DNA from: Candidatus Dormiibacterota bacterium
GTDB lineage: Bacteria > Chloroflexota > Dormibacteria > Aeolococcales > Aeolococcaceae
Length of the DNA stretch: 64,000 bases
Assembly (NCBI GenBank): GCA_963848445.1
Contig: CAWKDT010000020.1
Location: 261,703-325,702, forward strand
Reading direction: 5' to 3'
Shown here: positions 1 to 64,000 of the stretch, piece by piece
Layout: every line of letters begins with the position of its first letter
Numbering within the stretch: the stretch's first letter is position 1
Notes under the pieces: model-generated
Told to the model about the DNA's origin: nothing
The model's database searches: none
The model's input: the letters and a program-made list of their open reading frames with translations, nothing else
Position numbers and translations under genes: made by a program

Positions 1-91
1 TGTGCTGGTTCGGGGGCTCGACGTGTTCGAGGGTCCACCGGGCTCCGGGCAGGAGCTCGTGCGCCCGCCGGAGCTCGACCTCTTCCGATGA
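1..91 (+). CDS. 3' end of an upstream gene (partial; frame 2 reads ...ELVRPPELDLFR*), its stop overlapping the cofD ATG (ATGA)
   Basis: Frame 2 is open from the window edge to TGA at 89-91; ATGA overlap with the next gene suggests an operon. Identity not determinable from 30 codons. Confidence 0.3.
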   Translation, partial: VLVRGLDVFEGPPGSGQELVRPPELDLFR

Positions 92-1017
92 AGGTCGCGC
101 TCCTCACCGGAGGGACGGGGGGCGCGCGGCTCGCCGCCGGCATGGCCGCGGTGCTCCCGGCCGGTGATCTGTCGGTGATCGTCAACACCGCCGACGACGA
201 GGAATTCTGGGGTCTGCTCGTGAGTCCGGACGTCGATGCGACCCTGTACCGCCTGTCCGGCCTGTTCAACGAGGCCTCGGGCTTCGGGGTCCGTGACGAC
301 ACGTTCAATGCGCTGGCGATGCTGGGAAGGCTGGGAGAGCCGACGTGGTTCCAGCTCGGCGACAGGGACATCGGCCTGCACCTCCAGCGCGCGCAGCTCC
401 TGCGCGACGGCCGCCGCCTCACCGACGCGGTCGCTCATATCGCGCGTCACCTCGGGATCAGTGCGGCGGTGCTCCCGATGAGCGACGACCCGGTGCGCAC
501 TCGCGTCATCACCGACGAGGGTGAGCTGAGCATGCAGGAATGGTTCGTCGGACGGCGGTGCGCCCCGCCCGTTCGCGCCCTGCGTTTTGCCGGCATCGAA
601 TCCGCACGTGCGGCGCCGGAAGCCGTGAGGGCGGTCACCAACGCGGACGTGGTGATCATCGGACCGTCCAACCCGCTGCTCAGCGTCGATCCGATCCTCG
701 CGCTGCTCGGCGACCAGATGGATCGCGAGCGTGTTGCCGCGGTCTCGCCGATCGTCGGCGGCCGTGCACTCAAAGGGCCGACTGTGGAGATGCTCCGTCA
801 GACGGGCGAGGATCCGAGCCCGTCCGGGGTGGCGCGACACTACGCCGGCATCGCGTCGACCTTCGTGATCGACCGCGCCGACGCGGGGATGCGGCAGTCG
901 ATCCGCGAGCTCGGGATGCGCGTGCTCGTCGACGACATCGTCATGGAGGACGCCGCCGGCGAGCGACGAATGGCGGCGACCCTGCTCCAGGAACTAGAGT
1001 TGCGCAATGGCGCATGA
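88..1017 (+). CDS. cofD: 2-phospho-L-lactate transferase (F420 biosynthesis, CofD/FbiA-type)
   Basis: N-terminus MKVALLTGGTGGARL... and overall CofD/YvcK-fold pattern (VIIGPSNPLLSVDPILAL...); 309 aa is typical. Confidence 0.85.
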   Translation: MKVALLTGGTGGARLAAGMAAVLPAGDLSVIVNTADDEEFWGLLVSPDVDATLYRLSGLFNEASGFGVRDDTFNALAMLGRLGEPTWFQLGDRDIGLHLQRAQLLRDGRRLTDAVAHIARHLGISAAVLPMSDDPVRTRVITDEGELSMQEWFVGRRCAPPVRALRFAGIESARAAPEAVRAVTNADVVIIGPSNPLLSVDPILALLGDQMDRERVAAVSPIVGGRALKGPTVEMLRQTGEDPSPSGVARHYAGIASTFVIDRADAGMRQSIRELGMRVLVDDIVMEDAAGERRMAATLLQELELRNGA

Positions 1018-1417
1018 GGCCGCGCTCGAATTCCTTCGACACAACCATCGCGCCCTGCTCGCGACCTACCGCAAGGACGGTCAGGTGCAGCTCTCGCCGG
1101 TCCTCGCCACCGTCGACTCCGAGGGCCGCGCGGTGGTCAGCACCCGCGCAGGAGCGATGAAGACGGTGAATCTCCGGCGCAAGCCCCGCGCCTCGCTCTG
1201 CGCGATCACGGAGCGGTTCTGGGGCGAGTGGCACACCGTCGAGGGCGACGTTGAGATCGTCGACCTTCCCGAGGCGATGGAGCCGCTCGTCGAGTACTAC
1301 CGGGCGACGTCCGGGGAGCATCCGGACTGGAACGAGTACCGCGCGGCGATGCAGAGCGAGGGCCGCGTGCTGTTGCGCATGACGGTCGATCGCAGCGGCC
1401 CGACGAGGCAGGGCTAG
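1007..1417 (+). CDS. PPOX-class/PNPOx-like putative F420-dependent enzyme
   Basis: 136 aa, LEFLRHNHRALLATYRKDGQVQLSPV... typical of the pyridoxamine-5'-phosphate-oxidase-like split-barrel family; overlaps the cofD stop. Confidence 0.6.
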   Translation: MAHEAALEFLRHNHRALLATYRKDGQVQLSPVLATVDSEGRAVVSTRAGAMKTVNLRRKPRASLCAITERFWGEWHTVEGDVEIVDLPEAMEPLVEYYRATSGEHPDWNEYRAAMQSEGRVLLRMTVDRSGPTRQG

Positions 1418-1470
1418 CGCCGCCGTTTCGCGACGCCGCGTCCCTACCGGCACCGGGCCGGCGTGCGTGC

Positions 1471-1812
1471 TCATTTCTTCACCACCGTTGATCCGCCGCT
1501 GACAGTCGTCGCGCTCGATGAGGTGCCTGCGGTCGCGGTGCCCGTCGAAAGCGTTGTGGTCGTGGTCTTGGTGACCGTGCCGTCATCGCCCGCCGACGTG
1601 ACCACTGTCACCGTGCGTGTGACCGGCGCCGTCGGTGACGCTGCGACCGTCGACACGGTCGCCTTGGTCGCGGCGTTCACCGCGATGAGGTAGCCGGCGG
1701 CGCCGACCGCGGTGACTCCGGTGGCCGCGGCGAGCGCGTTGATCTTGCGACGAAGTCTGAGCGCGCGATCGCGCCGCTCCACACGGTTTCGATCAGATGG
1801 CGTGCCGTTCAT
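1471..1812 (-). CDS. hypothetical single-pass membrane protein with Thr/Ser-rich extracytoplasmic tail
   Basis: ATG at 1812 (MNGTPSDRNRVERRDR...), basic N-terminus, one hydrophobic helix (AAATGVTAVGAAGYLIAV), then a T/S-rich low-complexity tail. Confidence 0.35.
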   Translation of the reverse strand: MNGTPSDRNRVERRDRALRLRRKINALAAATGVTAVGAAGYLIAVNAATKATVSTVAASPTAPVTRTVTVVTSAGDDGTVTKTTTTTLSTGTATAGTSSSATTVSGGSTVVKK

Positions 1813-1857
1813 GTGAGGGCTCCCTGGTTGTCGGAAATGACAACCACCACGGTGCAT

Positions 1858-2065
1858 TTCGCGTCTGAAGACCCGCTGCGCGGTTGCTCGGAGTCCGCTG
1901 TGAAAACGCTCGAGTGCGATCCCGACACGAATTCAGGTTTTGAAAGAACATCGGATCAGTTGTCACAGGAATATGGGATGCCGACCCGTATCCTGCCCGC
2001 GGCGGGACGCGACTTAGTGGCATGGATCCGGCGCCGTAGCGCGCCCACTACCTGGAGGACACGAT
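1858..2065. promoter_or_regulatory. divergent intergenic region, locally AT-richer, with a GGAGGA RBS 6 nt before a TTG start at 2066
   Basis: The only relatively AT-rich stretch in the first 3 kb (…gaattcaggttttgaaagaacatcgg…), lying between divergently oriented genes. Confidence 0.2.
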
Positions 2066-2431
2066 TTGCGCCCTCGTCATCGCCCCCGCTTCCTCACGAC
2101 CGCTACCCTCGTGGCGCTGTGCGGCGCCGTGACCGGCCTCGCGGCCGCCGGAGGCGTCGGCCCGTTCGCCTCGCTTGGAACGCCGGCGCAGCACACGGTC
2201 GCGGCCCATCTGCAGGGTGCCCCGTTGCGCGCGGACAGCCTGTTCCCGGTTCCCACGCGGCCCCCGGCCACCCACGAGGTCATCGAGGTCACCGACCCGC
2301 CCGTGCGCTCCGCCGCTCCATCGACGCCGTGGCCTCAGACAGCCGCGCCGGAGACGGCGGCACCGACATCGGCCTCGTCCCCGACCCCGACACCCTGTGA
2401 TGACGACTGCGGCGGCGGGGGTGACCACTGA
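2066..2431 (+). CDS. hypothetical secreted Pro-rich protein
   Basis: TTG start after GGAGGA; signal-peptide-like N-terminus (RPRHRPRFLTTATLVALCGAVTGLAAAGG); Pro/Thr-rich; ends CDDDCGGGGDH. The alternative frame (2175..) is Arg-rich junk. Confidence 0.4.
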   Translation: MRPRHRPRFLTTATLVALCGAVTGLAAAGGVGPFASLGTPAQHTVAAHLQGAPLRADSLFPVPTRPPATHEVIEVTDPPVRSAAPSTPWPQTAAPETAAPTSASSPTPTPCDDDCGGGGDH

Positions 2432-2432
2432 C

Positions 2433-2819
2433 ATGGCCGAGTACCGACCCTCCGACCGCGACAGCGCGTTCCGACGGGTCGCGTCGTGGACGACCGGCGG
2501 CGTCTCCGGTGTCATCGTCCTGACGGGCGCGCTCTCGGCCGCAAGCGCGGCCAGCTTCGCGGCGGCTGCCGCGTCCTCGAGCGCTCCCACGGCGCCGCCC
2601 ATTCCCCCGGAGACGGCCCCGGTGCAGGGTGTTCGCCCAACCCCGGCGGTGATCGTCCAGGTGGTCCACGTCCCTGCGTCGGCCGCGGGCTCGGCCGTGC
2701 GCTCGCGCGGAATCGCCGCGCCTCGCAAGCGGCCTTCGGGTGGCGGCAGCTCTTCGGCGCCACCCCCGCCACCCCCGCCACCCCCGGTCTGTCACTCGAC
2801 GCCCTCGCACCCGTGCTGA
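2433..2819 (+). CDS. hypothetical membrane-anchored protein with a poly-proline tract
   Basis: ATG at 2433; one TM helix (VSGVIVLTGALSAASAASFAAAAA); ends GGGSSSAPPPPPPPPPVCHSTPSHPC immediately upstream of apbE. Confidence 0.4.
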   Translation: MAEYRPSDRDSAFRRVASWTTGGVSGVIVLTGALSAASAASFAAAAASSSAPTAPPIPPETAPVQGVRPTPAVIVQVVHVPASAAGSAVRSRGIAAPRKRPSGGGSSSAPPPPPPPPPVCHSTPSHPC

Positions 2820-2839
2820 ACTCGGCTTCCTTCAGGGCC

Positions 2840-3733
2840 ATGGGCAGCACGGTGGTCGTGGCCGTGGAGGATCCTGCCGCCCTCGATCTCGCGATGTCCG
2901 CCGCTCGTTCGGTGGTGGCGTCGATCGACGCCACGTGCAGCCGCTTCCAAGCCGATTCCGAGCTGAGTCGGGTCAACGCCGCGGCGGGGGGCGGCTTCGT
3001 CGAGCTGTCCGAACTCCTCGACGAGGCGATCGGCGTGGCGCTCGAGGCAGCGGCAGCCACCGGAGGACTCGTCGATCCCACGATCGGAGCGCTCATCGAG
3101 CGCGCCGGATACACCGTGACCTTCAACGACCTGCCGCTCGACGGACCCGCGATCGACCTCGAGGTCCGATCCGCCCCCGGCTGGGAGACCGTGCGGCACG
3201 ATCGGCGCGCCCGTGCTCTGGCCCTGCCACATGGCGCGTCGCTCGATCTTGGCGCCGTCGGGAAGGCCTGGGCGTCGGACCGGGCCGCGCTCGCGGCGGC
3301 TCGGCGTATCGGCGCGAGCGCGCTCGTCGCGTGCGGCGGCGATGTGGCGGTTGCGGGCCCGGAACGCCCGGAGGGCTGGCGCGTCCGCGTGACGGAGTCC
3401 CCCGATGCCGGCGGGTGGCAGGACGTGCTCATGTTCGATGGCGGCCTCGCGACCTCCGGGACCGGGAGCAGGACGTGGCGGCGGGGCGGCGAGACCCTCC
3501 ACCACATCCTGGATCCGTCGACGGGCCTGCCCCCCGTCTCCCCATGGGTGATGGCAAGCGTCGCGGCTGCCACGTGCGCCGGAGCGAATGCGGCCGCCAC
3601 GGGGGCGATCGTCATGGGCGACGGGGCGCCGTCCTGGCTCGCCGCCCAGGGCCTGCCCGCCCGTCTCGTCCAGCGCGACGGGTCGGTGGTCACCGTCGGA
3701 CACTGGCCGGATCAGGCCGCGGCAGGATCGTGA
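2840..3733 (+). CDS. apbE: FAD:protein FMN transferase (ApbE family)
   Basis: ApbE hallmarks: MGSTVVVAV start, DATCSRF, GGLVDPTIGALIE, GAVGKAWASD, HHILDPSTG; about 298 aa. Confidence 0.8.
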   Translation: MGSTVVVAVEDPAALDLAMSAARSVVASIDATCSRFQADSELSRVNAAAGGGFVELSELLDEAIGVALEAAAATGGLVDPTIGALIERAGYTVTFNDLPLDGPAIDLEVRSAPGWETVRHDRRARALALPHGASLDLGAVGKAWASDRAALAAARRIGASALVACGGDVAVAGPERPEGWRVRVTESPDAGGWQDVLMFDGGLATSGTGSRTWRRGGETLHHILDPSTGLPPVSPWVMASVAAATCAGANAAATGAIVMGDGAPSWLAAQGLPARLVQRDGSVVTVGHWPDQAAAGS

Positions 3734-4740
3734 TGGTCGGAGCAGCTTCGACGGGACCGAGCCCGCTGTGGTTCGCGACGCGCGGCGCCGGAGTCATGAC
3801 CCTCGTGTGCCTGACCGTGGTCGTGATCCTCGGGATCTCGACCTCCCTCCGGGTGCAGGGCCGGCGCACGCCGCGCTTCGTGACGGCGGCGCTGCATCGG
3901 AACTTCGGCCTCTTCACCCTTGTCCTCCTCGCCGTCCACATCGTCACCTCGGTGCTCGATCCGTTTGCGGGCATCCGACCGGCGGACGCGGTGATCCCGT
4001 TTGCCGGCGCATACCGCACGGTCTGGCTCGGCCTCGGGGTGATCGCGGCCGAGGTGCTGGTGGCCGTCACGGCGACGAGCCTCCTTCGGGGGCGCATCGG
4101 ACCGCGGGTCTGGAAGCTCATCCACTGGGCCACGTACGCGTCATGGCCGATTGCGCTCGCCCACGGGCTCGGGACCGGCTCCGACGCCCAGGCGCCCTGG
4201 ATGCTCGGCCTCACCGCGGCCTGCATGGCTGCCGTCCTCGTCGCGCTCGCGCGACGGTTGCTCGCCGGACGGCTCCGCACCGCGCCGGTTCGGGTTGGAG
4301 CGGCCGGTGTGGCCGTGGTCGCAACGTACGCGCTCTGCGCGTGGGCGGCCGGTGGACCGCTGCAGCCCGGTTGGGCCGTGAAGGCCGGAACCCCGCGATC
4401 GATCCTGTCGTCGGGGTCGAGCACGCATCTGGCCCGATCCACGAGGAACGGATTCGCCGACCAGGTGATCGGCACCCTCACGAGCACCCCGGGGAACGTC
4501 GGGATCGCGCTGCGGGACACCGTGGACACGAGCCTCACCGTGGTGATCACCGAGCCCGGACCGACGCAGACGCTGCCGCAACTGACCGTCGCGCGCGACG
4601 GCAGGACGGTGTGCGCGAATGTCCCCGCGCGGGCCGGTGTCTCGTTCTACGCGGTCTGCGGCACGACGCGCCTGGTGATCACGCTGTACGGAACCGGGCC
4701 GTCGATCAGCGGTCGCATCGTCACCTCGGGGCCGCTGTGA
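3733..4740 (+). CDS. ferric-reductase-like (FRD/MsrQ-like) polytopic membrane protein with a C-terminal extracytoplasmic domain
   Basis: ATG overlaps the apbE stop (TGATG); 5–6 predicted TM helices with conserved His (VHIVTSVLDPF, LIHWATYASWPIALAHGLG); about 130-aa non-membrane C-terminus. Confidence 0.6.
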   Translation: MVGAASTGPSPLWFATRGAGVMTLVCLTVVVILGISTSLRVQGRRTPRFVTAALHRNFGLFTLVLLAVHIVTSVLDPFAGIRPADAVIPFAGAYRTVWLGLGVIAAEVLVAVTATSLLRGRIGPRVWKLIHWATYASWPIALAHGLGTGSDAQAPWMLGLTAACMAAVLVALARRLLAGRLRTAPVRVGAAGVAVVATYALCAWAAGGPLQPGWAVKAGTPRSILSSGSSTHLARSTRNGFADQVIGTLTSTPGNVGIALRDTVDTSLTVVITEPGPTQTLPQLTVARDGRTVCANVPARAGVSFYAVCGTTRLVITLYGTGPSISGRIVTSGPL

Positions 4741-6047
4741 CCCAGGCAACGCTGATCCGCACCGCGCCGGTACCACCGACGCTCGGCGCGCCCTCGCCCG
4801 ATCCGCGGCTGCTCGCGGGCCCCGCCCTGCACCGCGGTTCCGAGAGCTTCGCCGAGCACCGATCCCGGCTCGGCCGCCGCCCCGTCGGCGGCGAATGGCT
4901 GCTCGACGTCATCGAGCGTGGCGGGCTTCGCGGCCGGGGCGGGGCGTGGTTTCCCACGCACCGCAAATGGCGGTCCGTGCGCCGCCTCACCGGCCTTCGC
5001 GGACCGTCGGTCATGGTCGTCAACGCCTCGGAGGGCGAGCCGCTCTCCGCCAAGGACCGCGTCCTGGCCGAGCACCGCCCGCATCTCCTCATCGACGGTG
5101 CGCTGATCGCCGCCGAGACGGTCGGAGCCGACGAGGTGGTGATCTACCTGTCGCGGCCGTCGCGCGCCATGACCCGGAGCCTCAAGCAGGCGCTCGCGGA
5201 TCGGCACGGCGATGACGGCCGTGCGCTGCCGATCAGGATCGTCCATACCCAGCATCGGTACGTCGCCGGCAAGTCCTCCGCCGTCGTCCGCCGCCTCAGT
5301 GGCGGCCAGTCCAAACCGTCGTTCGCTCCACCGCACCCCTCGGAGCGCGGCGTCCTGGGCAGGCCGACCCTGGTGCAGAACGCCGAGACCCTCGCGCACG
5401 CCGCGCTCATCGCACGGTTCGGCGACGCGTGGTACCGCGAGCGCGGCACCGACGACGCGCCCGGCACGGGGTTGGTGACGATCACCGGCAACGTCGCGGA
5501 GCCCGGCGTCTACGAGGTCGACCTCGGCTCCGAGCTCGTCGCCGCCGTGGCTGGCGCCGGCGGTGTGCTCTCCAGGCCGATCGGCGTGCTGGTGGGCGGT
5601 TACTTCGGCACCTGGCTCGACGCCGAGCGGGGAGCCCGGGCGCGACTCACCCCTTCGGAGGTGTCGCTCGGGTGCGGGATCATCGGGATGCTCGGCGACG
5701 ACGCGTGCGGCATCGCCGAGTCCGCCCGGATCGTCCGCTATCTCGCTCGTGAGAGCGCTGGCCAGTGCGGGCCGTGCGTCTACGGCCTTCGTGACATCGC
5801 CGAGGCGATGACACGTCTCGCATCGGGCGATGCCGACAGGGGGGACGTGCACCGCATCCATCGATGGTCCGACCAGGTCGCCGGCCGGGGCGCCTGTCAC
5901 CATCCCGACGGAGCGATCCATAACCTCCGGAGCGCGCTCGAGGTCTTCGCGCCTGATGTGGAGCGGCACCTCGCGGGCCGGGCATGCTCGGGCAGGAGCC
6001 GCACGCCGCTCCCTCCGCCCCCTCGAATGCGGAGGGGATGGCGATGA
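4737..6047 (+). CDS. NuoF-like (complex I 51-kDa family) NADH-binding FMN/4Fe-4S flavoprotein, standalone
   Basis: GTG at 4737 overlaps the previous stop; motifs GRGGAWFPTHRKW (NADH), VNASEGEPLSAKDR (FMN), ESAGQCGPCVYG (4Fe-4S). Confidence 0.75.
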   Translation: MTQATLIRTAPVPPTLGAPSPDPRLLAGPALHRGSESFAEHRSRLGRRPVGGEWLLDVIERGGLRGRGGAWFPTHRKWRSVRRLTGLRGPSVMVVNASEGEPLSAKDRVLAEHRPHLLIDGALIAAETVGADEVVIYLSRPSRAMTRSLKQALADRHGDDGRALPIRIVHTQHRYVAGKSSAVVRRLSGGQSKPSFAPPHPSERGVLGRPTLVQNAETLAHAALIARFGDAWYRERGTDDAPGTGLVTITGNVAEPGVYEVDLGSELVAAVAGAGGVLSRPIGVLVGGYFGTWLDAERGARARLTPSEVSLGCGIIGMLGDDACGIAESARIVRYLARESAGQCGPCVYGLRDIAEAMTRLASGDADRGDVHRIHRWSDQVAGRGACHHPDGAIHNLRSALEVFAPDVERHLAGRACSGRSRTPLPPPPRMRRGWR

Positions 6048-6271
6048 GCGACCAGGACCCGCGCCTGCAGGTCAATCCGATCCTCTGCGACGGTGTGGGG
6101 TACTGCGCCGAGATCGTCCCGGAGCTCGTCGGGCTCGACGACTGGGGCTACCCGATGGTTTCGGCCGACCCGGTTCGCGATCCGGCGCTCCTGCGCATGG
6201 CCGAACGCGCCGTGAGCCAGTGCCCGAGGGTGGCGTTGCTCCTCAGCCGCCGGGCAGACCGCGCCGGCTGA
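6044..6271 (+). CDS. small mono-cluster ferredoxin
   Basis: 75 aa; CDGVGYC…CP cysteine pattern; GGAGGGG RBS 6 nt upstream; ATGA overlap with the NuoF-like gene. Confidence 0.6.
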   Translation: MSDQDPRLQVNPILCDGVGYCAEIVPELVGLDDWGYPMVSADPVRDPALLRMAERAVSQCPRVALLLSRRADRAG

Positions 6272-6275
6272 GGAT

Positions 6276-7013
6276 CTAGTTATCCGGCGGGGGGCTGCCA
6301 CCCGGCGAGGCCGAGCCCGAGTGATTGTCGTCGCTGCCACCGCCGCCGCCATCGGTCGGCCTTGGGCTGCGGCTCTGCGAGGACCGTGGGGTCTCACCGT
6401 TGCCGCCTGACGAGTCCGTCGGCTCCGGCTCCTTCTCCGTCTCGGTCGGACGCGGCGCCGGGCTACCGGCTGCCGGGATACGTTCGTCAGGCTCGAGGCC
6501 CGATTCGTCGGCTGTCAGTGTCGCTTCGTCCGTGTGATACCGGACCCACAGCGCGGACGTCCGGTCGGCGGGCAGCTCGGGCAACGCGGCCGCAAGCTCG
6601 CTCCTCGCGTCCGCGAGGCTCTGTTCGGGATCCACTCCGCCGTGCGCTTCGGCAAGCGATGCCTCAGCGAACTGCAGATGGAGCTCGGCGTCGTTGGATC
6701 CTGGAAGCTTGAGCATCACGCCCTGGCGCGCGGCACGGACCGCGAAGAGCGCCGACCCCGGCGCGGCGTTCCAGCCGGCTGCCGCCACGCCGACGGTCGC
6801 GGCGAGCGTCGCGGTGGCCGCGATGAGCCCGGCGTGCCGGAAGCGGAGCCGGAAGAGCGGCGCACGCGCGCGTGGAGCGGTGGCACTGGACGCCAGCGCC
6901 GCGAACATGGCGTCCTGGGCGCGCTCGCGCGCGTGACGGCGCGGCTCCCGGCGGCTCGTCCGGCGCCAGGCGCCGAGCTGCGCCGACAGGAGGGGATCGA
7001 TCACGTCGGTCAT
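6276..7013 (-). CDS. putative membrane-anchored anti-sigma factor
   Basis: Start overlaps the ECF sigma stop (ATGA); cytoplasmic N-terminus, single TM (LIAATATLAATVGVAAAGW), Pro/Gly/Ser-rich C-terminal tail. Confidence 0.5.
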   Translation of the reverse strand: MTDVIDPLLSAQLGAWRRTSRREPRRHARERAQDAMFAALASSATAPRARAPLFRLRFRHAGLIAATATLAATVGVAAAGWNAAPGSALFAVRAARQGVMLKLPGSNDAELHLQFAEASLAEAHGGVDPEQSLADARSELAAALPELPADRTSALWVRYHTDEATLTADESGLEPDERIPAAGSPAPRPTETEKEPEPTDSSGGNGETPRSSQSRSPRPTDGGGGGSDDNHSGSASPGGSPPPDN

Positions 7014-7594
7014 GCCGCCCTCCCGGCGTCGAGTGCGCGACGGAGTGACTCCAGCGCCCGGTGCTGCATCGATTTCACCGCGCCGAGGCTGCGCCTCGTG
7101 TTGAGCGCCACGTCCTCGATCGACTGGTCGAGGACGAATCGGCGCACGAGGATGTCCTGCTGCTCGTCGGTGAGCCGGACCATGGCGGCGCGTACCCGAT
7201 CGGACTCAAGGTTGATCTCGGCGATCGCGCTCGGATCCGGCGCGAGGGACTGTCCGGGGTTGACGGTGTTCGCGCGATATCGGACGGCCCGCCGGATGTG
7301 GTCGACGACCTTGTTCCGGCAGATGTGCAGAAACCATGCCTGCACCGCGGGTTCCCTCCGATCCCGAAGGTTTCGGATCGATGTCACTGCAGCTACGAAC
7401 ACGTCTTGTGCCACATCCTCAGCCGACGTCACGTCCCCGAGGCGCGCGAGCGCGTACGCATGCACGTCCGGGTAAAAGCGCTCGAACAGTGCGCTCCACC
7501 CGCGAGCCTCGCCGCGCTGTGCGGCCTCTACCGCCTGCGCGAGGCGGTTGGGATCTGCCAGGCTCTCGCCGCCTCGATCGCTTTCATCGAACAT
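7010..7594 (-). CDS. ECF-type RNA polymerase sigma-70 factor
   Basis: Region-2 (FERFYPDVHAYALARLGD…AEDVAQDVFV) and region-4 (LTDEQQDILVRRFVLDQSIEDVA…GAVKSMQHRALESLR) motifs; start chosen at MFDESDRGG. Confidence 0.85.
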   Translation of the reverse strand: MFDESDRGGESLADPNRLAQAVEAAQRGEARGWSALFERFYPDVHAYALARLGDVTSAEDVAQDVFVAAVTSIRNLRDRREPAVQAWFLHICRNKVVDHIRRAVRYRANTVNPGQSLAPDPSAIAEINLESDRVRAAMVRLTDEQQDILVRRFVLDQSIEDVALNTRRSLGAVKSMQHRALESLRRALDAGRAA

Positions 7595-8028
7595 CAAGTC
7601 GCTGGAACTCGCCTCCGGGATACGGGCAGGCGCCTCAACGGTGAAGGACGCAGGCCCGCCCGCCGCCGAACGTGGCGTCGCAGGTGTGCGACAGCCTGGA
7701 ACAGGGTAGAGCTCCACCAGCCCTGCGGGCGGGTGCGCCGGCGACACCGAGCTTCGACGGCACGAACCTCCCCGGGCAGACCGGGCACCCCGCGCGACCG
7801 GAGCCCTGCTCGCCACCGACACGTCAGCAGGACGGGTGCGATATGTGTACATGGCCGCGGGCGATGCGATCGCCCTGGCTGCGGGCAGCGACGGCACCGT
7901 GTATCTCGCGACACAGGGCAACGGGATCGCGGCCGCCACCGCCCCCTGAGGCGCACCGCGAAAGGCGCATACGCCGGTGCCGGCGCGGACGCGAAGCGCC
8001 CGTCCGGCGGGTCGGTCCATGTGGCAGC

Positions 8029-9135
8029 ATGGGACGGCTCATGGCGACGACGCCGCTGCTCATGATCCCCGGGCCGACGCCGGTTGCGCCCGACGTGCTA
8101 GCCGCGCTCGCCGAACCGGTGCGCAACCACACGGGCCCCGAGAACGCCGCCACGATGGTGCGCATCCAGGAGGGAATCCGCCGGCTGGCGGGCTCGAGCG
8201 AAGCGCGGGTGCACTGCTTCGCGGGATCCGGCACGCTCGCGATGGAAACCGCCCTGGTCAACCACGCGTCGCCCGGTGACCGTGTGCTCGTGGTCAGCCA
8301 CGGGTACTTCGGCGACCGGTTCACCGAGATCGCCGCGGCACTGGGGATGCGCCCCGAGGTACTGCACGTCGAGTGGGGAGCGCATGCCGACCCGGACGCG
8401 CTGCGCGACCTCATCGGCGGAGGCGACGCGCCGTCGCTCGTGTGCATGACCCACGTCGACACGAGCAGCGGCGTCCTCGCCGATTGCGCCGTCCTCGCGT
8501 CGACAGTGCGAGCGGCGGCGCCGGATGCGCTCATCGTGCTCGACGGCGTCTGCGCCACCGGTGGCATGGAGGAGCGCATGGACGAGTGGGGGGTCGACGT
8601 CGTGCTCACCGGTGCGCAGAAGGCGCTGAGCGTTCCGCCCGGGCTCGTCGTGCTCGCGGTGTCGGAGCGAGCGCGGCATCGCAGGGAATCGCTCGGCGGC
8701 ATCCGCGCGTACTACGCGGACCTGCGCCGTTGGGACGCGTCCGTCGACGATCCCCGCAAATACTTCTCGACGCATGCGGTGTCACTGCTGCGCGCGCTCG
8801 AGGTGTCCCTTGACGCCATCTTCGGCGAGGGGTTGCCCGCTCGATTCGAGCGGCATCGGCGCGTGGCTTCGATGGTGCGTGACGGCATGGGCGAGCTCGG
8901 GTTCGTGCCGCTCACCGAACAGCCGTACCTCGCGCCGACGCTGAGCGTGCTCGCGCTCCCCGAGGGCGTCGACGACGCGACGCTGCGCGCCGGGATGGCG
9001 GAGCGCGGCGTCGTGATCGCGGGCTGCCTTGGGCCGTGGGCGGGACGCGGCATCCGCATCGGCCACATGGGCACCACCGGCGAGGCGGAGGCTGCGCGCA
9101 CCATCGATGCGGCGGCCGCAGCGCTGGGGCGGTGA
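8029..9135 (+). CDS. class-V aminotransferase (serine/alanine–glyoxylate aminotransferase-like)
   Basis: LLMIPGPTPV N-terminus, GAQKAL PLP-lysine motif, about 365 aa; alternative ATG at 8041. Confidence 0.8.
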   Translation: MGRLMATTPLLMIPGPTPVAPDVLAALAEPVRNHTGPENAATMVRIQEGIRRLAGSSEARVHCFAGSGTLAMETALVNHASPGDRVLVVSHGYFGDRFTEIAAALGMRPEVLHVEWGAHADPDALRDLIGGGDAPSLVCMTHVDTSSGVLADCAVLASTVRAAAPDALIVLDGVCATGGMEERMDEWGVDVVLTGAQKALSVPPGLVVLAVSERARHRRESLGGIRAYYADLRRWDASVDDPRKYFSTHAVSLLRALEVSLDAIFGEGLPARFERHRRVASMVRDGMGELGFVPLTEQPYLAPTLSVLALPEGVDDATLRAGMAERGVVIAGCLGPWAGRGIRIGHMGTTGEAEAARTIDAAAAALGR

Positions 9136-9167
9136 CTTCCGGAACCAGGCGCACGCCGGTATGACGA

Positions 9168-10619
9168 GTGCTTGAGACGCCGGTCCTCGAACAGCTTCGC
9201 GCCGCCGTCGGCGCCGATGGGCTGATCACCGAGCCCGCGGCGCTGCGCACCTACGCGTGCGACGGGCTCACCGGACGGCGGGTCTCCCCCGCCGCGGTCG
9301 CGCTGCCCGCGACGACCGAGCAGGTGGCCGCCGTGGTGCGGAGTTGCGCGGCGGCCCGCGTTCCGTTCGTCGCCCGCGGCGCCGGCACCGGTCTGTCCGG
9401 CGGAGCACTCCCGGTCGCCGATGGCGTGGTCATCGGCCTCAGCAGGATGCGGTCGATCTTGAAGATCGACCTCGACAACCAGCAGGTCACCGTCCAACCC
9501 GGCGTGACCAACCTCGAGGTGAGCAAGGCGGTGCGACCGCTGGGATATTTCTACGCGCCGGATCCGTCGTCGCAGCAGGTGTGCACGATCGGCGGCAACG
9601 TCGCGGAGAACTCCGGCGGTGCGCACTGCCTCAAGTACGGGTTCACCACGCACCACGTGCTCGGTGCGACGTTCGTCACCGCCGACGGACGCATCGCCCG
9701 GCTCGGCGGCGCCGTGCGCGACTCCCCCGGCTACGACCTGCTCGGCGTCGTCATCGGCAGCGAGGGAACCCTCGGCATCGTGACCGAGGTCGTGCTGCGC
9801 ATCGTGCGCGTGCCGGAGTCCACGGAGACGATCCTCGCGGCGTTCTCGAGCATGGGTGATGCGGGTGAGGCCGTCTCGCGCATCATCGCCGCGGGGATGA
9901 CGCCGGCGGCAATCGAGATGATGGACCGGCTGGCGATCCAGGCGTGCGAGGAGACGGTGCACGCGGGCTATCCGGACTGCGGCGCCGCACTGGTCGTCGA
10001 GCTCGACGGTCCCGCTGTCGAGACCGTCGCGCTGCTCGCTCAGGTCACCGAGATCTGCACCGCGAGCGGCGCGACGAGCATCCGCGTCGCCGCCGATGAC
10101 TCGGAACGCGCGCTGATCTGGAAGGGGCGGAAGGCCGCGTTCGCCTCCATGGGAAGGATCAGTCCGGACTACTACGTGCAGGACGGCGTCATCCCTCGAA
10201 CGAGGTTGCGCGAGGTGCTTGAATCGATCGGCGACCTCTCCGCGGCGTACGGGTTGCGCGTGGCCAACGTCTTCCACGCCGGCGACGGCAACCTGCATCC
10301 CCTGGTGCTGTACGACGGCGCGGAGGCGGGGGCCGCGGAGCGCGCGCTCGAGCTGGCCGGCAAGATCCTCGGATCGTGCGTCGCCGCCGGGGGATCGATC
10401 ACCGGCGAGCACGGGGTCGGGTCGGACAAGGCCTGCCACATGCCCGCGATGTTCAGCCCCGAGTCGCTGTCGGTGATGGGCCGGGTGCGCGACGCGTTCG
10501 ACGATCGCGATCTCTGCAACCCGGGAAAGGCGCTGCCGACGCCGCGGCTGTGCGGCGAAGTTCCCGGCGTGTACCGCCCCCATGCCGCCGAGCTGGCGGG
10601 CCTGGCGGAGCGCATGTGA
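9168..10619 (+). CDS. glcD: glycolate oxidase FAD-linked subunit GlcD
   Basis: FAD-binding-4 domain (RGAGTGLSGGALP) plus C-terminal FAD-linked oxidase domain (GSITGEHGVGSDK); GTG start. Confidence 0.85.
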   Translation: MLETPVLEQLRAAVGADGLITEPAALRTYACDGLTGRRVSPAAVALPATTEQVAAVVRSCAAARVPFVARGAGTGLSGGALPVADGVVIGLSRMRSILKIDLDNQQVTVQPGVTNLEVSKAVRPLGYFYAPDPSSQQVCTIGGNVAENSGGAHCLKYGFTTHHVLGATFVTADGRIARLGGAVRDSPGYDLLGVVIGSEGTLGIVTEVVLRIVRVPESTETILAAFSSMGDAGEAVSRIIAAGMTPAAIEMMDRLAIQACEETVHAGYPDCGAALVVELDGPAVETVALLAQVTEICTASGATSIRVAADDSERALIWKGRKAAFASMGRISPDYYVQDGVIPRTRLREVLESIGDLSAAYGLRVANVFHAGDGNLHPLVLYDGAEAGAAERALELAGKILGSCVAAGGSITGEHGVGSDKACHMPAMFSPESLSVMGRVRDAFDDRDLCNPGKALPTPRLCGEVPGVYRPHAAELAGLAERM

Positions 10620-11839
10620 TGGTCGCCGCCGAGAGAGCCCTCGATGTGTTCGCCGCCATCGTCGGCGCCGATCAGGTCCGCGAGGCGCGACCCGCGGACG
10701 CGGTGGGCGGGGTGGTTCCGCGCGTCGTGGTGTCGCCCGCAGACGAGCCCGAGGTCGCGGCCGTGCTCGCCGCGGCAACCCGCGAACGCCTCGCGGTCGT
10801 GCCACGCGGCGGCGCAACCAAGCTCGGCTGGGGCATGCCGCCGCGGCGCTGCGACGTCGTGCTGTCGACGGCGCGCATCGCCGGGATCGTCGACCACGAG
10901 CCCGCCGACCTGGTCTGCGTGGTCCGCGCCGGAACACTGCTCGCGGCACTCCAGCGGACGCTCGCCTCGACCGCAGGCTTCCGCCAGCGGCTGATGCTCG
11001 ACCCCGCTCACGGGGATGCGGCGACCGTCGGCGGGGTCGTCGCGACCGCGGCGAGCGGACCGTTGCGCACCCGGTTCGGCACGCCGCGCGACCTCGTGAT
11101 CGGTGCCGCCTTCGTGCTCGCTGACGGCACGGCCGGCCGCAGCGGCGGGAAGGTCGTCAAGAACGTGGCCGGCTTCGATGTGGCCAAGCTCCTCGTCGGC
11201 TCGATGGGAACGCTCGCAGTGATCACCGAGGTCGCGGTGCGCCTGCACCCGCTCCCGGAGGCGTCGCGAACGGTGCTGCTCGAGTCGCGGTCCATCGACG
11301 ACCTGTGCTCATGTGCACGCGGTCTCGCGCGGCTTCAGGTGACGCCGAGCGTGGTCGATCTCCATCTGCCGGATGGCCTCGTGCTCGTGCGCTTCGACAG
11401 CTCCGAGCGCGGGGCGACGCTCCAGGCCGAGCGCGTGATCCGAGAGATCGGCGGCCGCATGGTGCGTGACGGCGAGGCGGCGTCACTGGCCAGCCGGTAT
11501 GAGCGGTCGCCGTGGTCGGAGGATGGCGCCGTCGCCGCGCTTGCGGTGCTGCCGGCACGCGTCGCGGAGCTCGTGACGTCGATCGCCGGTATGTGTGATG
11601 CCGTGGTGATGCGCCCCTTGCTCGGCACCGGAGAGGCGCGGTTCACGCCGGATGCCGCGGCGGCCGTTCGCGCCGCGGCGGAACGATGCGGCGGTCGCGT
11701 GACGGTGAGGCGCGGGCGCGCGGACGGCGAGCCCGAGGGCGGGATCGACGCCGTCGCCCTTGACCTCATGCGGTCGGTGAAGGGTCAGCTCGATCCGGCC
11801 GGAACGTTGAGTCCAGGCCGCCTGACCGGTGGCATCTGA
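10619..11839 (+). CDS. glcE: glycolate oxidase FAD-binding subunit GlcE
   Basis: TGATG overlap with glcD; FAD-binding-4 domain (VVPRGGATKLGWG, KNVAGFDVAKL). Confidence 0.75.
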   Translation: MVAAERALDVFAAIVGADQVREARPADAVGGVVPRVVVSPADEPEVAAVLAAATRERLAVVPRGGATKLGWGMPPRRCDVVLSTARIAGIVDHEPADLVCVVRAGTLLAALQRTLASTAGFRQRLMLDPAHGDAATVGGVVATAASGPLRTRFGTPRDLVIGAAFVLADGTAGRSGGKVVKNVAGFDVAKLLVGSMGTLAVITEVAVRLHPLPEASRTVLLESRSIDDLCSCARGLARLQVTPSVVDLHLPDGLVLVRFDSSERGATLQAERVIREIGGRMVRDGEAASLASRYERSPWSEDGAVAALAVLPARVAELVTSIAGMCDAVVMRPLLGTGEARFTPDAAAAVRAAAERCGGRVTVRRGRADGEPEGGIDAVALDLMRSVKGQLDPAGTLSPGRLTGGI

Positions 11840-13226
11840 GGTGACCGTCGGCAATGCCGGCCCTCCTCGGGCGATGGGTCACGCGCGTCACTCCGGCGCA
11901 TCGATGGCGTTCGACAAGCACCACCCGCCCGACGCGGCGCTCATCGCCGACTGCGTGCACTGCGGCTTCTGTCTTCCTGCATGCCCGACGTATCTCCTCT
12001 GGGGCGAGGAGATGGACTCGCCGCGGGGCCGCATCCTGCTCATGGACCTCGCCGAGCGCGGCGAGATCGGCATGGATCGCGAGGTCGTGCGCCACTGGGA
12101 CGCCTGCCTCGGCTGCATGGCATGCGTGGACTCGTGCCCCTCCGGGGTGCGGTACGACCGCCTCATCGAGCAGGTGCGCCCGCAGATCGAGCGACGTTTC
12201 ACGCGGGACTGGCGGTCGCGGGCGCAGCGCGCGCTCCTCTTCGCGGTGCTGCCGGATCCCAGGCGCATGCGACTCGTTGCCACCGCGGTCGGGCTCACCC
12301 ATGCGCTCGGGTTGCGCCAGGCGCTGCGGCGGCCCGCGCTGCAGCGTTTCGTCCCGCACACGCTCCGCCGCCTCGACGGCATGGCACCGCCGCTGCGCCT
12401 CGACGACCTGCGTCGGAAGACGCCGCGACGCATCGCACCGGCGGGGTCCCGCGTGCTGCGGGTCGCGCTGCTCACCGGGTGCGTGCAGGACGCGTTCTTC
12501 TCACACGTCAACCGGGCGACCGCGCGCGTGCTCGCCGCGCACGGCTGCGAGGTGCTCGTCCCGTCGCTGCAGAGTTGCTGCGGCGCGCTCGAGATCCACG
12601 CCGGGCGCGAACCCGCCGCGCTGCAGCACGCCCGCGCGGTCATCGCACAGATGGAACGGCTCGACGTCGACCGCATCGTGGTGAACGCCGCCGGCTGCGG
12701 ATCGACGATGAAGGACTACGGCGCGCTCTTCGCGGACGATCCGGTGTGGTCGGCCCGCGCCGCCTCCTGTTCGGCGAAGGTGCGAGACGTCACCGAGGTC
12801 CTCGGCGGTCTCGACCTCCAGCAACCCGCGAGCCTGCACGCGCTGCCGGTGCGCGTCGCGTACCACGACGCCTGCCATCTTGCCCACGCTCAGGGAGTGC
12901 GCGCCCAGCCCCGCGCGCTGCTCGGCCGCATCCCGGGCCTCGAGCTCGTCGACCTCACCGAGTCCGATGTGTGCTGCGGCAGCGCCGGCATCTACAACCT
13001 CGTCGCCGCGCAGACCGCCGATGATCTTGGCGATCGCAAGGCGCGCCACGTCATCGCGAGCGGGGCCGAGCTGCTCACCGCCGGCAACGGTGGGTGTCTC
13101 CTGCAGATTCAGGCGGCGCTGCGACGCGCCGGACATCCGCTGCCGGCGGTCCACCCCGTGGAGCTGCTCGACGCGTCGATCCGCGGTCTCCCGATGGCGA
13201 TGGTCCGCGAGCGTGCCGGCCGATGA
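11829..13226 (+). CDS. glcF: glycolate oxidase iron-sulfur subunit GlcF
   Basis: Two Fe-S Cys clusters (CVHCGFCLPACPTY, CLGCMACVDSCPSG) plus two CCG domains (LLTGCVQD, HDACHL); start ambiguous (GTG 11829 / GTG 11841 / ATG 11874 / ATG 11904). Confidence 0.8.
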   Translation: MASEVTVGNAGPPRAMGHARHSGASMAFDKHHPPDAALIADCVHCGFCLPACPTYLLWGEEMDSPRGRILLMDLAERGEIGMDREVVRHWDACLGCMACVDSCPSGVRYDRLIEQVRPQIERRFTRDWRSRAQRALLFAVLPDPRRMRLVATAVGLTHALGLRQALRRPALQRFVPHTLRRLDGMAPPLRLDDLRRKTPRRIAPAGSRVLRVALLTGCVQDAFFSHVNRATARVLAAHGCEVLVPSLQSCCGALEIHAGREPAALQHARAVIAQMERLDVDRIVVNAAGCGSTMKDYGALFADDPVWSARAASCSAKVRDVTEVLGGLDLQQPASLHALPVRVAYHDACHLAHAQGVRAQPRALLGRIPGLELVDLTESDVCCGSAGIYNLVAAQTADDLGDRKARHVIASGAELLTAGNGGCLLQIQAALRRAGHPLPAVHPVELLDASIRGLPMAMVRERAGR

Positions 13227-13300
13227 CCATCGAGGACATCGTGGCGTTCATACGCACGCAGAAGCTCGGCGTCGTCGGCTAGGGATCACAGTCGATCCAC

Positions 13301-14449
13301 ATGGGCCGTGATGCACCTGCGTCGGTGGTGGTGGTCGGCGCCGGTGCGGTCGGCCTTGCCGTCGCGCTGCAGCTGCGCAGGGCGGGCGTTGCCGGCGTCA
13401 TCGTGGTCGAGCGCAACGCGTCGCCGGGCATGGGTTCGACATGCAGGGCCAACGGCGGCGTCAGGGCGCAGTTCACCACGCCGATCAACATCGAGTTCTC
13501 ACGGTTCACGATCCGCGAGCTCCGGGCGCTGCACGCGGATGTGGGCTTTCGTGCCGTCGGCTACCTCTTCATGACGGGGACCGATGACGGAGCGGCGGCG
13601 CTGCGGCGCGCATGGGCGCTGCAGCGCGCCCACGGCGTCGAGGTCGAGTGGCTCGACCCGGCGGGCGTCGCCGAGCTCGCGCCGTTCGTGCGCACCGAGG
13701 GGTTGCGCGCAGGCACGTTCTTCGGCGGCGATGGGATCATCGACCCGAGCGGTGTGGTGAGCGCGTTCTCCGATGCCGCGCGCGAGCTCGGCGTGTCGAT
13801 CCGCTGCGACACCGCGGCGATCGACATCGGCGTCAGCGGTGGACGCCCCGTGGTGCACACGACGCGCGGCGACATCCCCACCGACCACGTCGTGAACGCC
13901 GCCGGGCCGTTCGCGCGGTCGGTCGCGGCGACGGCGGGCATCGACCTTCCGGTGACACCGCGGCGGCGCAACCTGGCGTGCACCGAGCCGGTCGCCGGCA
14001 TGCCCGACCCGATCCCGATGTGCGTCGACAACGACACCGGCGTGCTCATCCGCCGGGAGGCCGGTGGATTCCTCGTGGGGTATTCGGATCCGCACGACCC
14101 CGAGTCGATGGAGACCGGCTTCGATCCGGGTTTTCTCGATGTCATCGCGCGGCGCATCGGGCATCGGTTTCCCTTCCTGGAGGATGTGCCGATCAACGCG
14201 CGCAAGTGCTGGGCGGGCCTCTACCCGGAGACGAGCGACCATCACGCGATCATCGATGCGCCGACCGGCGCGCCCTGGTTCATCCAGTGCGCCGGGTTCG
14301 GAGGGCACGGCATCATGCACTCGCTCGCGGCGGGTCAGGCCGTGGCGGAGCTCATCCGCGACGGCAGGTGCACCACGTTCGACCTGCACCCGCTCCGTCT
14401 GAACCGCTTCGGCGAGCCGGGCGGGTCCGTCGAGACGGCGGTGCTGTGA
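13301..14449 (+). CDS. FAD-dependent oxidoreductase, DAO family (sarcosine/glycine/D-amino-acid oxidase-like)
   Basis: VVVVGAGAVGLAVALQL Rossmann motif at the N-terminus; DAO-like length (382 aa); C-terminal GFGGHGIM. Confidence 0.8.
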   Translation: MGRDAPASVVVVGAGAVGLAVALQLRRAGVAGVIVVERNASPGMGSTCRANGGVRAQFTTPINIEFSRFTIRELRALHADVGFRAVGYLFMTGTDDGAAALRRAWALQRAHGVEVEWLDPAGVAELAPFVRTEGLRAGTFFGGDGIIDPSGVVSAFSDAARELGVSIRCDTAAIDIGVSGGRPVVHTTRGDIPTDHVVNAAGPFARSVAATAGIDLPVTPRRRNLACTEPVAGMPDPIPMCVDNDTGVLIRREAGGFLVGYSDPHDPESMETGFDPGFLDVIARRIGHRFPFLEDVPINARKCWAGLYPETSDHHAIIDAPTGAPWFIQCAGFGGHGIMHSLAAGQAVAELIRDGRCTTFDLHPLRLNRFGEPGGSVETAVL

Positions 14450-14457
14450 CCGCTGCG

Positions 14458-15363
14458 TCAGCTCGCCGTCGCCGCCTCGAGCACTGCCAGGATCCCTGCC
14501 TCCCGATCGTCGATGAGCGCGTGCAGCGCCTGGCGCTGTGACGCGTTGAGCGTCTGCAGTGGCGGCCGCACCGCATCGTCGATCTCCACCCCGCGGCGGC
14601 GGAGGATGAACTTCAGCGCGGAGAGGAACGGGACCCGTTCGATCGAGTGGCGGATCCGCGCAGCGCGTGCGCTTGCGTCGGGCGTCCGCTCGGTGACCGC
14701 CGCGATCGTCAGCTCGGGAAGCGCCGCCGCGAGCCCGGAGACGGCGCCCGCCGCACCCAACGCCAGGCCCTGGTCGATGAGACCCTCGGCACCGATGAAC
14801 ACATCGAGGCCGGGGAGCAGGTATGGCTCGACGCGCTCGAACGGCGCGTCGGAGACCTTGAGCCCCGCAAGGTTCGGCGCGGTGGCTCGCAGCCGCTCCA
14901 CGACCGCGATCGGCACGGAGTACCCGCTCCGCGCGGCGAACTCATAGACGTAGAACGGCGTCGGAGCGCACGCGCTCGCCGCGGCGTCGAGGTGCCGCCA
15001 GATCGAGTCGGCGTCGAGGGCGAAGTACGGGGGAGGGATGACCGCGACGCCGGCGGCGCCGTTGCGCGCCGCGTGCTCGGCGAGCACGATCGTGTCCCGG
15101 GTGGTCTGCGCGCCGCAATGCACGATGATCGGGATGCGGTGCGCCGCCGTCGACAGGAAGCGCTCGGCCACACCGCGGCGCTCCTCCACCGAGAGCAGGA
15201 TCCCCTCGCCGGTGGTGCCGAGCGCGAGGAGGCCGTCGAGCCCGGACCTCACATAGAAGTCGACGAGGTCGCCGATCGCGTCGGCGTCCACGCCGGCGCC
15301 GCCCTCGCGCAGGGGCGTGACCGCGGCGGCCAGCGTGCCACGGAGCCGGGGTGCCGCGACCAT
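14458..15363 (-). CDS. DapA/DHDPS-family lyase (4-hydroxy-2-oxoglutarate aldolase or HypD-like candidate)
   Basis: ATG at 15363 (MVAAPRLRGTLAAAVTPL); TIM-barrel lyase motifs (GTTGEG, VIPPPYF); the long upstream extension of the ORF is Arg/Ser junk. Confidence 0.75.
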   Translation of the reverse strand: MVAAPRLRGTLAAAVTPLREGGAGVDADAIGDLVDFYVRSGLDGLLALGTTGEGILLSVEERRGVAERFLSTAAHRIPIIVHCGAQTTRDTIVLAEHAARNGAAGVAVIPPPYFALDADSIWRHLDAAASACAPTPFYVYEFAARSGYSVPIAVVERLRATAPNLAGLKVSDAPFERVEPYLLPGLDVFIGAEGLIDQGLALGAAGAVSGLAAALPELTIAAVTERTPDASARAARIRHSIERVPFLSALKFILRRRGVEIDDAVRPPLQTLNASQRQALHALIDDREAGILAVLEAATAS

Positions 15364-15385
15364 GTGCCCGCAGTCTACCCGGGCG

Positions 15386-16336
15386 TCACCAGCTCGCTGC
15401 GACGGCTCCCGCGATGAAGACGAGCGCGAGGTAGAGCAGGGAATAGTGGAAGAGCAGGGCCGCGGCACGGGACGACGCCTGCGCACGCGCCCACCATGCG
15501 AGCCCGAGGTACACGGCTCCGAGCGCCGCGACGGCCACGGCGTATCCCGCGCCGAGCGCGAGCCCGGGAATGAGGCTCGCGGCGACGAGCACGAGCGTGT
15601 ACAGCAGGATTCGACGGTGCGTGCGCGCGGTGCCGATGAGCACCGGGAGCATCGGGACCCGGGCCTTGCGGTAGTCGTCGCGGAGGAGGAGCGCCAGCGA
15701 CCAGAAATGCGGCGGCGTCCAGAAGAACACAACCACGAAGAGGGCGAACGCCGGCCATTCGATGTCGCCGCGCACCGCAGCCCATGCGACGAGCGGTGGG
15801 AACGCGCCGGCGGCGCCGCCGATCACGATGTTGAGCGGCGTGCTGCGCTTCAGGATCATCGTGTACACGAAGACGTAGAAGACTCCGCCGCCGAGCGCGA
15901 GCAGCGCGGCGAGCGCGTTGACCGCGATGGAGAACACGAGCACCGATGCGGCGATGAGTCCGACGCCGAAGGTCAGCGCCTGCCAGGGGTGGATGCGCCC
16001 GGACGGCAGCGGCCGGCCGCAGGTTCGCGCCATCAACCGGTCGATGTCGCGGTCGTACCAGCAGTTGATCGCGCCGGATCCTCCGGCCGCGAGGGCACCG
16101 CCGGCGGCTGCCCAGAGCATCAAGGCCACGGGCGGCAACCCGCGCGCGGCGATCACCATCGTCGCGACCTCGGTGAGGACGAGCAGGACGATGATCCGCG
16201 GCTTGGTGAGGCTCAGGTAATCACGAGCGATCGAGTGCGAACGCGAGAGCGAACGTTCCACCGCACGATGCTCGACCGGCACGTCGAGCGCACCCGCGGC
16301 GTCGGTCGGGATCATCACCTCCGCACTCGTCTGCAT
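15386..16336 (-). CDS. ctaB: protoheme IX farnesyltransferase (heme O synthase)
   Basis: UbiA-family membrane protein; YLSLTKPRIIVLL, WYDRDIDRLMARTCGRPLPSGRI, WTPPHFWSLALL motifs. Confidence 0.9.
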   Translation of the reverse strand: MQTSAEVMIPTDAAGALDVPVEHRAVERSLSRSHSIARDYLSLTKPRIIVLLVLTEVATMVIAARGLPPVALMLWAAAGGALAAGGSGAINCWYDRDIDRLMARTCGRPLPSGRIHPWQALTFGVGLIAASVLVFSIAVNALAALLALGGGVFYVFVYTMILKRSTPLNIVIGGAAGAFPPLVAWAAVRGDIEWPAFALFVVVFFWTPPHFWSLALLLRDDYRKARVPMLPVLIGTARTHRRILLYTLVLVAASLIPGLALGAGYAVAVAALGAVYLGLAWWARAQASSRAAALLFHYSLLYLALVFIAGAVAASW

Positions 16337-16345
16337 CTGCTCTCC

Positions 16346-16870
16346 TCAGGCGCTCCGTGTCTGCTTCGCCAAGAGCGTCGTGATCTCGGCGTTGAAGTCC
16401 TTGACGCTCATCGTGCCGAGCCCCCCGAGCACGACGTCGGCGGTGCCGCCCTTGGCGTCGAGGAAGACGATCGCCGGCGCTGCCGGAATCCGGTACTCGA
16501 CGGCGATGGTCGCCTGGCTGTCGGCGATGCTCTGGTAGGGCACCCGCAGCTGCGACTGAAAGGCGATCGCGTCCTTGTCCTGGTCGCGGAGGTCGATCCC
16601 GAGAAAGACAACCCCCTCGGGTGACCACTTCGCATATGCGGTGTTCAAGTCCGGCTGCTCGTCATGACACGGACCGCACCACGACGCCCAGAAGATGAGC
16701 ACCACGGGATGCCCGCGGAACGCGGTGATGCTCACGTCCTTCCCTGCCAGGGTCGGGCCGCCGGTCGCCGACACCGGGATCGGCGTATGCGCCGTCGACG
16801 CGTGCGGAGCGCCGCACGCGGTGAGACATGCCGCCGCGCAGATGAGCACGAGGCATCGTCTGCGGATCAC
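16346..16870 (-). CDS. TlpA/ResA-like thiol-disulfide oxidoreductase lipoprotein
   Basis: WASWCGPC thioredoxin motif; lipobox LTAC after a GTG start at 16870 that overlaps the CtaG stop (GTGA). Confidence 0.7.
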   Translation of the reverse strand: MIRRRCLVLICAAACLTACGAPHASTAHTPIPVSATGGPTLAGKDVSITAFRGHPVVLIFWASWCGPCHDEQPDLNTAYAKWSPEGVVFLGIDLRDQDKDAIAFQSQLRVPYQSIADSQATIAVEYRIPAAPAIVFLDAKGGTADVVLGGLGTMSVKDFNAEITTLLAKQTRSA

Positions 16871-17700
16871 CGTGGCGCAGTCGCCGGCGCACTCACGGTG
16901 CGGCCGTCTCGGTCGAACCACAGCGCTCCCAGCCAGACGAGCGCGAGGACGAAGGGCACGCTACCGGGCACCCACATGACCCCGGCGGCGATCTGCTGAT
17001 CCGTGAGGAGGTTGAGACCTCCGGCGGGGTAGGCATAGAGGGGTTGAGCGGCATACGCGATCAGCACGGCGAGACCCCAGCTCACGGCCATCCCACCCAG
17101 CACCGTCACGCCGCGTCCCAGCAGGGAGAGCCGTTCGCGGGCGTCGACGGCGCCGATGACCTGATCCCAGAAGAGCAGGCCAAGGCCGAAGAACATCGTG
17201 TGCTCCAGGTCGTGCACCGAGTCGAGGCGCAGCGTCGTGTTGTAGACCGGCGGAAGGTGCCAGAAGAGAAGGTTGACGCTGAACGCGACCACGACAACGG
17301 CCGCTGCTCGCGGCCCGGCGTGCAGCACGCGCATCGCCCTGGCGGGCCAGGTGTCCGCGATCGCGATCGCCCGCCCCTGAATGGCGAGGTAGCCGGCCCA
17401 CGCCGTTCGGAACGGGTCGCCGAGCAGGATGAGCGGGGGCGCCACCAGCAGCAGCAGCACGTGCTGCAGCATGTGGTCCCACTGGAGGGTGGTGTCGAAG
17501 TATGAAACCGGGGACACCAGCGCAAGCAGCAGCACGCCGAGCCCGGCGGTGAACGCCAGATCCCCGTTGTCCCAGCTCCGGCCTCTCCCCAATGCCATCG
17601 AGGCGGAGCGCCGCCCGCGCCAGTACAGGTACGCTCCGGCGGCAGCCCCGACGATCGGCACCGGGTCGAAGCTCCAGTCGAGCAGGGGGGCCCAGAGCAT
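16867..17700 (-). CDS. ctaG: cytochrome c oxidase assembly factor, Caa3-type CtaG-like membrane protein
   Basis: About 277-aa polytopic membrane protein with conserved His (MLQHVLLLLVAPPLILLG, FWHLPP); lies between ctaE and ctaB. Confidence 0.55.
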   Translation of the reverse strand: MLWAPLLDWSFDPVPIVGAAAGAYLYWRGRRSASMALGRGRSWDNGDLAFTAGLGVLLLALVSPVSYFDTTLQWDHMLQHVLLLLVAPPLILLGDPFRTAWAGYLAIQGRAIAIADTWPARAMRVLHAGPRAAAVVVVAFSVNLLFWHLPPVYNTTLRLDSVHDLEHTMFFGLGLLFWDQVIGAVDARERLSLLGRGVTVLGGMAVSWGLAVLIAYAAQPLYAYPAGGLNLLTDQQIAAGVMWVPGSVPFVLALVWLGALWFDRDGRTVSAPATAPR

Positions 17701-17709
17701 GGCCGTTGC

Positions 17710-18324
17710 TTACGTGACGAACTCGACGAGTGCGTACACGGCAAACGCGAGGACGGTGACGTACGACCACTGTTCCATGATTGCCCGAGCCTGGATGGTC
17801 GTGATCGGCGATGTCCCGCGGATGTGCCCCATCACGAGGCTCAACAGCCACAGGCCGAGGATGATGAACTCAGCCAGGACGACTCCGTACCACACCGTCG
17901 AGATGTCGATGTAGGTGCCGTTCGTCAGGTCCCATCCGAACTGGTACATCAGGAAGATCCGCACGGCGCCGGTGAGAACGACCGCCGCGACGGCGAGCCA
18001 GAGCAGCCCCTTGACCGAACCCACGGCGCTGCTTCTCGAAAGGCCCATCGACGCCGCCCACATCGCGAGCAGCGCGACGACCGGCACCAGGAGACCCACC
18101 AGCGCCAGCACCTCAGGAGGAGCGCTGACGCCGCTCGGGTGCCACATGCCCCCGAAGTTGTTGGTGCGAAGGTACAGGTAGGTGAAGAGGAACGTCAGCT
18201 GCAGTGTGGTGTTGGCGCCCATCAGCAGCCTCGAGCCGAAGAGGAGCGTGCGTTCGCCGCCTGCGATGTCCTCGACGGGCGTCAATCCGGTCGGGCTTGC
18301 GGTTCCGTCGATCATCTCAGGCAC
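17710..18324 (-). CDS. ctaE: cytochrome c oxidase subunit III
   Basis: 204 aa, 5-TM profile typical of short subunit III; sits directly downstream of ctaD. Confidence 0.8.
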   Translation of the reverse strand: MPEMIDGTASPTGLTPVEDIAGGERTLLFGSRLLMGANTTLQLTFLFTYLYLRTNNFGGMWHPSGVSAPPEVLALVGLLVPVVALLAMWAASMGLSRSSAVGSVKGLLWLAVAAVVLTGAVRIFLMYQFGWDLTNGTYIDISTVWYGVVLAEFIILGLWLLSLVMGHIRGTSPITTIQARAIMEQWSYVTVLAFAVYALVEFVT

Positions 18325-20236
18325 CGCTCAGCGCAGGCGTCGCCGGCCCGAGGTCGGTGGCCGGCTTGCCGGTGTCGTAGTCGTACGGCAGCGACCATGA
18401 TGTGGGGACCCTGTCGAAGTTGAACACGGGAACAGGGGTGGGGACCTGCCATTCGACCCCCAGCGACTCCCACGGGTTCGGCGCGGACTTCACCTGCTTG
18501 ACCGCAGTCCAGATGAGAATTCCGAGGAACCACGCCATCGAGGCACCCAGGCCGAAGGCGAACAGCGATGCGGAAACGTTGAGCGGTTGCAGGTAGGCCG
18601 CGTAACTGATCGCGCGGCGGGTCATCCCCATGATGCCGACGGCGATCAGTGAGAGGAACGTGCCGTTGAACGTGATGAACACGGCCCAGAATTGGTATCG
18701 CAGCTGTTTGGTGTCCATGTTGAGGCCGGTCATCTTCGGCAGGAAGTAGACGATGCCCGCCATGAGCGCGAACACCTCGCCTCCCATGATCGTGTAGTGG
18801 AAGTGCGCCTGGACGAAGTAGCTCGCATGGAGTGTGAAGTCGCTGGGCACGTCGGACAGGAAGACGCCCGTGAACCCTCCGATCAGGAAGTTGAAGAAGA
18901 ACGCGCAGATGAAGAGCATCGGTGTGCCGAAACGGATGCGCGCACGCCACATCGCCCCGAGTGCGACGAGGTAGATGATCCCGGTCGGCACCGAGATGAG
19001 CTCCGTCGAGAACATGTAGAAGGGGCGCAGCGACGGAGCGAGGCCGCTCACGAACAGATGGTGTTGCCAGACGGTGAAGCTCAGCAGGCCCACGCCCACC
19101 ATGCCTCCCACCGACACGCGGTACCCCCACAGGGGTCTCCGCGTGAACACAGGCAGCATCTCCATCACGAGACCGAACGCCGGGATGATGAAGATGTAGA
19201 CCTCGGGGTGCCCGAAGAACCAGAAGAGGTTCTCCCAGAGGAACGGTGAGCCGCCGCCTGCCGGCACGAAGAAGGTCGTCTGGTACGAGCGATCCATCGT
19301 CTCCAGCAGGATCGCCCCGACGAGCGCGGGCGCCGCCAGGAGTCCGAGGAACGACGTGACGAGCACCGACCAGACGAAGATCGGCATCTTGGTCATCGGC
19401 ATCCCCGGGGCGCGCTTGGTCATGATCGTCGCGATCATGTTGAAACCCGAGAGGCCGATCGAAAGGCCGATGAGCGCGAACGCCATCAGGTACGAGTCCA
19501 TGCCGAGCACGTTCTGGTCCGAGAGGGGCGCGTAGCCGGTCCAACCGGTGGTGAACCCACCGAGGAACACGGTCGAGAGCAGGATGAGCCCGGCGGGTGG
19601 CAGGAGCCAGAACGTGAGCGCTTCGACCCGGGGGAAGGCCATGTTGCGGGTGCCGATCATGATCGGCACGAAGTAGTTGCCGAAGGGGCCGATGATCGCG
19701 GCCGAGGCCATGAAGATCATCAGCGTGCTGTGCAGGCCGACAAGCGTCAGGTACGACTGCGGGGTGGCGACCGAGGGAACCGGCGTCAGCAGCTCGCTCC
19801 GGATGAACATCGCGCCCAGCCCGCCGATGAACAGGAAGGCCAGGATCATCATCAGGTACTGCATACCGATGACCTTGTGGTCGGTGGTCATCCGGAAGTA
19901 GCGGAGCAGACCGCCACTCTCGCCGTGCAGGTACGCGTTCTCCTCCTCCGTCGGCTTGGGCCGCCCGAGCAGGCGTCCGATCGGATAGTTGAGGAAGCCC
20001 ATTCCCGCGAGGAACCCGACGACTCCGAGGCTGTAGCCGAGCAGGATGCCCGGGTCGGATCCGAGTGAGTTGTCTTCACCGAGCGAGTACGCGATTGCAA
20101 CGCTGCCGATCGCCCATCCGACGATGAAGCCGATCACCGCACCCACCAAACCCAGCAGCAACCCCCAGTCCTGGAGCCGCCTCGAGAGCGTCGGTCCCGG
20201 CCGTATCGGCGCGCGTGCTGGGGCTACAGCATCCAC
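18317..20236 (-). CDS. ctaD: cytochrome c oxidase subunit I (heme-copper oxidase)
   Basis: TTDHKVIGMQYL, FFGHPEVYI, WQHHLF and HFHYTIMGG motifs; 639-aa ORF with an unusually long N-terminal extension carrying two extra predicted TM helices (alternative internal ATG at MGFLNYPIGRL). Confidence 0.9.
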   Translation of the reverse strand: MDAVAPARAPIRPGPTLSRRLQDWGLLLGLVGAVIGFIVGWAIGSVAIAYSLGEDNSLGSDPGILLGYSLGVVGFLAGMGFLNYPIGRLLGRPKPTEEENAYLHGESGGLLRYFRMTTDHKVIGMQYLMMILAFLFIGGLGAMFIRSELLTPVPSVATPQSYLTLVGLHSTLMIFMASAAIIGPFGNYFVPIMIGTRNMAFPRVEALTFWLLPPAGLILLSTVFLGGFTTGWTGYAPLSDQNVLGMDSYLMAFALIGLSIGLSGFNMIATIMTKRAPGMPMTKMPIFVWSVLVTSFLGLLAAPALVGAILLETMDRSYQTTFFVPAGGGSPFLWENLFWFFGHPEVYIFIIPAFGLVMEMLPVFTRRPLWGYRVSVGGMVGVGLLSFTVWQHHLFVSGLAPSLRPFYMFSTELISVPTGIIYLVALGAMWRARIRFGTPMLFICAFFFNFLIGGFTGVFLSDVPSDFTLHASYFVQAHFHYTIMGGEVFALMAGIVYFLPKMTGLNMDTKQLRYQFWAVFITFNGTFLSLIAVGIMGMTRRAISYAAYLQPLNVSASLFAFGLGASMAWFLGILIWTAVKQVKSAPNPWESLGVEWQVPTPVPVFNFDRVPTSWSLPYDYDTGKPATDLGPATPALSGA

Positions 20237-20273
20237 ATCTGCATCCTCTCGTGTGCTTGCGAATCAGACATCT

Positions 20274-21113
20274 TCATCCACCGTAGACCGGCGGTTGGGG
20301 CTCGTACGTGTGGCTGTACGGCACCAGGTACTTCATGATCGGGGCGTCCAGCGCGGTCTGCTGCTGGATCCAGGAGGCGAAGTCCGACTGACTGACGACC
20401 ATGGCGGTGTTGTCGGCCATGTTGCCGTGCCAGAGGCCGCAGAGCTCCGTGCACTGGACTCGGAACGTGCCGATCTGGGTGGGGGTCGCGAACTCGACGT
20501 TGTCGTTCAACGGGACCGCGTCCGCCTTGACACCGAGCGCGTAGAAGTTGAAGGAGTGCACGACGTCCAGCGATGTGACGTTGAACTCGATCTTCTGGTT
20601 GACCGGGAGCACCAGCTGAGCGGTCTCGATCCCGCCGTAGCTTGGATAGCGATACGTGAACCACCACTGCTGTGCGATGACCTGGACCTCGAGCGGCTGA
20701 TCCGTCGAACTGGGCTGCGGGAGCGCGGCCGACAGCGCCGGAACCCCGGCGCCCGGCTGCTCGATGGCGAGCTCGACGGTGCCGTAGGTCGCAAGGCAGA
20801 GCACCAGGACCACTGAGGTGACGATCCATGTCGCCTGGATGCGCGTGTTTCCGCGCAGCGATTGAGCGGAGATCTCACCCTGCAGGGGGGCCGTCCGGTT
20901 CACCACGAGCGAGAAGAGGATGGCCATCAGCACGCCGGCGAAGATCGGCCAGCCGGCCATGGCCAGGACCCTGATCACCGTGCTTTCGTCGGATGCGAGG
21001 TTGGACGCCTGTCCGGGAGGGATCGGCCCCAGGGCCAGCCCGATGTCGCCCGCGACAGCGAGCACGAGCCAGATCCCGGCGAAGAGGCGGATGGCGGTGG
21101 CCCTATTCCTCAT
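20274..21113 (-). CDS. ctaC: cytochrome c oxidase subunit II (CuA subunit; no cytochrome c domain)
   Basis: VVHSFNFYALGVKADAVPL … CTELCGLWHGNM CuA motif; two N-terminal TM helices; no CxxCH. Confidence 0.85.
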   Translation of the reverse strand: MRNRATAIRLFAGIWLVLAVAGDIGLALGPIPPGQASNLASDESTVIRVLAMAGWPIFAGVLMAILFSLVVNRTAPLQGEISAQSLRGNTRIQATWIVTSVVLVLCLATYGTVELAIEQPGAGVPALSAALPQPSSTDQPLEVQVIAQQWWFTYRYPSYGGIETAQLVLPVNQKIEFNVTSLDVVHSFNFYALGVKADAVPLNDNVEFATPTQIGTFRVQCTELCGLWHGNMADNTAMVVSQSDFASWIQQQTALDAPIMKYLVPYSHTYEPQPPVYGG

Positions 21114-21116
21114 CGC

Positions 21117-21746
21117 TCAACCCACATGGAGCTCGCCGGCCATATAGCCGAGCGTCTGCATCGGGCCGCCGTTGCCGTACAGCGTCCCCGCGGCGCATGG
21201 GACGAAGCACTGCCAGCGGTAGACCCCGGCCGTATCCGGCACGACGAAGTCGAACGTCACGACGATGGTGGCGCCGGCCGGCGCATTGTCGGCCACACCT
21301 TGCAGCGGAACGCTGAGACCCAGGTCGGGGATGGTGAAGGTATGCGCAGGGAGGCTTGGATCGATCGCCTTCATGACCTTCCCGTTGACGGTCATCTCAT
21401 TGTTGATCGTCCCGCGCACCAGGCCGAGGTACTCGTTCCGGAGGCCGGACGAGCCGTCCTGCTGATCGATGGTCATGTGGACCACCGCCCCCTTCGGAAC
21501 GCTCAGATACGTGGTCGGCAGGTATCCGACCCAGTTCGGGTGCTCACCGTGCCCCTGCCCCGCATCGCCGACCGCCGCGACCGTGGTGAGGGTGATGTTC
21601 ACCACCGGGCGCCCCTGGATGCTCGAGGACGTCGTGCTCGCGACGATCGTCGGGGGTGTGGGGTTCAGGAACCGCGTCACGAAGAAGCCGATGATCACGC
21701 CGGCCACGGCGAGGCCCGCCACGACGATCCAGGATCTCAATCGCAT
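21117..21746 (-). CDS. membrane-anchored CoxB-like cupredoxin-domain protein with degenerate CuA site
   Basis: N-terminal TM (WIVVAGLAVAGVIIGFFV); C-terminal part parallels subunit II (HTFTIPDLG…AGVYRWQCFVPC…GPMQ…M) but lacks the Glu and second His of the CuA ligand set. Confidence 0.55.
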   Translation of the reverse strand: MRLRSWIVVAGLAVAGVIIGFFVTRFLNPTPPTIVASTTSSSIQGRPVVNITLTTVAAVGDAGQGHGEHPNWVGYLPTTYLSVPKGAVVHMTIDQQDGSSGLRNEYLGLVRGTINNEMTVNGKVMKAIDPSLPAHTFTIPDLGLSVPLQGVADNAPAGATIVVTFDFVVPDTAGVYRWQCFVPCAAGTLYGNGGPMQTLGYMAGELHVG

Positions 21747-21762
21747 GCTTGCCTCACCCCTT

Positions 21763-21897
21763 TTATGAATGAGCGACGTCGTGAAAACAGTCGATCAGGG
21801 CGAGCGCCACTCCGGCCGAGACGCCGCACAGGGCGACGACGACCGCAGGCGCGCTCCGTCCAGCCCGTGACAGGGCGGGTGCCTTGGATCCGGGCAT
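21763..21897 (-). CDS. unlisted 44-aa small membrane protein (MPGSKAPALSRAGRSAPAVVVALCGVSAGVALALIDCFHDVAHS)
   Basis: Hand-translated; ATG preceded by GGAGAA; one hydrophobic helix; lies immediately upstream of the cupredoxin/cta operon; below the 60-aa ORF-track cutoff. Confidence 0.3.
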   Translation of the reverse strand: MPGSKAPALSRAGRSAPAVVVALCGVSAGVALALIDCFHDVAHS

Positions 21898-22034
21898 CCA
21901 GTTCTCCGCTCAACAGGATTGCCGGTAACAAAGTCGACATGATGGCTGTCTCAATAGGGAACGTCAAGACCTCCCCACAGTCATCCCTGGCTCAAAACGA
22001 CATTCGTCGCGCCGTGGCGCCGCCGGCGACCCTG

Positions 22035-24743
22035 TCAGCTGGGCCGGCGGCTGACATGATCGATGCCGCCCGAGCCCTGCGCCAGTGACGCGATGTCGTA
22101 CCGGTCGCGGGCACCCGTGCGGCGCAGCAGGAGGTCCGCGACGAGGCCGGTCCAGCCGGTCTGATGCGACGCGCCGAGCCCCCGGCCGGTGTCGGCGTGG
22201 AAGTACTCGTGGAACGGGATGAGCCCCGCGAGATCCGGCCGGGCGTAGAGGCCGGTGCCCGCGACGACCGGTCGCGTCCCCGTGGCGTCCTCCAGGAAGA
22301 GGCCGGTCAGCCGCCCGGCGATCGCATCGGCGACGGCGCCGAGGTGCTCCTGGCGGCCGGATCCGCTGGGGTATTCCACCGTCCAGTCGTCGCCGAGGAA
22401 CCGGTGGTAGCAATGGAGTGCCTCGACAATGAGGTGATTGACGGGGAACCAGACCGGCCCCCGCCAGTTCGAGTTCCCCCCGAAAAGGCGGGTCGTCGAT
22501 TCGGCGGGCTCGTAGTCGAGCCGCGCGATGGTCCCCTCGATGTCGAGCTCGAGCGGATGGTCAGCGTGGAATCGGGAGAGGGCGCGGAGCCCGTGCGGGC
22601 TCAGGAACTCCTCCTCGTCGAGCACGCGGTGGAGGATCCGCCGCAGACGGTCGGGATCGACGATGGCGAGCAGCCGGTTCTGGCGCTCGTTCGGTTCGAC
22701 GGCGAGCGCGATGGCGGCCGCAAAGCCTGGCTTGACCGCGACGAACCGGCGCAGCCGTTCGGCGAACTCAGGAAGCACCCCGAGTGTGTCGTGCCCGAGG
22801 GTGGTGGCCGCGCAGAGCGGGATGAGACCCACGATCGACCGCGCCGGGATCGGAATTCGCGATCCGTCGGCGAGGTGCAGGCTGTCGTAGTAGAAGCCCG
22901 AATCGTCGTCCCACAACCCCTGGTCGTTCATCGCGGTGGCGATGGCGGCGAAGTGCTCGAAGAACTTCGTCGCGACGTCCTCGTACGTGCGGTCGTATGC
23001 GGCGAGGATGAGCGCGGTCTCGAGAAGGTTCAGCGAGTACATCGCCATCCACGCGGTGCCGTCCGACTGCTCGAGGTGCCCGCCGGTGGGCGGCATCTCG
23101 GACCTGTTGAACGGGCCAATGTTGTCGAGCCCGAGAAATCCGCCTTCGAAGATGTTGTTGCCCTCGGCGTCCTCGCGGTTGACCCACCATGTGAAATTGA
23201 TGAGCAGCTTGTGGAAGACGCGCGCGAGAAACCGATGATCGGTCGCGCCGTCGATCTCGAACACGCGAAGCGCCGCCCACGCGTGCACCGGAGGGTTGAC
23301 GTCGTCGAAGGACCATTCGTATGCCGGCAGCTGGCCATCAACATGCATGTACCACTCACGGCACAGCAGGATGAGCTGCTGCTTGGCGAACTCGGGGTCG
23401 ACGTGGGCGAGGGCGACGCACTGAAACCCGAGGTCCCACGCCGCGAACCACGGGTACTCCCACTTGTCGGGCATCGAGATCACGTCGGCGGTGTCGACAT
23501 GCCGCCATCCGGCGTTGCGGCCGGTGAGACGCTGTGCCGGCGGCGTCGGTTCCTCGGGGTCACCGTCGAGCCAGCGGGCGACGTTGTAGTGATAGAACTG
23601 CTTCGACCACAGCATCCCCGCCAGCGCCTGGCGCGCGACAAGCCGCTCGTCCGGGGTGAGGGTCGCCGGGAGCACGGTCGCGTAGAACGCGTCGGCCTCA
23701 CTCCGGCGCCGGGCCAGCACGTCGCCGGTACCGGCGTCTCCCGGGGCATCGCGTCGACCGAGGCGGAGCCTGATCGCGGCGGTGCCGCCGGGCGTCACAG
23801 TCAGGACGTAGTGCAGCGCCGCCTTCGTGCCGGTGAGCGCCGGGTTGACCGTCGCCGCGCCGCCGACCACGTGGTCGTTGATCCCGTCCTTGGGATACGC
23901 GCTCCGGCCGGCCGATCCCCACAGTCGCATCGCGTTCGTCTCGTTGTCGCAGAACAAGGGCGTATGCGTCCCGTCGCCGGTGAGCGACCACCGGCCGAGG
24001 TCCGGGTGATCCGCGACGATGCTCTCCGCGTCCCACGCAAGCGATGGGACGATGCTGTCACGGTCCCACGCCCATGTGTTCCGGAACCACAGCGTCGGCA
24101 GCGCGTGCAGGATGGCAGTCTCGCTGCCGGCATTGCGCACGCGCAGCTCGCACACGATGTCGTCGGGGGACGTCTTCGCGTAGTCGACCGTGATGTCCCA
24201 GAACCCCGTGTCGAGCACGCCTGTGTCGGCGAGCTCGTACTCGGGGTCGAGCGTGGTGCGGCGCCCGTTCTCATCGACGAGATCCTGGTACGGAAACGGG
24301 CGCTGGGGGTAGAGGTATCGCCACCGCATCCATGAATGCGTCGGGGTCGAGTCGACGTACCACCAGTACTCCTTGGCGTCCTCACCGTGGTTGCCCTGAG
24401 GTCCCGTCAGCCCGAAGATTCGTTCCTTGAGGATCGGATCGACACCGTTCCAGAACGCAAAGGCCATGCAGAGCTGCTGATGATCGTCACAGATGCCGCC
24501 GAGCCCATCCTCGCTCCAGCGAAACGCCCGCGAGCGAGCATGGTCGTGGGGAAGGTAGTTCCACGCATCCCCGTTCTCGCTGTAGTCCTCACGCACGGTC
24601 CCCCACGCCCGCTCGCTGAGGTACGGGCCCCAGCGGCGCCAGGCAGCGGGATCGTCACGGAGCCGCCGGCGCTCAGGGTCCTCGTTGCTCACGTCCGGCG
24701 GCGACGATACCACCCCGGTCCCGACTGAATGCTCACACCGCAT
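22035..24743 (-). CDS. GH63-family glycoside hydrolase (processing α-glucosidase / mannosyl-/glucosyl-glycerate hydrolase-like (α/α)6 enzyme)
   Basis: About 900 aa; C-terminal FHEYFHADTGRGLGASHQTGWTGLVADLL and EWSFDDVNPPVHAWA motifs typical of GH63/MGH; start uncertain (ATG 24743 or GTG 24692) because a pseudogene remnant occupies the opposite strand here. Confidence 0.7.
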   Translation of the reverse strand: MRCEHSVGTGVVSSPPDVSNEDPERRRLRDDPAAWRRWGPYLSERAWGTVREDYSENGDAWNYLPHDHARSRAFRWSEDGLGGICDDHQQLCMAFAFWNGVDPILKERIFGLTGPQGNHGEDAKEYWWYVDSTPTHSWMRWRYLYPQRPFPYQDLVDENGRRTTLDPEYELADTGVLDTGFWDITVDYAKTSPDDIVCELRVRNAGSETAILHALPTLWFRNTWAWDRDSIVPSLAWDAESIVADHPDLGRWSLTGDGTHTPLFCDNETNAMRLWGSAGRSAYPKDGINDHVVGGAATVNPALTGTKAALHYVLTVTPGGTAAIRLRLGRRDAPGDAGTGDVLARRRSEADAFYATVLPATLTPDERLVARQALAGMLWSKQFYHYNVARWLDGDPEEPTPPAQRLTGRNAGWRHVDTADVISMPDKWEYPWFAAWDLGFQCVALAHVDPEFAKQQLILLCREWYMHVDGQLPAYEWSFDDVNPPVHAWAALRVFEIDGATDHRFLARVFHKLLINFTWWVNREDAEGNNIFEGGFLGLDNIGPFNRSEMPPTGGHLEQSDGTAWMAMYSLNLLETALILAAYDRTYEDVATKFFEHFAAIATAMNDQGLWDDDSGFYYDSLHLADGSRIPIPARSIVGLIPLCAATTLGHDTLGVLPEFAERLRRFVAVKPGFAAAIALAVEPNERQNRLLAIVDPDRLRRILHRVLDEEEFLSPHGLRALSRFHADHPLELDIEGTIARLDYEPAESTTRLFGGNSNWRGPVWFPVNHLIVEALHCYHRFLGDDWTVEYPSGSGRQEHLGAVADAIAGRLTGLFLEDATGTRPVVAGTGLYARPDLAGLIPFHEYFHADTGRGLGASHQTGWTGLVADLLLRRTGARDRYDIASLAQGSGGIDHVSRRPS

Positions 24744-25023
24744 CGAGATGCGCTTGACTCGCCGGACGGGACGCGGTATCTCGACTTCAACAGCCAGTTG
24801 GTGGGCGTGAACATCGGCCACGGGACAAGCGTGTCGTGGCGGCGATCGCACGCCAGGCCGAGCGACTCGCTTACATCAGCCCCTTCATTGCGCACGAGCC
24901 CCGGGCGCTGCTTGGAACGTGATGACCAACCCGCCGCTGCGCATCCCCGAAGAGCAGCTCGCAGCGGGATTCGCGGTCATCGACGAGGCTCTGGCGATCA
25001 CCGATCGATCCGTCAGGCCGTAG
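24729..25023 (+). pseudogene. decayed class-III (ω-)aminotransferase remnant (N-terminal about 60 aa + frameshift + C-terminal about 30 aa; the central about 330 codons are deleted)
   Basis: Frame 0: …GTRYLDFNSQLVGVNIGHG; +2 frame continues DKRVVAAIARQAERLAYISPFIAHEPRALLGT*; then a third fragment …NPPLRIPEEQLAAGFAVIDEALAITDRSVRP* ending at 25023. Confidence 0.6.
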
Positions 25024-25036
25024 AGTCTCCGGCGCC

Positions 25037-26017
25037 GTGGTCGAGTCGGAGGTTCTTGTCGGCGTGGTCGAGGGCGAGGAGCCCAGCAGCGGGCTGCTCG
25101 GCGCGCACCCGGGGGTGCGCTACACCTTCATCGACCCTTCAGAACCGACCGGTGCGGAGGCGTCGCATGCGGACGCGCTCTTCATCTGGAACGTCCGCGG
25201 CGGGTTCCTCCACCGGCAGTGGCACGAGTTCGACCGGCTGCGCTGGGTCCACACCGCGACCGCCGGCGTCGAGCATCTGCTGTTCCCCGAGTTGGTGACA
25301 AGTGACGTGGTGGTCACCAACTCACGCTTCCTGTTCGACCAGGCACTCGCCGAGTACACGATCGGGCTCATGCTCTGCCTGAGCAAGGACTTCGGCACGA
25401 CCATCCTCCATCAGACCCAGCACCGCTGGGACCAGCGCGGGACCGATACGCTCGCAGGCAAGGTCGCGGTCATGGTGGGGGTGGGGCCGATCGCGCGGCG
25501 GACCGCGCACATGGTGAAGGCGCTCGGCATGACGGTGCGCGGCGTCGGGCGCACGTCTCGTGACGGGGACCCCGACTTCGGCGACATCGTCGCGTCGACG
25601 CATCTCGTCGAGGCGCTCGCCGGGGCCGACTATGTCGTGGTGGTGCTGCCGGGCACGCCGTCGACCGCCGGCCTGGTCGACGCGGCGACGATCCGGTCGC
25701 TCAAGCCGACCGCGCGGCTGATCAACGTCGGACGCGCCGCAACCCTCGATCAGGACGCCCTGGCCGAGGCGCTGCGCGCGGGCCGTCTCGCCGGTGCGGC
25801 GCTCGATGTCGTCAGGCCCGAGCCACTGCCCGCCGACGATCCGCTCTGGGATGTCCCGAACCTCATCATCTCGCCGCACATGTCGGGCGATCACAAGGGC
25901 TGGCGCGACGAGGCCGTCGCGATCTTCGAGCGGAATCTCGAGCGGTGGCGCAGCGGTGAGCCGCTCCTCAATGTCATCGACAAGCACCTCGGCTATGCGC
26001 CTCGGGATAACCCCTGA
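25037..26017 (+). CDS. D-isomer-specific 2-hydroxyacid dehydrogenase (glyoxylate/hydroxypyruvate reductase-like)
   Basis: GTG start; NAD-binding GxGxxG (VGVGPIARRTAHMVKALGM); catalytic R/E/H region (NVGRAATLDQDAL…ISPHMSGD). Confidence 0.8.
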   Translation: MVESEVLVGVVEGEEPSSGLLGAHPGVRYTFIDPSEPTGAEASHADALFIWNVRGGFLHRQWHEFDRLRWVHTATAGVEHLLFPELVTSDVVVTNSRFLFDQALAEYTIGLMLCLSKDFGTTILHQTQHRWDQRGTDTLAGKVAVMVGVGPIARRTAHMVKALGMTVRGVGRTSRDGDPDFGDIVASTHLVEALAGADYVVVVLPGTPSTAGLVDAATIRSLKPTARLINVGRAATLDQDALAEALRAGRLAGAALDVVRPEPLPADDPLWDVPNLIISPHMSGDHKGWRDEAVAIFERNLERWRSGEPLLNVIDKHLGYAPRDNP

Positions 26018-26121
26018 GCTGACGTTGCGTCGTGCCGCATGCGCGGGCTGACCGCCCGAGGGCCGGCGTATGGTGGCAGCGAATCCTCAGCATCCAGACG
26101 ATCACGGGAGCAGACACACCG

Positions 26122-26511
26122 ATGCCGCACAGCGATCATCTCCAGCAGTCCATCTCCGTCGACGACATCGCACCGCTCGCACTGATGCACGGGGTCCGTG
26201 CCCGGCCGGTCCACGGTGAGCACATCACGCTGGCCGTCGTGGAGATCGATCGCAGCGCGGGGATGCCGGAGCATCACCACATGAGTGAGCAGGTCGGCAT
26301 CGTGGTCCGTGGGGAGTTCACCTTCACGATCGGTGGTGAGACCAGACTGCGCCGAACCGGCGACATGTGGGTCATTCCCGCGTCGGTTCCTCACACCGTC
26401 GAGGCCGCCGGGCCCGAGGGTTGCACCGTCCTCGAGTCGTTCTCACCTCCGCGCGCGGATTGGGCGGACATCACGCGCGAGCACCCATCACGAGGCCGCT
26501 GGCCCGGCTGA
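26122..26511 (+). CDS. cupin-domain protein
   Basis: His-containing cupin motif (HHHMSEQVGIVVRGEFTFTIGGE … MWVIPASVPH). Confidence 0.6.
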   Translation: MPHSDHLQQSISVDDIAPLALMHGVRARPVHGEHITLAVVEIDRSAGMPEHHHMSEQVGIVVRGEFTFTIGGETRLRRTGDMWVIPASVPHTVEAAGPEGCTVLESFSPPRADWADITREHPSRGRWPG

Positions 26512-26553
26512 GCTGCCGAGAGATCAGCGTGGCGGACCGAGTGCGGAGCGGCG

Positions 26554-27099
26554 TTATTCGTCCGGCCCGCTCTCGCCTTCGACGTTCTGTTGACGGGTGA
26601 GGAACAGCGCGACGGACAGGATGAGCACGACGCCCGCACTGGTCCCGAGCTCGACCAACGATTGTGGATATGGTGTCCCACCCGCACTGGCGCCTCCGGA
26701 CGACAGGGTGAGCTTGGTGGAGACCGCGAGGATGTCCCGCACCGCAGCGATGATGCCGATGACAAGAAACGGTCGAAACGGGAAGCTCCAGCCCTCGAGA
26801 TGCGTCAGCACCGTCCGCATGATGTCCACGAGGATGATCACCACAAGGACGCCGTCCACGGCGCTCACCAGCGTCTGCGGGTACCCACCCAGGGATGTGA
26901 TGAAGTCGACGAAGCTCCGCACCAGGACCACTCCGGCCAGGATGAGCAGGACCAGGGCGACGCCGTATTGAAGGAGGTCGATGAGCACCCTCACGGGGGT
27001 GCCTCGGCGGATCTCGGACCACGACCACGGCCGCATGCTGCGCGTGCCCGTGCTCTCCTGGGAAGCGGGACGGCGGCTCACGCTCGGCTGATCAGGCAT
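26554..27099 (-). CDS. PsiE-like (phosphate-starvation-inducible E family) small membrane protein
   Basis: 4 TM helices with the PsiE-like pattern (LLQYGVALVLLILAGVVLVRSF, VDGVLVVIILVDIMRT); N-terminal about 40-aa extension. Confidence 0.45.
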   Translation of the reverse strand: MPDQPSVSRRPASQESTGTRSMRPWSWSEIRRGTPVRVLIDLLQYGVALVLLILAGVVLVRSFVDFITSLGGYPQTLVSAVDGVLVVIILVDIMRTVLTHLEGWSFPFRPFLVIGIIAAVRDILAVSTKLTLSSGGASAGGTPYPQSLVELGTSAGVVLILSVALFLTRQQNVEGESGPDE

Positions 27100-27501
27100 C
27101 CGGTTCGGTCGAGTGTAGAGCGGTAACCCGCACTGTGCGCCAAAGGCATCACCCCGGAGTACTCGGGCACCGCAGCGGGGCGTTGCGCCGGTGCCGTGAC
27201 GCGTCGTTACGGGGTGATGCGGATCAACGCGGCCGGGTCAGCGTCCGAGGAGGGGTGAGCGCGGGCCGTCTCCAGTTCGCCCGCATGCCGTGGACGGCGC
27301 AGCCGCCGATCCCGGATGTCACGGCGGTGTGACGGCGCGGCGGTCGATTTCCGAAACGCCATGCCCGCCTATGACAGTGTTGGGCGCGGGTCACGTGCGG
27401 TCGCTCGCGGGTGACGGTTTCTTCGAACAGTGCGGGATGCGACGCTCGGATGCACCCTACGGGCGCGATGCTCCGATCATCAGATGGACACGCGACACAC
27501 C

Positions 27502-30500
27502 ATGACCCTCGGGCATCGCGCCTGGAACCTCAGGGGAAACCGGCGGCGGACCGGCTCCCGTACCGCGCGCCCGCTGACGGCCGCGCTCGCGGCGACAGCG
27601 ATCGCGCTGCTCTCCGGTGGTGTCGCCGGGCACGCCGTGGCCCTGTCGACGACGACGCTGGCATCGGGGCTCAACGCCTCGATCTACGGTCAGCCGGTCA
27701 CGTTCACCGCGACGATCACCCCGGTCTCGCCCGTTCCGACGGGTTCGGTCACCTTCCAGGACGGCGGCGCCAATATCGCGGGCTGTGTCAATCGTGCGGT
27801 CGCGGCGCGAGTCGCCGCCTGCACGGTGAGCACGCTGACCGCGGCCACCCACACGATCACCGCCGTGTACGGCGGGAACGGGACCTACGCGGGAAGCACG
27901 TCGATCGCGGTGATCCAGGTGGTGAACCCCGGCGACACGACGGCAGCCCTCGGCGCGTCGGCCGACCCGTCGGTGAGCGGGCAGACCGTGACCTATACCG
28001 CGACGGTGACAGCGATCGCACCGGCGTCCGGCACTCGGACGGGGACGGTGAACTTCGAGGATGGCGGCGTCACGATCACTGGATGCGGGGCGAAGGCCGT
28101 TGCGGCAGCGGGCACCGCCACGTGCGCCGCGGCGTATGCCGGACCGGGATCGCACTCGATCACCGCCACCTACAGCGGCGACGGCAACTTCGCGGGATCG
28201 ACCTCCGCAACGTTTGACCAGAACGTGAACCAGGGCGCGACCTCCACCGCGCTCGGATCATCGGTCAATCCCTCACGCACCGGCGCCAACGTCACCTTCA
28301 CCGCCACCGTGACGGCGACTGCGCCGGCATCGGGCACGCGGACGGGGGCCATGAACTTCCAGGCGGACGGCGTGACGATCACGGGGTGCGGCGCGCAAGC
28401 CGTCGCTGCCTCCGGGAAAGCGACCTGTGTCACCAATGGGCTCGCGGTGGGCACGACCGCCATCACCGCTGTCTACAGCGGGGACGCGAACTTCACGGGC
28501 TCGACATCGTCGACGCTGACGCAGGTGGTCAACCAGGGCGCCACGGCGACGACGCTCGCATCGTCCCTCAACCCCTCGAGCACCGGGGTGAACGTCACCT
28601 TCACCGCGACGGTGAAGGCGACCGCGCCCGCCTCGGGCACGCGGACCGGCACGGTCGACTTTCAGGACGGCGGCGTCGACATCGCAGGGTGCGGCGCCCA
28701 GGCGGTGGCGGCTGCCGGCACCGCGTCGTGCACCACCAATGCGCTCGTCGCCGGGTCGCACTCGATCACCGCGACATACAGCGGTGATGCGAACTTCGTG
28801 ACCAGCACCTCCGCACCACTCGCACAGACCGTCATGAGCACCACCTCGACCGTCGTGGCCTCGAGCGTGAACCCGTCAGTGCTCGGACAGGACGTTCAGT
28901 ACACGGCAACCGTGAACGGCGGACCGTCGGTGACCGGGACGATCACGTTCCGCGACGGCGGAGCGAGCATCGCAGGATGCGTCGCGGTGCCGGTGAGCGC
29001 CGGGATCGCATCGTGCACCGAGGCGCCGACCGTCGGCTCGCATGCGATCACCGCCGTCTACAGCGGCGATTCGGCCGACGCCGCGAGCACCTCGCCGGCC
29101 ATGTCGCAGGTCGTCGGCGCCGATGGCACCACGACCGTCATCACCACCGCCGTGAATCCTTCGGTGTATGGGCAGTCGGTGACGTTCACCGCCACGGTGA
29201 CCGCCAACGCCCCCGGTGCCGGGACTCCCACGGGCAAGGTGACGTTCCAGAGCGGGGGTGCCAACATCGCCGGGTGCGGCAACGTCACGATCGTCTCCGG
29301 ATCGGCGACCTGCACCGCGACCACGCTGAGCGTCGGACCCCATTCGATCGTCGGCGCCTACAAGGGCAGCACGAGCTTCCTGACCAGCACGTCGGGCGTC
29401 TTCACGCAGACGGTCGACCAGGGTGCCACCGCAACCGTGGTGGCGTCCACGGTGAACCCGTCCGTCACCGGTCAGGCGGTGGCGTACACCGCCACGGTCA
29501 GCGTGGTCGCTCCCGCAGCCGGGTCGCTGAGCGGAACGGTCGAATTCCAGGACGACGGCGTGACCATCGCCGGCTGCGGGGCTCAGTCACTGGTCGCCGG
29601 GGCCGCGAGCTGCACCGTCACCTACGCTGGTGCGGGTGACCATGCGATCACCGCCGTGTACAGCGGTAACACCAACTTTGCCGCCTCCACGTCGCCGAGC
29701 ATCACCCAGAGCGTCGATGGGGCATCGACGTCGATCGGGCTCGCGTCGCCGGTGAACCCGAGCGTCGCCGGTCAGGTCGTGACGATCACCGCCTCGGTGG
29801 CCGTGATCGCGCCGGGCGCCGGCACTCCGAGCGGCACCGTCGAGTTCCAGGACGGCGGCGTCGACGTCGCCGGCTGTGCGGCGCAGGCGCTGTCGGGATC
29901 GGGCAGCTCGAGCTGCACCACGTCGTTGGCGACCGCCGGCACACACTCGTTGACGGCGATCTACAGCGGCGATGCGAACTTCGCCGGTTCCGCGTCCCTG
30001 AGCATCGACCAGACCGTCATCCAGGCGTCTACCGGCACTGCATTCGCTGCTTCGCTGAACCCGTCGGTGACCGGTGAGGTCGTGACCATCACCGCGACGG
30101 TGACCGTCAGCGCGCCGGGGGCGGGAACGCCGACCGGCACGATCGACTTCCAGGACGGCGGCGCCACGATCGCAGGATGCGGCCCGGTGCCGTTGTCAGG
30201 GCCCGGGAGCGCGACATGCGTGACGTCGTTCCCGACCGCCGGCGCGCATCTCATCACCGCGGTCTACAGCGGCGACGCCGACTTCGACAGTTCGACATCG
30301 CCGGCGCTCGCGCAGACCGTCGCGCAGGGAGCCACCACGACCACGATGGCGTCGTCGTCGAATGGCCTCGTCGTCGCGGGGTACGAGGTCACGCTCACCG
30401 CCGCAATCACACCGGCGTCGCCCGCGAGCGGCGCTCCGACCGGCGCCGTGGAGTTCATGGACGGCACCACGCCGGTCAGCGGGTGCACCGCGCAGCCGCT

Positions 30501-30759
30501 GGTCGCCGGCGTCGCGCGGTGCAGCGTCGCCTACGCAGCCGCGGGGGTCCATGCGGTGAGCGCTGCGTACAGCGGCGACCACGACTTCACGGGCTCGACA
30601 TCGCCGAGCCTCACCCTGACTGTGAGCCTGGATCCGTTGGTGCCGGACACCGGCGCGCATTCGACACCGTCGGTGTGGGGTGGCATCGCGGTCCTCGGTG
30701 GATTCCTGCTGCTGTGCCTGGGGATATTCGTCCGCCGGCGGGGTCGTTCAGCGGCGTAG
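27502..30759 (+). CDS. cell-surface protein with about 11 tandem bacterial Ig-like repeats and a sortase-type C-terminal sorting signal
   Basis: Signal peptide; about 95-aa repeats each with NPSxxGQxVTxTATV…GTVxFQDGGxxIxGCG…A.C…HSITAVYSGDxNFxxSTS; C-terminus LVPDTG + hydrophobic helix + RRRGRSAA. Confidence 0.8.
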   Translation: MTLGHRAWNLRGNRRRTGSRTARPLTAALAATAIALLSGGVAGHAVALSTTTLASGLNASIYGQPVTFTATITPVSPVPTGSVTFQDGGANIAGCVNRAVAARVAACTVSTLTAATHTITAVYGGNGTYAGSTSIAVIQVVNPGDTTAALGASADPSVSGQTVTYTATVTAIAPASGTRTGTVNFEDGGVTITGCGAKAVAAAGTATCAAAYAGPGSHSITATYSGDGNFAGSTSATFDQNVNQGATSTALGSSVNPSRTGANVTFTATVTATAPASGTRTGAMNFQADGVTITGCGAQAVAASGKATCVTNGLAVGTTAITAVYSGDANFTGSTSSTLTQVVNQGATATTLASSLNPSSTGVNVTFTATVKATAPASGTRTGTVDFQDGGVDIAGCGAQAVAAAGTASCTTNALVAGSHSITATYSGDANFVTSTSAPLAQTVMSTTSTVVASSVNPSVLGQDVQYTATVNGGPSVTGTITFRDGGASIAGCVAVPVSAGIASCTEAPTVGSHAITAVYSGDSADAASTSPAMSQVVGADGTTTVITTAVNPSVYGQSVTFTATVTANAPGAGTPTGKVTFQSGGANIAGCGNVTIVSGSATCTATTLSVGPHSIVGAYKGSTSFLTSTSGVFTQTVDQGATATVVASTVNPSVTGQAVAYTATVSVVAPAAGSLSGTVEFQDDGVTIAGCGAQSLVAGAASCTVTYAGAGDHAITAVYSGNTNFAASTSPSITQSVDGASTSIGLASPVNPSVAGQVVTITASVAVIAPGAGTPSGTVEFQDGGVDVAGCAAQALSGSGSSSCTTSLATAGTHSLTAIYSGDANFAGSASLSIDQTVIQASTGTAFAASLNPSVTGEVVTITATVTVSAPGAGTPTGTIDFQDGGATIAGCGPVPLSGPGSATCVTSFPTAGAHLITAVYSGDADFDSSTSPALAQTVAQGATTTTMASSSNGLVVAGYEVTLTAAITPASPASGAPTGAVEFMDGTTPVSGCTAQPLVAGVARCSVAYAAAGVHAVSAAYSGDHDFTGSTSPSLTLTVSLDPLVPDTGAHSTPSVWGGIAVLGGFLLLCLGIFVRRRGRSAA
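27650..30620. repeat. in-frame tandem array of about 285-bp units (about 10.5 copies) encoding the Ig-like domains
   Basis: The same about 95-aa protein unit recurs across 27.65–30.62 kb; copies are diverged but clearly periodic. Confidence 0.7.
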
Positions 30760-32070
30760 GGAATCGCGGCGGTCCACGACGCGCTGGAGCTTGCCGGACG
30801 ATCGTTCCAGGGTTCCCGGATCGACGACCTCGATGCCCGCGGTGACGCCCACGCGACCCTTCACCGCGTGGGCCAGCTCCCGGGACGCAACCTCGCGTCG
30901 CTCGGGCGCGCAGTCGGGGCGAGCCTCGACACGCACCGTCAAGGTGTCCAGGCGGCCCTGACGTTCGAGCACGAGCTGGAAATGTGGCGCGAGCCCCTCC
31001 GTGCGCACCACGATCTCCTCGAGCTGCGTCGGGAAGACGTTCACCCCGCGAAGGATGATCATGTCGTCGGTGCGCCCCATCACCTTTGCCATGCGGCGAA
31101 AGCCGGGTCGCGCGGTGCCCGGCATCAGCGTCGTCAGGTCGCGGGTGCGGTAGCGGATGATCGGCAGCGCCTGCTTCGTCAACGATGTGAAGACGAGCTC
31201 GCCGATCTCGCCGTCGGGGAGCACCTCACCGGTCTTCGGATCGATCACCTCGGGATAGAAGTGATCCTCCCAGATGTGCAGCCCGTCCTTGGTCTCGACG
31301 CACTCCTGGGACACGCCGGGCCCCATGACCTCGGACAGGCCGTAGATGTCGACGGCATGCATGTCGAGCCGATCCTCGATCTCCGCGCGCATCGCCTCGG
31401 TCCACGGCTCCGCGCCGAAGATCCCGACCTGCAGTGAGGATGCTCTCGGATCGAGCCCCTGACGCTCGAACTCGTCGAGCAGCGCGAGCATGTACGACGG
31501 CGTGACCATGATGATCGACGGCTGGAAGTCGCAGATCAGCTGCACCTGGCGCTCGGTCATGCCGCCGGACACGGGCACCACCGTGCAACCAAGCCGCTCC
31601 GCGCCGTAGTGCGCGCCCAGGCCACCGGTGAACAGCCCGTATCCGTATGCCACGTGCACGATGTCGCCGCGGCGCCCGCCCGCGGCGCGGATCGACCGTG
31701 CCATCAGGTCGGACCAGATGTCGAGGTCCTCCTGCGTGTATCCGACCACGGTCGCTCGACCGGTCGTCCCGCTGGATGCGTGGACGCGGCGCACGTCCGT
31801 CCGCGGCACCGCGAACATGCCAAAGGGGTAGTTGTCGCGGAGATCACCCTTGGTGGTCAAGGGGAATCTCGCGAGATCGCTGAGCGATCGGCAGTCGTCC
31901 GGCGTCACTCCCGCCGCATAGAAGGCGCGCCGGTAGTGCGGCACATTGGTGTATGCGTGCTGCAGCGACCAGCGCAGCCGGCTGAGTTGCAGATCGAGGA
32001 CCTGGTCCCTGGTCAGCCGCTCCCCCGGGTCGAGCTCATCCGGACGCGGCGCAACCCCAAGCCGGGTCAC
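30748..32070 (-). CDS. paaK: phenylacetate-CoA ligase
   Basis: GTG 32070 (VTRLGVAPRPDELD…); adenylate-forming motifs (ASSGTTGRATVVGYT, YGLSE, FTSLTKQALPIIRYRTRD); about 440 aa. Confidence 0.85.
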   Translation of the reverse strand: MTRLGVAPRPDELDPGERLTRDQVLDLQLSRLRWSLQHAYTNVPHYRRAFYAAGVTPDDCRSLSDLARFPLTTKGDLRDNYPFGMFAVPRTDVRRVHASSGTTGRATVVGYTQEDLDIWSDLMARSIRAAGGRRGDIVHVAYGYGLFTGGLGAHYGAERLGCTVVPVSGGMTERQVQLICDFQPSIIMVTPSYMLALLDEFERQGLDPRASSLQVGIFGAEPWTEAMRAEIEDRLDMHAVDIYGLSEVMGPGVSQECVETKDGLHIWEDHFYPEVIDPKTGEVLPDGEIGELVFTSLTKQALPIIRYRTRDLTTLMPGTARPGFRRMAKVMGRTDDMIILRGVNVFPTQLEEIVVRTEGLAPHFQLVLERQGRLDTLTVRVEARPDCAPERREVASRELAHAVKGRVGVTAGIEVVDPGTLERSSGKLQRVVDRRDSLRR

Positions 32071-32071
32071 G

Positions 32072-32470
32072 TCACGCCGTCTCGCGCTCGATCGTCCGGC
32101 TCGTGCCGCGGAACTCGGCGATGATGTCATCGCCGCGCCGAACCGTGACGTCATACACGCCGGAGCGCCCGAACCGGGTGCGCTCCTCGGCGCGCGCCTC
32201 GAGCAACTCCCCTGCGTACGACGGCGTGATGAAGGTGATGTGCACGGAGGCCGCCACCGCGACCGGGCCACGGCTGTTGCACGCGCACGCGAACGCCGTG
32301 TCGGCGACGGCGAAGACGAACGCGCCGTGGGTGATGCCGTGGCCGTTGACCATGTCGGGGCGCACCCGCATGGTCGCCGTGGCGCTTCCCTCCCCCACCT
32401 TCGTCACCACGATGCCCATCGCCCGCGATGCCTCGTCCCCGGACATCATCCGGGACGTCGAATCGGTCAC
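32072..32470 (-). CDS. paaI: PaaI-type hotdog-fold thioesterase
   Basis: 132 aa; NGHGITHGAFVFAVADTAFACA hotdog motif; stop abuts the paaK GTG (GTGA-type coupling). Confidence 0.7.
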   Translation of the reverse strand: MTDSTSRMMSGDEASRAMGIVVTKVGEGSATATMRVRPDMVNGHGITHGAFVFAVADTAFACACNSRGPVAVAASVHITFITPSYAGELLEARAEERTRFGRSGVYDVTVRRGDDIIAEFRGTSRTIERETA

Positions 32471-32531
32471 ATCATCTCCCAGTGGCCGGCGGCGGCGACG
32501 CGTCCCATGATGCCAGGGTCGTCACAGCGCA

Positions 32532-33885
32532 TTACGGACGCTCGACCCACAGGAAGCTGGTGAAGTTCTCGCCCAGGTCCTGCAGGTTGTCCTCGATGAC
32601 GCGCAGCCCGTGGAGGTCGGCGAGGACGCTGCTCCCCATGGTCGCGATGCTCGGGGCGAGGTCCCCCCGGGCGAGGAGCTCGGCCACCTTCGCGTGGTCG
32701 ATGAGGTCGCCCTCGCCGCTCGTCTGACGGAGGTGCGGGTACTTCCGGCGCAGCGTTTCCTGGCACTGTGCGAGGACCTGCGGATGGGTCATCACGGTGT
32801 CGACGCCCTCGAGGTCGGCGGAGCTCGCAACCATCAGGGCGTGCGCGATCTTGATGGCGAACTCCTCGACGATGGCGAACCGGTACCTGGCCATGGCGGA
32901 CACCAACTCGCCGACCATGCCGCCGACGGAGTTGTGGATCGCGAACTGACCGCGATCGACCGCGCCCTCGTGGAGCGCGCGCAGCACGTGCTCGGTGGTG
33001 TGCAGGTACACAAGCTCATACGCGACGTCCGGCGTCCGGCTCATGTACTGGCGTGCCGCTTCCTCGTTGAAGCTGCCACGCCCTCCCTGGATGCCGACGA
33101 GCAGGCGGTCGCTGACGATGCGGTTGGGCAGGAGCTGGTCGAAGACGCTGTCCTGCGCATGCGAGAGGCGAACCCGCATCGCGCTCGTGTAGGGGTTGCG
33201 CGTCTGCAGGTCGACAAAGAGCTGCTCGGTGTCGTGGGTCACCTGCGCGGTGATCTCGTGGAGCATCCGTGTTCCCAACGTATCGATCGGGGTCGGTGCG
33301 AAACCGAAGCGTTCCAACGTCCGCCCGACGAAATGGGTGACTCCCTGGCTCTCGGCGGCGAGGCGGTCATGCTCGTCGGCGGTCATGACGACGACGTTCA
33401 AACCCCGGCTCGCGAAGTAGTCCTTCCACCGCTCGAACGCCGGGCCGGGCATCCGGTAGCGATCGAGCACGATGGTCTGCCCGGCGAGGCCACCGACCGC
33501 CACGCTGTCCGGGCCGAACATCGGATGCGTCAGCATCGCGTGGTACGGAGGGCGGAAGGTGGCGACCGAAGACCGCGCGGGGGTGCACCTTGACGGAGAG
33601 CACGTCGACGAGCGTTCGCTCCCCGCCGAGCTCGGCGAAGAGCGGCACATGTTCGGCGAGCGTCGCCTCGAACACGGAGATCGGGACGCAGTAGAAGATC
33701 ACGTCCGCGGACAGCGCCTCCCGCAGGGACACGCAGGTGAATCCCTGCGCGACGGCCTGCTCGCGCAGGACATCGGCCACCTCGTGCACGAGCACGGTCG
33801 TGTCCTCGCGGAGCATCGACGCCCAGAGCCGGCCGAAGCGGCCGAACCCGATCACCGCAGCTGTCGACGCCGGAAACACGGGCAT
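32532..33885 (-). CDS. prephenate dehydrogenase (TyrA) fused to a prephenate-dehydratase-like domain without ACT domain; apparent +1/−1 frameshift near 33545
   Basis: N-terminal frame: MPVFPASTAAVIGFGRFG…RAVFGRHLPPSV; continues in another frame as YHAMLTHPMFGPDS…; downstream PDT-like domain (LVGIQGGRGSFNEEAA … THPQVLAQCQETL … NFTSFLWV) ends with no ACT domain. Confidence 0.6.
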
Positions 33886-33893
33886 GGGCGGCG

Positions 33894-34487
33894 CTACAGG
33901 GTGAACGTCGTCCGCCCGAGGGCTGCCAGCGCCTCGGGGTCGCCGTCGACTGTGACCTGCGCCGCGGTGCGCCGGCCACTGAGGAAGAGCGTGAGCTCCG
34001 TGGCAGGGCCGCGCATCAGCGCCCGCGGCCCCGAACCGAACGCTCGGCGGACGCCGTCGGGCCTCACCAGCTCGAGGCTGTACGGACCGAGCCTGCGGAC
34101 GAGCCGTTTCGCGCTGTAGCCGGTGAGCCGCCACGCAAGCGCGTCGACGTCGGGGATGCCGGTGCGCGGCCCGCGGCCGTTGGCCCTGCGGACGTCCTCG
34201 TGGTGGATGAAGAATTCCAGGCCGTTCAGCACGTTGCGGAGGCGGGGCAGGCGCCACGGGATGAGCGGAGCCCCGGCTCGCAGGCGCGCGACCAGCGCGG
34301 GAAATCCCTTCGCCTTCTCGGCAGCCAGGCGCGGTGCCGGCCACCGATGGAAGTGCTCGCGGAGGACCAGATGTGCGGCGATGTCCGCCGCCGTCCACCC
34401 CTCACAGAGGGTGGGGGCGTCAGGGCCCACCTCGATGAGCAGGTCACAGAGCTCACGGCGTTCCCGGACGTCGATGGGCTCGCTCAC
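33894..34487 (-). CDS. MDMPI-N / DinB_2-like protein (mycothiol-dependent maleylpyruvate isomerase N-terminal-domain family, TIGR03083/03085-like)
   Basis: CEGWTAADIAAHLVLREH motif and 197-aa size typical of this actinobacterial family. Confidence 0.5.
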   Translation of the reverse strand: MSEPIDVRERRELCDLLIEVGPDAPTLCEGWTAADIAAHLVLREHFHRWPAPRLAAEKAKGFPALVARLRAGAPLIPWRLPRLRNVLNGLEFFIHHEDVRRANGRGPRTGIPDVDALAWRLTGYSAKRLVRRLGPYSLELVRPDGVRRAFGSGPRALMRGPATELTLFLSGRRTAAQVTVDGDPEALAALGRTTFTL

Positions 34488-34769
34488 GCCGGCTCCGCCG
34501 GCGACATGACGTGCTCGACCGCGCTGGGATGCGGAGCAGCATCCCCTGGCGCCGCGAGGAAGCCAGGCAGTGACGCTGATCGCGACGGGAAGGTGACGTT
34601 CATGGACGTCGAGGGTAGCGGGGTGGCCGGATCCAGCCGTCGCCCGGGGCGCATCGAGTTCATCGACACTCGAGGGATCGGCGATATTTGGCGACCTCGG
34701 GTTGTGGGTACGGTAGTTGTGAAGCCTGGCGAGGCTGCGCGGCAGCGTTTCCGGGTGCAGAGACAGAGG

Positions 34770-35561
34770 ATGTCTGAGGACGCGGTTCGAGGTGTGGCCC
34801 AGATGGCTTCACGGGCGGCTCGAGATGAACATGGCGGTGCGGGAACCGCCACGAATCGGCTGCTCGGCGCCTTGCCCGATGGTTGTCGTGAGCGAATTAC
34901 CGGGTTGCTGAGTCCCGTCGCGCTGAGCCTCAGGAGTGTGGTCTTCGAGCCGGGGCAGACCATCAATTCGGTCGACTTCCCACGCGACTGCGTCGAGTCA
35001 CTCGTCACCCCCGTCGCGGACGGCCGCACGGTCGAGGTGGCGGCCACGGGCAATGACGGGATCGTCGGAGTCCCGCTCGTGCCGGGCGGCTCCCTCACCG
35101 TCCGTGCGGTCTGCTCGGTCCCGGGGATCGTCGATCGCATCGATGCGACGGCGTTCGATGAGCAGATCAAGAGCGACCCCCATCTGCGTGAGCTGGTGGA
35201 CGACTACGAGCAATCCCTCATCAACCGGCTCTCGATCGCGGTCGCCTGCAATCGGCTGCACTCGACGACGGAGCGGCTCGCGCGGTGGCTGCTCACCAGC
35301 AGCGATCAGACGGGTGGGATGACCTTCGCCACCACGTTCGCATTCCTCGGGGAGCTGCTCGGCTGCAGCGAGACTTCGGTTGGGCGAAGCGCCCAGTCGC
35401 TGCAGGATGCGGGGCTCATCCGCCATGAGCGCGGGCGCATCACGATCGTGGATCCCGCAAACCTCCGGATGGCGGCGTGCGAGTGCTACGCGCTGATCAA
35501 GCGGGAAGCAGACGGAGTGATCCAGAAGGCGCTGGTCCGCACGCTCGTGCTCACTGACTGA
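34770..35561 (+). CDS. Crp/Fnr-family transcriptional regulator (cNMP-binding + HTH)
   Basis: AGAGGA RBS + ATG 34770; cNMP-binding β-barrel (VVFEPGQTINSVDFPRDCVESLV) and C-terminal HTH (FLGELLGCSETSVGRSAQSLQDAGLI). Confidence 0.8.
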   Translation: MSEDAVRGVAQMASRAARDEHGGAGTATNRLLGALPDGCRERITGLLSPVALSLRSVVFEPGQTINSVDFPRDCVESLVTPVADGRTVEVAATGNDGIVGVPLVPGGSLTVRAVCSVPGIVDRIDATAFDEQIKSDPHLRELVDDYEQSLINRLSIAVACNRLHSTTERLARWLLTSSDQTGGMTFATTFAFLGELLGCSETSVGRSAQSLQDAGLIRHERGRITIVDPANLRMAACECYALIKREADGVIQKALVRTLVLTD

Positions 35562-36036
35562 CGATCGGCGGCCCGCGGCGCGGGACCGGCGAGGCGTTGA
35601 CGATCGATGTCGTCGTCTCCCCGAACACGAGGAAGCGGTCCAGCAGCGCGCTGAGATCGTCGATGGAGCGCAGGTGGACCTTGAGGTAGAAGCAGTCCTC
35701 GCCGGTGATGCGATGACACTCGCTGACCTCGGGAATCCGCGCTGCCAGCTCCTGAATCCGGCCGAGCTGTCCGCCGACGGGCTTGACCCGGATGATGGCC
35801 GTCAGCTGGTAGCCGAGGGCGCGGGGATCGACCTCGGCCCGGTACCCGGTGATCACTCCCGCCTGCTCGAGACGCCGGACGCGCTCGGCGACGGCGGGCG
35901 ACGAGAGGTTCACCCGGCGTCCGAGCACGGCGAACGGGACCCGTCCGTCGACCATCAGCTCACCGATGATCTTGCGGTCGATCGTGTCGAGCCGTGGGTA
36001 TTGGGTAGCTGCTGACGCTGAAATTCCGTTATTCAT
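35551..36036 (-). CDS. Lrp/AsnC-family transcriptional regulator
   Basis: HTH_AsnC (LDTIDRKIIGELMVDGRVPFAVLGRRVNLSSPAVAERVRRLE) + RAM domain; divergent from a DMT exporter (classic arrangement). Confidence 0.8.
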   Translation of the reverse strand: MNNGISASAATQYPRLDTIDRKIIGELMVDGRVPFAVLGRRVNLSSPAVAERVRRLEQAGVITGYRAEVDPRALGYQLTAIIRVKPVGGQLGRIQELAARIPEVSECHRITGEDCFYLKVHLRSIDDLSALLDRFLVFGETTTSIVNASPVPRRGPPIVSQ

Positions 36037-36069
36037 TTCGCCGTTCGACCATATCACCTTCGATCATGC

Positions 36070-37092
36070 ATGTCCATTCGAGGGCGCTCTCGCTACGATG
36101 CCCGCATGGCCCTCACGGTCGTGTCACCGGCTCCCGGCAGCACCTCGACAGCGCCGCGGAGCGAGGGCGTGCCGCCGCACGCGTACTTCGTCGGCAGCGC
36201 GGTCTTTCACTACCTCGGCCCGTCATTTGCCGTCCTGCTCTTCGCGCGCGTCGACGTTCTCGGCGTCGCCTGGCTCCGGATCGCAACCGCCGGCCTGCTC
36301 TTCGCCATCTGGCGCCGGCCCTGGCGTGCCTTCGTGCGTCTGGATCGCGACGGCCGCGTCTTGATCATCGGTCTGGGGGCGGTGCTGGCCGTGATGAACG
36401 CGTGCTTCTACCTGGCGATCAGCCGCCTGCCGCTCGCCACGGTCGCCGCGATCGAGTTCATCGGCCCCATCGTGCTCGCTGCGATCGGCGCCCGGGTGCC
36501 TCGCAACGTCATGGCAGTCGCTGTCGCGGTCGCGGGCGTGTACCTGCTGACGCACGTCCGGTTCGTCGGTGACCCGCTGAGCATCGGCTTCGCCCTCGCG
36601 AATGCCGCGTTGTTCGCGCTGTACATCGTCCTGGCCCACCGCATCGCCCGGCGCTCCTCCATGGGTGGTGTCGACGGCCTGGCCGCGGCCATGATGTTCG
36701 CGTTCGTGTTCGTCTCGCCGATCGGTCTGGGTGGCGCGCTGCGCGTTTTCACCGACCCGGTTGCCCTCGCCGCGGGCGCCGGCGTCGGTGTGACCTCCTC
36801 CGTGATCCCGTACGTGTGCGATCAGCTGGCGATGGCGCGTCTTCCGCGCGCCACCTACGCCCTGTTCGTGGCGTTGCTTCCCGCCACCGCGACGGTGATC
36901 GGGGTCGTCGTGCTGCGACAGTTCCCATCCATCACTGACCTTGCCGGCATCGTGCTCGTGATGATCGGCGTGGGAATGCATCGCGCCCACCCGGACGACG
37001 TCGCGGAACGCCGGCACGATCACTCAACCACATCGCCTTCTCGGACACTCGCGCCGCCGGACTCCGTCGATCGCGCCACCGGGATTTCTTGA
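36070..37092 (+). CDS. DMT-superfamily (EamA/RhtA-like) transporter
   Basis: 10 TM helices, two EamA-like halves; start may be the internal ATG at 36106. Confidence 0.75.
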   Translation: MSIRGRSRYDARMALTVVSPAPGSTSTAPRSEGVPPHAYFVGSAVFHYLGPSFAVLLFARVDVLGVAWLRIATAGLLFAIWRRPWRAFVRLDRDGRVLIIGLGAVLAVMNACFYLAISRLPLATVAAIEFIGPIVLAAIGARVPRNVMAVAVAVAGVYLLTHVRFVGDPLSIGFALANAALFALYIVLAHRIARRSSMGGVDGLAAAMMFAFVFVSPIGLGGALRVFTDPVALAAGAGVGVTSSVIPYVCDQLAMARLPRATYALFVALLPATATVIGVVVLRQFPSITDLAGIVLVMIGVGMHRAHPDDVAERRHDHSTTSPSRTLAPPDSVDRATGIS

Positions 37093-37219
37093 CGGACTCG
37101 TGCGCCGGCCGCGGAGGCGCGCCGCTGTGCTCGTGGCGATGGGCGACCATACGTCGGATGGACCTGGTCTTTGGGACCGACGCTCCCTTTCGCCGCCGTC
37201 CCTGAGGCGCTGCCGCCGC

Positions 37220-38497
37220 ATGCAGATACAGTGGACTTGGCGACGGGTGCTCCTCGTCGTCCTGCTCGTCGCCGGCGCGGCGTACTTCGTGGTGGCGGCG
37301 GTGAAGGAGATGCGAGCCCCCGAGGCCGGCGTCCACGATTTCGGTGTCTACTACCGCGCCGCCGTCGCCATCACTCACGGCGGGCGCCTGTACGCGACCC
37401 CACCCGCGTGCTGCTTCAACGTCGCGGCGATGACCGGCTACACCTACCCGCCCGTCTTCGCCGCGCTCTTGATTCCGTTGACGTGGCTGCCCGTCGACGA
37501 TGCGGGCCGCGTGTGGCTGGTCGTCTGCTACGTGTCGCTGCTGGTCGTGCTGCTCGCGGGAGTGCGCGCGGCACCGCAACCGCTCGACCGCGAGTCGATC
37601 CTGTGGCTCGGTGTCGTATTCCTCGTCGCGGGCTCGGTGGCATTCGCGCTCTACGAGATGCAGGCCACGCCGCTCGTCGTCGCACTCGAGGCGATCTTCG
37701 CGCTGTGCGTCATCCGCAACAGGTTCGTCTTCGTCGGAGGACTCTGCCTTGCGCTCGCCGCGGCGTTCAAGGTGTCACCGATCCTGATTGCGCCGGCCAT
37801 CCTCCTGCTGCCGCGGCCAGGCTCGTATCGGGCGCTCGCGGGGTTGATCGGTGGGCTGGTGGCGACAGGACTGCTGAGCCTCGCGCTCACCCACGAGGCA
37901 ACGGACTATGTATTTCACGTGTTGCCCAGCTTCTCGGGTGGTGTCGTGTCGCTGAACAATCTCTCGCTGCCCGGGGTGATCCTGCGCGCGCTCGTCGCCG
38001 CCGGCCTGCATCCGGCGGCCTCACTGGACATCCCCTTCCTGACACTCGAGATCGCCGCGCTCGTTGCGACGTGGCTGTTGTGCCGGGGGATCGGCGGCGC
38101 CGCCGGCCGCGCGTTGATGATCGCCGGGCTCCTCGCCGTGGTCCCGATCGTGCAGGGCGTCACCTGGGATCACCACCTGATCGCCGACATCCTGGTGCTG
38201 ATCCTGATGGTGCCGTACCTTCGCACCTGGTCGCCGGCGTGGGTCCTCGCCGTCGGCGGTACGATCGTCGCAACCGCGAACCAGCACGTCCTCGAGAACT
38301 GGCTTGCCACCCACGGTGTCGCGGCCCCCTACAACGCGTTCACCTACGCGGCCTTCGTGGCTGCGGCGTCCTGCAACCTCATCGGCATGTGCGGGCTCTG
38401 GATCGCGGTGGTGATCACCGCGCGCCGGATGCGCGCCGGTGCTGCTGCCGATCCCAGGCCCGGCGTGCGCGTATCGCGGCCCGCGGTAACGACCTGA
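37220..38497 (+). CDS. GT87 / DUF2029-family polytopic membrane glycosyl(mannosyl)transferase
   Basis: Multi-TM protein with the GT-C/DUF2029 pattern (YTYPPVFAALLIPLTWL, FKVSPILIAPAILLLP). Confidence 0.6.
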   Translation: MQIQWTWRRVLLVVLLVAGAAYFVVAAVKEMRAPEAGVHDFGVYYRAAVAITHGGRLYATPPACCFNVAAMTGYTYPPVFAALLIPLTWLPVDDAGRVWLVVCYVSLLVVLLAGVRAAPQPLDRESILWLGVVFLVAGSVAFALYEMQATPLVVALEAIFALCVIRNRFVFVGGLCLALAAAFKVSPILIAPAILLLPRPGSYRALAGLIGGLVATGLLSLALTHEATDYVFHVLPSFSGGVVSLNNLSLPGVILRALVAAGLHPAASLDIPFLTLEIAALVATWLLCRGIGGAAGRALMIAGLLAVVPIVQGVTWDHHLIADILVLILMVPYLRTWSPAWVLAVGGTIVATANQHVLENWLATHGVAAPYNAFTYAAFVAAASCNLIGMCGLWIAVVITARRMRAGAAADPRPGVRVSRPAVTT

Positions 38498-38754
38498 CGA
38501 TCGCCAGGCCGGTCTTGACAGGGGCTGGCGCGACGCGCTACCGGGTGCCGGTCATCGCATGGTTGCCGGCGGCCGGAATTTCGTGACGGATGGCCCTGTT
38601 GGGCCGGCCGAAGCCGATCGCAGCATGAAGCCGTGAGACCGAACGTCGGTGACCTTGCGGCGGCCGGGCGCCCACGCAGTGTCGACCCGGATCGGAGGGC
38701 GGCGTAGCGGCCGCCCTCCGCCCACGAGCCGGCACCGAGCAGAAGGAGCGCAGC

Positions 38755-39285
38755 ATGAGCACCCTCATCGCCTACGCGAGCAAGCACGGTTCCACCGCGG
38801 AGATCGCTGAACGGATTGCGGCGGCGATTCGCGGCGAAGGACATGACGTGCAGGCGCTGCGGGCATCGGCCGTGCGAGACGTCACCGGCTTCGGAGCGGT
38901 GGTCGCCGGCAGTGCCGTGTACATGGGTCACTGGATGAAGGATGCGACCGAATTCATCAGCCGCCGGCGGTCTCAGCTCGGGTCGCGGCCCCTCTGGCTC
39001 TTCAGCAGCGGCCCGGTGGGCCCCAGAGCGCTGCCCGAAGCCGCGGAGATCGCGATCTACCGCAAGCAGTTCGATGTCAAAGACCACCGCACCTTCGACG
39101 GCGCCCTCGACAAGAAGGAGTTGTCCCTGTCGGAGCGAATGATGATCAGAGCGGTGAAGGCCCCCTACGGTGACTACCGGAAGTGGGAGGACATCGACGC
39201 GTGGGCGATGGCGATCGCCACGTGGTTGGCGCTCGCAGCGCAGTCTCCTGAGCCGGTGACCGCGGGTGCAGGGCCGTGGCAGTAG
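38755..39285 (+). CDS. flavodoxin-like protein
   Basis: N-terminus MSTLIAYASKHGSTAEIAERIA (flavodoxin phosphate-binding loop T/SxxGxT-like) and α/β pattern. Confidence 0.7.
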   Translation: MSTLIAYASKHGSTAEIAERIAAAIRGEGHDVQALRASAVRDVTGFGAVVAGSAVYMGHWMKDATEFISRRRSQLGSRPLWLFSSGPVGPRALPEAAEIAIYRKQFDVKDHRTFDGALDKKELSLSERMMIRAVKAPYGDYRKWEDIDAWAMAIATWLALAAQSPEPVTAGAGPWQ

Positions 39286-39476
39286 CGGAGCGGCCCGTGA
39301 GGGTCACGGTTCACGACGCATCATCCCCGTCGACCCGCGCCGGCGACTGGTCGTTCCGGGTCGACCGGCATCGAGACGCGGTCGCGACAGCGTTCCCCGC
39401 GCTTGCAGCCTGGATTGTTGCGGGCTGCGTCACTACCGCGTGGGTGATCGGCCGCCGCCGCTGATCCGTCGGCGGC

Positions 39477-42413
39477 CTACTGAAACCAGCCCTCGATATC
39501 GATCACGGCGTTGACCGTGCCCGCGCTGTTGAAGAGCCCCACATCGCCGTCATGCGCGTCGGCGGTGGTATCGAGCTGCACCACCGCGAGGTTGGGCAGG
39601 ACCTGGTTCGCCGCGAGGTTGAGATCCGACGCGTGGGGATGGCTCAGGTTCGCCGGGTACAGCACGAGGTAGGTCGGCTGCGTCGAGAGGATCCCGGTCA
39701 GGTTGGCGATCACGGCGACCGCCGGAGTCCCGGCGGAGGTGGGCGGCACCCCACCCACACCCGCGACGCCGACGGTGCGGATCGTGCCCGCGCCCAATGT
39801 CTGTCCGGCGCATGGCAGATGCGATCCAGGCCGGGTGTCGCAGATGCGACTTGGCCCGATCGCCTGGTACTGCGATCCTGCCACCGCAGACGCGTCACCG
39901 AACCAGCCATTGGCATCGAGGATCACATTGATCGTGCCCGCGGCATTGTAGACGCAGACGGACGTGGCGTTGCCACCGGGGGCGGACGGCCCGAGCGCAA
40001 CCATGACGCGATTCGCCACCACGGCTCCGGCCGCGAGGTTGAGCGTCGAAAATGGCGGCGCATGAGTCCCGACGTACGTGCATGCGCCACTCGCGTTGGT
40101 AGGGAAAACGCTCAGGAACGTCGGCGAAGTCCCTGCCACACCCGTTAGATTGAGCACTGCAGCCTGCGCGGTGCCATCGCCTGGGATCCCGCTCGCTCCC
40201 GTCACCGCGACCCTGATGGCCGTGCCCGCATGCAATGCGGCGTTGGAACCGCAGCCACCGCGCGTATCGCACACTCGCACCGGGGCGATCGGATGAAACT
40301 CGCCGGCTGCGGTGCTCGATGCCGGGGGCTCGAAATACCCCTCGACGTCCGCGACGACGTTGACCGTCCCGAGCGCGTTGTAGATGCTCACCTCGCGCTG
40401 GCTGTCCGAGGCGCCGCTCTGGCCCAGCGTGACGGTCACGAGATTCGCGCTAGCCGTGTGTGCAGCGAAGTTGAGGTTCGACGCCTGCGGGCGTCCCGTC
40501 CCGTTGGGAAACACCGTCAGCAGGCTGAACGAGTTGTCAAAGACCGCAGTGGTGTTGATCACGACAGCCGTCGCATCAGCGGGGATCGGGTCTGTGCCGC
40601 CTGGCAGACCGGTGACGCCCGTGATCTGCAGGGTCCGCGTGGCTCCGGGCCCCAGCGCCCCCGGACCGCACTGGATACATGAGCCCGAGCGAGTGTCGAG
40701 GATGCGGAACGGCGTGACCGGCACGTAGTTGGCGAGGCTCGTGTAGATGTACCCGGCGCCGGCGGTGAGCGGGCTCGTGCCAAGCGTGTCGGACACCTGC
40801 ACGCTCACATAGCCGGCGGGGCCAGGCGGTGTCGTGAACGTGAACGTGGTGCCGGTGATCGAGGCGGGGGTGACGGAGACGCTACCGATCGTTGCCGTCA
40901 TCCCTGACTTGAACCCGACCCCCGAGACGGTCACCGTCTGACCGCCGGCGATCGGACCGGCGGCGGGCGTGACGGCGGTGATGTTGGGGCCGGACGGCAC
41001 GGCGTTCACCCGGTCACCGCCCTCCACGAAGATCATCCCGTTGGATGCGGACGGCGACGTGAAGTGATTGCTGCCGCTGATCGAGTAGCCGGCGAGCATG
41101 TTCCCGGTGCCGGCGTCGTACTGGTACAGCGTGTCGCTCACTGCGCTGACCGCCCAGACGCCGCCACCGACCACGATCGGTGGCTTGTCCGACGCCTGGC
41201 TCGTGTTGTGCCAGCCGAGGGAGAAGTTGTTGTTCGAGGCGGCGATCTGCACCGCCCGCAGCCCGTCACTGCATCCTACGAACACGGTCTCCACGCCGCC
41301 GACCATCGCGTACGCGAGGCTGCCGAAGGCCGCGTCGCTCGTCGCCGAGCACACCCGGTGGGACGCGATCCCGCCGCTGATGTGTCCGAGGGATGTGCTG
41401 TCGAGCAGGTAGCCCATGCCGCTCTTGCCCACCTCGAACACGCGGTTGGACGGGAGCTGCAGCGGCGTGGTCGATCCAAGATCGGCGTCGCTCGCGTTGT
41501 CCTCCCACCATGTGGGGCCGCCGCCGTGGTTTGCGTCGGTGACGCCGCTCGGAGCGAAGTAGTCGGCGACACTCAGCGTGGTGGGCGTGAGCTCGACGAC
41601 CGCATCGCTGTCGTCGTAGGCGTCGGTGCTGTTGGTGTGATTGCTATTACCGGTCGCGACGTACACGTCCCCGCCGGCGTCGATCGATGCGCCGCCGGCT
41701 GCCCACACGCCGGCCTCCATGTCCGTCGAGTTGTCCGCCGCGGACGCCCACCACTGCACCGTCCCGCTGCCCGTCTCCGGATACGACATGACGTAACCGC
41801 GATATCCGTCGGTGGCATTGTTCGGGTTGGTGCAGTCCCCGGCGAGGCCTCCCAGCGTCGCGTACACCTCGCCGCCGGCGACGGTCAGGGCGCCGCGCTG
41901 CTGCTGGTAGTTGGCGTCGAAGTTGATCCCGCTGCGGTTGCCGGGGTCGATGTTCACCTGCCGCGTGACCGCCCCGGCGAGCGTCAGCGTGACGAGGTCG
42001 AACTCGAAGTGCGTCGGACTGTCCTGGATCTCGGCGACCACGTAGATGTTGCCGGCGTCGATAACCGGCGTTCCGGTGATGCCCAGCGGCATGATGTCGC
42101 CACACGGGAAGTTGGCGGTGCGTGGTGTTCCGATGTGTTTGGTCCACTGAACCTGGCCCGTCGTCGCGTTGAGGGAATACACGGTGTCGTTCTCGGTGGC
42201 GACGACCACCTGGTTCCCCACGATCAGGGGCTGGCCGTAGAGCTGGCCGTCCAGCGCCGGAGAGGTCCACGGCGCCGTGCCGGCAAGGGCCTGGTCCGTG
42301 GTGTCGTCGCCCTGACGGGTGTTGTTCCCGTGATAGGTCGTCCAGTCCGCGGCGGCCTGCGTCAAGGCCAGCAGCGGCGCCACGGCCGCCAGGATGATCG
42401 GGAACCGGCGCAC
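39477..42413 (-). CDS. large secreted protein: PQQ-like β-propeller + IPT/TIG domain + three C-terminal about 110-aa repeats (xPxRxxDTR… type)
   Basis: GTG 42413 gives signal peptide MRRFPIILAAVAPLLALTQAAA|DW; propeller blades (TVYSLNATTGQVQWTK, LYQYDAGTGNMLAGY); IPT (PNITAVTPAAGPIAGGQTVTVSGVGF); 3 repeats each starting …P(V/I)xP(F/V/S)R(I/V)(L/C)DTR and ending …GWF/GYF. Confidence 0.7.
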   Translation of the reverse strand: MRRFPIILAAVAPLLALTQAAADWTTYHGNNTRQGDDTTDQALAGTAPWTSPALDGQLYGQPLIVGNQVVVATENDTVYSLNATTGQVQWTKHIGTPRTANFPCGDIMPLGITGTPVIDAGNIYVVAEIQDSPTHFEFDLVTLTLAGAVTRQVNIDPGNRSGINFDANYQQQRGALTVAGGEVYATLGGLAGDCTNPNNATDGYRGYVMSYPETGSGTVQWWASAADNSTDMEAGVWAAGGASIDAGGDVYVATGNSNHTNSTDAYDDSDAVVELTPTTLSVADYFAPSGVTDANHGGGPTWWEDNASDADLGSTTPLQLPSNRVFEVGKSGMGYLLDSTSLGHISGGIASHRVCSATSDAAFGSLAYAMVGGVETVFVGCSDGLRAVQIAASNNNFSLGWHNTSQASDKPPIVVGGGVWAVSAVSDTLYQYDAGTGNMLAGYSISGSNHFTSPSASNGMIFVEGGDRVNAVPSGPNITAVTPAAGPIAGGQTVTVSGVGFKSGMTATIGSVSVTPASITGTTFTFTTPPGPAGYVSVQVSDTLGTSPLTAGAGYIYTSLANYVPVTPFRILDTRSGSCIQCGPGALGPGATRTLQITGVTGLPGGTDPIPADATAVVINTTAVFDNSFSLLTVFPNGTGRPQASNLNFAAHTASANLVTVTLGQSGASDSQREVSIYNALGTVNVVADVEGYFEPPASSTAAGEFHPIAPVRVCDTRGGCGSNAALHAGTAIRVAVTGASGIPGDGTAQAAVLNLTGVAGTSPTFLSVFPTNASGACTYVGTHAPPFSTLNLAAGAVVANRVMVALGPSAPGGNATSVCVYNAAGTINVILDANGWFGDASAVAGSQYQAIGPSRICDTRPGSHLPCAGQTLGAGTIRTVGVAGVGGVPPTSAGTPAVAVIANLTGILSTQPTYLVLYPANLSHPHASDLNLAANQVLPNLAVVQLDTTADAHDGDVGLFNSAGTVNAVIDIEGWFQ
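39480..40515. repeat. three in-frame tandem repeats (about 330 bp each) encoding the C-terminal 'DTR' domains
   Basis: The same about 110-aa module occurs three times at the C-terminus of the 39477–42413 protein. Confidence 0.5.
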
Positions 42414-42684
42414 TCGAGCATTTTCACCCTTGACCGGCCGCGGGGATGGCGTTCCCGTCACGGCGCACCGCTCCTCGACCGCCGGTCGGCTTCGGCCGGC
42501 GGCTCTCAGGCGAGGAGCGGTCCGACTTTCGCGGCAGCCTGCCGGTCGCAGAGTAGGATCGCCTGATGGCAACGCCGCTCCGCCAGGATGCACGGAACAC
42601 CGCCGCGGTGACCGGGCGTTAGCAGTCTCACGTTTCCGAGGCACGAGGCGGTAGTGCCTCGTCCTCCAGGCGACCGGTAGACCG

Positions 42685-45081
42685 TTGCGCATCGCGTTCG
42701 TCTCGTCCGCCGTGCCCCGCCGTTGCGGCATCGCCACCTTCTCCGCCGACCTCATCGCCGCGGTGCATGCAAGCGATCACACAGTGACGTGCCGCATCGC
42801 CGCGATCGAGGAGCCGGCCGTGCTCCGGCCGTATGGATCGGACGTCCGGTGGCGGATACGGCAGGGCGATCCGGAGAGCTACCGCGCCGCGGCGCGGGCG
42901 ATCAACACCTCGAACGCGGACGTGGTGAATGTGCAACACGAGTTCGGTCTCTACGGCACGTGGACGCAACCCAAATTCGTCGCGGGCCGGTGGACCGAGA
43001 GCGTCTATGACGACTGTCTCCAGCCGTTCCTCGAGGAGCTGCGCAAACCCGTCGTCGTGACCATGCACACCGTGCTGCCGCAGCCGACTCCCTCGATTCG
43101 AGCGACGGTTCGCGCCATCGCCGAGCGCTGCGACGAACTCATCGTGATGGCATCGACCGCTGTTGATCTGCTCGCGAACGACTACGAGCTCGTGAAGCCT
43201 CCTCGGGTCATCCCCCACGGGATGCCGGTGATCGAGCCGCATGGACGTCTGCGATTCAAGGACAAGCTCGGGGTCAAGGGGCGCACGATCATCTCGACCT
43301 TCGGTCTTGTGGACCCACGCAAAGGGCTCCAGTACATGATCGAAGCCATGTCCCGGGTGATCGCTGAGCACCCGGACGCCCTTTACCTCATTGCCGGACA
43401 GACCCATCCGGATCTTCTGCGCGCGCAGGGCGAGGAGTACCGGAATTCGCTGGTCGCGCAGATACGGTCGCTGCAACTCGACGATCACGTCGCGTTCATC
43501 GACACCTACATGACCCAGCGCGACATCATCGAACTGCTGCTCGCGACCGACGTCTATGTGACGCCGTACCTCGACCCCAACCAGATCACGAGCGGCACCC
43601 TTTCGTACGCCCTGGGCGCCGGAAAGGCGGTCGTCTCGACCCGGTACCTGCACGCTGCCGAGGCGCTGAGCGATGGCCGCGGTGTGCTCGTCGACTTCCG
43701 TGATGCGGGACAGCTGGCACATGCGGTGACGGCCATCCTCGGCGACACGATCGCGAAGAAAGCGCTGGAGGATGCGGCGTTCGCATATGCGCATAACGCG
43801 ACATGGCCTCGATCAGCCCAGGCCTTCCTGGGGGTGATGAGCGAGGCCGCAACGATGCGGAAATCTCGTGGCGTCTCGCCGGCGGTGGCCACGCACGACA
43901 TGGGTCGGCGCTCGAATGAGAATCCGATCCTCTCAGCAGCCGACGTTCGCCCGTCACTCCCCGGTCTCGAGGTCATCTCGGTGTTCAACGCCGCGGCGGC
44001 GCGGGTCGGCGACGAGGTGGTGCTGCTCATCCGTGTCGGTGAGCGACCGAGCCTCGGCGTGGTCCCTCCGGCCGACGCCCTCACGCTCGACCTGACGCGC
44101 CCCGAGCCCGAGATCAAGCCGCTCGGTCCCGGCCACGGAGCCGACGACGTCATCGGAATCGCCTTCCTGGACGCCAAGCAGGAGCCGGCGCGCGTCGTGG
44201 AGGTGTTCATCCCGAGGGACACGCCCGGGCTCGACCTCAGCGATCCGCGTGCGATTCGCTATCGCAATCTCACCGGCGGTTTCACGGCCGCGGCGGACGA
44301 CGTCAGCGACTTCCTCACCCAGATGTCGCACCTGCGCGTCGCGCGCAGCCACGACGGCATCCACTTCGAAGTCGAGAACGAGCCCGCGGTGGTGCCGGCA
44401 AATCGTTTCGAGGAGTACGGCTGCGAGGATCCGCGGGCCACGCTCATCGACGGCGTCTGGCATATCACCTATGTCTCCGTGAGCCGGATCGGCATCAGCA
44501 CCAGCCGGCTCACGACCACGGACTTCCGCTCATTCGAACGGCACGGGGTCATGTTCCTGCCCGATCACAAGGACGTCGTGCTGCTTCCCGGCCGGGTCGG
44601 AGGACGGTACGCAGCGCTGACGCGGCCGATGCCCCAGTCGTTCGGCCGCGTGCTCGGCATCTGGATCGCGTTCTCCGACGATCTGGTCCACTGGGGTGAG
44701 CACGCGCCGCTTGCACTGCCGCGGCCCGGCATGTGGGATGAGCTGCGTACCGGGGCGAGCGCCGTCCCATTCCGCGTCGAACAAGGCTGGCTCGAGATCT
44801 ACCACGGCGTCGATCGCAACACGCGGTATGCGCTCGGCGGCCTGCTGCTCGACGGCGACGACCCGAGCCGGGTGATCGCCCGGTCCCCGGAGCCGATCCT
44901 CGTGCCGACCGCGCCATACGAGCGCGACGGCCTCTACAACGACGTCGTGTTCACCTGCGGGCACGTCCCGCTCGATCCCGAGGGGAAGGACATCCGTGTC
45001 TACTACGGTGCCGCCGACAGCTGCCTCGCGGTGGCGGACTTCACCGTTCGAGACATTCTTGACCAAATGACTCCGTGCTGA
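42685..45081 (+). CDS. bifunctional-looking fusion: N-terminal GT4 glycosyltransferase + C-terminal GH130-family (mannoside phosphorylase/β-mannosidase-like) domain
   Basis: GT4 region MRIAFVSS…VTPYLDPNQITSGTLSYALGAGKAVVST (EX7E-like); GH130 5-bladed-propeller motifs in the C-terminal 330 aa (WHITYVSV, EIYHGVD, VVFTCGHV, YYGAADSCLAVADF). Confidence 0.75.
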   Translation: MRIAFVSSAVPRRCGIATFSADLIAAVHASDHTVTCRIAAIEEPAVLRPYGSDVRWRIRQGDPESYRAAARAINTSNADVVNVQHEFGLYGTWTQPKFVAGRWTESVYDDCLQPFLEELRKPVVVTMHTVLPQPTPSIRATVRAIAERCDELIVMASTAVDLLANDYELVKPPRVIPHGMPVIEPHGRLRFKDKLGVKGRTIISTFGLVDPRKGLQYMIEAMSRVIAEHPDALYLIAGQTHPDLLRAQGEEYRNSLVAQIRSLQLDDHVAFIDTYMTQRDIIELLLATDVYVTPYLDPNQITSGTLSYALGAGKAVVSTRYLHAAEALSDGRGVLVDFRDAGQLAHAVTAILGDTIAKKALEDAAFAYAHNATWPRSAQAFLGVMSEAATMRKSRGVSPAVATHDMGRRSNENPILSAADVRPSLPGLEVISVFNAAAARVGDEVVLLIRVGERPSLGVVPPADALTLDLTRPEPEIKPLGPGHGADDVIGIAFLDAKQEPARVVEVFIPRDTPGLDLSDPRAIRYRNLTGGFTAAADDVSDFLTQMSHLRVARSHDGIHFEVENEPAVVPANRFEEYGCEDPRATLIDGVWHITYVSVSRIGISTSRLTTTDFRSFERHGVMFLPDHKDVVLLPGRVGGRYAALTRPMPQSFGRVLGIWIAFSDDLVHWGEHAPLALPRPGMWDELRTGASAVPFRVEQGWLEIYHGVDRNTRYALGGLLLDGDDPSRVIARSPEPILVPTAPYERDGLYNDVVFTCGHVPLDPEGKDIRVYYGAADSCLAVADFTVRDILDQMTPC

Positions 45082-46133
45082 GGCAGATCGCACGTCTCGG
45101 TCGCTCCGTAGCCTTCGCCGGGCCTCGAGCCATCGCCATCGCGGTGTACGCGGATGAACGCGACCAGCTGATACGGGCGCAGGAGGCCGGCTACGAAGGC
45201 GTCGCCTGCGTGGATGATGCGGCCCGCGCCCTCGAGCTGTACTGCGACCTCTGGGAGGCGACGCGGCTGCCGTGGGTGATGCGCTGGTGCGAGGGGCTTC
45301 TCGACTTCGTGCTTGCGATGCAGGAGCCGGACGGGCGCTGGCTGAACTTCATCCGCGACTGGGACGGAACGCCCAACCGCGGAGGCCGCACCTCCGTTGC
45401 GGGGGGCGGCTTCTGGCAGGCCCGCGCGTTGATGGCGCTCATTCGCGCGTCAGCAGTCCTCGATGACCGGCGCATCGGGATTGCCGTGGCGCATGCCGTG
45501 CCCCATATCCGTGCGGCGACCGCCGTGCCGGCTGACGTCCGCGCCCTGCATATCAGGGCCGCCCTCGCGACCCTCGGCAGCGCGGACGATCATGGTCTTG
45601 TCGAGATCCTGCCCGAATGGGTCGAGGAACTCCTGAGCTGCCGGGAGGGCGACGTGCTCATGAACTCACCCGACGAGCGAGGCCGCCCTCACCTGTGGGG
45701 TCATATCCAGGAAGGCGTCCTCGCCGACGTCGCCGCGCGCATGAATCGCGATGAGGTGCTCGAGGTCGCGCGGCGAAGCGCCGAGCTGGTGTTCACAGGT
45801 GTGGTCACCGGTGGGTTCCGCGAGCCGCACGTTCAGCCGTACGACGTCGCCTCCTCCGTCTATTCGCTGGGTAGGCTTGCGGAGGTGACCGGTGCACCGG
45901 CCTATCGCGCACTCGCCGGCGACGCATGCGCATGGTTTCTCGGGCGCAACCCCGCCGGTGCGCCGATCTACGACGAGGCTTCCGGACGGGTACACGACGG
46001 TGTCGACGAAGGACGCGTGAACGCACACTCGGGCGCCGAGTCCAACATCGTCGGTGCCCAGGCGCTCTTCGACGTGGCGACCGCGGTTGCCCGCCGACTC
46101 ACCGTTGCCGAGGGTCTCCCCGGCTCAGCCTGA
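45075..46133 (+). CDS. hypothetical protein, possibly (α/α)6-barrel (AGE/epimerase-like) carbohydrate-active enzyme
   Basis: GTG overlaps the previous stop; no confidently recognisable motif, fold guess only (GVACVDDAARALELY, PDGRWLNFIRDWDG). Confidence 0.45.
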   Translation: MLRQIARLGRSVAFAGPRAIAIAVYADERDQLIRAQEAGYEGVACVDDAARALELYCDLWEATRLPWVMRWCEGLLDFVLAMQEPDGRWLNFIRDWDGTPNRGGRTSVAGGGFWQARALMALIRASAVLDDRRIGIAVAHAVPHIRAATAVPADVRALHIRAALATLGSADDHGLVEILPEWVEELLSCREGDVLMNSPDERGRPHLWGHIQEGVLADVAARMNRDEVLEVARRSAELVFTGVVTGGFREPHVQPYDVASSVYSLGRLAEVTGAPAYRALAGDACAWFLGRNPAGAPIYDEASGRVHDGVDEGRVNAHSGAESNIVGAQALFDVATAVARRLTVAEGLPGSA

Positions 46134-46224
46134 TCCGGTTTTCCGTCGAGATTGGCGGATACAATCCAGGCCATCCACGCGAGGAGACGGCGACTCGCGA
46201 CCACCGTCCGCCTGAGGATTCCCG

Positions 46225-47490
46225 ATGCCACACATCAACGCGGGGGACACTGCGTTCGTCCTGATCGGTGCAGCCCTCGTCTGCCTCATGACCCCCGGCC
46301 TGGCCTTCTTCTATGGAGGATTGGTCCGCCGCAAGAATGTCCTGACGATCATGATGCAGAGCTTCATCTCGATGGGTGTTGTCACCATCATCTGGGTGGC
46401 GTTCGGCTTCAGCCTGGCGTTCGGCGGCACCGACCCGGTCACCCACCATCAGTGGGCGCTCAACGGCCTCATCGGCAACTTCGACTACGTCTTCCTGCAC
46501 AACGTCGGAGTCGCCCCCAGTCCTCTCTACAGCTCCACCATCCCGTTCCTTGCCTTCTTCGCGTTCCAGGAGATGTTCGCGATCATCACGCCGGCGCTGA
46601 TCACCGGGGCCTTCGCTGACCGCGTGTCGTTCAAGAGCTATCTGCTGTTCCTGGTGGGTTGGAGCGTCCTGATCTACATCCCGTTCGCACACTGGGTCTG
46701 GGGCGGCGGGTTCCTGATGCAGTGGGGCCTCAAGGACTTCGCGGGGGGCATCGTCGTTCACCTCAGCGCGGGGTTTGCGGCACTCGCCTCGGTGTTCGTC
46801 GTGGGCAAGCGCGTCCTCCAACCCGGGGAGAAGCTCGCCCCGCACAACATCGCGTTCGTGGCGCTGGGTACGGGCCTGTTGTGGTTCGGGTGGTTCGGGT
46901 TCAACGCCGGAAGCGCGGGGGCCGCGAACGGCCAGGCAGCCATTGCCTTCGTCAATACCGACATCGCTGCTTCCTTCGGCATGCTGACCTGGCTCTTCCT
47001 CGCCTGGTACAAGGACAAGAAACCCGGCATGACCGGGGCCATGGTCGGAGCGGTCGCCGGGCTCGCCTGCGTGACGCCGACGGCCGGCTTCATCGACCCG
47101 TGGGCGGCCGCCGTCGTCGGCGTGGCGGCCGGGTCGATCTGCTACGGCGCCGTCCTGTTCCGAGCGAGGATGGGATGGGATGACGCGCTCGACGTCTGGG
47201 GGTGCCACGGCGTGGGCGGAGCGCTCGGCATCGTGCTCACCGGCGTGTTCTCGGTCGGAGCGTACGCCGGGATCGCCGGACCTGGCCTCATCGGCGGCCG
47301 CCTGCATCTCTTCGGGGTTCAGGTCGCCGGAGCGGCGATCACGATCGTCTACTCGTTTGCGGTCACGTGGCTCATCCTGAAGTTCGTGAACATCTTCGTT
47401 CAGGTGCGTGTGAGCCCTGAGGAGGAGCTGCTGGGGCTGGACGCGATGGAGCATGGGGAGATGGCGTACGCGGGCCTGGATGCCGGTTGA
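46225..47490 (+). CDS. amt: ammonium transporter (Amt family)
   Basis: 11-TM Amt signature (GGLVRRKNVLTIMMQSF, DFAGGIVVHLSAGFAALA, WFGWFGFNAGS). Confidence 0.9.
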   Translation: MPHINAGDTAFVLIGAALVCLMTPGLAFFYGGLVRRKNVLTIMMQSFISMGVVTIIWVAFGFSLAFGGTDPVTHHQWALNGLIGNFDYVFLHNVGVAPSPLYSSTIPFLAFFAFQEMFAIITPALITGAFADRVSFKSYLLFLVGWSVLIYIPFAHWVWGGGFLMQWGLKDFAGGIVVHLSAGFAALASVFVVGKRVLQPGEKLAPHNIAFVALGTGLLWFGWFGFNAGSAGAANGQAAIAFVNTDIAASFGMLTWLFLAWYKDKKPGMTGAMVGAVAGLACVTPTAGFIDPWAAAVVGVAAGSICYGAVLFRARMGWDDALDVWGCHGVGGALGIVLTGVFSVGAYAGIAGPGLIGGRLHLFGVQVAGAAITIVYSFAVTWLILKFVNIFVQVRVSPEEELLGLDAMEHGEMAYAGLDAG

Positions 47491-47581
47491 CGACTGACCT
47501 CGTAGCCTTGCGCCAAAGGTCCTGAATGTTCGGCGACATTCGGCACTGGGCGAAGCCCGCTCTGCGGCGGACGCTGCCGTC

Positions 47582-47815
47582 ATGGAACCTGATCGACTGT
47601 TCGTGATGCTCGACCCGGCCACGGATCAGATCGTCTCGATGTGCGAAGGCCCCACCGACGACGGGCGCTGCCCTCGCACCGACACGCCGCCGTACCTCTG
47701 CCAGGGGCTGCACCTCGTCGGTGCGCACGGCACGCCCGAGTACCGCGTGTCCATGACGGTGACGGAGATGGTCCCCGGCCGCTGCCCGCTCGCCTTCATC
47801 GACGAGGCCCGCTAA
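47582..47815 (+). CDS. small hypothetical Cys-containing protein (77 aa) in the position where glnB is usually found
   Basis: ORF only; 4 Cys (C21, C30, C40, C68); no family recognised. Confidence 0.25.
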   Translation: MEPDRLFVMLDPATDQIVSMCEGPTDDGRCPRTDTPPYLCQGLHLVGAHGTPEYRVSMTVTEMVPGRCPLAFIDEAR

Positions 47816-48624
47816 CCTCGGATCGTCGCGAGCCCGAGGGTGCCCTGCCGCGCGCGCCGGTCGGCGCGCCAGCACCCTGCACGCATCGGCACGGGGATCG
47901 CATCCTCACCCGAAAACCACGTGCGCAATGCCTGCCGCGCGCGACCCAGCCCGGCGGCACGTGCGGCCGGGTCAGCCATGATCACCCGGCTGTGGGTCGC
48001 CAGCGCGTCGACGAGGTCGTCGATCGTCATGGTGACGGTGAAGGCGAACGATCTCGCCTCCACGTGGTTGAAGGGCGCGTCCCCGGGGAGCAGCAGCCCG
48101 GTCATCTGCCGCCGCAGGACGGCAATATCGGCATTCGCCGGCGGGTGCTCGGGCGTGGCGATTCGCAGCCGGTCGAGCTCCCGTATCCAGCCCACCTCAC
48201 GGTCGCGGCCGGCCCACACGACGCCGAACCGCCCGTGATCGCGGAGGACGCGCGCGACCTCGGGGAGCGCCCGGTCCGGGTCCATCCAATGCCAGGCGGA
48301 GGAGACGAGCACCGCGTCCTGGGACGCGTCGGGCAGCGGAATCGCCTCTGCACGCCCGTCGATGGCGCGCACCCCCGGCGTGCGAGCGATGAGCACCGCT
48401 CGCATCCGGTCGTCGGGTTCGACCGCGGTGACGTTCGCGACGCTGCCGGCGAGCGCCCGCGTGAACAGTCCGGTGCCGGCTCCGAGATCGACCGCGCTCT
48501 CGCAGTGCCGCGGCAGCAGCCACCTGACCGCAGGCGGCGGCGGTGCGGTACGGAGCCGGTCGTAATCTTCGGCGATTGCCCCGAACGACGTTGCCAGCGG
48601 GTCGTCACGAGCCACGCGACCCAT
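47812..48624 (-). CDS. class-I SAM-dependent methyltransferase
   Basis: Motif I VDLGAGTGLFTRALA and post-I/II acidic residues; ATG 48624. Confidence 0.7.
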   Translation of the reverse strand: MGRVARDDPLATSFGAIAEDYDRLRTAPPPPAVRWLLPRHCESAVDLGAGTGLFTRALAGSVANVTAVEPDDRMRAVLIARTPGVRAIDGRAEAIPLPDASQDAVLVSSAWHWMDPDRALPEVARVLRDHGRFGVVWAGRDREVGWIRELDRLRIATPEHPPANADIAVLRRQMTGLLLPGDAPFNHVEARSFAFTVTMTIDDLVDALATHSRVIMADPAARAAGLGRARQALRTWFSGEDAIPVPMRAGCWRADRRARQGTLGLATIRG

Positions 48625-48640
48625 GGTATGCAGTCCGCCG

Positions 48641-49781
48641 ATGAACGATCTCTTCGATCGGACCGCATGGGTGCTCGACCCGGAGACCCTCCACCTCAAC
48701 CACGGATCGTTTGGCGCGGTCACCAAGGTGGTGCGGCGCGAGCAGGATCGATGGCGCCGCATTGCTCAGGCGAACCCGAATGGGTTCTTCACGCGCGTGC
48801 TCGTCGACGCCCTGGACGCGGTGCGCATCAGGGTCGCGGATTTCGTCCGGGCCGATCCATCGACCCTGCTGCTGCAGCCCAACGTGACGTGGGCCGTATC
48901 GACGGTGCTGGCGTCGTTCCCGCTCCGGCCCGGGGACGAGGTGCTCATCACCGATGACACGTACGCTGCGGTTCGCGCCGCCGCGAGCGACACGTGCGCG
49001 AGGAGCGGCGCGCAGCTGGTGCAGGCGGCCCTTCCCGCATTCGACGAGCGCGATGCCGCGGACATCGTCACGGCGCTGGAGGACCGGCTCACGGCGCGGA
49101 CGCGCCTCGCCATCGTCGACCACATCACATCGCCGACCGCAACGCCGGTCGACCCGTCCGCCATCGTCGAGCGCTGCCGCGCCAACGGCACCGCCGTGCT
49201 CATCGACGGAGCGCACGCACCGGGGATGCTCAGCCTCGACGTCCGCGCGATCGGCGCGGACTTCTACACTGGCAACTTCCACAAATGGTGCTGCGCACCA
49301 TGGGGCTCCGCGTTCCTCACGGTGGCGCCACCGTGGCAGGACGCCCTGCGGTCCGCGGTGCCCGGATCGGAGGCACACCAAGGGTTCCCCGCCGGCCTGG
49401 AGTGGTGGGGCACCGCCGACTACTCCGCGCTGCTCGCGACGCCGTTCGCCCTCGACGTGCTCAAGGAAGTCGGCGTCGAGGCATTGCTCCAACGCAACAT
49501 CGCGCTGGTCAACCAGGGGGCGGCGCTCGTCGCCGCAGCTCTCGGACAGCCGGCCTCCCGCACCGAGCTCGATCGCCATGACGTGCCTCTCACTGCCGCG
49601 CACCATGGCCTGGGACGCCGAGAGCGCTCGCGCGCTGCGCCGGCGTGTTGCCGATGACATCGGCGCGGAGATCATGACGACCATGGCACGTGGCAGCGCC
49701 GTGCTGCGGCTGTCGGCTCACGCGTACAACCGCCTCGACGATTACGAGCGTCTCGCCGCCGACCTGAGCGCGCTGCGGTGA
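48641..49781 (+). CDS. class-V aminotransferase (isopenicillin-N-epimerase/cysteine-desulfurase-like) with apparent 1-nt frameshift near 49610
   Basis: LNHGSFGAV … FYTGNFHKWCCAPWGSAFL; C-terminal 55 aa (DAESARALRRRVADD…YNRLDDYERLAADLSALR) are in a different frame from the body. Confidence 0.6.
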
Positions 49782-49788
49782 GGTGACG

Positions 49789-50838
49789 TCACTGCGCCAG
49801 GCGCAGCAGCCCGATGATCCCCACCGCATAGAAGGCGACCGCCACGATCGAATCCGGCCCCAGGCGCCTCGGCCGTGACGGCCTGACGATGACACCACCG
49901 ACATAGATGGCGGTGAGTGACAGGCTCAGCGCCGCCAGCCATGCGTTGGCGATCCCGGTGCTCGGCAGCGTCGGTTTCGCAGCGACGAGATCCGCGATCA
50001 CGAAGAGGCACAGCTGGAATGCATTGCCGCCGAAGACATCGCCCATTGCAAGCTGATGGTCACCGAGACGGACGGCCTCGATGCCCGAGCTGATCTCCGG
50101 GAGCGCTGTTGCGAGCGCCAGCACCGTCGCACCGAACACCACACCGTCGATCCCTGCGCGATGTGCCAGCTCGCTCCCGGTGATCTCGAGCACGACTCCC
50201 GCAGCAAGTGTCACGAGCGACGCGACGACGAAAACCGTGACGACGCGCGCCGTCGAGTGCGTCGCGCGCGACGCGTCAGCGACAAGATGACGCACGCGGC
50301 GATGCGGGCGACCGGGTTGCGCGCCCTCCATCACCACCTTCCACCTCGGATGCGCGCGCACGCGATTGAGCACCCACACGCCAGAGACCCAGACGGCGAC
50401 GATCACCAGCGAGGCCGGGCTGACCCGGCCGCCGATCGTCACCGAGGTGGGGAGCAGCGCACCCATCAACACAGCCGCCACCGTCAGCACCACGAGCAAC
50501 CCCTCGAGCACCGGCACCAGCGACCCGACGAGATACGTGAGCGGTCGTGGCGCGAAGAGGTCGCAGATGACGAGCACCATCGTTGCGGTGGCGATGCCGC
50601 CGATCAGGTTTCCCGCCGCAAGGTCGAGATGACCCGATGCAGCCGCGGAAATCGTGATCGCCAGTTCCGGGAGGCTGCCCGCGATTGCGAGGAGCACCAT
50701 GCCCCCGAGCGCGTCACCGATTCCGAGCCGCCGGTCGAGCTCGTCGGTCGATCGGGACAGCTCGATGCCCGCTGCCCAGGTGGCGGCGGACGCGACGACG
50801 AAGAGGCCCACGACCAGCAGGACCGGCAGCGAGGACAT
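49789..50838 (-). CDS. CaCA-family cation (Ca2+/Na+ or Ca2+/H+) antiporter-like membrane protein
   Basis: Two α-repeat motifs (GDALGGMVLLAIAGSLPELAITISAA; GATVLALATALPEISSGIEAV); ATG 50838. Confidence 0.65.
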   Translation of the reverse strand: MSSLPVLLVVGLFVVASAATWAAGIELSRSTDELDRRLGIGDALGGMVLLAIAGSLPELAITISAAASGHLDLAAGNLIGGIATATMVLVICDLFAPRPLTYLVGSLVPVLEGLLVVLTVAAVLMGALLPTSVTIGGRVSPASLVIVAVWVSGVWVLNRVRAHPRWKVVMEGAQPGRPHRRVRHLVADASRATHSTARVVTVFVVASLVTLAAGVVLEITGSELAHRAGIDGVVFGATVLALATALPEISSGIEAVRLGDHQLAMGDVFGGNAFQLCLFVIADLVAAKPTLPSTGIANAWLAALSLSLTAIYVGGVIVRPSRPRRLGPDSIVAVAFYAVGIIGLLRLAQ

Positions 50839-50845
50839 CAGCGGG

Positions 50846-51532
50846 TTAGCGCCAGCGATTCGGCCGGGCGGCGAAGCGCGTGATCGCTTCTGCGATGCGC
50901 TCCTCGAGCGATTGATAGAAGAGATGGCGCTCGTCGCGGTCGATCGTCGAGTCGAAGGGCAGGCCTTCGCGACGGCGCGCGATCCAGGGTGGGATCTCGT
51001 CCGCCACCACGTCGGCGCCGACTGTGACGTGCACCAGCGCATCGTCCTCATCGGAGATGTGCACGGTCACCTTGAGCACGATCCCCGTGCTTTCGACGAT
51101 CCGCCAGCTGCGCTCCCAGCGCGACGCGCGGGATCGGTCGCGGGCAAGACGAACCGCGTCGTCGACGACGACGCTTTCGCCTGGGCGGGCTGCACCGGCG
51201 AGCATTGCGCGGATCTTCTCGTCCAGGTCGCGCGAGACCCAGTTGACCAGTGATGGTGTGCGGTCGTCGATGTCCGGGAGTCCGTTGGGATCGAACGCCG
51301 CTTCACCGATCGCCTGAATCGTGCTGGCGTGCCGTCGGCAGTACGGGACACCGGCGACGGTCACCCGGTGATCCGGACAGAACACCGCGTCGCATCCTCT
51401 TCCCCGGCGGTCGCGATATGCGCATGGGAGCGCGGTGTCGTTCAGACACCCGGGCATCCCGCACCTGATCCCGGTGGACACCGGCTCGGCCTCAACCTCT
51501 TCCTGACGGCGGCGGCGGAAGAGGCTGCTCAT
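50846..51532 (-). CDS. hypothetical protein with N-terminal Cys/His-rich (zinc-ribbon-like) region
   Basis: CGMPGC…C…C…CDAVFCPDH…CRRH cluster in the first 70 aa; divergent from the sigma-70 gene. Confidence 0.4.
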
Positions 51533-51720
51533 CGTCGGCGCTCCACGGTGCGCCCATCCTACGCCCGGGTGCGTATTCGCACCTGCGTCGGGCGGCCGAT
51601 CTCCTTTGCAGAGCGGGCTCTTCGGCGCCGCGATGTTTGAGAGTGCCGAGCCTCAGGTACCGTACGAAGGTGCAGACCCCGAGCGGGGCGATCCGAACAC
51701 GTACTCACCCTGGGGTCGTC

Positions 51721-52827
51721 ATGACAGCGAACGCGCGAGTGACAGCGGCTCCCTGGAGAGCGGACGATGAGCTCGTCAGTGCCGCTGAGATCCTGATTCT
51801 CCGTGGCAAGGAGCTCGGTCACCTCACGCCCGACGAGATCGTGCAGGGCCTCCCTGCCGTCGAGGCCGACCCGGATCAACTCGAACGCGTCTTCCGGGCC
51901 TTCAGAGAGCTGGGGATCGAGGTCGGTGACGGCGAGGGGGACGTCGTCGACGGCCACGAGCCGGACGACCTGCTGGAGGCGGAACCCGCCGACACGTATG
52001 CGTTTGACGACCCGGTGAGGATGTATCTCAAGGAGATCGGTCGAGTCTCGCTGCTGCGCAAAGAGCAGGAGGTCGAGTACGCGATGCGCATCGAGCTCGG
52101 CGATGAGGAGGCGCGCGACAAGCTCACCGAGGCCAACCTCCGCCTCGTCGTTTCCATCGCCAAGAAGTACCTCGGCCGAGGGATGCCCTTCCTCGATCTC
52201 ATCCAGGAAGGCAACACGGGGCTGATGCGCGCCGTCGCGAAGTTTGACTACCGGCGGGGCTACAAGTTCTCGACGTACGCGACGTGGTGGATCCGCCAGG
52301 CGGTGACGCGAGCGCTCGCCGACCAGTCACGCACCATCCGCATCCCGGTGCACATGACCGAGGTCATCAACAAGCTCACCCGAGTGTCGAGGCGGCTGTT
52401 TCAGGAGCTCGGACGCGAGCCTGATGACGAGGAGATCGCCGAGGAGATGGGCCTCACACCGGACCGGGTGCGCGAGGTCGTGAAGATGTCGCGCGAGCCG
52501 GTGTCGCTGTCGAGCCCGGTCGGCGAGGACGGCGACGCCGAGTTCGGTGACTTCATCGAGGACAAGGACGCGACCACGCCGGTGCAGGCCGCCTCATTGA
52601 CCCTGCTTCGCTCGGAGGTCGAGGACGCGCTCGATTCCTTGACCCCGCGCGAACGCCGCGTGGTGCAACTGCGCTACGGCCTCGTCGACGCCCGCCAGCT
52701 GACGCTGGAGGAGGTCGGCAAGCGATTCGGGGTCACCCGGGAACGCATCCGTCAGATCGAGGCGAAGGCGCTGCGCAAGCTGCGCCACCCGTCCCGCAGC
52801 AAGCGGCTGACAGACTTCCTCGAGTAG
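51721..52827 (+). CDS. RNA polymerase sigma-70 factor, group 1/2 (HrdB/SigB-like)
   Basis: Regions 1.2–4 all present ([51 protein letters not shown], region 4 [15 protein letters not shown]…[20 protein letters not shown]). Confidence 0.9.
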
Positions 52828-52834
52828 CGCCGCC

Positions 52835-53131
52835 TCAGAGCAGGCGCTGCACCGCCCCCACTTTCCGCTGCATCTCGCCCGAATCATTCCCGGCGCGATC
52901 GTCGATCTTGATGACGGTGCTTGTGCGCCGCACGCCCGCCGCGGTGGCGAGAGTCTCGTGGCAGCGCGCGAGCATGGCGAACACCCGGTCGCGCGGTCCC
53001 TCAACCTCGGTCCCCATAGCGCCGAGGCGGAAGGACAGGCCGCTCTCCTCGATGATCCGGATGGCGGCGGCCACGTGCTTCGAGTACGAGCCGGTGCCGT
53101 CGTCGGGGGCGATGCTGAACCAGGCAATCAC
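52835..53131 (-). CDS. MTH1187/YkoF-family small ligand-binding protein
   Basis: GTG start after GGAGGG; 98 aa IAWFSIAPDDGTGSYSKHVAAAIRIIEESGL… ferredoxin-like ACT fold pattern. Confidence 0.55.
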   Translation of the reverse strand: MIAWFSIAPDDGTGSYSKHVAAAIRIIEESGLSFRLGAMGTEVEGPRDRVFAMLARCHETLATAAGVRRTSTVIKIDDRAGNDSGEMQRKVGAVQRLL

Positions 53132-53244
53132 GCTCAGGCCCTCCTGTTGCTGTCTGATGTCAAACAGAATGACGCGTGAGCTGATGGCGCGGCCCTCACC
53201 TTCCCCGGTACCCTCACGGTCCGAGTAACAATCTGGGAGCCGGC

Positions 53245-56200
53245 ATGCGCTGTTCGAACTGTGGCGCCGAGAACCGTCCTGGCAGCAAGTTCTGCTCGGA
53301 ATGCGGGACGGCGCTTGCCCGCACCTGCCCTTCGTGCTCGACCCCAGTCCGTCCGGACGCGAAGTTCTGCGACGAGTGCGGCGCGCCGCTGTCGGAGAGC
53401 GCGACGCCCGCGATGGCGCGAGTCGCGACGCCAGCGCCCGTGCTCGACAGCGCCACAACCGCGGAGCGCCGCCTCGTCTCGATCCTGTTCGCGGATCTCG
53501 TGGGCTTCACCGCGCTCTCCGAGAAACGGGACGCCGAGGAGGTGCGGGAGCTGCTGACCCGGTACTTCGACACGTGCCGCGCGGTGGTCACCCGGTACGG
53601 CGGCGTGGTGGAAAAGTTCATCGGGGACGCGGTGATGGCCGTGTGGGGCGCGCCCTCCGCTCACGAGGACGATGCCGAGCGCGCGGTGCGCGCAGCGCTC
53701 GAGCTGATCGAGGCCGTGTCGCTGCTCGGTGGCGAGGTCGGTGAGCCGGCGCTGCAGGCGCGTGCCGGCGTGCTCACCGGTGCCGCGGCGGTCACCTTCG
53801 GCGCCGACGCCCAGGGCATGGTGGCCGGCGACCTGGTCAATACCGCGTCGCGGATCCAGTCGGAGGCGACCCCCGGAGCAGTGCTCGTCGGCGACGCCAC
53901 CCGAAGCGCAACCGAGGCTGCGGTCGTCTACGCGGACGCGGGGGAGCGTTCGCTCAAAGGCAAGGCGGAGCCCGTGCGGCTCTGGCGGGCGCTGCGCGTG
54001 GTGGCGATGGTCGGCGGTAGGCAGAAGTCGGAGGGGCTCGAGGCGCCGTTCGTCGGGCGCGACCGTGAGCTGCAACTCATCAAGGATCTGTTCCATGCCA
54101 GCGCCGAGCAGCGCAAGGCACACCTCGTGTCGGTCGTGGGCATCGCCGGGATCGGCAAGTCGCGGCTGTGCTGGGAGTTCCACAAGTACATCGATGGCAT
54201 CGCCGAGCTGGTCTACACCCATCGCGGCCGGTGTCTGGCGTATGGCGAGGGCGTGACGTACTGGGCGCTCGCCGAGATGGTCCGGATGCGTGCCGGGATC
54301 ACCGAGGCCGAAGACTCCGCATCGGCGCTCGTCAAGCTGCAGGCATGTCTGGACGAGTTCGTCCCGGACGCGGACGAGCGCCGGTGGGTGGAACCCCGGC
54401 TCGCCCAACTCCTGGCGCTCGAGGAGCGCGCAACCCAGGAACGCGAGGACCTCTTCAGTGCCTGGCGGCTGTTCTTCGAGCGGCTCGCCGACCGGCATCC
54501 GACGGTCCTGGTCTTCGAGGACATGCAGTGGGCGGACACCTCGCTGCTCGAGTTCGTGGAATACCTGCTCGAATGGTCGCGCAACCACGCGATCTACGTG
54601 GTGACCGCCGCGAGACCGGAGCTCGTCGACCGGCATCCCACGTGGGGTGCGGGCAAGCGCAACTTCACATCGGTCTTCCTCGAGCCACTCGCGGCGACCG
54701 CCATGGAGCTGCTGCTCGATGGACTGGTTCCCGGGTTGCCCGACGAGCTTCGGGAGCAGATCCTGCAGCGCTCGGAGGGCGTGCCGCTCTACGCGGTGGA
54801 GACCGTTCGAATGCTGCTCGACCGGTCGCTGCTCGAGCGTGCCGGCAGCGTGTACCGGCTGACCGGCGCCGTCGAGGACCTCGAGGTCCCGCAAAGCCTC
54901 CACGGGCTGATCGCCGCGCGATTGGACGGGTTGCGACCCGAAGCTCGCCATGTGCTTCAGGACGCGGCGGTGCTCGGGAAGACGTTCACGGTCGCGTCGC
55001 TCGTGGCGGTGAGCGGTGTCCAGGCGTCCGAGTTGCAGCCGCTGCTCGCGGAGCTGGTGCGCAAAGAGGTGCTTTCCGTACAGGCTGATCCGCGCTCGCC
55101 GGAGCGAGGCCAGTACGGGTTTCTGCAGGATCTCGTGAAACGCGTTGCGTACGAGACGCTCTCGAAGCGTGATCGCAAGGAGAAACACCTTGCCGTGGCG
55201 GCATGGTACGAGCAGTCGTGGGGCGGCGAAGAGGGTGACGTCGTCGAGGTGATCGCCGCGCACTATCTGGAGGCGTACAACCTCGCCCCGCAGGACCCGG
55301 ATGCGGACCAGGTCAAGGATCGAGCGGCGGACGTGCTCTTTCAGGCCGGTGAGCGCGCTGCGTCACTCGCGGCCAACCTCGAGGCGGAGCGCTACTTCGA
55401 GCAGGCATCACTGCTGGTGCCCGATTCGGCGCGGCAGGCCGAGATGCACGAGCGCGCCGGGCAGATGGCCGCGCGCACCGGTCGCAACGCCGTCGCGACC
55501 GCGCACCTCGAGCGGGCGATCACCCTGTACGAGAGCGAGCATCTCCCGCATCCCGCTGCACGCGCGCTGTCCCGGCTCGGCATGGTCGAGGCGGTGAGTG
55601 GCCAGCTCGACCGCTCCATTCAGCGAATGGAGGGCGCCTTTGCGGTGCTCGCCAACGACACGCCGGACGAAGATCTCGCGTCGCTCGCGGTGCGTCTCGG
55701 GTCGTTGCTGCACTTCAAAGGCGAGACCGAAGCCGCGAGGATGCGCCTCGAGATGGGCCTGGATATCGCCGAGAGGCTCGGACTCTCCGAGCTCGTTTCG
55801 CAAGCGCTGAACGTCAGCGCGATGCTTGCCATGCAACGGCGGCACACCGAGGAGGCGATGGCGCTCTTTGCGCACGCTTTGAAGATCGGTGTTGACAACG
55901 ACCTCCCGACAGCCACGGTTCGCGCCCATTTCAACCTCGCGGACCTGCTGTGCCACCGTGACCGCTACTTCGAGGCGCTCGATCACTATCGGAGCGCGCT
56001 CGCACTCACCCGGAAGATCGGGGACCGATCATATGAGCGGAGCACGCTCGCCGAGCTCGCGTTCAATCTCGTGCGAGTCGGCGAGTGGGATGAGGCCGCT
56101 GAGTTCGCGGGGGGGCTTCCCGAAGATGAGGTGCGCAGCGCGCCGGCTGATGTCCTGTCGCTCCTTGCCTTCGGCGAGATGCCGGTCGAACGCGGTCATG

Positions 56201-56799
56201 TCGAGGAGTTCGAGCTCCTGCTGACATGGATGGCGCCACTGGCGTCGTCGGATGACTGGCAGGCAGGCTCATGCTTCCTCGCGAGCCGCGCGTGCTTGCG
56301 ATGCGCTGAGGGCAGGTATGGCGAGGCCCTGGAGGATGCCGAGGCCGCGATCACCCTCGCCGCCCGGCTGGGCGGTGCGAGTCACCAGAGCGTCAAAGCC
56401 GGCTACCGGGCGGCGTGCGAAGCCGCATTCGCGCTGAGCGACCTGACAAAGGTCGAGGAACTGCTGGTGTTCGTCGAGCGGCTCGGAGCGGGCGAACGGC
56501 CACCGTATCTCCATGCGCAGAAAGAGCGATTTCGCGCCCGGCTCGCCGCCATCAGAGGCAGGGCCGCCGATGTCGAACCGTCCTTCATCGAGGCGGAGGA
56601 AACCTTCAAGCAGCTCGGGATGCCGTTCTGGCACGCCGTCACGCAGATCGAGCACGCGGAGTGGCTGATCGCGCAGGGAAGGCCGGCCGCGGCGCAGCCC
56701 ATGCTCACCGAGGCCGGGAGGGTGTTCGAGCGCCTCAAGGCGCGCCCGTGGCTGGACCGGGTGCAGCAGACGGCACCCGGAGCGGTGACCGCTTCCTGA
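53245..56799 (+). CDS. multidomain adenylyl cyclase: double zinc-ribbon + class-III cyclase (CHD) + STAND/AAA_16 NTPase + C-terminal TPR-like helical array (paralog 1)
   Basis: CSNCGAENRPGSKFCSECG…CPSCSTP…CDECG; CHD with all catalytic residues (FADLVGFT, EKFIGDAVMAVWG, VNTASRIQSE); P-loop VVGIAGIGKSRL, Walker B VLVFEDMQWAD; about 600-aa helical C-terminus; no HTH. Confidence 0.85.
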   Translation: MRCSNCGAENRPGSKFCSECGTALARTCPSCSTPVRPDAKFCDECGAPLSESATPAMARVATPAPVLDSATTAERRLVSILFADLVGFTALSEKRDAEEVRELLTRYFDTCRAVVTRYGGVVEKFIGDAVMAVWGAPSAHEDDAERAVRAALELIEAVSLLGGEVGEPALQARAGVLTGAAAVTFGADAQGMVAGDLVNTASRIQSEATPGAVLVGDATRSATEAAVVYADAGERSLKGKAEPVRLWRALRVVAMVGGRQKSEGLEAPFVGRDRELQLIKDLFHASAEQRKAHLVSVVGIAGIGKSRLCWEFHKYIDGIAELVYTHRGRCLAYGEGVTYWALAEMVRMRAGITEAEDSASALVKLQACLDEFVPDADERRWVEPRLAQLLALEERATQEREDLFSAWRLFFERLADRHPTVLVFEDMQWADTSLLEFVEYLLEWSRNHAIYVVTAARPELVDRHPTWGAGKRNFTSVFLEPLAATAMELLLDGLVPGLPDELREQILQRSEGVPLYAVETVRMLLDRSLLERAGSVYRLTGAVEDLEVPQSLHGLIAARLDGLRPEARHVLQDAAVLGKTFTVASLVAVSGVQASELQPLLAELVRKEVLSVQADPRSPERGQYGFLQDLVKRVAYETLSKRDRKEKHLAVAAWYEQSWGGEEGDVVEVIAAHYLEAYNLAPQDPDADQVKDRAADVLFQAGERAASLAANLEAERYFEQASLLVPDSARQAEMHERAGQMAARTGRNAVATAHLERAITLYESEHLPHPAARALSRLGMVEAVSGQLDRSIQRMEGAFAVLANDTPDEDLASLAVRLGSLLHFKGETEAARMRLEMGLDIAERLGLSELVSQALNVSAMLAMQRRHTEEAMALFAHALKIGVDNDLPTATVRAHFNLADLLCHRDRYFEALDHYRSALALTRKIGDRSYERSTLAELAFNLVRVGEWDEAAEFAGGLPEDEVRSAPADVLSLLAFGEMPVERGHVEEFELLLTWMAPLASSDDWQAGSCFLASRACLRCAEGRYGEALEDAEAAITLAARLGGASHQSVKAGYRAACEAAFALSDLTKVEELLVFVERLGAGERPPYLHAQKERFRARLAAIRGRAADVEPSFIEAEETFKQLGMPFWHAVTQIEHAEWLIAQGRPAAAQPMLTEAGRVFERLKARPWLDRVQQTAPGAVTAS

Positions 56800-58576
56800 T
56801 CAGTCCCCGCTTGTCTGCCCGAAGGTGAGCGAGGCCGACGGATGCGTCCGTGCCAACCGCGCCTGCGCGCTCCCCAGTGCGGTGGGTGAGAGGTTGGCGA
56901 CCGTCATGGCGTTGACGAAGTCGTCTCCGTTGATGCGGTAGATCGCGCACGGTGCCACGGTCTTCACCGTCGCGGTCCGAGCGCGATGCTCGAGCAATCC
57001 GATCTCGCCGAAATAGTTGGGTGGGCCAAGCACGCCGAGGGACTTCTCGACTCCCGCCTCGCCGGCCGCCAGGATCTCGACCTGACCGTCGGTGAGGACG
57101 AAGAAATCGTCCGCATCTGCGCCCTCGCGAATAAGCACCGTGCCGGCCTCGACCTTCTCCTCCACCGCCGCTCTGGCGATGCGCTCCAACGCCGCGCGAG
57201 TCGCGCCGGCGAAGATGTCGAGGCTCTGCAGCACGAGCGATGCGCGGTTCGATCGCGGAGAGCTCGCGCAGTGCTCGCAGGTCGAGGACGCGGATCCACG
57301 GATACGCGCAGATGCAGAGCGCGGGAATCGCGAATCCCATGATGAGGAGTGTCGCGGTGAATCCCACGCTGCCGAGCAGGATGGGCATGAGCAGCGCGCC
57401 GAGCGAGATGGCGGACAGCACGAGCGCGAAGAAGACTCCGAAGACTCGCGCGACGACCTCGGGTTTCACGAGGCGCTGCAACGCCGTGATCGCGAGCACG
57501 TCGACGACGATGGTCCCCGCGCCGCGCACCACCTCGAGCACGAACGCGATCCACGGCGAGTGCACGATCGTCAGGAGGGATGTCGGCAGGCAGTACACCG
57601 CCATCCCGATGACGATGATCCGCCCGAGCCGGCCGGCGGATGCGACTCGATTCATGAATCCGGCGATCAGGATCCCTCCGACCCCGAGTGCAGCGAGCAG
57701 GTAGCCATATCCGCTGCTGCCGGTTCCCAGCTGATTCTTGCTGATGACCACGAAGAGCACCGTGTCCGTCCCGTAGACGAAGCTCGCGAGGATGCTGAAA
57801 CCCGCAAGGAGCGTGACGCTCGGCGACGACACGAATGCGCGGAAGCCGACTCCCATCTGCTTGAGCGGTCCCGCGGTGCCGCCCTCGGTGATGTCCGTGG
57901 GATGGCTTCTGGTGCGCATCCGGCTGACCACCAGTGCCGAGAACCCGAACGTCGCGGCGTTGACACCGAACACGACCGCCGGCGGGCTGAAGAGCAGCAG
58001 CACGCCCGCGATCGCGGGCCCGACGATGATGGACAGGTTCTCGACCACCGATTGCGCGCTGTTGGCGGCCGCGAGGTGCTCCTCACCGACGATGATCGGT
58101 GTCGTCGCGCGGGCGGCAGGGTCGTATGAGGACGTTGTGATCGAGGTGAGCGCAGCGAGCACGATCGCCAGCACCACGGGCCCGTTCAGCGCCGCGACGA
58201 CGGCCAGACCGGTCTGGAACGCGAGCGCAAGCGAATCGAGACTCACCATCAAACGCACGCGCTCCATCCGATCGGCGATCAATCCACCGATGGGGCTGGT
58301 GACGAGCGCCGTGAGGAAGCGCGTCATCGACGCCGCCGCAACCCACGCCGGTGAGTGCGTCGCGTTGAACACGAAGACCACGAGGGCGACGTTGTAGGCC
58401 CACGATCCGCTCATCGAGATGGTCAGCCCGCTGAACAGCAGCCGGTAGTCGCGGTTGCGGAACAGCGAGCGGTAGCCCACCCGGGGCGTCGCGTCATCAG
58501 GGCTCCGGCCGGTCAGCCGCGCGAGGAGACGGCGCCTGACCGAGGGCTTCGGCTCCGCTGCGACCTGCGTGCTCAT
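56800..58576 (-). CDS. MFS transporter fused to a C-terminal cyclic-nucleotide-binding (CNB) domain; apparent frameshift at the junction (about 57235)
   Basis: 12-TM MFS body (MSTQVAAEP… to …CICAYPWIRVLDLRALRELSAIEP), then in the +1 frame LQSLDIFAGATRAALERIARAAVEEKVEAGTVLIREGADADDFFVLTDGQVEI…YFGEIGLL (canonical CNB); the MFS frame continues as Arg-rich junk. Confidence 0.7.
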
Positions 58577-58657
58577 GCGTCGCCGCGCGCGGCGCGGAAA
58601 CCCCTGACCCTGCGATTCACGCGCGGAAGCGTACTCGCCGCCGATACCCTATGGGAC

Positions 58658-59541
58658 ATGCGGCTGCGGCTCTGCGGCACGAGGGGATCCACGCCCGCGC
58701 CGGGCGTCGACTACACCCGGTACGGCGGTCAGACATCGTGTGTGGCGGTGGTGTCGGACGGCGGCGAGTGCCGTCTCATCCTCGACGCGGGCACCGGCCT
58801 GCGCAGGCTGCCCGCGGCGCTGGACGGCGCGCCGTTCAGCGGCAGCATCCTCCTCACCCACCTCCACTGGGACCACACGCACGGCCTGCCGTTCTGCCCG
58901 TCCGTCGACAACCCCGGCGCGCGGACGGCCCTCTACATCCCCGAGCAGCCGGGCGGTGACGCCGAGGAGATCCTCGCCCGCGCGATGTCGCCGCCGCATT
59001 TCCCGATCCGCCCGCGCGAGATGCGCGGATCGTGGCAGTTCGAGCACCTCAGCCCGGGCGAGCATCGCATCGAGGGCTTCGACGTCCTGGCGCTCGAGAT
59101 CCCTCACAAGGGCGGGCGCACATTTGGGTACCGGGTCTCCGACGGTCACACATCCATCGCGTACATGCCGGACCATGCGCCGATCGCCCTCGGCCCCGGG
59201 CCGGACGGGTTCGGCCCGTACCACGAGGCGGCCGTGCAGCTCACCCAGGGTGTCGACCTGCTCCTCCACGATTCGCAGTACACGAGCGAGGAATTCCCCG
59301 CGCGGGCGCATTTCGGGCATTCGAGCATCGACTACGCCGTCGGCCTTGCCGCACACGCCGGCGTGCGGCGGCTCGTGCTCTTCCATCACGATCCCTGGCG
59401 ATCGGACGAGCAGCTCGACGGCATCGTCGCGCGCTGGTCCGATGCGCCGGTGCCCGTGAGCGCCGCGATCGAGTGGGATGTGCTGGACGTCGGCGGCGCC
59501 TCCGACCCACGGGTCGAGCGGCAGCAAAGTACGCTCCGCAC

Positions 59542-59545
<4 letters not shown>
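58658..59545 (+). CDS. MBL-fold metallo-hydrolase
   Basis: HxHxDH motif (LLTHLHWDHTHGLPF) plus downstream His/Asp ligands (HDSQY…GHSS…FHHD); TGA overlaps the GTG start of the next cyclase gene. Confidence 0.75.
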
Positions 59546-63150
<3,605 letters not shown>

Positions 63151-63256
63151 CCGGCGCGACACGTCGCCGGCGATGGTGCATCCTCGCTTTCCCGGACTTG
63201 GGTAGTCGTCGCCGGATTCCCGATCTGAACTCGCGAACCAGTAAGCTCCTCTGGCG

Positions 63257-64000
63257 ATGAACTGCCCTGCCTGCGGAGCAGAGGTCCGCGCCGGACGCCG
63301 CTTCTGCCCGAAGTGCGGCGCCGCACTTGCGCTGGCATGCATCTCCTGTGGAGCCCCGTATGAGGAGGGCGACGCCTTCTGCGGTGAGTGCGGCGCGGCG
63401 CTCGCCGCCGGGGTTGCCGCACCCCCGCCGCCACCGGCCCCGATCCTGCTCGTGGCTCCCGAACGTGCCGGGCTGACCGAGCGGCGGCACGTTTCGGTGC
63501 TCTTCGCCGACCTCGTCGGCTTCACCGCCCTCTCCCAGCAGCGCGATGCGGAGGACGTGCGCGAGCTGCTGACCCGGTACTTCGACACCGCTCGCACCGT
63601 GATCAGGCGGTACGGCGGCACCGTCGAGAAGTTCATCGGCGACGCCGTGATGGCAGCGTGGGGCGTCCGCGAGATTCAGGAGAACGACGCGGAGCGGGCC
63701 GTGCGCGCCGCGCTCGAGCTCGTCGATGCCGTGGCCGCCTTCGGCGAGCAGGCGGGCATCCCCGGGCTCCAGGCACGGGCCGGGGTCCTCACGGGCGAGG
63801 CGGCGGTCAACCTCGGCGCGACCGACGAGGCGCTCCTTGCGGGCGACGTCGTGAACACCGCGAGCCGGGTGCAGGCGGAGGCCGAGCCTGGCACCGTCCT
63901 CGTCGGCGAGAGCACCCGCAACGCCAGCGACGCCGCCATCGAGTACGCGGACGCGGGGACACGTCACCTCAAGGGCAAGACGGAGCCGATCCGGCTCTGG
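63257..64000 (+). CDS. multidomain adenylyl cyclase–STAND–TPR protein (paralog 3, 5' part only; continues beyond the window)
   Basis: MNCPACGAEVRAGRRFCPKCG…CISCG…CGECG zinc ribbons; CHD FADLVGFT/EKFIGDAVMAAWG/VNTASRVQAE. Confidence 0.8.
   Translation, partial: MNCPACGAEVRAGRRFCPKCGAALALACISCGAPYEEGDAFCGECGAALAAGVAAPPPPPAPILLVAPERAGLTERRHVSVLFADLVGFTALSQQRDAEDVRELLTRYFDTARTVIRRYGGTVEKFIGDAVMAAWGVREIQENDAERAVRAALELVDAVAAFGEQAGIPGLQARAGVLTGEAAVNLGATDEALLAGDVVNTASRVQAEAEPGTVLVGESTRNASDAAIEYADAGTRHLKGKTEPIRLW

Follow-up and report, generated by a model that had tools for sequence, protein, structure and literature searches.

The M. tuberculosis proteins Rv0386, Rv1358, and Rv2488c each join a class III cyclase to a MalT-type STAND ATPase, a TPR region, and a LuxR helix-turn-helix (HTH), and the cyclase activity of Rv0386 has been experimentally shown (bioRxiv 10.1101/2024.03.06.583649). 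A 2026 preprint predicts an immune-related role for one clade of cyclases that carry a fused STAND NTPase (NACHT, AP-ATPase) (10.64898/2026.08.12.744502). Multidomain conflict and signaling proteins often carry inactive cyclase domains (PMC7159879). Among phosphodiesterases, the motif [T/S]HxHxDH defines the atypical class II enzymes (PMC9293780).

Here we describe a group of genes at the end of a 64,000-nucleotide stretch of DNA (the window) from an uncultured soil bacterium of Candidatus Dormibacterota. We consider it reasonably likely that they form a chromosomal cyclic-nucleotide signaling cluster made up of receptor cyclases, a transporter bearing a cyclic-nucleotide-binding (CNB) domain, and an MBL phosphodiesterase.

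Gene layout and protein domains

The features of the cluster, in window coordinates, are as follows.

53245..56799, + strand: cyc1, 1184 aa (Pfam matches)
53251-53382, + strand: cyc1 double zinc ribbon (Pfam)
53473-53970, + strand: cyc1 class III cyclase domain (Pfam)
about 54046-55314, + strand: cyc1 STAND P-loop NTPase with helical and winged-helix arm (Pfam, fold matches)
54046-54573, + strand: cyc1 AAA_16 (Pfam)
55315-56796, + strand: cyc1 TPR-like array, the putative sensor
56800..57234, - strand: cNMP-binding ORF, C-terminal part of an ancestral MFS-CNB fusion (PF00027, 70.8 bits)
56905-57159, - strand: cNMP_binding Pfam domain
57236..57238, - strand: one-base insertion (extra C) between the MFS and CNB frames (DNA alignment with L001, L002, and L003)
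57241..58576, - strand: MFS transporter part, about 445 aa (MFS_1 104.7 bits, MFS_3 101.5 bits)
58658..59545, + strand: MBL-fold (Lactamase_B_2) metallo-hydrolase, 295 aa
58856-58876, + strand: MBL metal motif THLHWDH
59542..63150, + strand: cyc2, 1202 aa, cyc1-like architecture (Pfam matches)
59548-59679, + strand: cyc2 DZR
59770-60279, + strand: cyc2 cyclase domain
60352-60906, + strand: cyc2 AAA_16
about 61639 to 63147, + strand: cyc2 TPR
63257..64000, + strand: cyc3, first 248 aa; the gene runs past the window end
63263-63394, + strand: cyc3 DZR
63485-63988, + strand: cyc3 cyclase domain

A preliminary description of this DNA had placed three cyclase genes head to tail. They do share one strand, but the MFS-CNB and MBL genes stand between cyc1 and cyc2/cyc3, and only cyc2 and cyc3 are in direct tandem. 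Its two claims about gene junctions hold: the stops of cyc1 and the cNMP-binding ORF abut as TGA/TCA at 56797-56802 (TGATCA), and the MBL stop overlaps the GTG start of cyc2 by 4 nt (GTGA, 59542-59545). This GTG start aligns to the Met of 'MRC..C' in cyc1, and the GTGA overlap of MBL and cyc2 is also found in L001. The MBL and MFS genes are divergent with an 81-bp spacer between them. Neighbors of the cluster are housekeeping genes, including those for a sigma-70 family sigma factor, an ammonium transporter, and an aminotransferase.

Both cyc1 and cyc2 match the Pfam models DZR, Guanylate_cyc (72-84 bits, cutoff 21.9), AAA_16 (79-82 bits), and TPR_12. The architecture of about 1200 aa ascribed earlier to all three proteins is thus directly seen in these two, whereas the 248 visible residues of cyc3 hold DZR and cyclase only and the remainder is taken from its 1196-aa ortholog in L002, which has AAA_16 and TPR. 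A C-terminal LuxR HTH is missing, as had been stated: no GerE/HTH was found in cyc1 or cyc2 by the Pfam search, nor was a LuxR/GerE HTH present at the C-terminus of the best 120 homologs.

The catalytic set, previously described as complete, is intact. In cyc1, residues D84, K124, D128, N199, R203, K305 (Walker A), and E425/D426 (Walker B) are conserved in 120-123/123 family members, and the metal-binding Asp pair, Lys, Asn, and Arg of the cyclase domain are invariant or nearly so (Lys in 122/123). The residues earlier called purine-selecting are only half as expected, with the Lys present but the second base-specifying position occupied by Met (Leu in cyc3) instead of Asp or Thr. The sequence by itself does not identify the product nucleotide. 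cAMP serves as a default guess in view of the conserved Lys; because the Lys-Met pair is non-canonical, cAMP stays an assumption rather than a deduction, and the base is unproven. The cyclase domain is most similar to those of active homodimeric cyclases such as P. aeruginosa CyaB.

The best fold matches of residues 255-720 are PH0952 (6MFV, E 7e-9) and MalT (8BOB, TM 0.52-0.58). Solved STAND proteins gave no detectable sequence-profile match to this NTPase module. Comparison of the paralogs gives 54-77% identity, depending on the domain, over the N-terminal ~700 aa and 28-49% over the TPR part, which agrees with the conserved N-termini and divergent C-termini reported before. The accompanying idea of sensor diversification is not specifically shown, as the TPR region evolves faster between orthologs too and its dN/dS of 0.07-0.18 (0.03-0.18 across all domains) indicates purifying selection.

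The fusion of an MFS transporter to a CNB domain, also part of the preliminary description, is ancestral but broken in the window. A single extra C near 57237, found in the window only and missing from three relatives (L001, L002, and L003), puts the MFS frame (58576 to ~57240) one base out of step with that of cNMP_binding (57234 to 56800). As written, the MFS ORF continues out of frame to 56735. When this base is removed, the fusion is restored as a protein of 591 aa, identical to P0242 at 587/591 positions, and in the best 120 homologs, which are 468-642 aa long, the two parts are fused. The MFS part is a 12-TM exporter type of the MFS_3/DHA3 kind (TIGR00900 plus EntS, Tet(V), and Mef sub-threshold matches). 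The phosphate-binding cassette of the CNB domain, FGEIGLLEHRARTAT, has both the Glu that binds ribose and the Arg that binds phosphate. We count the frameshift of this effector gene in the window against the circuit proposed below.

The MBL protein belongs to PF12706 and carries the THxHxDH motif (THLHWDH). When aligned by hhalign to an Rv1339-type sequence, one that scores 431 bits on NF041851, it gave a probability of 97.3% over 249 columns with 29% identity. Its own score on NF041851 (the Rv1339 equivalog) is 38.9 bits, far under the cutoff of 400. The fold matches YhfI with a TM of about 0.8, but RNase Z and PhnP-family enzymes match equally well and are also among the top sequence matches. 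Orthologs in Actinomycetota, at about 60-65% identity to those of Dormibacterota, lie at most 6 kb from a Response_reg-cyclase, a type different from the cyclases in the window, in 5/5 sampled genomes. A cNMP-binding protein is encoded at most 2 kb away in four of the five, directly adjacent in three and with a 4-nt overlap in two. The homology, signature motif, and ortholog neighborhoods favor the earlier suggestion: MBL is a distant full-length homolog of Rv1339-type phosphodiesterases and a candidate cyclic-nucleotide phosphodiesterase.

Conserved linkage and a possible signaling circuit

An MFS-CNB gene lies within 10 kb at 10/17 unique Dormibacterota cyclase loci and MBL is present at 8 of the 17, where about 0.1 is the expectation for a single-copy gene. 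Among MFS-CNB-anchored metagenome loci at least 8 kb long, about 17/26 contain a cyclase; none is within reach in the long loci L096, L108, L113, and L122. Linked loci include MFS-CNB genes only 38-43% identical to that of the window, and the cyclase arrays adjoin MFS-CNB genes in at least four orders: cyc / <-MFS-CNB / MBL-> cyc cyc; <-MFS-CNB / MBL-> cyc cyc; cyc cyc cyc MFS-CNB->; and MFS-CNB-> ... cyc. The linkage is not random, and the co-inheritance of cyclase and MFS-CNB that had been raised as a question recurs over Dormibacterota. MBL adjoins cyclases in only one subclade of Dormibacterota, where MFS-CNB shares at least 81% identity with that of the window, and family members in Gaiellales and Thermoleophilia have neither MFS-CNB nor MBL nearby. 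L105 and L012 encode CRP-type regulators close to the cluster.

The domain content, intact catalytic and P-loop residues, STAND fold, conserved linkage, and MBL-phosphodiesterase homology are observations; from here we infer how the parts might act. Each paralog would be a cytoplasmic receptor cyclase that detects a ligand or protein partner through its C-terminal TPR array; such detection would free the MalT-like STAND NTPase from autoinhibition. The NTPase may then exchange ADP for ATP and oligomerize, joining the N-terminal cyclase domains. Because class III cyclase domains work only when dimerized, with active sites formed jointly by the two partners, a 3',5'-cNMP might be made at this point. 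The C-terminal CNB domain of the MFS_3/DHA3-type exporter would read the messenger and alter substrate efflux, and perhaps the nearby CRP-type regulator in related genomes reads it too. The co-transcribed MBL-fold enzyme, as a distant relative of Rv1339/CpdA/YfhI, would remove it. The self-contained circuit of the preliminary description is supported by the recurrent linkage, by the phosphodiesterase homology and motif of MBL, and by the neighborhoods of its orthologs. Against it stand the frameshifted MFS-CNB, the non-canonical Lys-Met pair, the low score of MBL on NF041851 and its equally good fold matches to other enzymes, the single subclade in which MBL adjoins cyclases, the long MFS-CNB loci without a cyclase, and the Gaiellales and Thermoleophilia family members without either partner gene.

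It is possible, but in our view rather unlikely, that the STAND cyclases instead feed a global cNMP pool whose main readers are CRP-type regulators, with MFS-CNB and MBL being one of many targets or unrelated, and MBL perhaps RNase Z- or PhnP-like, as its top sequence and fold matches would allow. The cyclase family is indeed very large, with >8000 database homologs across Dormibacterota and Thermoleophilia, several loci in one MAG, and 2-4 genes per array, and neither MFS-CNB nor MBL is nearby at 66/66 Actinomycetota and 5/17 Dormibacterota cyclase loci. However, the linkage persists through rearrangements and to MFS-CNB identities of about 40%, the stop of MBL and the start of cyc2 overlap, and MBL orthologs in Actinomycetota are again found together with a CNB protein and a cyclase.

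An antiviral or conflict system, in which the STAND-TPR part detects phage proteins (Avs/NLR-like), the cyclase makes an alarm nucleotide (Pycsar/Pucsar), the CNB protein is the membrane effector of abortive infection, and MBL damps background, seems quite improbable. Such a role would accord with the predicted immune-related clade of STAND-NTPase-fused cyclases (10.64898/2026.08.12.744502), the tandem paralogous sensors, the unusual Lys-Met pair, and Avs3 as the second-ranked Foldseek match of the NTPase module, although that match is weak (TM only 0.31). PADLOC found no Avs model match; its PycC matches are generic to the cyclase domain, and its PycTIR models match the CNB part only. Moreover, the putative effector is a full 12-TM MFS exporter rather than a TIR protein or a 2-4 TM pore former, and viral contigs yielded essentially no close relatives, with one distant match. 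The housekeeping context, purifying selection throughout, and lack of Avs or Pycsar effector matches all disfavor defense, as do the unchanged order of the three cyclases in strains of 91-99% identity and the CRP-type regulators encoded close by in related loci; the defense alternative raised earlier has no positive support. We give still less credence to cyclase domains that merely bind nucleotide or dimerize within a STAND scaffold whose output is protein-protein interaction via zinc ribbons or TPRs. Inactive cyclase domains are frequent in multidomain proteins (PMC7159879) and the base-specifying pair is unusual here, but the invariance of the metal-binding and transition-state residues (123/123 sequences) makes a non-catalytic domain unlikely, and linkage to a CNB receiver and a phosphodiesterase-like enzyme implies a diffusible cNMP.

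Comparison with known systems

By architecture, the window proteins resemble Rv0386, Rv1358, and Rv2488c, which carry a class III cyclase, P-loop STAND ATPase, and TPR in the same order over about 1100 aa. They differ in lacking the LuxR/GerE HTH, in bearing an extra N-terminal double zinc ribbon, and in a Lys-Met specificity pair where Rv0386 has Gln-Asn. With MalT and PH0952 they have in common the Walker A and B motifs, a C-terminal helical-repeat sensor, and presumably the logic of ligand-induced oligomerization, whereas their output domain is an enzyme at the N-terminus, in place of the C-terminal DNA-binding domain of the MalT clade. TIGR03903 ('TOMM system kinase/cyclase fusion protein') is homologous over the cyclase-ATPase-TPR portion (222-232 bits, model positions about 265-1070), but the scores fall under its cutoff of 705.75 bits, its N-terminal kinase domain is missing, and the neighbor genes examined included none for TOMM biosynthesis.

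The mycobacterial proteins Rv3239c and Rv3728 were reportedly noted in the survey of McCue et al. (2000) as MFS transporters with a cytoplasmic cNMP-binding domain, a description that the MFS-CNB fusion would also fit. Unlike it, both also include a patatin/NTE esterase domain. The window MBL shares PF12706, the [T/S]HxHxDH motif, and the fold with Rv1339, C. glutamicum CpdA, and B. subtilis YfhI (also written YhfI), but represents a separate orthologous group.

Like the cluster, Pycsar and Pucsar loci pair a class III-type cyclase with an effector protein bearing a cNMP-binding domain, and some contain multiple cyclases. However, Pycsar cyclases are small and stand-alone, their effectors are CNB-TIR or small TM proteins rather than an MFS transporter, a self-encoded phosphodiesterase is not described in the summarized loci, and Pycsar loci reside in defense islands, a context that the window cluster does not share. 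Overall, the cluster looks like an ordinary, uncharacterized second-messenger circuit rather than an antiviral one.

Cyclase genes and their catalytic domain

The most likely reading of this cluster is a signaling circuit composed of three STAND cyclases, an MFS exporter that bears a cNMP-binding (CNB) domain, and an MBL phosphodiesterase. The genes involved lie in a region of ~69% G+C.

Genes of the cluster (window positions, strand, content)
53245-56799, +: cyc1, 1184 aa; DZR/Zn_Ribbon_1, Guanylate_cyc, AAA_16 and TPR_12 (Pfam)
56800-57234, -: cNMP_binding ORF between cyc1 and the MFS ORF; 71 bits, FGE...RTA phosphate-binding cassette intact
57241-58576, -: MFS transporter ORF between cyc1 and the MBL gene; MFS_1 105 bits, MFS_3 102 bits
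58658-59545, +: MBL hydrolase, 295 aa, between MFS-CNB and cyc2; Lactamase_B_2 (PF12706) 73.9 bits
59542-63150, +: cyc2, 1202 aa; DZR/Zn_Ribbon_1, Guanylate_cyc, AAA_16 and TPR_12 (Pfam)
63257 to beyond the window end, +: cyc3; 248 visible residues with zinc ribbons and the cyclase domain

Pfam matches support the two complete cyclase-STAND-TPR genes and the start of a third that were proposed in the preliminary description. Guanylate_cyc (PF00211) scores are 72.3, 83.8 and 81.6 bits for cyc1, cyc2 and cyc3 (cutoff 21.9), AAA_16 scores are 82 and 79 bits for cyc1 and cyc2, and TPR_12 scores range from 56 to 71 bits; TPR_MalT, at 32 bits, falls below its own cutoff. The three genes had been called tandem, which is accurate for cyc2 and cyc3, but cyc1 is set apart by the MFS-CNB and MBL genes. 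Two reported junctions are evident in the sequence. The cyc1 and CNB stop codons abut (TGA/TCA) in TGATCA at 56797-56802, and the MBL stop overlaps the GTG start of cyc2 in GTGA at 59542-59545, a codon that aligns with the starting Met in both cyc1 and cyc3. A promoter and terminator scan of positions 52800-64000 returned nothing above shuffled expectation.

The cyclases were also said to lack a C-terminal HTH domain. A Pfam search agrees, finding neither GerE (PF00196) nor another HTH in cyc1 or cyc2, and PF00196 is likewise absent from the precomputed Pfam lists of the best 120 cyclase homologs. Stand-alone TPR_MalT+GerE and HTH_77+TPR proteins are encoded directly beside single cyclase-STAND genes in two related loci (L005 13673-15388, L004 13607-15430), and these neighbors might provide, in trans, the DNA-binding output absent from the cyclases.

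The top PDB relative of the cyclase domain is CyaB of P. aeruginosa (3R5G, E 2e-24), an active homodimeric cyclase. Residue conservation was counted in an alignment of 123 family members that includes all three window copies.

Conservation of functional residues (cyc1 numbering)
D84, D128: metal-binding Asp; invariant, 123/123
N199, R203: transition state; invariant, 123/123
K124: base-contacting Lys; 122/123
K305: Walker A; 122/123 (the 123rd being the truncated cyc3)
E425, D426: Walker B; 120-121/123

The claim of a complete catalytic set holds for catalysis, in that D84, D128, N199 and R203 are invariant and reside within one chain, as in the homodimeric type. It does not extend to base selection. 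Class III cyclases canonically pair Lys with Asp or Thr to select adenine, and Glu with Cys or Ser to select guanine. Neither pair is found here, because the partner of the conserved Lys124 is Met in 118 of the 123 members, Leu in three (cyc3 among them) and Ile in two. This second base-specifying residue precedes the catalytic Asn by seven residues, aligns with the Thr of CyaB, and is positionally equivalent to the adenine-specifying Asp of mammalian C2 domains. Given that a Met, Leu or Ile replaces the expected residue, cAMP would be the default expectation for the product rather than a conclusion.

The closest relative of the window is a 619-kb ENA metagenome contig (homolog P0001, 99% identical), and a second near relative is GCA_936421045 (91% identical); both have the gene order of the window. 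The window strain is 98-99% identical to ENA ERZ25039458 contig_10567 and is separate from that contig, and no database record has exactly the cyc1 sequence by look-up. A scan of species-representative genomes located the cyclase family in two groups, Candidatus Dormibacterota at 55-80% identity and Gaiellales/Thermoleophilia Actinomycetota at 53-58%. At E <= 1e-10 the cyclase matches more than 8000 database proteins, and the top-scoring homologs share both length and domain set with the window proteins. Their annotations read 'adenylate/guanylate cyclase domain-containing protein' or 'class 3 adenylate cyclase/TPR repeat protein'. The cyclase-STAND-TPR architecture is common, already annotated, and uncharacterized, and a literature search combining Dormibacterota with adenylate cyclase found no papers.

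Several other features of the window merit mention. At positions 27650-30630 (+) a ~300-nt (100-aa) unit is repeated in tandem about ten times; the copies are 60-80% identical and carry the recurring motifs 'AVYSGDxNFxGSTS' and 'GxVxFQDGGxxIxGC'. These repeats are probably part of a large secreted protein with Ig-like repeats; the calls made in this interval by a crude gene caller are antisense ORFs with no Pfam matches. Positions 39477-42776 (-) encode a 1099-aa protein that combines a PQQ_2 beta-propeller with an IPT/TIG domain, and in L004 a PQQ-repeat protein likewise lies upstream of the single cyclase. A search of the window for tRNA genes found none.

The MFS-CNB gene and its linkage to the cyclases

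The MFS transporter was previously described as fused to a CNB domain. Both domains are present and are fused in relatives, but in the window they occupy different reading frames. Alignment with orthologous genes from three related contigs reveals a 1-nt insertion, an extra C near 57237 (window 'cgcatcgCtcgtgctg' versus 'cgcatcg-tcgtgctg'), and its deletion yields a 591-aa protein that matches a database protein at 587 of 591 residues. MFS and CNB form one ORF in eight related loci (L001, L002, L003, L006, L007, L008, L011 and L014), and the best 120 database homologs combine MFS_3, MFS_1 and cNMP_binding in single proteins of 468-642 aa. Because all of these are single ORFs, the fusion is ancestral and the break private to the window. 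The extra C arose by recent mutation or else through an error in assembly.

Frame breaks comparable to that of the window also affect L001 (16297-23555), the locus on the 99%-identical ENA contig. The cyc2 ortholog there is split into ORFs of 664 and 532 aa, a gene that is intact in the window and in L002, and the cyc3 ortholog is split into 809 aa and a second ORF that the locus end truncates, whereas the gene is intact in L002. Since the L001 breaks are absent from the window, they suggest indel noise in these assemblies, which has a bearing on the reality of the window's frameshift. We also considered the CNB ORF as a separate gene that starts from GTG 57234, and rejected this possibility because the relatives are all fused. 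The MFS frame running on as Arg-rich out-of-frame sequence and the assembly indels suggested by L001 weigh further against it.

In Dormibacterota, neighborhood profiling places the cyclase and its proposed partners together far more often than random adjacency would. Among 17 unique cyclase-anchored Dormibacterota loci, an MFS-CNB ortholog lies within 10 kb of the cyclase in 10, an MBL ortholog in 8, and either partner in 12, versus ~0.1 of 17 loci expected by chance if the gene is single-copy and the genome measures 3-5 Mb. From the other direction, one to three family cyclases occur in ~17 of 26 unique MFS-CNB-anchored metagenome loci of at least 8 kb, and the linkage includes MFS-CNB proteins only 38-43% identical to that of the window (L133/L136, L006). 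None of the 66 Actinomycetota cyclase loci has an MFS-CNB or MBL partner, and many have tandem cyclases.

Gene orders observed (arrows give direction)
cyc, <-MFS-CNB, MBL->, cyc, cyc: window, L001, L002, L008
<-MFS-CNB, MBL->, cyc, cyc, (cyc): relatives
cyc, cyc, (cyc), MFS-CNB->: relatives
MFS-CNB-> ... cyc: relatives

Synonymous sites are saturated between the window and some of these loci (dS > 1 to L003 and L007). Because the association of cyclase with MFS-CNB outlasts both rearrangement and synonymous-site saturation, gene order indicates that the two are functionally coupled. This coupling is not obligate: at four loci (L096, L108, L113 and L122) MFS-CNB is without a cyclase within reach.

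In two related Dormibacterota loci, L105 (13076-14125) and L012 (14838-16403), genes for CRP-type regulators (cNMP_binding + HTH_Crp_2) lie 2-6 kb away from MFS-CNB, and weaker second CNB matches occur in L014, L096 and L108. No CRP-family regulator was detected in the window. The MFS-CNB gene is not always single-copy, since one metagenome lineage (L135-L137) has two paralogs ~9.5 kb apart (e.g., L136 8053-9678 and 17597-18808), which are 38% and 29% identical to the MFS part of the window protein.

The MBL enzyme as a candidate phosphodiesterase

The MBL hydrolase was put forward as a candidate phosphodiesterase, and this proposal gains support from its metal motif, from distant homology and from ortholog contexts, but not from membership in an established equivalog. 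Its motif is THLHWDH (T67-H73), in which H68, H70, D72 and H73 are invariant in 41 orthologs. The 'atypical class II PDEs' (Rv1339, C. glutamicum CpdA and YfhI) have been defined by PF12706 together with [T/S]HxHxDH (PMC9293780). The window enzyme exhibits both the fold and the motif of this definition. It matches NF041851 ('cyclic nucleotide-degrading phosphodiesterase') almost from end to end at 38.9 bits, which leaves it outside this equivalog with its cutoff of 400. As a control we used an Rv1339-type sequence, whose 431 bits on NF041851 validate its membership. With hhalign, the MBL family profile aligns to this control sequence with 97.3% probability over 249 columns at 29% identity.

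For the MBL protein, the PDB yielded no more than partial RNase Z/ElaC matches by sequence or profile search. In a fold search with its AlphaFold model (pLDDT 85), RNase Z, a PhnP-family diphosphatase and YhfI match equally (E ~1e-12; YhfI TM 0.79-0.81), and Apyc1 and yeast PDE1 rank lower. YhfI and Apyc1 surfaced in this search only and not in the PDB sequence or profile searches. The Anti-Pycsar Apyc1 family (PF23023) has no match to the window protein even at E 10, and is weakly recorded for some of its orthologs. The predicted fold puts the enzyme among nucleotide phosphodiesterases without fixing its substrate.

The strongest support for action on cyclic nucleotides comes from gene context. 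The MBL orthologous group extends into Actinomycetota at 60-65% identity, and we sampled contexts in five genomes (Aeromicrobium, Nitriliruptorales, Acidimicrobiales and two MAGs). A Response_reg-Guanylate_cyc cyclase lies within 6 kb of the MBL ortholog in all five (L153-L158), and a ~335-aa cNMP-binding protein is encoded at most 2 kb away in four. The CNB and MBL genes are immediate neighbors in three of these four genomes, with a 4-nt overlap in two (L154, L156). Because a different type of cyclase keeps the same partners in another phylum, there is good evidence that the candidate activity of this family is on cyclic nucleotides. The family appears to be an uncharacterized sister group of the Rv1339 family, and the Actinomycetota triad suggests an undescribed MBL-type cNMP phosphodiesterase family that is distinct from the Rv1339 equivalog.

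HD_5/HD (HD-GYP-like) proteins adjoin the cluster in L003 (5293-7059) and L005 (17010-18842). One is a Response_reg-HD_5-Response_reg-GerE fusion beside MFS-CNB, and the other is a 610-aa HD_5 protein beside MBL. It is possible that these are additional nucleotide phosphodiesterases.

The STAND module and the function of the cluster

The STAND/AAA_16 P-loop NTPase and TPR array of the preliminary description are both supported, by the Walker motifs, by AAA_16 scores of 79-82 bits, by TPR_12, and by an NBD-helical-winged-helix fold in the model. The Walker A (GIAGIGKS) and Walker B (VLVFEDMQWAD) motifs are retained in at least 120 of 123 members. Classification as STAND is taken from the predicted structure, because phmmer and profile searches of the PDB with this part gave TPR matches only, or none. 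In a Foldseek comparison of an AlphaFold (AF2) model of residues 255-720 (pLDDT 80), PH0952 (6MFV), an annotated STAND protein with TPR, ranks first (E 7e-9). Avs3 (8DGC, TM only 0.31) and MalT (8BOB, TM 0.52-0.58) follow, and lower-ranked matches include plant NLRs, CED-4 and ORC/Cdc6. Judged by this model, the module is a genuine STAND NTPase nearest to the MalT type.

A conserved N-terminus and diverged helical C-terminus had been interpreted as sensor diversification. The gradient is real between paralogs, whose identity is 54-77% by domain over the N-terminal ~700 aa and 28-49% in the TPR region. It is not peculiar to them, however, because the same gradient separates orthologs (P0008: cyclase/STAND 85-90%, DZR 68%, TPR region 64-79%). 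In ortholog comparisons, Nei-Gojobori dN/dS ranges over 0.03-0.10 in the cyclase and STAND parts and over 0.07-0.18 in the TPR part. Diversification under positive selection was rejected because these whole-domain values are well below 1, and no arms-race signal is seen between orthologs at this resolution. The TPR sensors evolve faster, yet they remain under purifying selection.

The mode of selection also bears on an Avs- or Pycsar-like antiviral role, the alternative raised in the preliminary description. The idea is not unreasonable, because a 2026 preprint places cyclases with fused STAND modules of the NACHT or AP-ATPase kind in a predicted 'immune clade' (10.64898/2026.08.12.744502). 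Nevertheless, we regard such a role as very unlikely. PADLOC PycC models match the cyclase domain only (E 1e-18 to 1e-21), with scores comparable to those of the generic Pfam domain, and PycTIR models match the CNB portion only (model positions 27-121 of 288). No Avs model gave a PADLOC match at E <= 0.01, and where Avs proteins have a cell-killing N-terminal effector the window proteins carry a cyclase. No CNB-TIR or CNB-small-TM effector was found next to the cyclases; there is no TIR, the CNB domain is part of a 12-TM MFS transporter, and the effector would be a full exporter. The setting is one of housekeeping genes, with a sigma-70 family sigma factor, an ammonium transporter, an aminotransferase and a Na/Ca exchanger in the flanks, and COX1, glycosyl hydrolases and glycosyl transferases farther away. 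The cluster is unchanged in strains of 91-99% identity, selection is purifying, and related genomes have a CRP regulator alongside the cluster.

Viral contigs, moreover, contain essentially no close relatives. A scan of these contigs yielded one distant locus, L152 4911-11293 (IMG/VR UViG_3300047160_027395), in which two tandem cyclase-AAA_16 genes encode proteins of ~1050-1080 aa that are 32% identical to cyc1. No phage hallmark genes are present among the six ORFs scanned, and the locus is probably host DNA or a misclassified contig. We give an equally slim chance to the speculation that the Lys-Met cyclases may make a pyrimidine cNMP or a relaxed-specificity product within an unrecognized chromosomal surveillance system. 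Such a system would join diverged TPR sensors, a CNB-gated membrane protein and an MBL nuclease, would be related to 'immune clade 1' of STAND-fused cyclases, and would use the MFS transporter as effector.

In the signaling circuit that we favor, three ligand-gated STAND cyclases with different TPR sensors would feed one cNMP. This signal would be read by the CNB domain of the MFS exporter, and elsewhere also by a CRP regulator, and would be cleared by the co-transcribed MBL phosphodiesterase. Class III cyclase active sites lie across the dimer interface. From this arrangement and the MalT paradigm, we infer that STAND oligomerization might activate the cyclases.

If the circuit is true, it would be a compact example of STAND oligomerization possibly switching on a dimer-dependent cyclase, a switch that to our knowledge has been proposed for Rv0386-type proteins and never demonstrated. 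It would also offer a first handle on an MFS exporter directly regulated by a cyclic nucleotide. Furthermore, it would reveal a second MBL-fold cNMP phosphodiesterase family, widely conserved in Dormibacterota and many Actinomycetota, which stands apart from the Rv1339 equivalog and includes no characterized member. Such findings add physiology to Dormibacterota, a phylum known almost wholly from metagenomes. We judge the significance to be moderate, because the component families are all annotated in databases already and the cyclase-receiver-phosphodiesterase logic is conventional. The most useful leads are the candidate new phosphodiesterase family and the cNMP-linked MFS exporter.

Among known systems, the TIGR03903 TOMM kinase/cyclase fusion matches the window cyclases at 222.7 and 231.6 bits, versus an equivalog cutoff of 705.75, and the match begins at model position ~265, past the kinase region; the window proteins are therefore not members. 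The Rv0386-type mycobacterial cyclases, with their cyclase-ATPase-TPR-LuxR arrangement, come closest among known proteins. In contrast to these, the window cyclases are without the C-terminal LuxR/GerE output (PF00196) and carry a double zinc ribbon and the Lys-Met pair.

Follow-up and report, generated by a model that had tools for sequence, protein, structure and literature searches.

Fusions of a major facilitator superfamily (MFS) transporter with a cyclic nucleotide-binding domain have been catalogued by Willson, Dalzell, Chapman and Thomas (2019, Microbiology 165:419; cited in PMC10710835); a regulatory role is presumed for them, and no member is experimentally characterised. The catalogued transporters consist of an MFS body, a cytoplasmic linker and a C-terminal cyclic nucleotide-binding (CNB) domain with a canonical phosphate-binding cassette (PBC), which is the same order that we find in one gene of the window (the whole stretch of 64,000 nucleotides analysed here). 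The cyclic-nucleotide-gated channel SthK likewise carries a C-terminal CNB domain that is joined by a helical linker to the last transmembrane (TM) helix, and its CNB domain matches that of the window gene at E ~6e-7. Channels of the SthK type pass ligand binding on to the membrane domain, and this likeness may hint at a possible mechanism for the window protein, not at membership, as these channels are tetrameric ion channels, whereas the window protein is an MFS secondary transporter and presumably monomeric. MloK1 is another prokaryotic cyclic-nucleotide-gated channel. Rv3239c and Rv3728 of M. tuberculosis were reportedly listed by McCue et al. in 2000 as MFS-type cNMP-binding membrane proteins; in comparison with these two, the window protein has an MFS_3/DHA3-like body and ends right after a single CNB domain.

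The MFS–CNB fusion family is already known, its members are named 'MFS transporter' by NCBI, and the window adds nothing new to it. The initial annotation had called transporter–CNB fusions uncommon, which needs a caveat for the present type: besides being catalogued in the literature, the MFS–CNB family is large, and an exhaustive profile search retrieved 841 cluster representatives of the fusion (50% identity) at E<=1e-30. Among the best 150 of these 841 representatives, 116 are full length and 109 contain a PBC-like motif.

In the window, the gene lies on the minus strand and is read in two frames. The MFS body and the first part of the linker helix (57238..58576) begin with the ATG at 58576, span about 12 TM segments and remain in the original frame up to ...SAIEPRI; the rest of the linker and the C-terminal CNB domain, with the PBC FGEIGLLEHRARTATV, follow in the +1 frame (56800..57235) and end with the TGA at 56802-56800. 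The MFS frame runs on after ...RVLDLRALRELSAIEPRIA through 167 Arg-rich codons (56735..57235, minus strand), which are not a real protein segment, and together they form an ORF of 613 aa (56735..58576, minus strand). Specifically, both MFS_1 (E 6e-30, aa 47–382, 104.7 bits against a cutoff of 33.4) and MFS_3 (E 5e-29, aa 39–421, 101.5 bits against 27) exceed their Pfam gathering thresholds over the 12-TM body of this ORF, placing it in the major facilitator superfamily, and no Pfam match is found in the ORF beyond aa 421. The ORF of 144 aa at 56800..57234 (minus strand), which sits +1 relative to the MFS frame, matches cNMP_binding (PF00027, E 9.4e-20, 70.8 bits against a cutoff of 27.5) and contains FGEIGLL-x5-RTATV, so that a complete CNB domain is predicted with the family score above threshold. 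Among PDB sequences, it is closest mainly to the regulatory domains of PKA and PKG (E as low as ~1e-15), and the ligand-contacting PBC residues F522, G523, E524 ... R533, T534, A535 and T536 are invariant across 25 orthologues. Upstream of 57234, the CNB frame lacks stops for a further ~240 nt. The Arg-rich read-through overlaps the CNB frame, where the selection signal described below lies, and an open alternative frame of this kind is unremarkable because such frames are common at 68% GC.

These domains and frames, together with the orthologues, confirm the earlier description of an MFS–CNB fusion gene that is cut by a +1 frameshift at the linker. The junction had been put at about 57245, correctly at the fusion joint but 8 nt away from the exact lesion at 57237/57236; the read-through of the MFS frame is indeed Arg-rich and implausible as a protein, but comprises 167 codons instead of about 150.

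The membrane domain gives its best NCBIfam matches with TIGR00900, EntS, Tet(V), Mef and Tap, all far under the family cutoffs: TIGR00900 (DHA3 H+ antiporter) scores 158.4 against 319.6, EntS 100.5 against 324 and Tap 31.8 against 625, and the domain thus falls outside these families as they are defined. Because of these scores no substrate can be assigned to the MFS body, which is described as DHA3-like only. The DHA3-type exporters EntS, Tet(V), Mef(A) and Tap/Rv1258c match nearly the whole 12-TM body, again below cutoff, and none of them has a CNB domain. A count of 12 TM segments is consistent with hydropathy and with the helices predicted by a low-confidence AlphaFold2 model of the orthologue P0001, which was built from an alignment of 25 sequences with 76–92% identity and has a mean pLDDT of 43 (75–89 for the CNB domain alone); this model is poor and was therefore used for rough helix positions only.

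DNA alignments to relatives trace the frame change to a single extra base at 57236..57237 (minus strand), ATCG[C]TCGTG. The window reads ATC-G[C]TC-GTG, in comparison with ATC GTC GTG (I-V-V) in L001 and L002 and ATC GCC GTG (I-A-V) in L003 and L039, and depending on whether GTC or GCC is the true allele, the extra base is the C at 57237 or the T at 57236, respectively. The site is thus a C/T polymorphism among relatives, and the 'GCTC' of the window holds both alleles in tandem. Within the linker, it falls in the dipeptide that varies most, PRI[AVTLEQ][VATIM]LQ, between TM12 and the first CNB helix, and the extra base is not within a long homopolymer. Against L001 and L002, it is the sole indel in the gene. 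As the initial annotation had suggested, we aligned the junction to orthologues; deletion of one base restores an ORF of 1776 nt that encodes a protein of 591 aa, 99% identical to P0001 and P0002, the intact 591-aa proteins of loci L001 and L002. The two domains are in separate frames in the window as given and in a single frame after this one-base deletion.

With a repaired protein as query, we retrieved hundreds of MFS–CNB proteins of 574–598 aa that are not interrupted; their named sources are nearly all Candidatus Dormibacterota MAGs, and the frameshifted 613-aa product of the window itself (P0118) was also among the matches. The Dormibacterota orthologues, P0001, P0002, P0018 and P0061 among them, are 77–99% identical to the window protein over 591 aa once the base is removed. 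They share the cyclase neighbourhood, with the metallo-β-lactamase (MBL)-fold gene in the closer clade, and the window differs from them only by the extra base at 57237/57236. We collected 38 loci of relatives (35 species representatives from a genome collection and three ENA contigs), all from Candidatus Dormibacterota or Actinobacteria, and the fusion is encoded in one in-frame ORF in 34 of them; the arrangement that would have spoken against a fusion, a natural stop followed by a separately initiated CNB gene, is therefore not what the orthologues have. Other broken copies occur in L003, L033 and L038, each at different positions, and all three are 'MFD' long-read MAGs. Frameshifts in the MFS–CNB gene were found in 0 of 17 short-read MAG loci, and the comparison between long-read and short-read assemblies (3–4 of 21–22 versus 0 of 17–18) is a trend only. 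The frameshift of L033 (OY970307.1, a circular MFD MAG) lies at ~8215-8222 and that of L003 at ~9972, and the gene of L038 (CAWCZS010000002.1) is frameshifted three times within 8525-9337.

The window contains further frame changes. A codon-usage log-odds track trained on the window, which replaced a GC3 frame plot because the latter was too noisy, found the change at 57237 again, came to a stop at 49556 and brought the one at 33549 to light. The second insertion, at 49556, reads GGCC[T]CCCGC in the window versus GGCCCCCGC in L001 and L002, and splits a class-V aminotransferase gene (Aminotran_5; 48623..49781, plus strand), which is intact at 385 aa in both of these loci. When the base is deleted, a 385-aa aminotransferase is obtained with 377 of 385 residues identical to that of L001. 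The third frameshift, at ~33549 (minus strand), lies in a prephenate dehydrogenase/prephenate dehydratase fusion gene (~33850..32532), with the Rossmann half in one frame and the HPMFGP half plus the prephenate dehydratase domain in another. If the T in CGCCC[T]CCGTA is skipped, the product gives a gapless alignment to prephenate dehydrogenase (PDB 5T9F, E 5.5e-30) across the joint; this putative extra base was placed from codon usage and protein alignment. For each of the three insertions of the window (57237, 49556 and 33549), the notation C[T]C is possible. When ten pairs of overlapping ORFs on the same strand, taken from other parts of the window, were scanned with Pfam, they proved to be separate genes, with no split gene among them.

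The closest relatives show the same kind of damage in other genes. L001 and L002 are 98% identical to the window DNA over 15.5 kb, and in the three-way alignment of this region all indels within coding sequence are insertions of one base, and each disrupts a gene either in one or both of L001 and L002 or in the window alone. The insertions of L001 break a TPR tail, cyclase 1 and a thiamine-binding protein gene, and the break in cyclase 2 is common to L001 and L002. The insertion sites lie at ~5604, 7349, 13152 and 15516 in L001 and at ~7349 in L002 (ENA ERZ25039558 / ERZ25039458). An identical extra T (GAG[T]TCGAG) is present in both loci and suggests that the error is systematic and depends on sequence context. 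Two private insertions of L001 (alignment columns 1031 and 10944) also hold both alleles of a neighbouring SNP in tandem, a pattern that can arise when a consensus step collapses co-existing strains. The isolate names of the relatives are of the 'MFD' type, and their contigs are named 'contig_N'. Long-read MAGs of Microflora Danica are Nanopore-only Flye assemblies with one round of Medaka polishing (PMC12313526), and we infer that the assembly behind the window was of this kind too, like those of its closest relatives.

From these findings, we conclude with a probability of about 85% that what is one intact 591-aa MFS–CNB gene is split by the erroneous insertion of one base when long reads from a metagenome of mixed strains were assembled. 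This reading is favoured because of the intact orthologues, the other insertions in the window, the private frameshifts of the sister assemblies and the purifying selection described below; the error at 57237 is deduced from assembled sequences. The initial annotation had also ranked a sequencing or assembly indel first and programmed frameshifting last, and the orthologue and error-load evidence supports the same order.

The best surviving alternative is that the insertion is real, that is, a very recent inactivating or uncoupling mutation that leaves an MFS transporter with a junk tail and without its cNMP sensor, either a young pseudogene or a deregulated pump. We consider this improbable, although the extra base is present in the sequence as given and genes do decay at the level of strains. 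The CNB frame differs from those of L001 and L002 by 18–20 synonymous and 4–5 non-synonymous changes (dN/dS 0.07–0.08); of 26 differences, 21 lie at third codon positions of this frame, among them 11 that occur in the window alone. This purifying selection after the shift indicates that the CNB frame has been translated throughout the divergence of the lineage; with dN/dS at 0.07, selection downstream is not relaxed as a real inactivation would imply. Additionally, two more frameshifts in conserved genes, including one of the tyrA/pheA type, within 64 kb would amount to an implausible density of pseudogenes, different genes are broken in the near-identical sister assemblies, and the 'GCTC' with both alleles points to a consensus artefact. 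An exact search of JGI metagenome contigs for the frameshifted 40-mer gave no match, and this also speaks, weakly, against a real mutation; it carries little weight because the in-frame version was itself found in one contig only (L039, 88% identical, with the GCC allele).

The divergence around the junction bears on both readings. The MFS body (57238..58576) has 99.1–99.2% DNA identity to L001 and L002, and exactly at the frameshift the divergence of the window from these loci climbs from about 1% to about 5%. The base thus stands at the border of a block with higher divergence, possibly a genuine import by recombination, and to that extent favours a real mutation; the rise could reflect either a recombination boundary or a switch of strain in the consensus. 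On a larger scale, the divergence from L001 and L002 is mosaic, with a baseline of ~1% and blocks of 4–15% at 57254..56755, 54005..53000 and 50506..50007, and one of the divergent blocks begins exactly at the 57237 frameshift. This mosaic points to recombination among strains or to a strain-chimeric consensus. If a strain-specific loss of the sensor were true after all, it would be of minor interest.

It is very unlikely that two naturally separate genes are present, an MFS transporter and a stand-alone CNB protein starting at the GTG at 57234. This GTG is the start of the listed ORF 56800..57234, but no Shine-Dalgarno-like sequence precedes it, and in the orthologues it is an internal Val codon of ...PRI[A/V]VLQSLD.... 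No stop codon interrupts the MFS frame near the junction, and this frame continues for 167 codons through the CNB gene, and a split arrangement at the 57237 site occurs in no orthologue among the 38 loci. We rule out a naturally split gene pair because the fusion is encoded in one frame in 34 of these loci. Least credible of all is programmed +1 ribosomal frameshifting, which would join MFS and CNB in a regulated ratio of sensor-less to sensor-bearing transporter and for which the layout is suitable (the frames overlap by ~240 nt and the shift required is +1), but which is excluded because the shift is not conserved among orthologues (34 of 38 loci have one frame, including the 99%-identical relatives, and three others are broken elsewhere), and which by inspection has neither a slippery nor a hungry codon to support it, since CGC ATC GCT CGT GCT GCA offers no 0-frame stop (for 167 codons), no rare-codon pause and no recognised +1 motif.

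With the assembly error as the preferred reading, the main value of the window is that of a quality flag, as it holds at least three single-base insertion errors (57237, 49556 and 33549) that create false pseudogenes. Gene calls from this MAG therefore need frameshift-aware annotation or re-polishing.

The intact gene lies in a conserved neighbourhood. Cyclase 1 (53245..56799, plus strand, 1184 aa) is a class III nucleotide cyclase with Zn-ribbon, Guanylate_cyc, AAA_16 and TPR regions; its Pfam matches are Guanylate_cyc PF00211 (E 5e-20, 72.3 bits against a cutoff of 21.9), AAA_16 (E 1.3e-22), TPR_12 and DZR. It is convergent with the MFS–CNB gene with zero spacer, the stops occupying 56797-56799 and 56800-56802. 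Cyclase 2 (59542..63150, plus strand) encodes 1202 aa from the GTG at 59542 and comprises Zn-ribbon, cyclase, AAA_16 and TPR regions, with the families taken from its L001/L002 orthologues. The L001/L002 orthologues of both flanking genes carry PF00211, identifying the two as class III cyclases, and in these loci the cyclase domains of 1 and 2 are 69% identical. Of the 36 Dormibacterota loci inspected, ~32 have cyclase genes no more than 8 kb away from the MFS–CNB gene. The placement of the fusion between cyclase genes, which the initial annotation had found functionally suggestive, is thus upheld, both flanking genes being class III cyclases in an arrangement conserved among relatives.

Between the MFS–CNB gene, from which it diverges, and cyclase 2 lies a gene for an MBL-fold hydrolase (58658..59545, plus strand), a candidate atypical class-II cyclic-nucleotide phosphodiesterase that adjoins the MFS–CNB gene in the closer clade. 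The protein matches Pfam Lactamase_B_2 (PF12706, E 1.8e-20) and contains the motif THLHWDH. The pattern [T/S]HXHXDH is the signature of Rv1339-type atypical class-II phosphodiesterases (PMC9293780), and with PF12706 plus a motif of this form the MBL protein qualifies as a putative member. Rv1339, CpdA of C. glutamicum and YfhI share with it the PF12706 fold family and a motif fitting [T/S]HXHXDH. The motif THLHWDH alone is insufficient for phosphodiesterase identity because it is common to other MBL hydrolases. In contrast to Rv1339-type phosphodiesterases, the window protein scores far under the equivalog cutoff of NF041851, 'cyclic nucleotide-degrading phosphodiesterase' (full length, E 6e-10, 38.9 bits versus 400), and its best PDB sequence matches are RNase Z. 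The stop of the MBL gene overlaps the start of cyclase 2 (GTGA), and because the two are translationally coupled, a degrader and a synthase of the same messenger may be encoded in one operon.

This arrangement suggests a mechanism in which the adjacent class III cyclases would supply cAMP or cGMP, this nucleotide would bind the cytoplasmic CNB domain of the transporter, the resulting conformational change would be relayed from the CNB domain via the linker helix to gate transport, and the neighbouring MBL-fold enzyme would degrade the cyclic-nucleotide signal. On the strength of gene order and domain content, we infer that cNMP from the adjacent cyclases may allosterically switch the MFS–CNB transporter. 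A more specific proposal, which we hold to be doubtful, is that the intact gene is the output of a self-contained cAMP module conserved in Dormibacterota, consisting of two cyclases, the MBL candidate and a cNMP-gated DHA3-like pump, in which the pump would be switched on by cAMP and would export either cAMP or a cAMP-controlled metabolite. If true, such a cAMP-switched pump would be the first characterised cyclic-nucleotide-gated secondary transporter. Because it is conserved between cyclases and a candidate phosphodiesterase, the MFS–CNB gene is a reasonable model for post-translational cyclic-nucleotide control of an MFS transporter, and the value of the locus as a model is independent of the window.

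The two cyclases are alike in their build, each starting with a double zinc-ribbon that is followed by AAA_16 and TPR regions. Their best NCBIfam match is 'TOMM system kinase/cyclase fusion protein', far below its cutoff. In relatives, up to three paralogous copies of this Zn-ribbon/AAA_16/TPR type of cyclase are found around the transporter.
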